A DNA stretch of 63,993 bases, the filler included, from Dimargaris cristalligena (lineage: Eukaryota): assembly GCA_003614675.1 (NCBI GenBank). It is 7 parts of 7 records of this genome, joined end to end, with 100 filler letters (N's around TTAATTAATTAA, not from the genome) between each part and the next. Parts side by side here need not be neighbours in the genome. Positions count along the whole stretch, not along the records: positions 56,405 to 63,993 come from ML003402.1; 6 more parts are not named here. One strand, 5' to 3'. The translations under genes were made by a program, and so were the position numbers. Below are positions 1-63,993 of the stretch, piece by piece. The notes under the pieces were generated by a model. That model was not told the origin of the DNA, did no database searches, and was given only the letters and a program-made list of their open reading frames with translations. Within the stretch, counting starts at the first letter, position 1. The number at the start of each line of letters is the position of its first letter.

Positions 1-74
1 GAATATCTTTTAACCAGTAATATTGGCCTCATCCAATGGATTTTTCATTATACAGCCTGAATGAACTTCTCCCA
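1..74. mobile_element. MITE family M, partial copy (contig edge)
   Basis: TTTTAACCAGTAATATTGGCCTCATCCAATGGATTTTTCATTATACAGCCTGAATGAACTTCTCCCA|TA, near-identical to the right part of the copy at 61728-61865. Confidence 0.85.
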
Positions 75-887
75 TATTTTTAAATGAAGTGGGCCCACAA
101 AAAAAGGGAGGTGTGTGGGAACTTAGCTAATCCTTGAGATCTATGGTTTAATTCGGGCGATATCTGTGGAATAGGCCTTCAATAAACTGGATCTACGTTT
201 CGGCATGGGGGAAGTGCAGCCTGGTTAATTAACAAGATTTACAATTGCTGTTTCAACCAAGTATTCTGTCAACTTTCCTGGGCGTGTTTCATTAGCGCTA
301 TGTTGTGCTGAAGTTCTCTCCTAAGGTGATCCAGACGGTAGGCGCTTAAGGCCACAGTGGGTTTTCATTGAATATAATGAGGCGGGGGACGTGACACCAG
401 TTAAATAGGCCAAGTAGCTGATCAGATGTAGAAACGGGATGTGTTCAGTGGAAAATACCTATATTCGGGATTTCTTTGGGGTCACCCAGTATACCTGATA
501 CGCTAGGTAACAAAAGGCTCTAATTCCGATTATAATAATTCCATCATCATAGGCCTTTACGTGTACACGAGAGAGAAAGACCACACAGTTCAACCCACTA
601 AGATTACTATGGTTCGAGAGGAGTGGGTGGGTGATTGAAAGGCAACAACAAATATAATTCCCATGGGAGTTTATTTATTATCTAATTGACTGAAGTCGCC
701 CAGTAGGTGTCATCGTTTGGGCCAACCAAGTGCATCATAGTAGTGCTGGTCAAAAAGAAAAGAAAAGAAAAAAAACTACCCGATGCTTATAGCCCAACGA
801 ATTAACAAGTCAAGTTGGGGGTTACGAAGACGCCGTTTATCCGATTTCCATTGATTATTCTGTAGATTTAGCCACTTCTCCTACCAA

Positions 888-2435
888 ATGCTGAATGCAC
901 TACTCCCTCGTCTGCGGCTAGCTCCGCCTACCCGAGTGTACCGGGGGGCCCTTGCCCTCAATGCTGGGGCAGCCACACCCTGCCGCGCCTACGCTATTAT
1001 GCACCGAATGAAGCGCCGCAAGCAATTTGCTGACCAGGTGGGCAAACCGGCCCCGACCCACGCGGAGACCGCATTATTGGAGATAGCCAATGAATTCAGC
1101 AGTGTCGACCAGGAGGAGGTCGAGGTAGTGGTGGACCCAGCTGTAACGCCGTTATCCCCGGACGGTGTTGATCCAGACCTTAAAGAACCGTCCGATAGCA
1201 GCCCCCCCACCCCGGAGACCACCGAGGCGGATAAATCATCCCCGAGTAGAATATCGAAAGCGGACCTCGATGATCCTACCCGATACCTTAGCAGCCTCAA
1301 CCTCAAACCAGCCGGTAAGTAATAAATAGCATGTGGTCTCGGACTTGGCTCTAAACCGGTAACGATGTGTTATGAAATGCCCTGGTGGCAGATATTTTTA
1401 ATGAATAACACTACCGGGTTTCCAGTACTGCTAAGAATACTCGACTAACATTGCTATATAATTACACTTGCCGTTCTTTGTTTGGACAACCCCTTTCCCC
1501 CCTTTGCGGTAGGTATGGAGCTAAGACTAGCCAAAGTCACTGACAAATTCCAACAACCCAAAAAACCCCAACTACTCAAGGTGGTCATGCTGGGACCCGC
1601 CAACGCCGGCAAATCGACGTTAGTCAACCGCCTCATCGGCACCGATGTCTCTGTGGTTGCTCCGCTGGCTCAGACCACGCGGTCGCGAATTATGGCTTCC
1701 ATGACCCGGGGGACTAAGCAACTTATCTTTTTGGATACCCCGGGGGTAGTGGTCGCCCAGCTTCGGCACAAGGTGAGCCGAGAACTAGTCACCTCCCCTT
1801 GGCACAGTCTGGACGAAGCCGAACACATTGTGTTGGTCATGGACGCCTACAAGGCCATCTACCACACCACCGGAGCCGAGGACGAAATCTTCCGCCGCCT
1901 CGAATCCTACCAAACCCCGGCCACCCTGGTCCTGAACAAAATTGACCTTTTCTCGGACGACACCATTGTCAAGGAGCTGGCCCTCCACTTCCAAGCCCGG
2001 TACCCGCACATCAAGAGTACGGTGTTTACTTCGGGAATCACCAATGATACCATCAACACCCTCCGCCAGGATCTGCTCTCCTACACCCGGCCCAATCCCT
2101 GGCTCGTTTCCCGGCATTTCCGCTGCGACACGGCCGATCTGACCCAGGTTGAGGACACTATCCGGGCCGGACTGTTCGGGGTCCTCGAGGGCTACCTGCC
2201 CTATATTATTCGCCAGGAAAATATAGGCTGGACCGAAATCGACGATGAACGCCGGACCCTCCGAATCGACCAGATTTTGTACGTGGACAATGTGCGGCAA
2301 AAGAAAATCGTGGTGGGACTCAAGGGGGATAAAATTATGGCCGCAGCTGGGCAAGCCCGTATTCAGTTATCGCGGATGTTTGACCGACATGTGGTGGTCA
2401 ACCTGTTTGTCAAGGTTAAAACTACCTACCACTAA
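888..2435 (+). CDS. era: Mitochondrial Era-like GTPase (ERAL1 homolog), 2 exons: 888-1314, 1513-2435
   Basis: Phase-1 intron GTAAGT(1315)...TAG(1512) joins the two ORFs in frame; G1 GPANAGKS, G2 TTR, G3 DTPG, G4 NKID, C-terminal KH GxxG (VVGLKG); Arg/Leu/Ala-rich N-terminus resembles a mitochondrial presequence. Confidence 0.9.
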
Positions 2436-2967
2436 CCCAGACCCTAGGGTTGAATTAGCAGGGCAGGGAATAAACTATAACTGACAATCGACCAAGCAAT
2501 GGGTGGAGGATATGCGTGATTTACGACACTTTGCAATCCCCTTCACTCTTTATTTTTAAGTAGAGAAGGGAAGGGGAGGGTAAGCTTGCGGAACTAGGCT
2601 TACATTTTCAATTTCCGTGATAAACATCTGTAGGCCAAACTAGCGTGGCATGTGGGACTACAGCTTAAGCCAATGGTCCAGTAAAGGGAACCTCTACGAG
2701 GCGGGCAGCATCAAAGGGAAAGGGTGTGACAGCCTCCGCGGTGTTCTTTCGATTTAACGTAAAAAGAAGGTACTTAATCTTGGCGCCAATGTGCCGCAGG
2801 TGAGACCCCAAACTGCGCTTTTCGGAGAGTTGAATGGAGATTACGAAAGCCAGCCCCGCCAGTGCGTTTCGGCCACGCCCTCCCCCTATGGGCAAGTGTA
2901 AAAAGATTGGGCACCCAATTATCACGTGCCAACAGGAAGGCCCGGCCCGGTAGATTATAGGTATATA

Positions 2968-3095
2968 TGGGAGAAGTTCATCCAAGCTGTATAACGAAAA
3001 ATCCATTAGATGGGGCCAACATTACTGGTTAAAATGGTTACTCTCCCATACACAAATCATGTAAAATGGTATACAGCTGGCTTGAATTTCACCCA
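2968..3095. mobile_element. MITE family M, full copy
   Basis: TA|TGGGAGAAGTTCATCCAAGCTGTATA...TATACAGCTGGCTTGAATTTCACCCA|TA; imperfect ~26 bp TIRs, TA flanks, followed by (AT)n. Confidence 0.85.
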
Positions 3096-3571
3096 TATAT
3101 ATATATATATATATATATATCGGTATAGTAATTAGGATGTGAGCCACTGGTAGAGTGAGGTTTGGTGCGCTAAACAGTTCTGAAAAGGATTTGCTCGGAT
3201 TTCTATATATAGCAGCAGCCTCGATTTTTCGGCTAATCCTAAGAATAGCTGGACCACCCCCATGAAGGTAAACACATGTAGCCTAGCCAGTTCAGTTCGA
3301 CAGGCCTTTACTAAGGCTAGGTAATTGACAGCCCAGCTGTTTATTAATGGAATTCTTTGTAGAATAGACAAGTTTCATTTAATTATAACCCGGGGGGTAT
3401 ATATATATATATTCATGTAGAGGCTCAAGAGTACCCACTTACTGTTGACTTTTACCAGCAATAACATCCAAATTAGCCTGAGTGTGCCAAGGCCTGGTAG
3501 TTGTTATGGACGGGGGGAAGGAGGGAATGCAGTCTGCCCCCCTCCCCCATTCCCCCCAACCCCCCGGCACC

Positions 3572-3579
3572 TGACGTCA
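3572..3579. promoter_or_regulatory. CRE palindrome TGACGTCA upstream of the RRM gene
   Basis: Perfect ATF/CREB site about 100 nt upstream of TATATATA (~3680) and 350 nt before ATG 3930. Confidence 0.35.
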
Positions 3580-3929
3580 GCCTGGGAGGAAGTGAGCTGA
3601 AGGCACTTCAATGCGCCCCGCCCACAGTTCCATTGTGTGAGACATCTCTCGCATCATAGTCTAGGCTGCGTAGGTGGTGTATATATAGGCGATGGCACTC
3701 CTCTCTCCCCTGTTGCTTTCCCCTTATACTCGTAGATTCAGAAGCTTGTGTGTGTGTCCCCCTCCTTTTTGTTGATCCATCTTATATACCGCAATTCAAA
3801 TCCCGCCGTGACTCCCTCGTCTTTTAACAACTCCTCTCTCATCTTCCCTGTCCAGTCTTTGGCCTTCAGGTACTTTTCCTCCTCCTCCAACACTTTCCCC
3901 TCCCCCTCCTCCTCCATACACAACCGACC

Positions 3930-4775
3930 ATGTCCGCCACCTGGACCACCGTCGCTCTCCCCGCCGAAGCCTCCCCCAACTTTGTCCTCGTCGAGGGCAT
4001 CGCCAAGGAAGCCGATGCGGCCAAGGTTACCGAGTTCTTCACATTCTGCGGTAAAATCGACCAGTTCGAGCTGCGCCCCTCGGCCGATGGGGAAGCCCAG
4101 GAGGCCCTTATCCACTTCGAGAAGGACTCGGCTGCCAAGACCGCCGTGCTGCTGTCCAACGCCATGATCGCCGAAAAGCCCATCGAGGTGCGCTTCTTCT
4201 TTGACCAGTACAACGTGGCCGCCTCCCCCGTCCCCGAACTGCCCAAGGAGGGCGAAGCGGCCCAGCGCAGCCATATCGACGAAGCCGCCACCCTGCTCAA
4301 GGACCGTGACCTGCCGCAGGAGGAGAAGCCCAAGTCGTCCATTTTCTACGAAATCATCGCCAACGGCTACCTGCTGTCCGAGAAACTCGTCAAGACGGCC
4401 TACGAGTATGATTCCCGCTACGGTCTCAGTGACAAGGCCCAGAGCCTGGTCGGCCAGGCCAGACAGAGCGCCAGTGCCCTGGACGAGCGCTTTAAGGTCT
4501 CCGAAAACATCAAGAACATCGACGAAAAGTACAAGATTCACGATAAAGTCAACAACCTGACCACCCAGGCCACCGCCCTCAGCAACCAGGCCCTCCAGTC
4601 CCCCGCCGGTCAGCGGGTCGTGCACGCTCTGCAGCAGGCCAAGGAATCCGGCGTGCGTACCTACGAGGAGGGTGTCAAACTGGCCGAAGATGAGAAACGC
4701 GAAAGCACCGATGCCGAGACCCCCCCTGCCGCTGCCCCCACCACGGCTGCTACCGAACCCACCACTACCATCTAA
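3930..4775 (+). CDS. RRM-domain protein, Vip1-like
   Basis: N-terminal RRM-like fold (VTEFFTFCGKI, ALIHFEKDSAAKTAVLLSNA), then 'IIANGYLLS...YDSRYGLS' and 'DERFKVS/DEKYKIH' repeats typical of fungal Vip1; strong GC3 bias. Confidence 0.8.
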   Translation: MSATWTTVALPAEASPNFVLVEGIAKEADAAKVTEFFTFCGKIDQFELRPSADGEAQEALIHFEKDSAAKTAVLLSNAMIAEKPIEVRFFFDQYNVAASPVPELPKEGEAAQRSHIDEAATLLKDRDLPQEEKPKSSIFYEIIANGYLLSEKLVKTAYEYDSRYGLSDKAQSLVGQARQSASALDERFKVSENIKNIDEKYKIHDKVNNLTTQATALSNQALQSPAGQRVVHALQQAKESGVRTYEEGVKLAEDEKRESTDAETPPAAAPTTAATEPTTTI

Positions 4776-5530
4776 GCTCTGACCTTTCTCCCCACCCATC
4801 TGCACATGCCATTTGGGCCATATTCTTCCAACTTACCTATTCTGTACCCTCCCCCCCATTAATCCCGGCACCGTCGCCCGCCCCTTCTCCTACCATACTG
4901 TTTGATTTTCATTTTCTCTGCATTTGCCCCATTTCAGTCTGCCGCTAGGTTTGTGTGTGCTTATAGTAAAGTCTATTATGGTTTTCTCAGTATCCCGTTT
5001 CCCTTTGGTGGGTATCTGTCCGTTTGTTTAATGGACGTGGTAAAAGGGGGGTTTCCCCACCCCTGTTTGATTGTCGAACCCTGGTGGTGGTAATCTGTGT
5101 TAGAATAACCTTATTGATCAGTCGAAACGTATCTGCCCCAACAGCAATTATCGACCTCCTGTTTATTTAACAATATTATTATGCGGAGACTGGTGTGAAT
5201 AAGATAACAATTACCACTGCGATGCCCAATGTATTGATTAAAAATACGAAAGGAAAGGAAAGTAAGATGAGATGGATAGGGGCAGGAAAAATGGGCATAT
5301 CCCTTCCGTAACCCCCGCGCTAGTGGGATTCTGTCAGCAAGTTTCTGGGGGCGATCCGTGTCTACTGGCCATGGATAATCCCTGCTTTTTCGGGCCCCGT
5401 TTCCTCGGATTCATCAACCTTTTTGATGGCCAGGGACATCCAAGGTTGTTATCATAATAATAATAGTTGGCCCAGTACATAGAGTGTCTGCCGCATAATA
5501 TTTAGTTGATCTGGACATGGTGGGAAGGGA

Positions 5531-6955
5531 TTATACTCGACAGGGGCGTGGTTCAACCCATTTCCAAAATGGTTTCATTTCTTCATTGACCCACACACCA
5601 CTATGTTGGAGTCTAGAACTTACCAAGTGCTTCTCCGTTTGGCGTTTCAAATGAAGGATACCGGCTTTCGTGCCCTCCCATTTACTGTGCAGCGCCTGGT
5701 CTCGAGAGCGCAGAAGCGATAGGCGAGCCTGCGTCGCCCTGCTCGTTTCCAACAGGTACTTTTCCGAATCACTGTACAATAAAGTGCAATACCATATAAT
5801 ACATTGAACCTACTGTAAGTGAACCCACGGTCAAAACAATACCTGCCATTTCTTTGTGGCTCACAGGGTCTAAAATGCCCCAATACATTCGCCACCACAT
5901 AGTTAGCCACTGAGTAGCATATGGGCAAGCGTAACCGTCATTTCCCTTCAGCTTATTATATGACACTGCCGAAATTGGGTTTTTTTGCATCGGAAATCAG
6001 GCCACTCACCAGATAAGGGACACGGTCTTTTCCATTAGGGCAGTCATTCGGATTTGGATATCTGAAGAATAACAGAATACAGAATGCCTAATAGGGCGCA
6101 TTTAATACTACATACGAGTATTATGGAGTAGTATACATAATATAGGTTATAGATGGGCTACGCATCTTATTTAGAAAGGCACTCCTCTACCAATTAATCC
6201 CCTATTGGAACCTACCTTTTAAGCGGCGAATATCGGTACTAGGGCTGGATTGTACATCTTCCACTTGGATTATCCCCTCCGGCGCTGACTCACTTTCAAA
6301 CTGTAATAGGTCCAAGTCACTCACTTCGGCCATATCTTAATCAGACAATGTAGCTACTATTCGGAATGGCAAATAAATAGCCGGTCCGATGGTTGGATGG
6401 ACCTGAAATATGGCCGGGGCGAGGGTGTGTGATTAGGCGATTTGAGCAGCTCAGATATTCCAATACCAGCTACCTGTTAATCGGGTACCAAGTGTCCCTT
6501 CTATTATGGCTTTACGCCTGACATTTGTAGTGGCATCACTAAGAATTCGGCCAGGACGCTCCCACGACGTTACAATGTCCCACATATTACAGTATGCCAG
6601 ACTTACCTTAAGAACGCAGATTGCAAACCAACTAACAGGAAATACTGATAAGCGGCCAGTAAATCTTGTAGAAAACATATGAGGAAGGAGATAGAGAAAC
6701 ATCAAAATGTACGTCAAGGATGTCCCTTACAGGTTTAAATAAGGCAATTCTAGGGGCCACAACATTGTATCGCCCATACCTATATGCGCATATAGGGTTG
6801 CAGTTTCACACGACCTTTTCGGCGCTATCGGGGCGATTATATATAGGAAGTACCATCGAAAATATATTAAAGCTTAGGATTATTTGATAAGCCACATCCG
6901 GAGGTTCGGAAGAGTGGTACTCACTTGTCAGACGAACCTTGTGGGGTTTTTATCA
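5531..6955 (-). pseudogene. Degraded multi-exon gene of unknown family
   Basis: Minus-strand exon-like blocks bounded by AG/GTRAGT (donors at 6924, 6606, ~6008) chain in phase to ...DATTNVRRKAIIEG...FESESAPEGIIQVED...YPNPNDCPNGKDRVPYL, but with an in-frame TAA and inconsistent phases elsewhere. Confidence 0.3.
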
Positions 6956-7974
6956 CTAGCGGTACATCGTTATCCTTCAGACCGTACTATACCCACCTAC
7001 CAAGCCGCCTAGTTAAGTGGAAAATTTAGATTATATCATCCTTCCTTAAAATCTTTAGCAGTACCATTAGGGCTCCTCAACCTGGCTGAAAACTACTGGG
7101 GAGTCTTCGCTTAAGAATGGGCAAGTTATAGTCCACGCTATCAATTTATCAGTCGCCGACGTGATCAATGACACTTACCCCGATCTAGTGCAGTCCCCGC
7201 ACTAATGGGCGTACGATGGAGGGGGTGGTTGATAAACTACCTTACGCTGCCTTTTCTACTGTATTAACAGTGATATATTACGCCGAAACTAATGTAAAGT
7301 GTATGCCTATCTATGGGTCCCAAGGGTACGTTTTGGCCAGACTGGTCAAATCTCCATTGGGGTTTACCAGCCCCCGCCCCTGACTACTTTTAATGCCTGC
7401 TGAATGTTGTCACTGGCTCTTGTATAGTGTGCTAGAAATATAGACGACTGGCACACCAACCAATCGATTAGTCTCGCTGGCCATATCCCATAAATAATTC
7501 CATATAGGTATTATATTTTATACCGAGGTTGGCCACGGTATTGGCAATCCACTATATCTCCAATTGAAGGGCATGTACCCTCGATACTGTATCGAGCCAG
7601 TCCACCGGGCCAAACAGTGCGGGCAATTTTCCCTGCATGCTTTCCCCCATCCACTGCGAGATTTCCATCGCAGCCAATTATACAGGATTGATCAGCGGGT
7701 GTACTTGATAATCGCTCGGATACGTGTGACTCCGTAGTGATTTTCCCTAAACTCCGCCGGGCTCTACAGGTTATTGGTCCTTCTTCCGATAGCTAGGCGA
7801 TTGGTGTATTGATATTGATGTATTAGAGCCCCACCATTGTAACGTAATGTGACAGACATCATGCACAGTAAAAACAGTAGAGGCATTGCACAGAGACTGG
7901 GGCATCCGGGATATGTATTAATTTTTTTAAAAGGTTGGGATGAGGGATACGACCAAAAACAAGGAAAGTCTATA

Positions 7975-8328
7975 TGGGAGAAGTGTTGGAGATGTATTCT
8001 AGATAGAATTCGCAAGCTAATAAAGTATATCAAAACAATGATAAGAGAGAAAAGCTGCAAAGAGATTCAGGAGAACCTCTTCACTTGGTTTTATTGAGTA
8101 ATGACTGAATAGTTGATAATAGAATATAGATAAAGTCAGGCGAGTAAGATAATTATAAACGTGACCCCAGTTGTGAGGTGTCCATTTTCTAACAAGAAGT
8201 TCATTCAGGCTGTATAATGAAAAATCCATTGGATGAGGCCAATATTACTGGTTAAAAGCTATTCTCACATATATTCGCTCATACACGTATTATGTAAAAC
8301 CTTATATAGCTGGTTTGAATTCCATCCA
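7975..8328. mobile_element. MITE family M copy interrupted by a solo LTR
   Basis: TA|TGGGAGAAG at 7975-7983 resumes as AGAAGTTCATTCAGGCTGTATA at 8195 and ends GAATTCCATCCA|TA at 8328. Confidence 0.85.
7984..8194. mobile_element. Solo LTR (211 bp) with 5-bp TSD AGAAG
   Basis: Starts TGTTGGAGATG, ends CATTTTCTAACA (imperfect inverted termini, TG...CA); AGAAG on both sides. Confidence 0.8.
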
Positions 8329-9316
8329 TATGCAAGGCCTAAATGACTCAGACCTGCATACCAATTTTTCGACATTTAGCCAACGTGAAACTATTACCTT
8401 TGAAGGCCCCAGATATCCGTGTACTCATTGAGCCATTATCACCAATCACTTGCGTATATACCTCCCCTCCACCCTAGACATCACCGTCATTTGAAAAGCT
8501 GCTTTGCGAGATTATGTAAGGTGTTACCTCACCAATGAAAACTGTTCCATTCGGATCACCTCCCTTTAATCTAATCGCCGCCGGTCCAGGATTAGATTGA
8601 CAGCCCCACCCTGGTCCCAATTCTACTACTCGCATTTCAATCGGACTTTACCAATCGAGTCAATTGCCCACTTGTTTTACGCTATTAAAATGGGCCGGCT
8701 TGAGTGATTCCCATGTTTACCGTTTCGGAACGAGCCGTAAGGAAATCAGAGCGTGGGGGTCAAGCAATTGGATTTACAACGCCTTTTGTTCGTGTGCCCA
8801 TCCTGGCACTTTATTTCGATAGGGAAGCAAAAAGAAATGAATAATTCGATCGCCCTGCTCGTATATCTTCTCCCCGTCGTATTACCAAGTCTTTGGGGCC
8901 GAGTGGGTAGTGCTCATCGCTTCTAGTCGTACTTTCCGCCCACCCATTCCTGCCGTGAGGGATAGTCGAACAATCGAGGCAAATCAACTACCCCTACGCA
9001 AATCTATATAACAAAGCCCAGCTTTAGTCGATCGTGTAATGGGGTGGACCCCCCCCCCTACACACACACACATCTACACATACACTCCTATGCTAAATAG
9101 AGTGTTGTATGCCCCATTTCCGTGGCCCCAGGCCTCTTAGTGCTCTACATGCTCAACTGTCAAGTACTATTATATACTTCCCTAATTTATATGCTTTGAA
9201 GCAGCCGGCTTATATTAGCACTACCTTAGCGAAAAGCTAAGATGACCTAATCGACGATGTGTGATAGTAGGTTAAGAGTCGATTAATACCATGCTCCCTC
9301 TCCCTTTTCTTTCCCT

Positions 9317-9416
9317 NNNNNNNNNNNNNNNNNNNNNNNNNNNNNNNNNNNNNNNNNNNNTTAATTAATTAANNNNNNNNNNNNNNNNNNNNNNNNNNNN
9401 NNNNNNNNNNNNNNNN
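9317..9416. other. Artificial contig spacer
   Basis: N-run/TTAATTAATTAA (stops in all six frames)/N-run, 100 nt. Confidence 0.99.
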
Positions 9417-9471
9417 TGCGAAAAATAGATAAAAAATAAAAGTAGGTAAAAAATGTGGTAAGTTCACCACA
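9417..9471 (-). mobile_element. Terminus of young LTR-like family H (TGTGGTGAACTTACCACA...)
   Basis: Reverse complement is identical over 55 nt to 63904-63958; third copy ends at 37746; flanks differ right at the TG. Confidence 0.75.
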
Positions 9472-9610
9472 ACTACTAATTCCAACTTAATAAAACCTAC
9501 CGCGGGCATATAGCCTTGCCCCTTGCAGTTCTTTCTCTCTTCTTTAAAACATTTTAGTTGTATTCGAAGGTACTTGCATTTACTATCAAATCCATATTTC
9601 CAATAAGGGA
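9472..9610. repeat. AT-rich repeat, inverted partner of 18105-18241
   Basis: GCCCCTTGCAGTTCTTTCTCTCTTCTTTAAA...CTTGCATTTACTAT matches the reverse complement of 18105-18241. Confidence 0.75.
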
Positions 9611-10489
9611 CACTAAAATGCCTAACTCAGCTAAAGTAGAATTGGTGAGATGGGGAGTAAGGAGGGAAGATTAAACCACCTTTTCAAGGTGATTAGCAGA
9701 TTGGAAGTGGTCTACCACAGATAAATAATACTAAAAAAAGGGGATACCCTAATTAACCTAGTAAACAGGGCCTTCCCAGAACTGGTTTTCATTAAAAAAG
9801 AAGAAAAGAGATCAAAAAGGTCATCTTCCCCTGCCAGATTCCTGAATAGCTCAGAATTTTTCTTAAGTATAGCCCCTTATTAGCTAGTTTTCTGCTGTGA
9901 AAAGGGTTTACTTACTTTATAATGCAGCTAGTGTAGATTATGTATATTCACCATTTATAATTATTTATTAGGTAATTAATTACCAAAGGAAAGGGGGTAC
10001 GGGTAACCTGGGAAGCTCAAAGGTTTAGCAGAATTGGTGGTTGTTTGTAGTTGGGTGGATTGGTAAGAAATTTTAAAGTATTAGAAGGGTAGTTTCATTA
10101 ATAAAACACAGTTTCTATATACTAGCTGTAAGATTATATATAAAAGAAAGTTTAGGTTTATTGTAATTTAATTTAGTATAGGAATAATCCTTCAAAAAGT
10201 AGTAGAAAGTAGCTTAAAAGTATTGAAAAATAGTGGAAAGTAGTTAAAGAAAGCTAATTTGCTGCTAGTCTAGTTGCAAGACATCAATTTACATAGCATA
10301 GTTTTTTTTTGGCTTTCCCAAGTCATTATTTATAAATTTATTATAGGTCTTATGATCACTCACAGGGTCAGTGATCATTCTTCCCTCATTTTAAAAAAAA
10401 GCCCCATTGATGTGTTTATCTTCTGTTTCAATAAAAAAATAGTGCAGCTACATCAATTAGAACTTTCATCCAAATTGTTATATAGTTAC

Positions 10490-10703
10490 ATTGAACTTTA
10501 CCCATATGCTTACTGCCCTTGTATTAACTAGTAAGTGTTCCTGCTGTATGTCCCTTGTTTATTCTTACACTACAGCCTTTATTAGTTAGTACTGTGCCTG
10601 TACCTAACCCTAGTGACCCACTTGGCCAAGTCCAAGCCCCTTCTACCATTAGAAGCCTATCCTCAGGACTCTTGACAGACTAAGAGTAGTTAACCCAGTA
10701 AAT
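10490..10703 (-). mobile_element. LTR family A fragment
   Basis: Reverse complement of the 5' part of 19699-20283 (CTACCATTAGAAGCCTATC...CAGACTAAGAGTAG); boundaries approximate. Confidence 0.75.
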
Positions 10704-11296
10704 ACTTATAAACTATATCACTTTAATAATCTTATAGTAATAAATCTACTCATTCATTCACCATTTTAATACATCCTAAATGCAGGTTACAGAATGTGCC
10801 TATTACAATAGATGGTAGGTTGTTTGGTAAATTACTGGCTTATTATACTCATAACTTTATGCAGGTAAATAGGGTGTTATATTTTGGAGAGGGGGGTGCA
10901 TGGCCAACTTTTTGGCCATATTTTTGCACAGCTCTATTTATATCAGGGATGTTAGAAAAGCCGGAATATTGAGGGACAGCTAAATACCAGATTTTTATAC
11001 TTTTGTCAAGTTTTAATAGTAATCTAACAGTTAGGCGTTTTTGTAAACAAAAAGGGTATAGTCCAACTGGTAATAGGAATGGAAGAACCCCAAATATAGT
11101 GCAATTATAAGTTATTGATATGTTTTTCTAGGGATTACTATCATAGTGTAGATAATCAGCTGGCTCTATAAATACTGAAGCAGTCAATGATTATAAGTAA
11201 TATGATATTTTAACATTAAAGAATATTCGAAATGTACCAATAAATTGAAAGAAAATATGGCGACTCCATAAAGCCGGGCAAGAAAAATCCGGAATA

Positions 11297-14047
11297 CTAA
11301 AACGCAATAGCTTCATCCATCTCATCGGAAGGAAAGTGTACATCACTTATCTGGGTCTTGACCCACATGTTGGCATAAATACCGCCTTTGGCCACCAATT
11401 CACTGTGAGTACCAAGTTCAGCCACCTTGCCGTGGTCCAGGACGACAATCTGGTCGGCATCCATAATTGTCGAAATCCGGTGGGCAATAATCACCGTCGT
11501 GCGCGAGTCCTTTGAATTTCTAATGTAGTCCATAATTTTAGTCTCTGTGGCGGTGTCTAGGGCAGCCGTGGCCTCATCCAAAAGCAGGATGGGGGATTTC
11601 CTGACCAGGGCTCGTGCAATGCCCATGCGCTGTAACTCACCGCCACTCATACTATTGCCACCCCGATTAAGTTTGGCGTTGAAGCCATCCTTGCGCTCCA
11701 TAATCGTATCGTATAAGTTCACGGCCTTGGCCGCCTCCACTACCTCGTCTTTAGAGGCCAGCTCGCCCCGGCTGACAGAACCATAGGCGATGTTGTAGTA
11801 AATGGTACCCGGGAAAGTCACAAAGGATTGGTTGACGTACGCAATTTGGGAACGCAAATCGCCCTGGGCCACTCGGCGAATATCCTGCCCGTCGATGAGG
11901 ATGGCCCCATCAGATACTTCCGCCATACGCATGATTAAATTTAACATAGTCGATTTACCGTGACCACTTACGCCGACGATGGCCGTGGTCCGACCGGCCT
12001 GGATATGTAGGTCTATTCCACGCAGAACGGGATCATGGCCTTCATACGCAAAGGCAACGTTGCGAAACTCAATGTGACCCCCATGCTCTAGCTTCACCGG
12101 CGGGGCCCCGGCATCGTCCGGGATGTCGAGAGTCCGATGTAAGCTGCTTACCGAAACCGCCTCATAGTTAGTCGGTCGGAGGCGGTGGATTACGAGTCGG
12201 GAGAGTTCTTTGGTCTGATTAGTGACCAGCTTGTAGGCGCTCATGGCAAAGAGACATTCGACCTGGCTCATTTCACCGGCGTGGAACTTCCAAACACATA
12301 GGACCATCCACGGGTAGTACAGACCTCGGTAAAGCATGCTGTCCCAGGTGGATGTTGAAACGTACTTTGTCGTCCCTGATTGCTGGAGGTGTTTGGGCAA
12401 ATGGTCGATAATTTGCTGATATTCGTATTGCTCGCTGCTGAGCCGCCTAAAGTCGGGAATTCGGTAGAGTCGGTCGGATATTCCCCAGTGGAACCCATAG
12501 TGTGACACATACCACTGTGGGTCGGCCCGGTTGTCGACGAGGCGACAGCAAAAGTAAATTAGACCACTCAAAAACAAATGTGTTAGCAGCAAGAGTAATA
12601 TTTCGGGGCCAACCGATTGCCATACACTAGTTATAAGGAGAAATGAACCCGCGCAGGTTGAAATGATTTTCAGTATCTGATCGCGGAAATCGGTGGCTAA
12701 GCCGACGTATGAGTCAAAGTATAAGTCGGGATCATCAGGGACTTTGCTCGACTGTTGCTGGATACGGTGCATATGGGAATAAACCCGATGTTTCCACTGA
12801 GCAGTTATACCCCGGTTGAAGCGGACCTTCAGTCGATTGAATAAAGTCGGCACGATATTGTTAATGAACTGGCTCGGAAGATAATAGTAACACATAAAAC
12901 TAGTGATGGTGGCGGTTCGGGTCACCAGGCTTTCTTCAAAGTAGCGTAGGGCCTGAGATTCAAAGTGATCGGTCCCTTTAAGGCCCAGCGCCAGAGCCAA
13001 AAGAATGAGGGAGCTCGAATATACCCGCCAATCGAAGAACAACTTTGGGAGTAGTAGCGAATATGTCTTGATCTCGCGGAAGAAGAAGAAAGGCTCCGAA
13101 ACACTATCATTGGCCTCGACTTCGACTGTGTCTTCCTCCTGGTAGTATTCACTGTCCCAAAACTCCATGTAGAGTAGACCCAGCAGACTACTCTTTATTT
13201 CATCCATCTCGATTTCTCTCTGAAGGGTGACTGAGGCGTTCCAGGACACCCCCATTGGTTGATTTGGAACGAGGGATACTGTAGGCTGATAAGCGGTGGT
13301 CAGGAAGCGCATGTCAGGGGAAAATCGGACCATGGCCCGAACCAGCCATACCGGGACCCAGGTCAGGAAATGGACCACTCCACCGCCGAGTATGGGTACC
13401 ATTTTTTGACGGAGGAACCGAAGCTGATATATGGCGATGATACCGATTATCATGGCGTATGCGACTGCGTGGGCCAGAATTACTAAATCGGCCAAGGATT
13501 GCTGGGGGTGGAATCTATATTGTAGCACCACTATTATTAACTCGACCAGGGCTACGCGGATATGAGTCAGCCAAAACTCTAGATGAGCTGAGCCACGCAT
13601 GCTCAACCGGTAGAGCCAAAGGGACAAATCGGAGTGGGTAGCCGGTCGCGAACTCCGACGCCGGTTCAGAAACGACATCCAGGCAATAACGAGGGTCAAG
13701 CTGCGGAGAATACCCAGGATGAGTTGCAGTGGGTTGCCCGCCCCGGGAGTCTCCTCCTTGCTCCAGGTTATCATCATGGTGAAGGTGAATAACGCGATGG
13801 TGTGAACAAACGTGACTATGCAAATGGCCACCCGTTGGAGAATTTCTAATTGGACATTGGTGACCAATTGCTGGTCACGCGTCACCGAGAGGTAAGGCAG
13901 GTTATCGAATCCGCTGGGCACCGCTGCTGCAGGCTTATACTCTGGGCCTTGTTGGAACCGCAGAAAGTGGAGTAGGTGGGCTATGGTAGCAACAACCGTA
14001 GCGTTAGGCCACAGGGTGGCCAACTGGTGCAGCATGGCCATCAACAT
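11297..14047 (-). CDS. ABCB half-transporter, HMT1/ATM1(ABCB6/7)-like with N-terminal hydrophobic extension
   Basis: Walker A GVSGHGKST, Q-loop VNQ, signature MSGGELQR, Walker B ILLLDEAT, H-loop IAHR; multiple TM segments upstream; intronless 916 aa. Confidence 0.88.
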   Translation of the reverse strand: MLMAMLHQLATLWPNATVVATIAHLLHFLRFQQGPEYKPAAAVPSGFDNLPYLSVTRDQQLVTNVQLEILQRVAICIVTFVHTIALFTFTMMITWSKEETPGAGNPLQLILGILRSLTLVIAWMSFLNRRRSSRPATHSDLSLWLYRLSMRGSAHLEFWLTHIRVALVELIIVVLQYRFHPQQSLADLVILAHAVAYAMIIGIIAIYQLRFLRQKMVPILGGGVVHFLTWVPVWLVRAMVRFSPDMRFLTTAYQPTVSLVPNQPMGVSWNASVTLQREIEMDEIKSSLLGLLYMEFWDSEYYQEEDTVEVEANDSVSEPFFFFREIKTYSLLLPKLFFDWRVYSSSLILLALALGLKGTDHFESQALRYFEESLVTRTATITSFMCYYYLPSQFINNIVPTLFNRLKVRFNRGITAQWKHRVYSHMHRIQQQSSKVPDDPDLYFDSYVGLATDFRDQILKIISTCAGSFLLITSVWQSVGPEILLLLLTHLFLSGLIYFCCRLVDNRADPQWYVSHYGFHWGISDRLYRIPDFRRLSSEQYEYQQIIDHLPKHLQQSGTTKYVSTSTWDSMLYRGLYYPWMVLCVWKFHAGEMSQVECLFAMSAYKLVTNQTKELSRLVIHRLRPTNYEAVSVSSLHRTLDIPDDAGAPPVKLEHGGHIEFRNVAFAYEGHDPVLRGIDLHIQAGRTTAIVGVSGHGKSTMLNLIMRMAEVSDGAILIDGQDIRRVAQGDLRSQIAYVNQSFVTFPGTIYYNIAYGSVSRGELASKDEVVEAAKAVNLYDTIMERKDGFNAKLNRGGNSMSGGELQRMGIARALVRKSPILLLDEATAALDTATETKIMDYIRNSKDSRTTVIIAHRISTIMDADQIVVLDHGKVAELGTHSELVAKGGIYANMWVKTQISDVHFPSDEMDEAIAF

Positions 14048-17000
14048 GGAATCGAAGGGACGAGTCCAGGTATAAGGGTGAGGTTCGGGGTCGGTACTTC
14101 AAACACGTGGAAATTCTCGCAAGTCTAGTTGGTAATGAAGGAGGATTTGATTTGGGGAGACGCGTATGTCAGCACTGAAGAATAATAAAATGATAAATGG
14201 GACCCAGGGATCGTTTCACATACTGAAGCAGCTTATGGGGAGGGATTAGTGGACTATTTTATAGTTAAGCCGTCGCACGGCGAACTGGTTTTACCACGGC
14301 GACAGTGGCCTACCCACAGCCTTACAAAACCCTCAACGGAAGGTGGCTTAATTACCCAGTTCAAAAGTCGGGGATTTGGGGGGTAGGATGCAAACAATAC
14401 GAATCTTCCCAGAGATTGTCAGTTTATTATTTAAATGGTATACACGTATAAATCTTATAATCCACTTTGGGAAGTGCTGCGGAGTTCCTTTCTCTTATCC
14501 TCGTCAAGTAACCATCGTAACCGCACCCCTCCGTCCGCAGTTATTACTGGCATTGTCAGGGGGCTACATCAAGGGGGATATTGCATTCAGCTTAGGCACT
14601 TGTTATACCTCATTGCATATCCGATTTGTGTCGGAAGTCACGCGCAAACTACATGGAAGGTGATTAAGGCCCATTTCACCACCCCCCAGCTTCTCCACAT
14701 ATTGTTATTCCCATGTTAAAATGGCGAATGTAGTGAGCGGGTTTTATTGAAGAGAGATTATTGGGACGTATATGGTGTTGAAGAATATGTTCCTACATGT
14801 TCTTTATTCTATCCTATTTTTACCCAATTACGTTAGTTTATTCTGCTATCATGAGATCATTCATGTTAGCCAATTATATTTCACTCTACAGAAATTACAA
14901 CTCAATAAAATTAACCACCTAGAGGTACCTACCGTCCTCTAGCTGCTTTCTTCCCTTTCCAGTTTTATTTCCTTTAAGTCCTTAGTTTTCCCACATATGG
15001 GAGCGAAGGAGGGTATTAACAGTAGTGGTGTTAGTAAACTGAGAGATTAGAAACATGTTGGCTGAACACCTTTATATAGTCAGCTTAGAGTCTAGAGTGT
15101 GGGCTGGATAGGCATAGAAAGTGCGAGTGTCAATGGCGTTGGATATCTAAGCCTTGAGGTAATGCTTTTAGTATGGTCGGGCAGTAACTTGTCCAGAGCA
15201 CCTGGTTGCATTTAGCGGGCTTCGGAGGTTGCCACCATTATCGCTGGCGGGCAGGATTCATCTTTCGTCAGTGACCGGGGTTTCAGAATAGCTGGGTCCC
15301 TGGCTGTTTTGGTCCCCAGGCATGCTATACTCTGGTAAGGGTACTTCCACGCCCGTATTGGTAGTTCTGACCCCAAGCGCAGGGATAGAGTTAAGCCAGA
15401 TACTACTGATTAAAAACAAGTCTCTCACCTATTTTCCCATACACATTATTTATAGCGTACAGCTTGACCGAATTTCACCCGTACATGTAATGCCATCCGG
15501 CGGTCGACACTTACTTCTGGACCATGAGTGACCGGTCTATACCAGTGAAGGGCGGAAAATGCTGGGATAAACAACGGCCACATACTAATAGCAAAATACC
15601 TTTTATTATTTTTATACCTGCGGCTTGTATTAAAAAGCCCGCCTTATCTTAACGTGCATCAAAAGTCCGACTTATTTCTCGGTGTTACTTTTTCCTTCTA
15701 CTTTATTCCATTCATTGGTTCTTTTTTGCGTCCTCCTTACAATCCAGCGACCTCCGAAGACTCCCTAAAGGTTACATAAGTAATCGGCGAAATTCCCCCT
15801 TCTTGAAAGGTTGTTATTGCCCACCCGTTTGATTTTCCCCTTATTCTTTCTACTCCATCACGCCCTTCTCTTCCCCTCAAAGTTCCTTCTACTATTTGCC
15901 GGTCCTATTTCTTACGATAAATATATATACCCCGCTCATATCTCCGTCCTCCTTTCGTTGACTACAATTTTGCCCCGGTTTTCTGCCATGACGACGTCCA
16001 ACTCGGCGTCCCTCCCGTCTTCTGCCGCCAGGGAGCTGTCCACCATGACTTTGGGCCGCGCTGATAAGGAGGCTCCACCCCCTCCCCGAGAATCCAGAAG
16101 GCCAACAGTACCAGGCCGGACGCCCCCAGCAGCACATATACATATACAACCATTATTTAATTACAGTGACTGCTACCCTTTCCCCATTAGATACCCATTT
16201 ATGACTCTAAGTACTACCAATCTCATTTTAATACAATAATTCCACATTAAAATACCTAACCTCTACGGCCAAGGCAAGATGCGGATGCGCAGTTATATCT
16301 TGTATATAGAGCGATAGAGGAGTGATGGCGCCCAACTATACCTGTTCAGACGTGGAAAAGCATACGAGTTGGCAGGAATTGGTGTATGTTGGTGATGAAC
16401 AAATGGCTAATTGGGATTTCTCGCTGTCCCCCTTTTACTTCAAACCTAGAGTACGAGGGATTCATTAGTCTCCGCGATATTAATTAAGCGGTAGTGGAAT
16501 AGAATCAATCAACAAAAGAAGGGTTAGGGTAGCCGGATGATTTGCAGAGATAGGTATCTTTGAGAACACCATGATCAACAAAACACCAACGAGTTCTCTG
16601 TAATTTATGTTATATTAAATTGGGGTCTTTGTTTCCAACTGGTCGACACGGCTGTCCCTATGACAACCGTATAGCACAACTCCCCATTTTATTATATCGA
16701 CTTAATGTGAAAAGAGTATTATACGATTCAAAGTACAAATGGCCTCGATGGCTATGTAGTATGGCTGGGGAAATAGTTCACACACGCGAATATTTGATGA
16801 ATCTGTAAGCCCAATAAATTTTGGTGAAAAGCAGGCTTCAGTTGGAGGAGACCCAGCGGGACTTGGCTTGGGTGAATAGCTTATTAGGTGATATTATTTA
16901 ACAACTGTTGCGAACATATATTGCCCGTTAGTTGACGGGGGAAACCCTATGATACAGAAACAAAGAGTACCCGCTCCTTCGATCCCGGCTTTAATATACA

Positions 17001-17503
17001 GATTGCCCATCCCCCTATTGAACTCCAACCTAATGGTGATGGAGGTATATGGCCCGTCTTAAGACCTACCTCCCGTTTGCTTTTGAGATAGAGGCACGTC
17101 CCAGCCACCAGGCGTTGGTGGAATATAAAAAGGGGACACTGCTAGCCCAGTCTCCTATTATTCATATCCACATTCTATTATTTTATACCTGCCTATACCC
17201 ATTCCTCCCATTGACTAAACATTGCTTTAGACAACCACTACCGGTAAGACTACTATAAAATAGAATTTCTATACTCTATTTAAGCCCAGTATTAAATTAT
17301 TTTGCATGTTTCGCAACTTCAATGTGATTTTGGCCGATATATGTCTTATTTCTAGTAATCTAATCATTCCCTAAACACCTGTCACCATCATACCTTTATG
17401 TAGATTCCACCCCCAGTCTTACGTATTATTCAATTGCACTCGCACTCACACCTGCGCCCACCCTAAAACCCATACCCAGCCCCCATAACTTCACTCCCCT
17501 AAC

Positions 17504-17884
17504 ATGCATAGCCACTTTTGCCTCACTGCTCTATTTGGATTTGTCCTCCTCGTTTCCTACCCCCATTCCACTCTATCTGTCATTCAGGTTACCGGGCCCA
17601 CTCCCACCACCCAGTCGGCCTTGCTGCCGAAGTTACAGAAGCGCGCCACCCCTGATTTCCTGAAGGGAAGCCAATCTAAAGTCCCTGGCTGGACACTTGC
17701 GAGGAACTCAGTAACAAGCGGTAAAGCTGACGCAAATAAGCCCACCACCACTAAACCAAATTCCGAGTCTGGTTCGGGATCGAAACCGAGCCCTAAATTC
17801 CAAACCATCGCTAATCGTGTAGTCACGAATTTGAAACAGGCATCCAAACAAGTTCAACAGTTAAAAAAAACACCCAAGGCTTGA
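17504..17884 (+). CDS. Small secreted protein: signal peptide, propeptide ending LQKR, cationic mature region
   Basis: Hydrophobic N-terminus (FCLTALFGFVLLVS); KR site; K/S/T/P-rich tail; TATAAAAA at ~17124 and probable 5'UTR intron GTAAGA(17244)...TAG(17403). Confidence 0.7.
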   Translation: MHSHFCLTALFGFVLLVSYPHSTLSVIQVTGPTPTTQSALLPKLQKRATPDFLKGSQSKVPGWTLARNSVTSGKADANKPTTTKPNSESGSGSKPSPKFQTIANRVVTNLKQASKQVQQLKKTPKA

Positions 17885-18104
17885 AGTCAACACTATTTTA
17901 TCGTATATATATATATATATGGATATCAACCACCGTTTGCCTTTTCTCCTCAACTTTGAATATCTGGCTCAGACATTCTCCATTGAATTGACCCCACTGT
18001 ACTTATTTCTGTATTGTCTTCTCAGAAACCCCATTACTATCAAACTACCTATACTATTATATGTATCTCATGTTTCTATGTTTTCAAAATAAAACCTTAC
18101 AATA

Positions 18105-18241
18105 GTTCTATTAGAATGATAAATTCAATAGTAAATGCAAGTGCCTTTTGATATAACTAAAATAATTTAAAGAAGAGAGAAAGAACTGCAAGGGGCAAAG
18201 CTAGATGGCCGTGGTTAATTTTATTGAGTTGTAATTAGTAA
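18105..18241. repeat. AT-rich repeat, inverted partner of 9472-9610
   Basis: AATAGTAAATGCAAGTGCC...TTTAAAGAAGAGAGAAAGAACTGCAAGGGGCAAAGCTA...AATTAGTA. Confidence 0.75.
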
Positions 18242-18322
18242 TAATAATGATAAAACCATTGTTCCAAGTATAGGGTGATATAATCATAGATATAAGTGAA
18301 GTTCAACCCAACTATATAGGGT

Positions 18323-18639
18323 TGTTGGCCCTTCTAATCCAACCTAATCTGAATATAGTAATCACCCATCCCAACTAGGCCTTATAGCACCATATTAAGC
18401 TTCCCATGGTCACCCCTGGTACTATGGGATCACCCCTATAACATATAACCCTTCCCCTTCTGGACTTCTTGGTTTACACTAATCACTCCAGTGCTGATCC
18501 AAAGACTCTTCCAGTCACTGCCCAAATCTTCCAGATCCTCATGGCCATCCAGTCAGCTTATTTAGCATACCTTAGTCTTAGTAGTATTCTCCTTTAGGGA
18601 CCTCCCTCTGGAGTCATCCCCTGTATATATATAACTGGG
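18323..18639 (-). mobile_element. LTR family A, 3' half; interrupted at 18640 by another TG-starting LTR-like sequence
   Basis: TGTTGGCCCTTCTAAT... is the reverse complement of the end of 19699-20283; similarity stops at TGTAAAGAAC (18640). Confidence 0.8.
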
Positions 18640-18724
18640 TGTAAAGAACTGAAATCAAATCCTTGAAAACTGAACTTTATTTGAAAAGATAGATAATAAA
18701 AGGGAAAGGTGATGATAGACTTGC

Positions 18725-18824
18725 NNNNNNNNNNNNNNNNNNNNNNNNNNNNNNNNNNNNNNNNNNNNTTAATTAATTAANNNNNNNNNNNNNNNNNNNN
18801 NNNNNNNNNNNNNNNNNNNNNNNN
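18725..18824. other. Artificial contig spacer
   Basis: N/TTAATTAATTAA/N, 100 nt. Confidence 0.99.
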
Positions 18825-19698
18825 TCAACCCGATAGGGCCACGCTGAACCCTCCCGGATCCCCGGGCCGTGTTACTACACTTGCACTTCCCTCTCCTTCT
18901 CCCTTTGGCTTTTCGCGACCTTATTTTACGGGAAGAACCATTACCCAGACTCGGGGGAGTCTATAAGAGCTGGTGGTACATTGTCCCACACTGATGCCCC
19001 ATTGCAACTTACACTTGGCACTGGCATTGGCATGGTCTATTTTTACTAGTGCTCTCTGTTAGCCAGAGTGTACTTGAAACCATGCCAGAATAGATAATAA
19101 TGATGTGTTCATAGGTGGCCTGAATTTAAATGTAATAGATCCAACCATGGGAAGTCCATTATGTCACAAATGTACAGTAGCTTTGTTGCTCACATTGACA
19201 TTTGTAACCCATTTTGGGTCCATTGTGACTTTATAGGAGTCAGTTACTTAGATCTATTAGCAACATGCAGTGTTTATTAACTCAACATATTTGCTTGCTT
19301 CAAGCCAGCCTTATCCAAGCCCTATAAGAGGCCACTAGTATCCATCCACTCAGGTGGCCTTCATTTATGGTACATGCGAAGCCTAGATGCCAATTCTTTG
19401 AGGGGCAGAAGTACCATGTTGGTGGTTGGTAATGTGAGTGATACAAGTCCAAGTATAGACAAGCATCTGTTAGAGAATGTCTTAGCCTGCTAATAATAAG
19501 GAGGAGGTCATGGAAAGGTAATGGGGAAAATATTGCTGAGGTTAACAATTGCCCATATATCTCCTTCACTGCCTATCTGTTATTATTCCACATACCACTT
19601 TCAAGTAGATCCAATTTTGCCCAATCTTGGCTGACAAAGGTCTGGTCAATATTCCAGGACTCCATCTATAGGATCAGGCCTAATCTGGTAATGGTAAC

Positions 19699-20283
19699 TG
19701 TCACCCAGGTTCACTACTCTTAGTCTGCCAAGAGTACCAAAGATAGGCTTCTAATGGTAGACAGGGCTTAGACTTAGCCAAGCAGGTCCTAGCATTAGGT
19801 GGGGGAACAGTACTAACTAATAAAGGCTATAAGTGCAGGTTCAGGCCAGGGATGTGCAGGGGGCACACTTACTAGTCAATATAAGGGGGGTGAGTGTATA
19901 TTGAGTTTATTGGGATAAACTAAGGGGGTAAGAATAAGCTGAGTAATCTAACTGGTCCCAATGGGGCCTGGTTATATATATACAGGGGATGACTCCAGAG
20001 GGAGGTCCCCAAAGGAAGATACTACTAAGACTAAGGTATAGTAGAATAGGCCAACTAGACAACTGTTAGGACCTAAAAGACTTTGATGGTAACTGGGAGA
20101 GTCTTTGGATCAGCTCTCAAGTAATTAATACAAAGAGGTGGAGTTTGGAAGGGGAATGGTTATATGTTATAGGAGGATCCCATAGTACCGGGGGTAACTA
20201 TGGGAAGGTTAATATAGCACTATAAAGCCTAGTAAGATGGACAGTCATTATGTCTAGATTAAGTTAAATTAGAAGGGCCAACA
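19699..20283. mobile_element. Solo LTR family A (585 bp)
   Basis: TGTCACCC...GGCCAACA; flanks GTAAC/GTATC (4/5 TSD); four further partial copies in the window. Confidence 0.85.
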
Positions 20284-20335
20284 GTATCATAAATACATTT
20301 GCCTGTGTACTGTTAGTAAATGATGAGTGATTGTA

Positions 20336-21636
20336 CATGGTCTGGCCCAAAAGTTTTGTCACTGGGGCTATAAAATCAGTTTCACATATACCATCTTTTA
20401 ATGTGAGACGGTTTTAAATAGGTAAATAAAAACTCTATCATGTGGTAAAATTTTAAAGCTCTAATATTTTTAGTTTTTTTACTACATTATTTTTCCTAAG
20501 TTAATTTTTCCTACCTCATCATGTATTCAAAATTTGAAATTCAATCAAATATTAGGCTCTATTATAAGCTTGGAAAAAGTACCAATGTGACCCTGGAGAT
20601 AATCCATAATATCCATGGGGATGGTACTGTGACTCTTAGGACTATTTTTCATTAGTTTGTGAGCTTTTAAGAAGGTTGGGAAGAGATTAAGGATAACTCC
20701 CATTTAGGATACCCAAAGGAAGGGTGTAGTAACACATCCAAATAGTCACCAATATCCTGAAAACTGACTGGCAGATAACTACCCAATTGCTTGAGGATAT
20801 GATTAGAATACCTAGGTCTACTATCAACAGGATTCTTATTGAGGATTTACATATGAAAAAGATCTGTGCCCAGTTTGTCCCCCACCAGCTAGCTAATGAC
20901 CAAATGGCATCCAGAGTGAACTATAGCTTGGACATACAGAAAATGTGCCAAAATGACCAAAACTTTGCTGGAAGTATTGTTACTAGCAACAAGACTTGGT
21001 GCTTCCAATATGAGCCATCAACAAAATGTAATAACTCTGAGTAGGTAGGTGCTGAAAACCCAAGACTGAAGAAATCACACCTTCAGCTGAGCCAAATTAA
21101 GACTTTGCTCACTGTTTTCTTTAACTCCAAAGGGATTAGCCACCAGGAATTTACTCCCCAAGGCCAAACAGTCACTGGTCATTACTACCTGGGAGTCTTA
21201 ATATGCCTTTTAACAAGGATCAACCATGTAAGGTCAGAGTACAGGAAGCAAGGATCCTGGAGTCTCCTCCATGATAATGCACCTATACATAAGTTCAAAA
21301 TTATCTGGGCATATTTGGCTAAAAGAGGTGTGGTAGTACTTGACCACCCACTGTATTTACCTGATCTAGCCCCAGCTGACTTCTGGCTATTCCCAAAACT
21401 TAAGCTAGCTATGAAAGGGGAATATTACAGCTCCATATAGGATATCCAAGACACTGTGACCAATATCCTAAAGGGTATCTCAAAGGATGGGTTTCTAAGC
21501 TGCTTCCACTTATTATTTAGGCAATTCCAGCAGTGTTTTAATGAAAAAAGGTTTTATTTTAAATAAATAGAAAAAAAATAATATCTTAAACCATTTTCAT
21601 TTTAGAGTACTAGTAGTAAAACTTTTGGGTCAGACC

Positions 21637-21639
<3 letters not shown>
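20336..21639 (+). mobile_element. Full-length decayed mariner (DD34D) DNA transposon
   Basis: TA flanks; TIRs CATGGTCTGGCCCAAAAGTTTTGTCACTGG / CTAGTAGTAAAACTTTTGGGTCAGACCATA; 1.3 kb. Confidence 0.93.
20521..21566 (+). pseudogene. Mariner transposase pseudogene
   Basis: FVPHQL (WVPHxL), TSNKTW (from TGDETW), LHDNAPIH, HPLYLPDLAPADFWLFPKLK (YSPDLAPxD); 34 residues between the 2nd and 3rd Asp; several stops and a frameshift. Confidence 0.92.

Positions 21640-21670
<31 letters not shown>
21637..21670. repeat. (AT)n(GT)n microsatellite at the mariner right end
   Basis: atatatatatatatatatgtgtgtgtgtgtgtgt. Confidence 0.9.
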
Positions 21671-22495
21671 AAGGTAAGATGGTAGTAGAAACCTGTGCAC
21701 TGCTCACACCAAGGCTACTATTTTGTTATAGCCCTGTTATTTATACATGTCGTACCCTACTAGCTTTATGTATTCGTTGTATGCAGCTACGCATACTCTC
21801 TCTATATGCACTGCTCTCTCTGTATGCACTTCTCTCCAGATATATGTATAGGGCCTTGTGGCTCTGTCTCACCTGCCTTTTGTCTTGGGCAAATCTCTGC
21901 TTCCTTTCTCTTTCTTTCCCGTAGTCCTGTTTCTATAAATTGATTTTTCTTGATTGTTGGGGGTTTCTCTTTGTATTAGGCGTAGCCTATTATCCACATA
22001 TACACATATGCGCGCGCTCTCTCTCTCCTCTCTCTCTCTCTCTCTTTAATATCCCCAGCGTGCTTTTCGGTTGACATGCGTTCTATCGTTTCTTTATAAA
22101 TGCCTACCCAGCCATACTCCACCACATTGCGCTTTATCTATCCCCTCGACGCTACCGTTACTCTCAAAGTCCCCTGTCCGATCCCCTCATTTTCTGGTTT
22201 ATAACCCTCATGTGTAGTAGTGGTCGTTGTCTCTCCTGCTTCATACCAGCCCCTCTTATTTGTACCAACAACTTCACCGTTATCTACAATATCTATCTCC
22301 CCTGAACCTACTCATCTCTCTCCTATTCTACTGCTTCGTTTTTACACATATCCCTTCATATACAGCGACTTCATATAATTTTTATTTATTTATAAATCTC
22401 TGGTTCCCCCCTCCTCTTCGCCATTAAGTTTTCATTTCCCGTGTATAGTCCGTCTCTCACTCTCACTCTCTCTCTCACTCTCTATTCGTCTTACT

Positions 22496-36191: not shown

Positions 36192-36479
36192 TGCAACCGC
36201 CCGACGAATCCCCGGCCCGCTCTCCCTCCCCATCACGTGACAGAACTCCGGCCGGTCCCCCAACGAGCGAAGCAAGCGCGATAAGCGCCGGAACCGAAGA
36301 ACCGTAATCAAAAGCGTAATTATAAATTAAGCGAAGCTATGCAAAATCGAGGAAAAGTGTGTTTCAATAAAATATTTAACTTATTAACTAACATTCATAA
36401 TTCACCCAAATTTACCCTATCCCACCTCGGACTCGAACCCTACTGGTAAAATCCCTCGGTCCACCTCGACCCCATTACA
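36192..36479 (+). mobile_element. 5' LTR of a gypsy-like retrotransposon
   Basis: TGCAAC...ATTACA termini, TATAAAT at 36321, AATAAA at 36366, directly followed by a PBS-position sequence and a gag-like ORF. Confidence 0.7.
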
Positions 36480-36484
36480 AAACT

Positions 36485-36498
36485 TTTTATTGAAACAC
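36485..36498 (+). promoter_or_regulatory. Putative self-priming primer-binding site
   Basis: TTTTATTGAAACAC is the exact reverse complement of GTGTTTCAATAAAA (36359-36372) inside the LTR; no TGG tRNA-type PBS. Confidence 0.65.
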
Positions 36499-36538
36499 CA
36501 TCTTTGAAACTACCCATCCATCCATCCATCCATCCATC

Positions 36539-37330
36539 ATGAGTAAACCCGGAAATGAAGTCGACATGGAAATCGAACCGGCCCCGGTCTTCGTACCCAC
36601 GAGCGTAAATATGGCGGAAGAGATTCGACACCTGACCCCAACATTCGATGGAAGCCAAGAAGGACCGACCTGGGAGGTATGGCTGTCCACAATCTCTAAA
36701 CATATGGACGACCTGCAGCCCAACTGCCCGCCGACTACCCGCTACCGGATCATGATCACCCTGTTTCACCCGAGCCTGAAAAGGGACTTGCTCCTGGCTG
36801 AAATTGGAGACTACGACAGTCTCAAGGAGTACATGGTGCGACGATACCCGGCTGAACTATGGGCAAACTTCTTCATGACCGAGGTGTACCAAGGCACCCT
36901 ATTCATCGGAATGAACATCCACGCGGCGAAGGCCCGAGCCAGGACAGCTATGAACCACTATGGAGGAAACAGTGCCTGGTGCACGGGGGTCCTGAATGCC
37001 TTGATGACCGAATTCCAGGACCAGTTGAACCGCGCTACGAACGACCTTTGGGAATACGATGAGCTGAAAGAGAAGGCCCAATTCTGGGAACACCTAAACC
37101 TGATTGAGAAGGAAGTCCTCCGCGATCAAAAAAGGGAAGCCCGCCAACTCGCGCAAGCAGGGAAACAGCGGATCCCGCGAAACACCGAGCCGCCCCACGC
37201 CGAACGAAATGACCAGCCGACCAACCGCCAGGGAAACCCCGAAAGGATCTCCGTTAAACCGCGACCGGCTCCTAAAACCGAGGGACGCGCAAAACGCCGC
37301 TGTCACAGAGTGGTGGTGTCAAGCCACTAA
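36539..37330 (+). CDS. gag: Retrotransposon Gag-like protein (C-terminus probably damaged)
   Basis: PTFDGS...WEVWL capsid-like motif, basic/disordered C-terminus, remnant zinc knuckle (CHR..GGV.SH split across frames); element truncated by contig end. Confidence 0.7.
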   Translation: MSKPGNEVDMEIEPAPVFVPTSVNMAEEIRHLTPTFDGSQEGPTWEVWLSTISKHMDDLQPNCPPTTRYRIMITLFHPSLKRDLLLAEIGDYDSLKEYMVRRYPAELWANFFMTEVYQGTLFIGMNIHAAKARARTAMNHYGGNSAWCTGVLNALMTEFQDQLNRATNDLWEYDELKEKAQFWEHLNLIEKEVLRDQKREARQLAQAGKQRIPRNTEPPHAERNDQPTNRQGNPERISVKPRPAPKTEGRAKRRCHRVVVSSH

Positions 37331-37527
37331 AATGAACAACAAAATATATCAAAAAGGGCAGGGTGGCTTCTCCAGGCGAACTGGTTAGTCACTCTATGAA
37401 ATTCTTTAAAAATATAATACTTTTTATAATAAAATAAAACCAGTTTAAACCAAAGTAATAGAAATACCTGTTTGGAAGCTCAAAAGGACCATTTCCTTGG
37501 CAACCACAACTTCAGAGGCATAAAGAA

Positions 37528-37627
37528 NNNNNNNNNNNNNNNNNNNNNNNNNNNNNNNNNNNNNNNNNNNNTTAATTAATTAANNNNNNNNNNNNNNNNN
37601 NNNNNNNNNNNNNNNNNNNNNNNNNNN
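37528..37627. other. Artificial contig spacer
   Basis: N/TTAATTAATTAA/N, 100 nt. Confidence 0.99.
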
Positions 37628-37746
37628 GGGGTGCATCACAGTCAAGGGTATAAAATATAATAATAGAAAAAACAATATAATAATAAAAATGGAGGAAAAA
37701 TGGATTAAAAATAAAAGTAGGTAAAAAATGTGGTAAGTTCACCACA
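37628..37746 (-). mobile_element. LTR-like family H terminus, inserted into an LTR family A copy
   Basis: AAAATAAAAGTAGGTAAAAAATGTGGTAAGTTCACCACA shared with 9417-9471; family A sequence resumes mid-LTR at 37747. Confidence 0.75.
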
Positions 37747-37968
37747 GCCATGAGGACTTAGAAGACTCTGTTGGGAACTGGAAGAGTCATTGGATTAGTA
37801 CAGGAGTGATTAGTGTGAACTACAGAGTCCAGTGGGGGAATGGTTATATAATGTAGGATGATCCCATAGTACTGGAGGTAACTAGGGGGAGGTTAATATG
37901 GCACTATAAGGCCTAATAAGGGTGGACAATCATTAAGTCTGGATTAAGTTAGATTAGGAGGGCTAACA
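37747..37968 (+). mobile_element. LTR family A, 3' part
   Basis: Aligns to ~20060-20283 and ends GGAGGGCTAACA. Confidence 0.8.
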
Positions 37969-38048
37969 ATCTCACTTAATATCTCAAATAAATAAGGCTT
38001 GCTCATATTCATTTACTATTCTTACAAAAACATAGATAATAGTTGATA

Positions 38049-38186
38049 TGGGAGTAGTTCAATAAGGCTGTATAACAAAAAATCCATTAGATAAGGAAAG
38101 TACTACTGGTCAAAAATCATCACCCTGCCTATTTTTCCATACACATATTAGTTAAAACCTTATACAGTTGAGCCAAACTTCACCCA
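38049..38186. mobile_element. MITE family M, full copy
   Basis: TA|TGGGAGTAGTTCAATAAGGCTGTATAA...TTATACAGTTGAGCCAAACTTCACCCA. Confidence 0.85.
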
Positions 38187-39054
38187 TTTGAAAAATTACC
38201 ACAGGAAGTAGCCAAGCCAATGTAATAATTGTAAACATTCATTCACAGGGCCTGAGAGCATAAGCCACTATTTGGAAATATACATCAGTGGAAACCCTAT
38301 AATTATTTGAATATGATGAAGATATTGGAGTGCATCTCCCCCCAAGTGCCATTTACTATATTGGATATTTGGAGTTATCATATTGATTCAAATCTCCTCT
38401 AATAAATACTACCACAGAGAGCTTAATCATCTCCTTTCAGTTCTTTCCTACTTTTATCTAATTTACATAGGCCTCATTTATACATCTTGAATTATCAGCT
38501 ACAAGAGAACTTGTGGTTTATCCAACAGAATATACATTTACATACCACATTCAAATTAACTAGTGTCTCACAATAAAATAAAAACTGTTCTTATGACTAT
38601 AGCTATTGCATTAGTTGTTTTCCATTGCTAATAATCATGCTGGAATCTTATTATCTCCAGTGATATGTCCAAGGACTAAAAATAGTGGAGACCTCTGATC
38701 ACTCTCTATATTGAATGTGGTCAACGGCTTTGAAAGTAAGCATGTCCCTAACATAAATCACCTGAAACATAAGAAATACAGAATAATAGTCTGAGATACA
38801 CTAGTTCATAGTGTTGGAACTATAGATCAAGTGGTAAATACAAGGTCTTCTTTAAGAAATATAAAAGAATATTAATGCAAAAAATAAATAAACATCAGTG
38901 CCATTGGCAAATAATGCCTGTGGCTGGTTTTATGGAGTAGGATTAGATAAATGACCTAGTTAAATTGGTACAATGCAATGCTGTCACCGCTAAGTGGATG
39001 GATGGTATTACTTTATCCCCTTTCCCCACCTATTCATCTCTTTATGGTCAAATA

Positions 39055-39169
39055 TAGGTGAAATTTGGCCCGACTGTAAAAGAGATTAAATGATTATTGT
39101 ATCGCGAATAAGTTCGTTGGATGAGGCATTTATTACTGGTTAAAAATACATCTCCCGCCTAATCTCCCA
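39055..39169. mobile_element. MITE family M, degenerate copy in the GUP1 upstream region
   Basis: TAGGTGAAATTTGGCCCGACTGTA...TTGGATGAGGCATTTATTACTGGTTAAAAA...TCTCCCATA. Confidence 0.6.
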
Positions 39170-39437
39170 TACATTTATCTTAATGGGTATACTATATGCA
39201 TGGGGGGACTCGTAAGCCCATTCGGCTGCCCTACAGGGACCATTCTTTTCTATTACTATATCCATCTGCCTTATTTACCCTGGCTTCCTTTAGACAATCT
39301 ACGCCATCTCAAACTTGTGAAGTCGCTGCTTTATATTTCCACTGTTTTTACTACACCGTCCTCCCCACCAAAAGCTAGAAGAAGTATATCGCAACCTAAC
39401 CTAGAAGTGACGACGCCCTCTATCCGCATTCACTTCT

Positions 39438-41513
39438 ATGCCGACTCGTTCCGCCGTGGCCGATTCGGCCCCCCACCCCGCCACGGCTGCAGCTGCTGCC
39501 GAGGCCCCGCCATCACCCACGACAGCCAACTTCAGTCTCAAACCACCAAAGCCCCCCCTCTGGCACACCCGCGAATTCTACGTCTACTACGTCGCCTTCG
39601 TGGTGGTGCTCCCGTATATGTTTTACGCCGGCTATAACCTGAGTTCCGACCAACACCCCAATTACGAGGTGTACAAGGGCCAGTTGACGGAAGGCTGGCT
39701 GTTCGGCCGCCAAATCGATAACAGTGATACGCAGTACCGTGGTTTCCGGGACCACTTGCCGCTGCTGAGCCTGGGTATGGCCGCGTTTGTCGCCGTGAGT
39801 TGGGTCAGCACCTGGGCTTTTGGACGACGGGGCAGTCTGACCCCCGGGACCATTAGTCCGGCCTTACAGGCCACCTCGCCCTCTAACTTATTCGCCACGG
39901 CTTCCTCCCGGTTCAGATGGCCGCGGGTCATTCCCCGTATCTATATTTCGCTGTCGCTGTCCCTCGTCTTTCTATATGTAGTGTTCGGTAATAGCCTCCT
40001 GATCATTGTGACGCTCACCCTCATCAACTATATCCTAGCCCGGTGCCTAGGCGGCATCCCGTATGTGGGGCCCATTATCTTTTGGGTCTACAACGTCGGT
40101 ATGCTGCTCCTCAACGAAACGTACCGCGGGTACCGTTTTGCTCACTTACACCCGGCCCTGGCTCCGTTGGACCATAACCGGGGCATTATGACCCGCTGGG
40201 ATGTATTCTTCAATATCACCATGTTACGGATGGTGTCGTTTGCCATGGATTACCACTGGAAACTGCAGGCTGACCGGTCTGGTAAAAAGCCCTCGCCGCT
40301 GCAGCCCGAGCCCGAGACCGAGGTGGATCCGGACGACCCGAGCGCTCCCTTGACCAAGACCGGGGGTACTTCCCCCTCCACCTGGCACGACCACCCGGCC
40401 CCCCTGACTGACCGCGACCGAATCACCCAGTCGTGCCCACTCGCCGACTATAACATATTCCACTACTGGGGCTACTTATTTTACGCCCCGCTCTACTTTG
40501 CCGGCCCCATCATATCCTTCAATAATTTCATCTGGCAGCACCGGTTTCCGTCCACGGAAGTTGCCGCTCGCAGCACCATGCTCTACGGTCTACGTCTCGC
40601 CGGGTCCTTGTTCACCATGGAATGCATGCAGCACTTGTTTTACGCCATGGCCATTGCCCATACCAAGGCCTGGTCGGGACTCACCCCGTTCCAAATCAGC
40701 TTGGTCGCCTACCTCAATCTCAAGTTCATTTGGCTGAAACTCATGATCATGTGGCGGTTCTTCCGGTTCTGGGCCATGTGCGACGGGCTAGAGGTCCCCG
40801 AGAATATGCGGCGGTGCATGACCAACAACTATTCGGTACAGAGCTTCTGGCGCGATTGGCACTGCAGTTTGAACCGCTGGCTGGTGCGGTACCTTTACAT
40901 CCCACTCGGCGGGCGCAAATACTCCGTGTACAACATTTGGGTCGTGTTTACGTTTGTGGCTATTTGGCACGACATTTCCCTCCACCTGCTAGCCTGGGCC
41001 TGGCTCATTTGCCTCATTATCGTACCGGAACTGGGCCTGACTTTTGTGTTCAACCGCCCCCCTTACACTACGCACCCCTACTTCCGGCATTTCTGCGCCG
41101 CCGGATGTGTACTTAATATTTTCTTAATGATGATAGCTAACCTGGTGGGGTTTGCCGTTGGGGTGGATGGCGTCCAAACCATGCTTAGTCAGATTGTCTG
41201 CCTGCAGGGAGTGGCCTTTATATCAATCACCATGGTGTGCGTGTTCATCCTCGTCCAGGTGATGTTCGAAATCCGCGAAGAGGAATATCGGCGGAAATAC
41301 CGAACCGAGTTCGAGAAATGGCAATATATTAAAGGCGGTCGGAGGGAACGAACCGGCGCAGCGAAGCACCGGGACTCGGGTTCGTTGCTGAGCGAGGTCG
41401 GCGATGAACACGATAGCCTATCGAGGACATATCCGTCGGATTCGACCCAGTCCCACACCACCAGCATTAGAGTTCCCAATGAGGCCATACCACTGCAGCC
41501 ACTGCGAAACTAG
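39438..41513 (+). CDS. GUP1: MBOAT O-acyltransferase, glycerol uptake protein 1-like
   Basis: GWLFGRQIDNSDTQYRGFRD, FNITMLRMVSFAMDY, YAPLYFAGPIISFN, FWRDWHCSLNRWLVRYLYIPLGG, FVAIWHD catalytic His. Confidence 0.93.
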   Translation: MPTRSAVADSAPHPATAAAAAEAPPSPTTANFSLKPPKPPLWHTREFYVYYVAFVVVLPYMFYAGYNLSSDQHPNYEVYKGQLTEGWLFGRQIDNSDTQYRGFRDHLPLLSLGMAAFVAVSWVSTWAFGRRGSLTPGTISPALQATSPSNLFATASSRFRWPRVIPRIYISLSLSLVFLYVVFGNSLLIIVTLTLINYILARCLGGIPYVGPIIFWVYNVGMLLLNETYRGYRFAHLHPALAPLDHNRGIMTRWDVFFNITMLRMVSFAMDYHWKLQADRSGKKPSPLQPEPETEVDPDDPSAPLTKTGGTSPSTWHDHPAPLTDRDRITQSCPLADYNIFHYWGYLFYAPLYFAGPIISFNNFIWQHRFPSTEVAARSTMLYGLRLAGSLFTMECMQHLFYAMAIAHTKAWSGLTPFQISLVAYLNLKFIWLKLMIMWRFFRFWAMCDGLEVPENMRRCMTNNYSVQSFWRDWHCSLNRWLVRYLYIPLGGRKYSVYNIWVVFTFVAIWHDISLHLLAWAWLICLIIVPELGLTFVFNRPPYTTHPYFRHFCAAGCVLNIFLMMIANLVGFAVGVDGVQTMLSQIVCLQGVAFISITMVCVFILVQVMFEIREEEYRRKYRTEFEKWQYIKGGRRERTGAAKHRDSGSLLSEVGDEHDSLSRTYPSDSTQSHTTSIRVPNEAIPLQPLRN

Positions 41514-41660
41514 GGCGGCAGAGACTGTGTGCCCAGAGGGTTGCGGAGATTCTATTACTATACCATTTTGTCATTTTTATAAAGTTTTCGTTAAAGCCTA
41601 GGCCTCACTTTTCCGTTTATAGATGCACCCCCTGCTAGTTGTATGAGGAATTTTTTGATA

Positions 41661-41799
41661 TGGGTGTGATTCAATCTAGCTGTTTGGCGGCAAATCCAGT
41701 TTATATATTAGGGAATACCAGTTAAAAATAGTTGGACTGCTTTATATAAATATATGCATAATATGCTAACCCTCATACAGCCGAGTTATATTTCACCCA
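41661..41799. mobile_element. MITE family M-related copy
   Basis: TA|TGGGTGTGATTCAATCTAGCTGT...ATACAGCCGAGTTATATTTCACCCA|TA. Confidence 0.7.
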
Positions 41800-42656
41800 T
41801 ACTATAGAGCTATGGTAGAGTTTTGCAAGCTTAGGATCAGTGTAAAATGTATTACCTTGGTTGAGAATATAAAATGTATTAAAGACAAACATATACATAG
41901 TACAAAATGGTCTTAGAAACCTGTATTTTTTTTGTCCGCGGATTTGAGATATTGGACTAGAGATCAGACTATTGAGAGCTGACGAGCTGGCTATTATACC
42001 TTATTTACGCCTATATTCTACTAAACTTGGTATTTGCCTTGTGCACTCCAGGAGTGAAGTTGGGTTCCAGGGATGTGGCTGTGGACAACCTAACAATCGA
42101 TGAGCGGGGTATCTTCGAACGAACATGGTAGCCCGTGGTCAAGGTAGCATCCATTTAATCGTTAACCTTTGCCGCCGTATGCTTTGGACGCAAATCGGAT
42201 GTGCCTGGTAATGAGTGCAATTTTGATTGGCGAGTCGGACTGGTTGTGAGAATTATTGCACCCCTTTCATTAATCAAGTTTCATGACCTTCTCTGCGGTC
42301 GCTCAGTGATTACTAATTGCCCGTGGATTTACTCACTACCCTCATGACTGGGGCCCTCGTTCCTGGCCTAAACAAACCAGGACATTGATCGCGAACTGAA
42401 ACCCCACTGGGTTCCGCGCATCGAGCGGTAATCCTGAAACACCTGCCTAAGTAGGTGGGTGAGGGGGGGCTCCTTTCTATATAAACCAGGTATAAAGCGA
42501 CCCGCGGAACTGAGAAACGCCTTGTACTCCTTCACGTATCCATTAATCACGGCACTTTCAGTAGGTAGGAAACCCTTCTATAATATTTTCATTTATTACT
42601 GATTTAAAAAACTATATACGTAGTTTGTCATTCGCAACCCCTATTCCTATCTCAGC

Positions 42657-43589
42657 ATGGCTTCCGGTCGTACGTTTAAGTTGAACTCCGGTAGCGAGAT
42701 ACCCGCTTTGGGCCTCGGCACGGCGCGTGCCAAGGAAAATGCCGTCAGAGAAGCCGTCGAGGTAGCCTACCGGGCCGGCTATCGCCATTTCGACTGCGCC
42801 GCCTTGTATGCCAACCAGGACGAAGTCGGCGAAGCGTTCCGTAACCTATCCATCGATCGGCCCAACACGTGGGTCACCTCCAAGCTTTGGAATACCGAGC
42901 ATCGCCCGGAGGACGTCGGCCCCGCCTGTGACGCAACCCTCCGCCAGCTGGGTCTGGATTACCTTGACTTGTACCTCATCCACTGGCCCGTGGCTTTCCG
43001 GCGCGACGGCACTAAATTCTGCACGTCCCTCAAGGATTCCGAGGGCACGCCCATCCGGGACGAGACAGTGTCGATGGTCGACACGTGGAAAGCCATGGAA
43101 AAGCTGGTCCAGGCGGGCAAGGTCCGGCATATCGGCGTGTCCAACTTCAATATCCCCCAACTCGAATACTTGCAAAGTATAGCCAGTATTCCCCCCGCGG
43201 TTAATCAGGTGGAAATCCACCCCTACTGTCAGAACAGAAAACTACTCGAGTACTGTCGGGCCAACGGGATTCACTTGACCGCTTATTGTCCGTTGGGGTC
43301 GATCGGAAAACCCAGTGTATTGGACGACCCGGCGATTCAGGCGGTGGCCCAGGAGACGAACCGGTCGCCAGCGGAGGTGTGCTTGGCCTGGGGGATTCAG
43401 CGGGGCTATTCGGTGATTCCGAAGTCGGTCACCCCCATGCGTATTCGGGACAATTTCCAGGATGACCTGCGGTTGACGGACAGTCAGATGAAACGGATCA
43501 GCGACATTGACCACACCGTACGTGCTTGTGATGGCCGTATCTGGTGGAAGTTGGATCAAGATGCCCTATTCGACGACGATAGCCACTAA
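42657..43589 (+). CDS. Aldo-keto reductase (AKR1/Gcy1-like)
   Basis: IPALGLGT, GYRHFDCAALY, VTSKLW, DYLDLYLIHWP, IGVSNF, NQVEIHP, VIPKS; TATATAAA at ~42478. Confidence 0.95.
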   Translation: MASGRTFKLNSGSEIPALGLGTARAKENAVREAVEVAYRAGYRHFDCAALYANQDEVGEAFRNLSIDRPNTWVTSKLWNTEHRPEDVGPACDATLRQLGLDYLDLYLIHWPVAFRRDGTKFCTSLKDSEGTPIRDETVSMVDTWKAMEKLVQAGKVRHIGVSNFNIPQLEYLQSIASIPPAVNQVEIHPYCQNRKLLEYCRANGIHLTAYCPLGSIGKPSVLDDPAIQAVAQETNRSPAEVCLAWGIQRGYSVIPKSVTPMRIRDNFQDDLRLTDSQMKRISDIDHTVRACDGRIWWKLDQDALFDDDSH

Positions 43590-44053
43590 TCGGGTCTTTG
43601 GTGGCATTATATTGGCTATCCATAGTGGTAATTTTTAAAATAAATGAATAAGCAGCCGGCATTAATGGGATAGCGATCTACAGTAAGAATATATGTTTAT
43701 GACTCAAGTTAATGGCCAGGGCTTGGTCAAACACATATCCAACATGGGGGTTACCTGGGGAAAATATTATTCACTAAAATAACTATTGCCTTAGTTCAAC
43801 ACATGGCATCCAGGTACTATGTCTTTCAAGTTCCCGTCAATTCCCTTGAAATTAACCCCTGCAGAATTTTTTGGGTGTCCCAGCTGCATAAAGGTGCACT
43901 TGCTGGGTAGGTGAATTAATAACCTAGCAACAAAGTGGCCATCCGAAATGTGAAAAAGGAAGAACTGGGGATAATGTATTATTTTTTGAAGACGCGCCAT
44001 TTAACTAGATGGAGCCAATAATGATTGAATATGTGCATTTCATTTTATGTAGT

Positions 44054-45366
44054 TTAATCAGTTATACTCAGGTACTTTACTTCTGACCTGTATGTTGGGG
44101 GTTTCGCAAGATGGAGAAACGGCCAGAGGAAAGCCCATTGGGACTGGGTGGCCTTCTGAATAGATATTAATGGTGTATGTGTACGTGGTGTAGATGATGG
44201 ATGAAAAGAGGATGGTGGTAAAGTTGAGGAACAGTGAGAATGACTAAAGGATTCAGTAGCTTTAAGGGTTAAGATAGCTATGTACAGGAAGTACCAGACC
44301 ATTAGCTAGTTTGGCTAATCTGTACGTTGATGCTGCCACACGGATGGGTGTGACTTACCTCACTAAGGAATGCGATGGTGGATTCGGTCGCCGATGAAAT
44401 AGCCCGGCGCGAGGCATCTTTAACAATCTGACCGACATAGGGGACCCACTAAATAGATAGTAACGGTAATAAAGCAATACCGGTATGTAATGAGTAATAT
44501 GAGAGCAATTCTAGTTGATTAAGCCGCCTTTTTAAAAAAATGGCGGTGCCCATCCCAGAAAAGGTTCGTATATTGACCAATCCCATATAAACTATTTGGG
44601 GATACAATTCACGGTACCACTATAAAACATGGCTTACATTGTCGATTATGTAGTCGATATCGGACTCCATCCAGTCGATGAGAGGTTTTGCGCAGTTGAC
44701 ATAGATTGGATCCACGCCCTATACCCCGAAAGAGAGTGGATTGGGGTCACGGACAAGCATTCACAATCGAAGAAGGTAATTGGTTAGAGCATTGCTGCTA
44801 GGGAGCCAACAGCCAATCGTAGGGTGACTCGCTTAATGAAAACACAATCGGGCGACACGTTGAAGTCGTTGACGAGGAGAGACATATCCTATCCAACAGA
44901 GATATCCCCGAGCATGGGTCGAGGGATTGGCGAGGGCGATTTAATTCAGATATTCGCCAGTGGGAGGGGGGGTATATAACACTTACCACATGTGGTGGAA
45001 GCAAAAGAAACACCAAGAACAGGAAATGAAAGTGGTCGTAGAACGGCAGCCAGTTGAAAAGCAGGGCCATGGTACCTTCGGTCGTAAAATACACGGTAGT
45101 GACAATCCAGAAGGCCAAATGCTCCCGAATACGCCCCAATTTACCCGACTGGAGGGCCTTGAAGGACCGGTAAAAACCGAGCACAAAGCTAAACACACCA
45201 AAGGTCGAGTATAGGGAGGGGGCGGGGTTAGGGCAGCGGCAATAGTAAAGCGGTTAAGGGGCTGGCGACAAGGGGCAGTTAGTGCTGAGCCTCGCTACCC
45301 GGGCATATGAACTAGCGTAGACTTGACCTACCTGTAGATGCCCAACACGGACAGCAGTAAATGCAT
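44054..45366 (-). CDS. TB2/DP1/HVA22 (REEP/Yop1-family) protein; exons 45366-45332, 45188-44987, 44718-44638, 44427-44359, ~44156-44054
   Basis: Spliced product MHLLLSVLGIYSFVLGFYRSFKAL...LAFWIV...WLPFY...LLLP..GVDPIYVNCAKPLIDWMESDID; canonical GT/AG boundaries in phase; last exon uncertain. Confidence 0.8.
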
Positions 45367-46916
45367 ATTGGACGTGACCGCGGCAGCCGCCAAGACTTGG
45401 TGCGCTTTAGGTACTGGGAGATTAGAAACGGGGTGGGTTCAATAATAAATAGTTATAGAAGCAAAACCGAGAAATGAGAGCAATAGAAGACAGTGGAGAA
45501 AAACAAGCAGCCGGCAAAGGCCATGGCCAGTGGGGAGAAGACAGCACCTAGCGGAGAGTGAAAAGCAGACAAAAGCCTGAGTAGTAGTAGTGAAGGTCCC
45601 GAGCTGTATACTACATTATGGGGGAATAGAGTGGCCGTGGTTTTACTACAGAAGGACACGTGGACTGGCTGTGGGTGCCAATGCACAGATGCTGTTCAGC
45701 TGGTCGCAGTGTTATTATGTTGACGCAGTCTAAAATGCCCCTTTTAGTGGCCCATCGGGCAAAACAATTAGCGTATCATCGACTCATCAATACGGTTGAG
45801 GTTCAGCAAAGCGGTATAGGGTTTGGAATGAACCGGGTGTAGTAAAATCATTCAATCGAGCGGTGTTTTATACAATAGAGCCTAATAGGGCCCTTATTTC
45901 GAGACAGGGCGCTGCCTCTGGGCAATATTCCATAAACACAATCCAGCCACGCAAATCAGAAAAAGCAGTCGTTGGTTGGAGTAGCTACAGACTATAAAAT
46001 TGCTATAAAAGCGTTAAATGTATAGCTACTTTACAGTGGTACTGGAAAAAGGGTAACAAAATACACACTGGCTGATGATGATACATGGAATGCTAGCTTT
46101 TACCGAAATTTATTTCAATAGGACCAATACAAATTATATAAATCCTTGAAATGTCCGAAATTGCCACCAATCAGACTGTACTATTCGTCCCAGTATTGTA
46201 GACAGTGGTGTGGCTTTTTCAACCTACCGGTTCAATAATTTCCATTGAAACAAACAAAGGGCCTCATCCGAAGTCCTTACATTCTTCACGCAGCCACTAT
46301 GGCATTATCATTAATATGCAATAGTCCAAATGAGTCGTCTTAGTATTTCTTTTTATTATATTTTATGACCGAAACATATATGTACTCATTCACTAATCAA
46401 TTATCCATCAAAAAAAGTGGGTAGTATAAATAGGGCATATTTTCGCATCGAAAATCAACTTTATACACAAATTTATTATATAGGAACAAATTTAAAGATA
46501 CACATTTAACCTGCTCATTGACAGGCACCACCTTAGTTTGTATTATACGGTGGCCGGTACAATTGGCAAGCCCCTGTCTGCATCAGAAAGGGGCTTGTCT
46601 CTTTCGGTTGTTGGGTAATCCCTACCCAAGACACAGGAAGGGCTACCCATAATATCCCACTGGGGGCGGATAACATATTTTGTGCCCTGCATTACTGCAG
46701 GGAACGGCCTGTATACTGCTGCACAGGTCGATACATTTTGGAGGATGGGCGTTGAAATGGCCATTGGAAAGGGAAAGGGGGGAGAAAATGAGGGCCGGAA
46801 GGGGGAATACAAGGATGTAAGTGGTCAAAACTGTTATGAGGGAGGAGTGATGATTGTTCTATTTCTTCATCGAAATGATTGAAAATGAGTGTATATTTGG
46901 CAAGGACTTCAGTCCA

Positions 46917-47016
46917 NNNNNNNNNNNNNNNNNNNNNNNNNNNNNNNNNNNNNNNNNNNNTTAATTAATTAANNNNNNNNNNNNNNNNNNNNNNNNNNNN
47001 NNNNNNNNNNNNNNNN
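46917..47016. other. Artificial contig spacer
   Basis: N/TTAATTAATTAA/N, 100 nt. Confidence 0.99.
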
Positions 47017-47094
47017 TTTGTACTGCCGGAACCCGAGAGAATAATTATGGAGGTGTCCACACGTTCATCAATGGAGCGACTATGCGAATATTTA

Positions 47095-47173
47095 TGGGCG
47101 GCTTATTTTTAACTCAAAGTTTCTGCCTAAACCAATAGATTTTTCGTTATACAGCTTGGCTGAATTTCTCCCA
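47095..47173. mobile_element. MITE family M, partial copy
   Basis: GATTTTTCGTTATACAGCTTGGCTGAATTTCTCCCA|TA. Confidence 0.7.
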
Positions 47174-47427
47174 TATTCTGTCGGGCGACCATATCCATCA
47201 AGGATCCTCTATTTACTTAAATACAATTATTTCGGCGAATCTAGCTTACAAACTGGATCAGGTAACATTATCTGGAGTGCGGGTAGATCCACCGGCCGCA
47301 CACAGCCATGTCAAAAATAATAACAGGTAAACGGACTGGATGGCCCGAAGGCGAGTTACCAAACGCCTCGGCTGGTTATAGCGCGCACACGATTCTCTCC
47401 TAAGGCCACGTCGTTTACTGCTATACT

Positions 47428-49725
47428 CTATACAAGGTGCTCCATACTTAAACTACGCCGGACAAAGGGGGTGTCTCGGATATTCTCGACCTCCTGCACG
47501 ATTTTAAGGTTGACCCTCCAAAGCTGGCCGAAACTCGCCAGGACTTGGATAATCTCATCAATGAAAACGGTGGCCAGTTTCCGGTCGGCCGGGTCGGCTG
47601 GGCTGGGCTGGATGGTCCCCATGCCGTGGATCCGCTCGTTACACACCACCGCGGCGGGGTACAGGGCCGACGTGAATAGGGAATTATTAATGAACGCCGG
47701 CGGCGTAAAGGATTGAATCATCAATTCCCGGAAACGGAGAATGTAGAGCCAACAACGTTCGTGGCATTCCGTGAGGGTACGACCTGTGGAGTCGCCGGCG
47801 GCCTGATTCAGGGCCAACCCGGGATAGGGATCGTTCGTGTCGCTGGGGGAATGCCCGTCGAAATGGTTGAGGTAGATGATTAACATGGCGCACATAACCC
47901 GTACTTGGATACAGAAGGAGTCGGCCTCCTTCTGGGTGGGCAGGGCTGATGTGTAAGGGGAAATGCGCCAGTATTTCCCGTCTAGTTCGGCGAAGTGATC
48001 GTACCACTGCTCGAGTTCCTTGTTAAGTCCGGGCAGGGCCTGAAGCCAGGCTGTGGGATCTGTTGCTTGGCGCGACCGGAGTTGGGCGACCCGATGGCCG
48101 ATGATGGATATATCGGCTTTTATAATGATAATGTTATTTTTGATGCGGGTGTTGTTGACCATCGTTGGGTACTCTGTGCTGGTATATATATCGGAATCAG
48201 GGTTTGCCAGTTCGGCATCTAAACGGGCTTCGACATCCTGGTCGGGACTGGGTAAATTGACATAACAGTTATCCAGGTCAATCAAGGGTTTATGGCCAAA
48301 GATGAGGGCGGCCATCATGTCCTTATTAAAATGGGCCCACCATACTATCCGGTAGTGTTCGCGTAGGAATTCATTGGCTATGGTAGGTGCATCTATCATG
48401 GTGTCGGTGTCGGTGTTAAAGTGAGTCGGCCGCGGGGGTGGGTTGGGGTGGTCAATTAGATAGGACCGGATACCGTGCTGCTTGCGGATAGAGGCGGCGA
48501 GTAGGGTTTGGTGGAGGGACAGATAGCCCAGGCCTAGGGTCGCCTCGGTCAACATACCCAGAACGACAAACATGTCGGGGCTGGGGTCGGCCAGACAATG
48601 CGGCAGCATAGCAATTAGCCGGGAATGGTACTCTCGGCTGATCATATGGGGCGGGATGTGTTCAAAAGCAGGGTGGTTGGAGAAGGGGGCCACGGCCATC
48701 ATGGCCGCTAGTTGGTAGGCTTCGGGAACGAGTTGGTTATCGAGTCGGTAGAGAATCCGAAGACGGTGCAGGGGGCTGCTGCCTCGGTAGATGAGCGTAC
48801 AAAAATCATCCATCGAATGGCGCACCACGCTGGAATGGTACAGTAAATCGACGGGGGAAAATAATGTACGAAGGCTAGGGGACTTGCCGCCATTGTCCGG
48901 CAATATGTCATACGAGACAATCCTAGTTTTCCCTTTTACTCCTTCGAGTTCTTCTTTTTCTTCTTCAAGTTCTTCGTTTTGGCTTGCTGGTGGTGAAAGG
49001 TGACTCTGGGAAGAGTTACGTCGTGCCTGGGACGCCAGCGAGTTGCGCATTAGCTTGAACATTAACCGGGCGGTCCGCTGGCTGATACTGTCATCCACCG
49101 GATTATTCATGCTAAGTTGTCTGATGCCGGCCAACAGCCAGGTTGGTAACAGGCCCCGCTCAGTTGGGTCGAGCGCAGGCGAGGGCAACACGGATGAGGA
49201 CGACGACATTGCCGTAGACGAGCCATTGTTGTAGAAATCGGCTTCCGGGGACTCCAGGGGTGGGTTTGCAGACATAAAGAGGGGGCCTTCTGGACCGAGC
49301 CTGTCCCTCCTCGTCAAACCCAAGGGAGCGGTCTGAAGTAAGGCTGAATCCCGCCGACTCGGCTGCTGGAATACAGTCCCCACCGCGGTCGGCGCGCCCT
49401 CGAAGCGTGCAGGTTGGGAGGGTGAATCGGTCGTGGGTGAAAGGGAAGACGAGTTGGAGGATGTCGAACCTTCGTCCCAGGCCCCTCCCCCCCTACCTGG
49501 GACCTCGGTCTCGGGCGCACGGGCCAAGGCTTTACGGAGACGAGCGGGCGTAAGTTGGTAGTGGCAGTCCGCGTTCCATTGCTGACAGGTGGTGCAGCGA
49601 GGTAGTACCCGGTCGCAGCGGACCTTGCGTTTGCGACAGCCGAGACAAGAGTAGCGGGCGTGTTCCGAGGCGCCCGGAAGAAGGGGTAGGAGTGCCGTGT
49701 GAGTTGAGGGGTTGTTAGACCTCAT
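47428..49725 (-). CDS. Zn(II)2Cys6 fungal transcription factor
   Basis: CLGCRKRKVRCDRVLPRCTTCQQWNADC; fungal TF middle region REHYRIVWW...D...FGHKP...VNLP. Confidence 0.92.
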   Translation of the reverse strand: MRSNNPSTHTALLPLLPGASEHARYSCLGCRKRKVRCDRVLPRCTTCQQWNADCHYQLTPARLRKALARAPETEVPGRGGGAWDEGSTSSNSSSLSPTTDSPSQPARFEGAPTAVGTVFQQPSRRDSALLQTAPLGLTRRDRLGPEGPLFMSANPPLESPEADFYNNGSSTAMSSSSSVLPSPALDPTERGLLPTWLLAGIRQLSMNNPVDDSISQRTARLMFKLMRNSLASQARRNSSQSHLSPPASQNEELEEEKEELEGVKGKTRIVSYDILPDNGGKSPSLRTLFSPVDLLYHSSVVRHSMDDFCTLIYRGSSPLHRLRILYRLDNQLVPEAYQLAAMMAVAPFSNHPAFEHIPPHMISREYHSRLIAMLPHCLADPSPDMFVVLGMLTEATLGLGYLSLHQTLLAASIRKQHGIRSYLIDHPNPPPRPTHFNTDTDTMIDAPTIANEFLREHYRIVWWAHFNKDMMAALIFGHKPLIDLDNCYVNLPSPDQDVEARLDAELANPDSDIYTSTEYPTMVNNTRIKNNIIIIKADISIIGHRVAQLRSRQATDPTAWLQALPGLNKELEQWYDHFAELDGKYWRISPYTSALPTQKEADSFCIQVRVMCAMLIIYLNHFDGHSPSDTNDPYPGLALNQAAGDSTGRTLTECHERCWLYILRFRELMIQSFTPPAFINNSLFTSALYPAAVVCNERIHGMGTIQPSPADPADRKLATVFIDEIIQVLASFGQLWRVNLKIVQEVENIRDTPFVRRSLSMEHLV

Positions 49726-51181
49726 GGTGTGGCGGATGGGTTAGCCAGGGTGGGCAGACAGACACGTACAACAAATAGAATAAACCCGAACCGGAAGAAA
49801 AGCGCGGGAATAGAAAAGTCTTATGCGGGGAAATGGACAGAACGGTTCAGGGCAAAGGAGGCAGCTGGCCGAGGGCTAGGCATTTCGAGCGCGTATAATA
49901 AAGAAGGGCACAATGAGGAGGAGGAATAATATTATTGTGTATAAGTAAGTATAATGGAGTCATAGGCCCCGAAAACGTGGCAGCAGGGATATGCAAGACA
50001 TTATGGGTTGCTTAAAGGGACTGGCTTAGAGACCATATGGTGGTTGAAATAGTCGAGCGAATAAGGAAAGGTGTATTCCCCTCCTCCTCTTTTTCCACTC
50101 CCGGCCTCTAAAATAACAGTGAGAGAAATGACTGAGGGCCCAGCCTATTGATTATGTCCACAGCACTCCTTTACGGCAAAGAGTGTGTTTGGCATATCTG
50201 ATTCCCTCTCGCGCCAGTCAACTATTATAATATCCACTGAAGAAACTTTAAATAGCCGCAGCACATGTGATCTGCGCCCCAACCGATTCACCAATCCCAA
50301 GAAGGGGGCCTATACTTCAGTTTATGGGGAAAACACCGACAGCTTAATATAGGAAAGCCGGGCTATTTGCAGTTTATTGATGAACCGTTATTCCGCTGGC
50401 AGAGCTATTCAAGCGGCCTTGGCAAAATAACGGATAGGATAAAAGAGTAGCAGAAAGAGCATGGCCGGTTGGGATTATCACGCCAACCTGAAAATACCCC
50501 CAATTCTATAGGCTGTGCCAGGTGAGCATAATGGCCAGGTTGGTGGCACTCCCACAGTATGAGATACACTGAACTGCGGCCCAGTAGCTGGGTGAGACAG
50601 CTCCACTTCCACTTCCACTCCCAAGGAACCGCTATATAGACCATCTAGAAGCTGGCTGCTCCAGATTAACATAGCAGAGTGGGTTTCCTACTATGCTACT
50701 CTTCTGGAAGAAACCAGCCAACTGCCCTTCCGTATTACCGAAAATAGCGGTACCTTGGTCTAGTAGTCCACTCTATTTTTAATTGCAGCTTACCTATAAG
50801 CACACCCCCTCGTTATGCCATCCCGCCTAGTGTCAGAACATTATTGTTGGCCATTCATTGTATGTAGTGTAATATGAAAGAGAAGAACACTGAAGGGTCA
50901 GTGAAATGTATCGATTCGAAACTTTGCTCCTCCGGCTCATTGTTTATCCGCTTCCCTTTTTGGACATTGCTTCGAAATTGCTGCGCAGCTTGCCATGCAT
51001 TATTTGGCTGGCGCACCTTGAATAACCACCACCTTCAACAGCCCTGGGCTTCACAAGCGGTAGCCTGTACCGGAATTCATGTTTTTCAATAGTCCCCATT
51101 CCCATTCCCATTCCTCCAATCACCTCGCCCCTCTTCTCAGTTATACTACACCCGGCTCCTTTATTAGCGGGTGCCTTGTCC

Positions 51182-53449
51182 ATGGGACCTGCTTCCCCTA
51201 GCCCCTGCTTGCCCCGCGGTCCTTTGGAAGGGCCTCCTCCCCCCGAGCGCTTCCGCTATAGCTGCCTCAGCTGCCGTACCCGCAAAGTCCGCTGCGATCG
51301 ACTAGTGCCCCAATGCACGACATGCCAACAATGGAAGCTCGAATGCCAATACCAGCTCACTCCTGCTCGCCTACGAAAGACCCTGGCCCCAATCCCTTAT
51401 AGAGTTGCCCATTTCGTCCCGGTGCGCCCAGCCTTGGCCTACTCGTCGAAGTCTCCTACCGGTCTAAGTGGCCCGCATAGCACGGCCACTTCGCTTGCCC
51501 AACCGAGAGTTGTCTCCTTTGTAACAGCAAGCAAACCCGCGGATCCCAGAGACCGCCCCCCTGAACCAGCGACTTCACCAGATATCCCAGGAGGTATTCC
51601 GGAGCTAGCCAACCTCAGTATAGGCGACCCTTTTACTCAGCCTCTCCAGGACCGCATTCCAGCAGACGACCCCGAATACTATGATGGTATAGATGATTTA
51701 ATTGCAATAACTTTGGCTGCAACACCCATACCACACTTAGAATTAGCGACACCTCTTGTTTGCCCGATTCGGACAATGGTCACAGTCGAGCAGCTTGGCT
51801 CGGTAGCCCTGGAAGGTAATAGTGTGGATCACATTACCTCGAAGTGGCTACTCAATTCAATGAGGAGGCAGCCAGCAACCCCCGTGGATCTATTATACCC
51901 TAACCTACTTTCGAGCACGGTTAATGAAGGAAAGACCGCTCCTTCGCCTAGCAAAACCGCTGGCTATGAGCTTAGCATTGCAAACCTCCGCTCCTTGATT
52001 GTACCCACCGACCTGCTGTACCACTCTAGCGTAGTGCGCTATTCCATTGAAAATTTCTGTTCGTTCATTTACCAAAACTGCAATCCCTTAAATAGCGCCC
52101 GGGTACTATTTCGACTGGACAACCAACTGGTTTCCAAGTCCTTCCAGCTGGCTGCCATGTTGGCTGCAGCCCCCTTTTCCGACCACCCCGCCTTTGAATA
52201 CCTCCCGGCCCACGCGGTGAGGCTGGAATACCACTCTCGACTGCAATCTATGTTACCCCTTTGCTTGGAGGATTCTAGTCCGGATATAATACCCCTCCTG
52301 GGTATACTCTCCGAGGCCAGCTTAGGCATTGGTCGGTTCTCCCTGCACCAAACGCTAATTGCCATTGTGTTGCGCAAACAGCAAGTAGCGCGGATCCATC
52401 TTTTGGACCATCCCCACCTATCCCCACGACCCGCTCACCTTACCCTTGACCCGGATTCGGGAGTGGACGCACCCACCTTACAAAACGAGATTTTACGGGA
52501 GTACTACCGGGTATTATGGTGGACTTTCGTTCACAAGGACATGACTAGCGCCCTGGTCTTTGGCCATAAGCCACTGGTTGATCTAGACAAGTGTTATGTC
52601 AACCTTCCCTGTCCTGACCGTGACATTGAAGCCCGGTTGGATGTCGAGTTCGCCACCCCTCATTCGGACATTTTTACCAGCCAGAGCTACCCAACCCTTA
52701 TCAACACATCCTGCATTAAGAATATGATTATCATTGTCAAGGCCGAGGTGACTATTCTGGGTCATCAAGTGGCCAGGCTTCGAGCTCGCCAAGCAACCGA
52801 CCCTACGACTTGGCTTAGAGCTCTACCCGGACTTAATCGAGAGCTTGACCAGTGGTACGACCGCTTTACCCATTGGTCCGACTTGGACAGAGCTAATCCC
52901 CAGTCCCGCTCGTTTCCTCCCACTTCATCCGAATCTAAAACTACATGTTTCCAGGCCCGGGTGACGTGTGCCATGTTAGCGATTTATCTTAATCATTTTG
53001 ACGGGCATTCACCGGACAACCCCGAGGCCTTCCCCGGGTCGGCGTTGAATAGCGCTCTCCAGGTTTCAGGTGACTCAACGGGCCGTACGCTAGGCGAGTG
53101 TCACGAGCGGTGTTGGCTCTATACGGTCCGACTTCGCGAGGTCTTGGCGCAGTTGGTCACCCCGCCCGCGCTTATCAACACCGGTCTGTTTATTTTGGCC
53201 TTGTATTCGGCCGCCATTGTGTGTATGGAGCACATGCATATCCTAGACTCCGACCGCTCAGCTCCAGTGACGCGGGAAGGCGAACGACAACTGGCTGTAC
53301 GCTTCATCGAAGAAATTATGCAAATCCTGACGGGGTTCAGTGAAGTATGGAAAGTAAACCTTAAAATCGTCGATGAGATCCGCAAGATCCGGGACTCCCC
53401 ATTCGTAAGACGACGCCTAAGTATCGAGCACCTTGTCAAGCCTGAATAG
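51182..53449 (+). CDS. Zn(II)2Cys6 fungal transcription factor, paralog of 47428-49725
   Basis: CLSCRTRKVRCDRLVPQCTTCQQWKLEC; first ATG at 51182; extensive shared blocks with the divergent neighbour. Confidence 0.92.
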   Translation: MGPASPSPCLPRGPLEGPPPPERFRYSCLSCRTRKVRCDRLVPQCTTCQQWKLECQYQLTPARLRKTLAPIPYRVAHFVPVRPALAYSSKSPTGLSGPHSTATSLAQPRVVSFVTASKPADPRDRPPEPATSPDIPGGIPELANLSIGDPFTQPLQDRIPADDPEYYDGIDDLIAITLAATPIPHLELATPLVCPIRTMVTVEQLGSVALEGNSVDHITSKWLLNSMRRQPATPVDLLYPNLLSSTVNEGKTAPSPSKTAGYELSIANLRSLIVPTDLLYHSSVVRYSIENFCSFIYQNCNPLNSARVLFRLDNQLVSKSFQLAAMLAAAPFSDHPAFEYLPAHAVRLEYHSRLQSMLPLCLEDSSPDIIPLLGILSEASLGIGRFSLHQTLIAIVLRKQQVARIHLLDHPHLSPRPAHLTLDPDSGVDAPTLQNEILREYYRVLWWTFVHKDMTSALVFGHKPLVDLDKCYVNLPCPDRDIEARLDVEFATPHSDIFTSQSYPTLINTSCIKNMIIIVKAEVTILGHQVARLRARQATDPTTWLRALPGLNRELDQWYDRFTHWSDLDRANPQSRSFPPTSSESKTTCFQARVTCAMLAIYLNHFDGHSPDNPEAFPGSALNSALQVSGDSTGRTLGECHERCWLYTVRLREVLAQLVTPPALINTGLFILALYSAAIVCMEHMHILDSDRSAPVTREGERQLAVRFIEEIMQILTGFSEVWKVNLKIVDEIRKIRDSPFVRRRLSIEHLVKPE

Positions 53450-55714
53450 AAGTCGTCTAGGCTGGGCCCCTTCCGCCCCTATCCCCCGTCTTTTTCATTT
53501 ATTTATTAAAAAACACACATCATTCCTTTATTAAGATTTCTCTCTGTCTTGCCGCGCTCCTTGAACCTTACGAAGGCATTTGTCTACTCCTCCTGCCTAA
53601 CATTGAACGAATAGACGACTTCCGTCTTCTTCTATAGTTTAATTCCTATATTAATGTTAAAGTCGACTTTTGAATATATAAAAAATGAATATTGCTTGGC
53701 ATGTAGGTGCGCCTAATCCTTTAGGGCACTCAGCTGGTCAGTACGTTCAGTGTTAGCGACCTCCAAATCCTTTCCAATATGATGTATGCCCTTGTTTGGT
53801 AATTCACCATCCACCGTGATACTTAGGAGCCCCAAATCCAAAATGAAGTGTTCATAGTTTGCTTTCTGTGTCCCTATTTTCCCCCAAGTTTAAACATACA
53901 TTTTCATTGATGGCTGGACCAGCCCGATAATGGGGTGTCTATTTTGGTGAACTCCCGGCAATTCTACTATTCATTGGGTATACATATATATACCCGGTGG
54001 TTCCCCCTCCAATTAATACGACAGTTAACTAATCGATAGCCCAACCCCCCACGTCTGGATGATTTATTTATTTTATTGAGTAGGGTATTAGTTGAACTTT
54101 ATTCTATCGGGTAATGAACCAGCACCATTTGCTTCCCCGTTTCCATCGGGTAGGCCAGTCCACACTCATAGTAAAAGACATTAGCTAAATATTGCCCCCA
54201 TATATCTCTCAGGGGTTTTCATTATCCTGTTACGTATTAACGGGGGTAAATGTGCTGTTGTGTATATGGTTTACTGGTATGTGAATTGCTACTACAGGAA
54301 CCTCCCCCAAGATCTGGGTAGTGGCGAGAGCGGCTGGTTTTTCATACAACCAACGGGCGTAAAACCTCCTGTCCTGCTAGTTGTTACACTGGCTCGTCTA
54401 TTGGTTTATTGTCCCGTTACAGCCCAAACACTCTTTTATATTACCCGCCACATTCCTCACACCCGCTATGAAGCAGGTGACAACCAAAGATAATAATAGT
54501 TTCTGACCGTGGTTTGGATATCGAGTTATAGTAAAATGAGGATTTTGTTACATTCTGGCGGATACCGACTTTAGGTCGGGGCATTATTGATAAACAGACC
54601 CGTGGTTCGCCTGACTCGTCTACTAAACCCACAACGATAAATGCCTTTAGCCTACTTCCGAGCATATCTCTCTTATTAGCAGTTTATCGCTTATTATTTG
54701 TGATGGCCGTTAAAGCCTTCAACGATACGTACTTTAATAACTGTCACCTTTCGCTGGCGGTATGTAATACTATTTGTATGAATGTGGCTGGGCGTGTAGT
54801 TATAAACATTTGGTGATTGGGTTATTATGAACAAAAGCTTTATACGATGGGCCAGGCCTGTTTTTAGATTAGTTCCTATCCCCCATATACCCTTCATTTA
54901 CACCCGATTCGACGTAAGATACCATTATCGAGCCTATGACATGCCACACTTCGCCAGATACGTAAAATTACATCCCCGTTTGGCTAATGTAATGGCTATG
55001 GGCTAGATAGTGAAATGCGGGGGCGTAGTGACTATGCCTATTGGTACGGTCATAGCTTAGTAAAAAATATTTCCCTGGACTAAGGGGGGGGGGGCAGATG
55101 CAGTTGGTTTTGATAAAAACCGACGGCTGTTTAGCCTCTTGTCCAACTGGTGGTTACACTAACCATAGTATTGGTCGATTGGCCTATTCCAGGTAGGACC
55201 ACGAAGGTGCGACAAAGGAGTATGAACGAGGTACTTTTAACCGCCGGAAAAGACCAAACACCCCGAATCTGGGCCAACACCTGGCCTTCACACTACTATT
55301 GTCCCACCATGCGGGCGGCAAGCTGTTGCAGGCCTAGTTAACCTATAGAGTAGCAACAGGTAGTTGGGATAGAAAGGCTCGTAGACTTATCCCTGCATCT
55401 TAGTAGGCCCTGTTTCTCGCTCGCCCCAAAAATAATCGTCAGACAGGTTTAAATAATACATTACCACCAGGGTAGTCTCATTTACCACGGCTAAGGCGGT
55501 TGGGAGGTGTGAGGAGAAACAAATCACCGCAGACACGGCAGCTAGTTCTCGAACAATATCCACGAAGCCCCCAGCCATGTATGGGTCAAACTCAATTACA
55601 GTTGGCGGCTCCGGTGGGACAGCACCCCCCCCCCCCTACCCATAATTCTATGATTGGAAAGGGAGGCCCAATAAGTTTGGGCCGAGAGAAGAGGCTACAG
55701 ATAGCAGAGGGGGG

Positions 55715-56203
55715 TGTCGCCTGAGTTAACCACTCTTAGTCTGTCAAGAGTCTCGGGGATAGGCTTCTAACGGTAGGCAGGGCATTGGCATGGCCAAGCG
55801 GGCTACTAGCATTAGGTAAGGCTGTACTAACCTAATAAAGCAAGTGTCAAATGCATATGTGGGGGATGTGTACTGATGCACACTTACTAGTCAGTATGGG
55901 GGGTGAGTATATATAGGGTTTATTGGGGGTAAACTAAGGGGTCAGAATAAGCTAAGGTACTAACTGGTCCCTATGGGGGGCCCGGTTATATATATGCAGG
56001 GGACTACTCTAAGGGAGGTCCCGAGGGGAAACTACATAACTAAGATAATGATAGGGGGGGCTGGGTGGTCCTTGTATGAGCAGAGGCTTCCATGGGAACT
56101 GGAAGATACTAAGATCACCTAGGAGTAAGTAGTGTGAACTCTGGGGGGTCCGGCCAGTGGGAGGGTATATATGATATCCAGCTCCATTAGGACTGGTGTG
56201 GCA
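55715..56203 (+). mobile_element. LTR family A-related solo LTR retaining more CpG
   Basis: TGTCGCCTGAGTTAACCACTCTTAGTCTGTCAAGAG...; aligns with 19699-~20150; right end (GTGTGGCA) uncertain. Confidence 0.75.
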
Positions 56204-56304
56204 AGGTGTACTGTCCCCCTATAAGCCACACTAATTATATTACTATTATTATTATTATGCAGGGTATGGAGTGGCTTTTTTTTCTGGTATAACCAGTTTT
56301 TTTT

Positions 56305-56404
56305 NNNNNNNNNNNNNNNNNNNNNNNNNNNNNNNNNNNNNNNNNNNNTTAATTAATTAANNNNNNNNNNNNNNNNNNNNNNNNNNNNNNNNNNNNNNNN
56401 NNNN
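56305..56404. other. Artificial contig spacer
   Basis: N/TTAATTAATTAA/N, 100 nt. Confidence 0.99.
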
Positions 56405-58054
56405 AAAAATAGTTTGGCCGGGATATGCTATTAGGGATTAAGCAGGCCCGGCCACAACACCATAGAATATTGAAAAAAATTTGATACATAGTTAGTCTTA
56501 CAGGATTAATTGAAGGTACGCAATTAAAGGAACTGTGCTTCACATTAATAGGTCTATCACAACTAGTAGTGTAATTGGTTAATTAATTTACCTTTAACTA
56601 CCTGCGCTCTGCAGCACTACATCGCCACCGTCTAATTGGGGTATAAAACCCAATCATAAAAAACTGCTACTACATTTTTAAATAGTGGAGTGTTTTGGCC
56701 CTGCTCAACATTTTGTAAATAGCTGTCCAACTAAATCTGTATTTGATAGCAATGCGTAAATGACAGAATATACGAATATTGGAGTGTATACATTTTAATA
56801 CTTGGTTTCGATATATATATATATATGGTATATATATGGTATATTTTTACTCTGACGAGTTGAACGTGGTCCAGGAGCCTCCTTTAGCCGAAGTAAATAT
56901 TGGGTGGTTAAAGAGGAAGCGGGAAAGAGGGGAGACATGCGAGACCAAGTCCAAATCGATGCCTTTAAATGGCAATAGGGAGGGGAAGGCATGGATATAT
57001 ACCCCTTATTCGGCCATTGTCCCTCTCATCATTGGAGTACTCAAGTGTTCTTGTCCTACCTATTCTATTGGGAAAGCGCGTGGTCTCAGGAGTACAACAA
57101 AAGCATCAAAGTTTTTGATTTGACAGTACCCCTTCGACATCGGCAGTACTTTATTATTGCCTAGTAAATGTCTAAAGCAGATGTGGGGTTTTTTACCACC
57201 ATAGCCCTCTATTTACTACGCCCAACTTGGGAACAATGGGCTTTATAATAATTTCTTTTTATAGAGTAGTATAGGAGGTTTATTGGTTCCCGATCACTGT
57301 ACCGATAGGCGATATAGGGCACTGTGTCCTTTAGATCGGCTGCTATAGCGAATATTGGACGCGTCCTCGTCATTTTGCTATGGACTGGCCGCCTCACCCA
57401 CCCCAGGCCCACCTTTTGTGTGGAACCAGACCTCGGCGTACTTCTCATTGATTGGGGTGCGTCGCAGATATTTCCCCCCCTGTACCGCCCCTTATCGCAC
57501 TCTCCAACGCCGCCCCGCGACACTTCCTCCCCCAACACACCAGGCCACTTGTTGCCACCCACCCCATGCTTCTATTTCTTTGCTTTTTCTTCTTCTCCTG
57601 GCTCGATCCTTTGACGTTCCCAAGGGGAGACTATGGGCCCTATTGGGATGAAGTCGTGTGGTCCCTTCTCCCCGAAATAAATGTCCTTCTGTAGATTGTT
57701 TTTGTCTATAAAGTTTACTCTATAGTAGACATTAGGGTTAATGTAACCACGACGGAGGGAGCTGTCTTAGGGTGTTAAATAGGCCCCAGGCTGGCCTGGG
57801 TCATCGCCACAGACCGGATAGGGGATGGGTGCGTGTGATAAGGAATGCAAAAACAACAAGGCACCCCCCTCCCCAATAATTGGCATCGGCTGTTGCCGCT
57901 TCCCTTTGTTACGCAGCTGCGAGTACAGAGCCGTGAGCACAGCATTTCCCTCTTTTAAATTTAAAATTGTGGCTATTTTATCATGCCTCAATGAATTAAT
58001 TTGATTACTTTTTTTTAAAAAAAATCGGATAATGGATATTCCATCGCCCAGATA

Positions 58055-58133
58055 TTGGAGAAGTTCAACTAGACTGTATTACGAAAAATCCGTCTGACGA
58101 GGCCAATGTTACTGGTTAAAAATGAGTCTCCCA
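58055..58133. mobile_element. MITE family M, short form
   Basis: TTGGAGAAGTTCAACTAGACTGTATTACGAAAAATCC...TTACTGGTTAAAAATGAGTCTCCCA|TA. Confidence 0.8.
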
Positions 58134-58288
58134 TATATATATTTATGGCCAATCCCGGCAATTACTTTGCTCTTTATTATTTTCTTGAAAGTGTTTTAGT
58201 ATGAGTAGTTTCTTACCGTACGCCGTGTCTTAAAGGGTACTCATATCCCCATATCTATAGCCTTCACTTTTCCATTTTTTTTATACCC

Positions 58289-60125
58289 ATGAGGTTTCCA
58301 GTCTTCATTTTCAGCCTAATAGTCCTTTCCGCCGTGGGTGCAGAGAATACCGATGCACGAAGCGAGACATGTTCGGACATTGGTGGTGTGCAGAATATTC
58401 GCCCTCCGCAGGGGCCCGTAAATTATTTCACCCCAATGCCCCCCAACAGACCACCGACCCCGCTAGGATATGTGAGCCCCTACGATCCACAACATGTACG
58501 TCCATATTGCCACCTTTCTTTCCCACCCACCCCCATTTAAATGGAGCAATCTATATCACTAATGGTGACCCTGGCAATTGATGCCCTTCAAGCCATATAC
58601 CTTTAGTATTAGAAGGTCTTGTACTATTGCCCTAATTCCACCACGACTACTTGGTTATAATTAGCACTAATTACTTGATTCTCTTTGATACCTCTAACTG
58701 CTTTTTACCTATGACCACCCTCCTGCATCACACCCGACCTAATGCTCGCCCCCCTAGATAATAGACGACTGGGAATACCACTCCAGTCGCATGGGAAGTA
58801 TATTAGTAAGCCAGGCGACCTGTGACCGATACCTCCCCTTGTGGTTCGCTGTCGCTCCCGCGGAAAGCTGGGATATCTACTTACACCATCTGAGCAAGGA
58901 GATCGAGGCATTCGAAGACATTCTCTACCGGGTTTATGAGGAGGGCGACGAATTCGACGCCACTAGTGAAGACCGTTCTCAACTGTCGAAGTACAACACT
59001 TTCATGAAAACCAATTTTGGCCATATCTTGTTGATCAAGAATGAGCGCCAGGATGCTCGACTTAGTTCGCTGACTTGGGAAACTTTCGAAACCGAATTCC
59101 CCTTGGCCAGCCAGGCGACGGGGACCATGTTGGCTGACTTAATTCAGTGGCTCTCTTCCGTCGATAAAAAAATGAGATTGCCGGAGTTGAAATTGGGACG
59201 CCCGGCCGTCGGCGATGAACTAGTAACTGATATATTGGGTAGTTTTAACATGGTCCATAGTTTCTTCGAAGAAATATTCGACCAAATTATCACCATTGGT
59301 CTCTGGCAACATTACCTGAAGTCATCAACATTGTCGTCATCAGCATCGCCACTGTCGCCGAAAATGATATTATCTGCCACATTATTTGCATTTCCCTTAC
59401 CGCCGAGCAGTGAAGGTCGGTCCGATACGGACGACTCCAACTGGGCCGAAATCATCAAATATTTCCGGATTGCCAGCGAATATGCGGTACGTGCCCCCCG
59501 TGGCTCTAAACGCCGGGTGTACCGGGTTCTCGAACTAGTTACCAAACACGCTGGGTTTGTCGCTATCCTCGCCGTTATGAATCAACGGGTAGACCATTTG
59601 GTCGCCGTCCTACCCTACATGTACTATGAGCAGCGTTGGCTAGCTCCCCAGGACCCGCAGTTCCAAGTCTATTTCCTCCGGTTCCTAAATGGTCTGGATA
59701 ATAGCCATTTGGAAGAGTCCGCGCTGTTCTTGCGAACCCAATGGTCGACTTTGTTCCCGGGGGCATCGCTCGCGGCGAGCCCCCATCGAGAGTTGCCCAC
59801 TATCTTCACCCCATGGAAACCAATACCCTACTTAAATAACGATTACCAATGGCTGGATACCAGGGGACATCTCTTCGTGACTGTTCCCCAAGTGGTACTA
59901 AAAAATCCGGAGATTTTCCCCAAGGACACTTGGAAATTAACACCAAGGACTTGGCTTATGATGTATTACAATTTCGTAAGATCTTCCGAATTTTACCGCA
60001 ACTGGATCCGGCTATTGGAAAACCGAGAGGAAGAAAAAAAGACGAGGCCGCGGTTCAAAATCTTAAAACGACTAAATAAAAGTCTTAAGAGGACCGCCCT
60101 ACTGGGCCGTAAAGGACGGGAATAG
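58289..60125 (+). CDS. Secreted orphan protein, 2 exons: 58289-58495, 58758-60125
   Basis: Signal peptide MRFPVFIFSLIVLSAVGA; phase-0 intron GTACGT(58496)...TAG(58757) joins in frame to the 444-aa ORF; very basic C-terminus. Confidence 0.75.
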
Positions 60126-60496
60126 CGGATTGGCACTACTCTACCCATACGGATTATTTAAAAGTGAGGGGTTTCAAGGATAGCTAGTATCTTTTGGACA
60201 GGAAGTTGAATGACATTCGCGATATCATGATTTCCAATAAAATTTCAAACCTATTTGGTCAGACGAGGAATTTAATATTATTACTGGTTGATTAGATAGT
60301 TTTTATTACATGTACATAATTAAACTGGACTACAATCAACACAACTATATAAAATAATGGACGAAATGTACAAGAGATGATGTATAATACACTTCTAATA
60401 AAATAAAACTAAGCTTTCTCTATAAAGGTTTCATTATACACATGAGTGAAATTTGGCCCGGTTATGTAAGGTTTTCAAGTATATATATATATTGAA

Positions 60497-60863
60497 TGGC
60501 ACCCGATATCCCGAGTTAGCCTATCCGGAAGGATATGCCTTAGGCTTGGACTATGCAGGGTGGTGCAAGGGCTGGTGGTAGACGAGGCGTAATCGGTAAG
60601 GCGCGGGGAGAAGGGGGGAGGTGACAGTAATCAGGGGACGCCATAAACCGGCTTACTGGCTTAAGTGGGAGAGGGGTGTAAAGGGTTTATTAGATCATAA
60701 ATAAGCATAACTCAGTTAAGGAAATAAAAGAGCCGAGTGGCCCCTGTTATATACGCTGGGCCACTCCTATAAAGGAGAGTTATACACGCGGATGGGGCAG
60801 GATGGGATGCCCGTCTGGTAGCCATCAAGCAAATAGTAGGTATATAAATAGATAAATGACACA
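60497..60863. mobile_element. Possible solo LTR
   Basis: Starts TGGCACCCG (similar to family A start), ends TGACA(CA); minus-strand TATA and AATAAA; no convincing TSD. Confidence 0.35.
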
Positions 60864-61065
60864 TTCGATACGTTGCTGGTTTCTATCAAAGGCATGGAGG
60901 TGTTGGAAGACATCTGGTATTGTCAAGGGAGTGTACGAGGTGGAACCAGGTCAAGGTTGATTAACCAACGCGACAGCCCACCTCAATAATTTTACCAATT
61001 ATCAGAACTAATACACTTTCAAAAAATGATCCAATCCGGTTTATTGAACTTCCACTTTATATTAG

Positions 61066-61544
61066 TGCACGCCGGCTTAGCAACGAACTTGAGGCAATGC
61101 TCCTACGCATCAGCGAGGGCTTCAATGACCAGGTGAGGCCATCTTAATTTTGCTCATCAACAACTACGATCTGATTCTCACGATTCTTAACGAAAACGGG
61201 TTCGAAGGGGACAGTGATGGGGCGGTGGCGATACCTCCGAAATCAGCGTGGACTAATTCGATAAAGTCATCGCCTAATTCAACGCCAATATCCGCGGCAG
61301 TTTGGCTAATATCAATGCGGCCGTCATCCGAAACTTCTCCAACTTTAAAAACGGTACCCATATTTTGCATAGTGTCCTGGGGCAGCTGATTTTGTACTAT
61401 AACTAATTTTACAACTTTTTCGATCGTCGTTTTACCAAAAAAAAAAGGCAGCCGCGGGCTCCGGAGCCGGACGGCCCAATCAGTGTCCCGTTGGTATTCA
61501 AAATTTCATGGCTGAGATAAAAAAAAAAGAAGTACAATTTCTAA
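61066..61544 (+). pseudogene. VPS52: Vps52 (GARP subunit) C-terminal fragment
   Basis: Across frames: RRLSNELEAMLLRISEGF...LINNYDLILTILNE...INAAVIRNFSNFKNGTHILHSVLGQLILYY...PVGIQNFMAEIKK..NF*; two in-frame TAA, frameshifts and an apparent internal deletion. Confidence 0.8.
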
Positions 61545-61727
61545 ATGGTTAAGATGAGCCGTCTGGTCCTATTCTGTTATATCTTTGTTGCATAAGTATA
61601 TATTATTTATGACGCCCTTGGTTACATGCAAAATATTGGGTTTGTTTGTGGTGGTATTTCATGCCAGGATAACTATGTAGATTTAGTCTTACTAAATGAA
61701 AGTGTGTCATTTCCATTAGGGACCATA

Positions 61728-61865
61728 TGGGTGAAATTCAAACCAGCTGTATAAGGTTGTACATAATATATGTATAGGTGAATATATGTGAGAATAGCTT
61801 TTAACCAGTAATATTGGTCTCATCCAATGGATTTTTCATTATACAGCCTAAATAAACTTCTCCCA
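61728..61865. mobile_element. MITE family M, full copy
   Basis: TA|TGGGTGAAATTCAAACCAGCTGTATAA...TTATACAGCCTAAATAAACTTCTCCCA|TA. Confidence 0.88.
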
Positions 61866-62635
61866 TATCATGCAGGTTAACTATGGATTAATACATGTTT
61901 CTTTTCATTTGACATAATCCATCATAGTTTTAACATTTTTAACTGCAATATAAGGTACTATGCATATCTAGGAAAAAATAGAAAAGACCCTAATAAGTCA
62001 AGCAGGAAATTTTGAAAACCTAGTAATTCTATACAATTATTTCCCAAATATGCTTGTCAGCTTAGTAAGCCTATGATATCCTATCACCCAGTTATAAGGA
62101 TAATATTTACTATTAAATGGTGCATTTGTAAGCCGAGCTCTCTTCCGGAGGTCAGAGGCTTACTAATATCCCACCTTAAGACAATTTTTTTAGGTCACAC
62201 TGATGTAGGTTATAGTCACTTAATAGTATTCTGTTATTTTTTAAAAGTCAAAATTGAATACAAAATCAAGGATGAATTGGTCTTCCAATAGATTTTCCGA
62301 CTAAGTTTCATGGGGAGATTAGTAATGGGCCCCTTTGATTAATATTATCACAATGAAAGGTGTTGATATATGCAATTGACCACCTTGATTTAATGGTCCA
62401 AATGGATGTGAGACCAAGATTATCATCATCTGAACCACTACATTCTATTATATAGGTTACCCTATCATGATGTACCTTGTAACCAGTCTCTGTACATTGA
62501 GTATAAAACCATGTCCACCCATATTCCAGAAATTAACCAATATCTTAACCATCACCATTCACCAGTCTTCAACTACACCTGAAATACCTTACCTACCACA
62601 CACTTTCATTGCTCTGCTCTAAGTTATACACAACT

Positions 62636-63540
62636 ATGTCTTTGTCCACTTCCAAAGCCCCCATCCCTCTCTACACTGCCAGTAAGTTGGTAGTGATGAT
62701 GTTTCTGTTGCAGTTCTATTTTAGCAAAAGTAATCGACCCTGTCTTACCAAGGTGCCCGGCTCAGACTGCTGGTACCCATGTCTGTCATAGACCCAGCTA
62801 TGGGTGATATGCTATTCCATTACAACCAATTGCTAATTCTGAGTCCCAACCAGATTATCTATGTGGTATGCTTCCTTGCTATTCCCAAAACTATGTAGCC
62901 ACCCCCAATGGATGGAAGGTGACCATTGCCCTGGAGGAGCTCAGAATCCCCTATGAACTCAAGCCCCTCAACATTAGTACCAACATACAGAAAGAGGAGT
63001 GGTTCCTCAAGATCAACCCCAACAGATGCATTCCCACCATTATCAATCAACAATCATGGTGACTTCCCCATTTTTGAGTCTGGGGCCATTCTGCTCTGGC
63101 TGGGTGAACATTATGACCACAAGCACAAGCTGTGGCCCACTGACCCCAAACTCCAGTCTGAAGTGACCCAGTGGATCATGTTTCAGATGGGTGGGATTGG
63201 ACCCATGCAGGGCCAGGCTGGTCATTTCCAACACACCACTCCTGAAGTAAATAAGTATGGCATCACCTGCTACACCAATGAGACCCACTGCCTGTATGGT
63301 GTGCTCAAGAGTTGTTTGGCTAATAAGGACTACTTAGTGAACAACCAGTATAGTTTAGCTGATATCATCAACTTCAGCTGGGTGGTGGTCCACAGATTTG
63401 CTGAAATTGATATTTCAGACCTACCCAATGTTCAGGTGTGGAGGAAGTGCATCCTGATTCACCCTGCCATACCCAAGGCTATGTGTAACCCAACCTCGCC
63501 CATGGTCAAAGATATTCTCAAGAAGGCCAATGTGGCTTAA
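62636..63540 (+). pseudogene. Glutathione S-transferase (Ure2/YfcG nu-class-like) pseudogene; exons 62636-62681, 62899-63540
   Basis: LYTATTPNGWKVTIALEEL, QKEEWFLKINPN, IFESGAIL, WIMFQMGGIGPMQGQAGHF, YSLADI; frameshift near 63047; conserved R/G/D/E codons altered at CpG. Confidence 0.88.
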
Positions 63541-63903
63541 AGGGTGTGTATCTCTGAATTGTAGATTATATACCTGTGTTTTATCTATAACCTAGTAGTT
63601 TGACAAACTGGCAGGTGGCCTTAAAATAGTATTACTATAGCTTAACCAAATAAAGTAGTACCACATACACAATTGTAATGTTTAAGAAGGTGAGGGAAGG
63701 GCAGGTAATATATTCTAACTGATAAGCATGGGACTGAAATATCCATTATCATAAGTAGAATTTATAGGGTAGTATATTGCCAAATGGAAATGGGTTTGAA
63801 TGGACATAATAAGATTAATTTGTTGGGAAGATGGATAGCCATTGTGATGCAGATAGAGGAGACTGGATATAGCAGTATGGGCAGCAATGGTCAGTAGTAC
63901 AGT

Positions 63904-63993
63904 TGTGGTGAACTTACCACATTTTTTACCTACTTTTATTTTTTATCTATTTTTCGCACTTATCGGAAGTATGCCCCTGACGAGTGAATGAGC
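63904..63993 (+). mobile_element. LTR-like family H terminus
   Basis: TGTGGTGAACTTACCACATTTTTTACC..., identical to the reverse complement of 9417-9471. Confidence 0.75.

Follow-up and report, generated by a model that had tools for sequence, protein, structure and literature searches.

Near-complete loss of CpG from a duplicated gene for glutathione transferase in the fungus Dimargaris cristalligena

Results

A duplicated glutathione transferase (GST) gene of Dimargaris cristalligena had lost nearly all CpG dinucleotides, together with its flanks, and its divergence from the intact paralog consisted mostly of CpG transitions. It was probable that methylation of CpG in silent or repeated DNA, followed by deamination of 5-methylcytosine (5mC), had stripped the copy.

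Composition and source of the window

The window, that is, the whole stretch of DNA that was analysed (63,993 bases), was made up of seven contig pieces and six spacers, each spacer consisting of 44 N, TTAATTAATTAA and 44 N. The pieces were whole contigs of a fragmented assembly, and the last of them (7,589 bp) carried the GST copy:

1-9316: piece 1
9417-18724: piece 2
18825-28127: piece 3
28228-37527: piece 4
37628-46916: piece 5
47017-56304: piece 6
56405-63993: piece 7

Since the pieces had dispersed repeats in common, all of them came from one genome. The best protein matches were to Dimargaris cristalligena (Zoopagomycota, Dimargaritales), in agreement with the early-diverging fungal host assumed by the sequence-only reading that preceded this analysis. 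The species is described as a mycoparasite, with an assembly derived from amplified single cells (PMC6784888). Because the window was seven joined contigs, the mariner element and the other CpG-poor tracts described below were not neighbours of the GST copy, and the earlier argument from adjacency to transposable elements was partly built on reading seven contigs as one locus. Scans of the whole window for tRNA genes and Rfam families found nothing. An ORF at 58758-60122 encoded an orphan hypothetical protein, the sole homolog of which was itself.

Structure and identity of the GST copy

The gene structure was as follows:

62636-62681, plus strand: exon 1 of the GST pseudogene, with the ATG at 62636; 15 codons and 1 nt
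62682-62898, plus strand: GT..AG intron of 217 nt, with 2 CpG (o/e 0.20)
62899-63540, plus strand: exon 2 of the GST pseudogene, 642 nt including the stop at 63538-63540; GST_N_2 and GST_C domains
63048-63054, plus strand: +1 frameshift, 7 nt against two paralog codons (H66, K67)

The ATG, both exons and the intron were found again at the coordinates proposed earlier. Pfam domains GST_N_2 (3.6e-10) and GST_C (2.9e-6) were recognized, and a protein search returned 453 homologs at E<=0.001. Judging by these domains and by its homology to fungal GSTs, the copy belonged to the Ure2p/Nu-like glutathione transferases. The closest proteins were Dimargaris cristalligena's own, which supported the view that a host gene had been duplicated. 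The search recovered just two clusters of this GST from the species. The intact paralog, P0002 (RKP39686.1 / KAJ1983763.1), was 228 aa long and identical in two assemblies, and shared 81% identity with the GST copy over the part searched (paralog residues 67-228). Contamination or foreign DNA was ruled out since the nearest relative of the copy was this paralog of the same species, and a retrocopy was ruled out since the intron had been kept.

In exon 1 there were two differences from P0002 residues 1-15 (S3L and T11P), and the split codon 16 (A16T) straddled the intron. The frameshift in exon 2 had been overlooked in the sequence-only reading; the frame upstream of it met a TGA at 63060-63062. 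The locus was represented in the public annotation by P0121/RKP34022.1 (212 aa), recorded on a contig of 7589 bp and thus as long as piece 7, and in a second assembly by P0001/KAJ1989169.1 (193 aa), carried by a contig of 59.5 kb, both of them protein-coding models whose contrived splicing dodged the frameshift. In P0001, 152/153 C-terminal residues were the same as in the GST copy, and part of the intron was translated identically.

The substitutions listed earlier had been read against a remembered consensus. When they were measured again against the real paralog P0002, every one of them was present: G58R/R59C (AAC AGA TGC), R139C, R145H/R146C, E152K/R154C, D40N and R203H/V206I. Altogether, amino-acid differences were found at 42/226 comparable codons. 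Judged against three Dimargaritales outgroups, 24 of these were derived in the pseudogene and 2 in the paralog, while 16 could be assigned to neither. The derived changes struck G58, R59, A62, D65, R139, R146, R199 and G209, residues that were conserved in nearly all nine aligned relatives. The NPNGRIP region was broken by G58R and R59C, in columns that were invariant in 9/9 and 8/9 relatives, respectively. Moreover, all 11/11 Arg residues of P0002 were replaced in the GST copy (by 6 Cys, 3 His, 1 Gln and 1 Ser). By its sequence, then, the copy is a pseudogene, a dead paralog of a single intact Ure2p/Nu-like GST.

CpG depletion of the copy and its flanks

Exon 2 contained one CpG, while 37.1 +/- 4.6 were expected and the minimum in 10,000 mononucleotide shuffles was 19. 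The recount and the shuffles thus confirmed that a single CpG was left. TG occurred 59 times (33.8 expected) and CA 67 times (46.9 expected), so that the surplus of TpG and CpA together (~45) was in line with the CpG deficit of ~36. The GC content of exon 2 was 0.48, compared with 0.49-0.58 in nine long ORFs of the window, and this lower value fitted the loss of ~36 G:C pairs.

The depletion claimed for the GST copy was real, but the affected tract was wider than the gene and comprised all of 61490-63993, where 11 CpG were counted against 93.7 expected. Its left border was sharp, with 33 CpG in 61037-61489 followed by 5 in 1146 bp. The following elements of the tract were identified in addition to the exons and the intron:

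61490-62635, no strand assigned: CpG-poor 5' flank, CpG o/e 0.16 and GC 0.33
61721-61870, minus strand: copy of a MITE-like repeat of ~150 bp, with ~16-nt terminal inverted repeats and 0 CpG
63497-63498, plus strand: sole CpG left in exon 2, codon TCG, Ser215
63541-63993, no strand assigned: CpG-poor 3' flank, reaching the contig end

Within the 3' flank, the repeat at 63901-63958 recurred at 9417-9474 (100% identity, reverse complement) and at 37695-37746 (96%).

Mutation spectrum and rate

Base changes were inferred codon by codon, by taking the nearest codon for each P0002 residue and then classifying the changes. This gave 45 inferred changes, with 27 of them converting CpG to TpG or CpA (18 to CpA and 9 to TpG); the remaining ones were 5 other C-to-T/G-to-A changes, 1 reverse transition and 12 transversions. 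When only single-step unambiguous C-to-T changes were considered, 26/28 were in CpG and 1/28 was at CpA, a CpG share far above the context-blind value of 0.22 (p ~2e-15). Accordingly, the idea that the GST divergence was mostly due to CpG transitions held. In the window, seven ORFs with Pfam support used CGN for 251/281 of their Arg codons. The 5' neighbours of the 27 inferred CpG sites were G (11), T (8), C (5) and A (3); all four contexts were struck, but because the decay was saturated a preference could be masked. Set against the customary thresholds of the classical RIP composition indices, exon 2 (TpA/ApT 0.54; (CpA+TpG)/(ApC+GpT) 1.64) did not have the canonical RIP pattern.

The composition of the exon implied ~35-37 ancestral CpGs, and the single survivor corresponded to ~3.6 hits per CpG. 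Nonsynonymous non-CpG changes numbered between 7 (surely in the pseudogene lineage) and 18 (both lineages) over ~508 sites. The per-site ratio of CpG to non-CpG rates was 46-120 by point estimate, with a conservative floor of 16, a calculation that used the composition-inferred number of ancestral CpGs and nonsynonymous non-CpG changes only. At a mammal-like ratio of 15, the probability that at most 1 of 35 CpGs survived was 4e-5 to 0.01. Thus, CpG loss had run ahead of background mutation, as the sequence-only reading had supposed.

CpG-poor blocks and repeats in the window

Five CpG-poor blocks accounted for 14.4% of the window and had a pooled CpG o/e of 0.09. In addition to the tract with the GST copy they were:

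9417-10960, no strand assigned: CpG-poor, opening contig 2
17935-18724, no strand assigned: CpG-poor, closing contig 2
18825-21750, no strand assigned: CpG-poor, opening contig 3 and holding the mariner element
37628-38987, no strand assigned: CpG-poor, opening contig 5

Two tracts noticed earlier (~9600-10950 and ~37630-38980) were indeed CpG-poor and fell within the first and the last of these. All five blocks adjoined contig ends and bore dispersed repeats, a location that was expected if multi-copy DNA breaks assemblies. In the window without the blocks the CpG o/e was 0.83, and in the nine long ORFs outside them it was 0.85-1.09. The distribution of CpG o/e in 200-bp windows, checked within the analysed stretch, was bimodal with few intermediates: 59 windows were at 0-0.1, a trough lay at 0.2-0.3, and the main mode was at ~0.7-0.9.

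Pairwise spectra of repeats were uninformative alone since both copies had decayed, and adjacent double transitions were counted instead. In 16 repeat alignments, which were not mutually independent, TG:CA was the top class of adjacent double transitions, with 27 cases compared with 1-10 in each other class (classes unsymmetrised). In one MITE column, three copies had CG, two had TG and one had CA. On this sequence pattern, the repeat copies had decayed independently of each other. Comparison of the six MITE copies with their consensus revealed no directional bias (34 C-to-T, 35 T-to-C and 30 transversions).

An inverted pair of Zn2Cys6 genes of 1.4 kb (47432-48843 and 52016-53436) was 66% identical and had 99 and 91 CpG. 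Because this pair was still CpG-rich, duplication by itself did not set off CpG loss. A Pfam scan of 20 ORFs from the CpG-poor blocks and 46 others found no reverse transcriptase or integrase, the only hit of this kind being the mariner transposase. Neither retrotransposon protein domains that would match the LTR family A of the sequence-only reading nor the CpG-rich young elements that the signature had been said to spare were found among the scanned ORFs of the window.

The mariner element

One block contained a transposon:

20334-21641, plus strand: decayed mariner element with 43-nt TIRs, Transposase_1, 1 CpG, 1 frameshift and 6 in-frame stops

In comparison with its closest intact relative, P0273, 110/371 codons differed, with 37 CpG transitions, 48 other C-to-T/G-to-A changes, 5 reverse transitions and 27 transversions, and 21/31 Arg residues were replaced. 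Polarity was assigned in those 222 columns in which P0273 was backed by 5 or more of 8 further relatives. These columns held 53 differences, including 40 single-step C-to-T changes: 17 in CpG, 17 in CpA, 4 in CpT and 2 in CpC. The remainder comprised 3 reverse transitions and 4 transversions, along with 3 changes that were ambiguous and 3 that took more than one step. A comparison of the mariner with its 150 best representatives was rejected, as these were at most 60% identical and too distant (42/71 changes were transversions and 9 were CpG-type).

The mariner had been thought to carry the same signature as the GST copy. It was CpG-poor too, but its spectrum differed: the polarised ratio of non-CpG C-to-T changes to transversions was 23:4, compared with 2:5 in the GST copy (Fisher p=0.007). 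The mariner thus carried a second, CpA-biased C-to-T component that was absent from the GST copy, a lead only, coming from one element. The composition of the mariner was not RIP-like (TpA/ApT 1.04, substrate index 1.26). The CpA component could reflect non-CpG methylation, a RIP-like process or simply the greater age of the element. Methylation in CG and CHH contexts has been reported for Phycomyces transposons (PMC11258239).

Discussion

Methylation followed by deamination

The decay of the GST copy was specific to CpG and saturated, was mirrored by a reciprocal gain of TpG and CpA, and affected a pseudogene within a set of depleted blocks that all carried repeats. We infer that methylation was the cause, and this reading was the probable one. 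In this model, the dead paralog would lie inside a repeat-bearing block that was presumably transcriptionally silent, and Dimargaris cristalligena would keep its silent and repeated DNA CpG-methylated by means of a putative maintenance enzyme of the DNMT1 and/or DNMT5 type. Spontaneous deamination of 5-methylcytosine would yield thymine, and the T:G mismatch so formed would be poorly repaired. Decay of methylated CpGs to TpG or CpA would then far outpace change at other sites, while unmethylated genes would retain their CpGs, and sharp borders would form between CpG-rich and CpG-poor DNA.

Several published observations are consistent with this proposal. Transposons from Microbotryum, Melampsora, Puccinia and Tuber were described as having a CpG signature, which was linked there to Dnmt1 class IIA, with methylation plus deamination as the proposed mechanism (PMC4352252). 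The excess of CpG transitions in Agaricomycotina was put down to passive 5mC deamination (PMC3318451). Almost all 5mC was reported to be in repeats in Phycomyces and in Linderina pennispora, a member of Zoopagomycota from the same subphylum as Dimargaris (PMC11258239), and in early-branching fungi 5mC was described as restricted to transposons (PMC12695648). Coemansia and Linderina are reported to have CDCA7F, and nearly all species with CDCA7 to have DNMT1, so that DNMT1 is implied for these two relatives (PMC10538959). On the other hand, overall 5mC was found to be scarce in Mucoromycota and Zoopagomycota (PMC11258239), and a 2026 review considered it near-undetectable in early-diverging fungi, in a passage that did not name Zoopagomycota (PMC13297926). 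Low global 5mC would be compatible with methylated repeats because the methylated fraction would be small (14% of the window). Since most of the Dimargaris sequence was CpG-normal, methylation would be mosaic and restricted to repeats, an arrangement already described in other early-diverging fungi (PMC12695648, PMC11258239).

Alternative explanations

Two observations may speak against passive decay alone. The point estimates of the rate ratio at the GST copy were high next to the human CpG/non-CpG ratio of ~10-18, and CpG maintenance methylation alone did not account for the CpA component of the mariner. Both could be produced by an active CpG mutator triggered by homology or repeats (RIP-like, or MIP with enzymatic deamination) in one or a few bursts. 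Such a mutator would also suit the saturated loss of CpG beside little non-CpG change, the duplicated nature of the target, the bimodal CpG o/e of the 200-bp windows, few of which were intermediate, and the hypermutation-like spectrum of the mariner, where CpA was hit as often as CpG. A RIP-like TpCpG pattern has in fact been reported in Pucciniomycotina (PMC3318451). However, we considered an active mutator unlikely. RIP-type mutation in Neurospora strikes both copies of a duplication, but the partner P0002 retained all 11 Arg residues at the protein level, identically in two assemblies. The linked inverted Zn2Cys6 duplication had kept its CpGs, exon 2 and the mariner both failed the RIP indices, the depletion extended into non-repeat flanks, and the MITE copies had mutated without direction. 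Saturation set only a lower bound on the rate and did not prove a burst; similarly, a high ratio need not mean an enzymatic burst, for it would also rise if replication errors were few or T:G repair was weak. A kingdom-wide screen reported RIP-like enrichment only in ascomycetes (PMC12543289). Thus, nothing in the data showed the duplication-triggered mutator that the sequence-only reading had favoured. It was likewise doubtful that Dimargaris has a repeat-directed mutator with dual CpG and CpA specificity, a RIP-like defence outside Dikarya that would quickly erase the CpGs of silenced duplicates and would, in multi-copy transposons, turn CpA into TpA as well. If the rate excess and the CpA changes of the mariner were nevertheless the work of an active mutator, RIP-like defence would reach beyond Dikarya.

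It was more improbable that the pseudogene was carried as cargo within a larger unit, mobile or repeated, and was methylated and decayed together with that element rather than on account of being a gene duplicate. The dispersed repeats on either side of the gene (61721-61870 and 63901-63958), the depletion of the whole 2.5 kb up to the contig end and the position of all five blocks at contig ends, as expected of multi-copy DNA, would fit such a unit. However, the two GST clusters of the species gave no hint of many copies, and terminal repeats around the gene were not found within the contig, where the block ran off the end. Finally, it was very improbable that the pattern stemmed from ageing blind to context, from codon bias, from foreign DNA or from an artefact of amplification or sequencing: although the assembly came from amplified single cells (PMC6784888) and the CpG-poor blocks were more AT-rich than genes, these explanations were at odds with the concentration of C-to-T changes in CpG, with the reciprocal surplus of TpG and CpA, with the matching sequence in the second assembly and with the nearest relative being the species' own paralog.

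Novelty and relation to known systems

Decay by methylation and deamination would not be an undescribed system, as the sequence-only reading had suggested, because CpG-signature C-to-T decay of fungal repeats has already been published (PMC4352252, PMC3318451). Our literature search found no methylome, CpG-decay or RIP report for Dimargaritales, its scope being texts rather than supplementary tables, which possibly list Dimargaris. The process was therefore known, while its description in the fungal group of Dimargaris appeared to be new. The GST copy offered a clean natural example of what would be fast decay of methylated CpG in a fungus, with a known intact parent and with nearly every early change being a CpG transition. 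It also implied repeat-restricted CpG methylation in Dimargaritales. Bimodality of CpG o/e might serve as a cheap, sequence-only marker of silenced DNA in uncultured early-diverging fungi.

RIP, the RID-dependent process of Ascomycota, similarly inactivates duplicated DNA permanently by C-to-T changes, and the CpA component of the mariner was comparable to it. The GST copy differed from RIP in that its context was CpG rather than CpA, TpA was not enriched and the partner protein was intact. The TpCpG hypermutation of Pucciniomycotina (Horns et al. 2012, PMC3318451) resembled our case as a repeat-associated C-to-T change at CpG-containing sites, and that source presents it as debated between RIP-like and methylation-driven origins. 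In contrast to it, sites in the GST copy were not limited to a 5' T (8/27), with the reservation that saturation would hide a preference.

In vertebrates and plants, methylated pseudogenes and transposons decay at CpG and accumulate an excess of TpG and CpA; the sequence outcome in Dimargaris was the same, and the same chemistry is proposed here. In mode, the case came closest to what methylated repeats undergo in Microbotryum, Melampsora, Puccinia and Tuber, a C-to-T decay ascribed to Dnmt1/Masc2-class methylation plus 5mC deamination, and to the background of Agaricomycotina, where C-to-T changes in CpG also strike repeats or silent DNA and spare genes. The GST copy shared with the decay in basidiomycetes and Tuber the lack of a CpA/TpA RIP signature. 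It differed in lineage (Zoopagomycota, Dimargaritales) and in the target, which included a host gene duplicate. Moreover, decay of the GST copy was complete, with 1 of ~36 CpGs left, compared with a signature reported in 10-40% of transposon copies in those basidiomycetes (PMC4352252; PMC3318451).

Mutation contexts in the decayed mariner

Mutations were counted by sequence context in a decayed mariner transposon:

20334-21641, mariner with 43-nt terminal inverted repeats, one frameshift and six in-frame stops

In this element CpG loss was accompanied by a CpA-biased excess of C-to-T changes. Among 222 polarised columns, i.e. alignment positions where at least five of eight further relatives agreed with the closest intact relative (P0273), C-to-T changes numbered 17 at CpG, 17 at CpA, 4 at CpT and 2 at CpC, whereas transitions in the reverse direction numbered 3 and transversions 4. 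The CpA-biased component of the mariner was absent from the glutathione transferase (GST) pseudogene. Non-CpG methylation or a RIP-like process could be the source of this component in the mariner.

The GST pseudogene in public annotation

The GST pseudogene (62636-63540) was entered as protein-coding in both public annotations (RKP34022.1, 212 aa; KAJ1989169.1, 193 aa), with splicing that left out the frameshifted site as well as a portion of the conserved N-terminal domain. Codon 226 (63529-63531), which was AAT (Asn) in the window and Ser in the protein of the other assembly, was the sole mismatch among 153 C-terminal residues and represented an A/G change rather than a CpG change. The intact GST paralog was identical between the two assemblies.

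Other genes and a CpG-rich duplication

Three further coding features were as follows:

47428-49740, minus strand, Zn2Cys6 transcription-factor gene
51026-53449, plus strand, its divergently oriented paralog
58758-60122, open frame of 455 codons, CpG o/e (observed/expected ratio) 1.09, adjoining the CpG-poor block of the GST pseudogene

The Zn2Cys6 paralogs, separated by about 1.3 kb, shared 66% identity across 1.4 kb and were both fully CpG-rich (99 and 91 CpG within the aligned parts). No Pfam domain was found in the open frame, and its sole database match was a 341-aa hypothetical protein of D. cristalligena itself; it is therefore an orphan gene.

Repeats and composition of the window

A MITE-like family of about 150 bp, with terminal inverted repeats of about 16 nt, was found in four of the seven contigs (1, 3, 5 and 7), and contig 6 carried a 43-bp match (47134-47176):

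1-77, 2965-3098, 8195-8332, 24875-25027, 38044-38190, 58052-58138, 61721-61870, MITE-like copies

These copies were located in CpG-normal DNA as well as in CpG-poor blocks, and comparison with their own consensus revealed no directional mutation bias. Another short repeat was located at or near three contig ends:

9417-9474, contig 2
37695-37746, contig 5, 96% identity over 52 bp
63901-63958, contig 7, 100% identity to contig 2 over 58 bp

It probably marks the border of a multi-copy element at which the assembly was interrupted. The seven contigs (9316, 9308, 9303, 9300, 9289, 9288 and 7589 bp) were joined end to end by N44-TTAATTAATTAA-N44 spacers:

9317-9416, 18725-18824, 28128-28227, 37528-37627, 46917-47016, 56305-56404

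Since the pieces were separate contigs, features on different pieces had no physical linkage. CC/GG dinucleotides were in excess across the whole window (o/e 1.29 outside the CpG-poor blocks and 1.51 inside).
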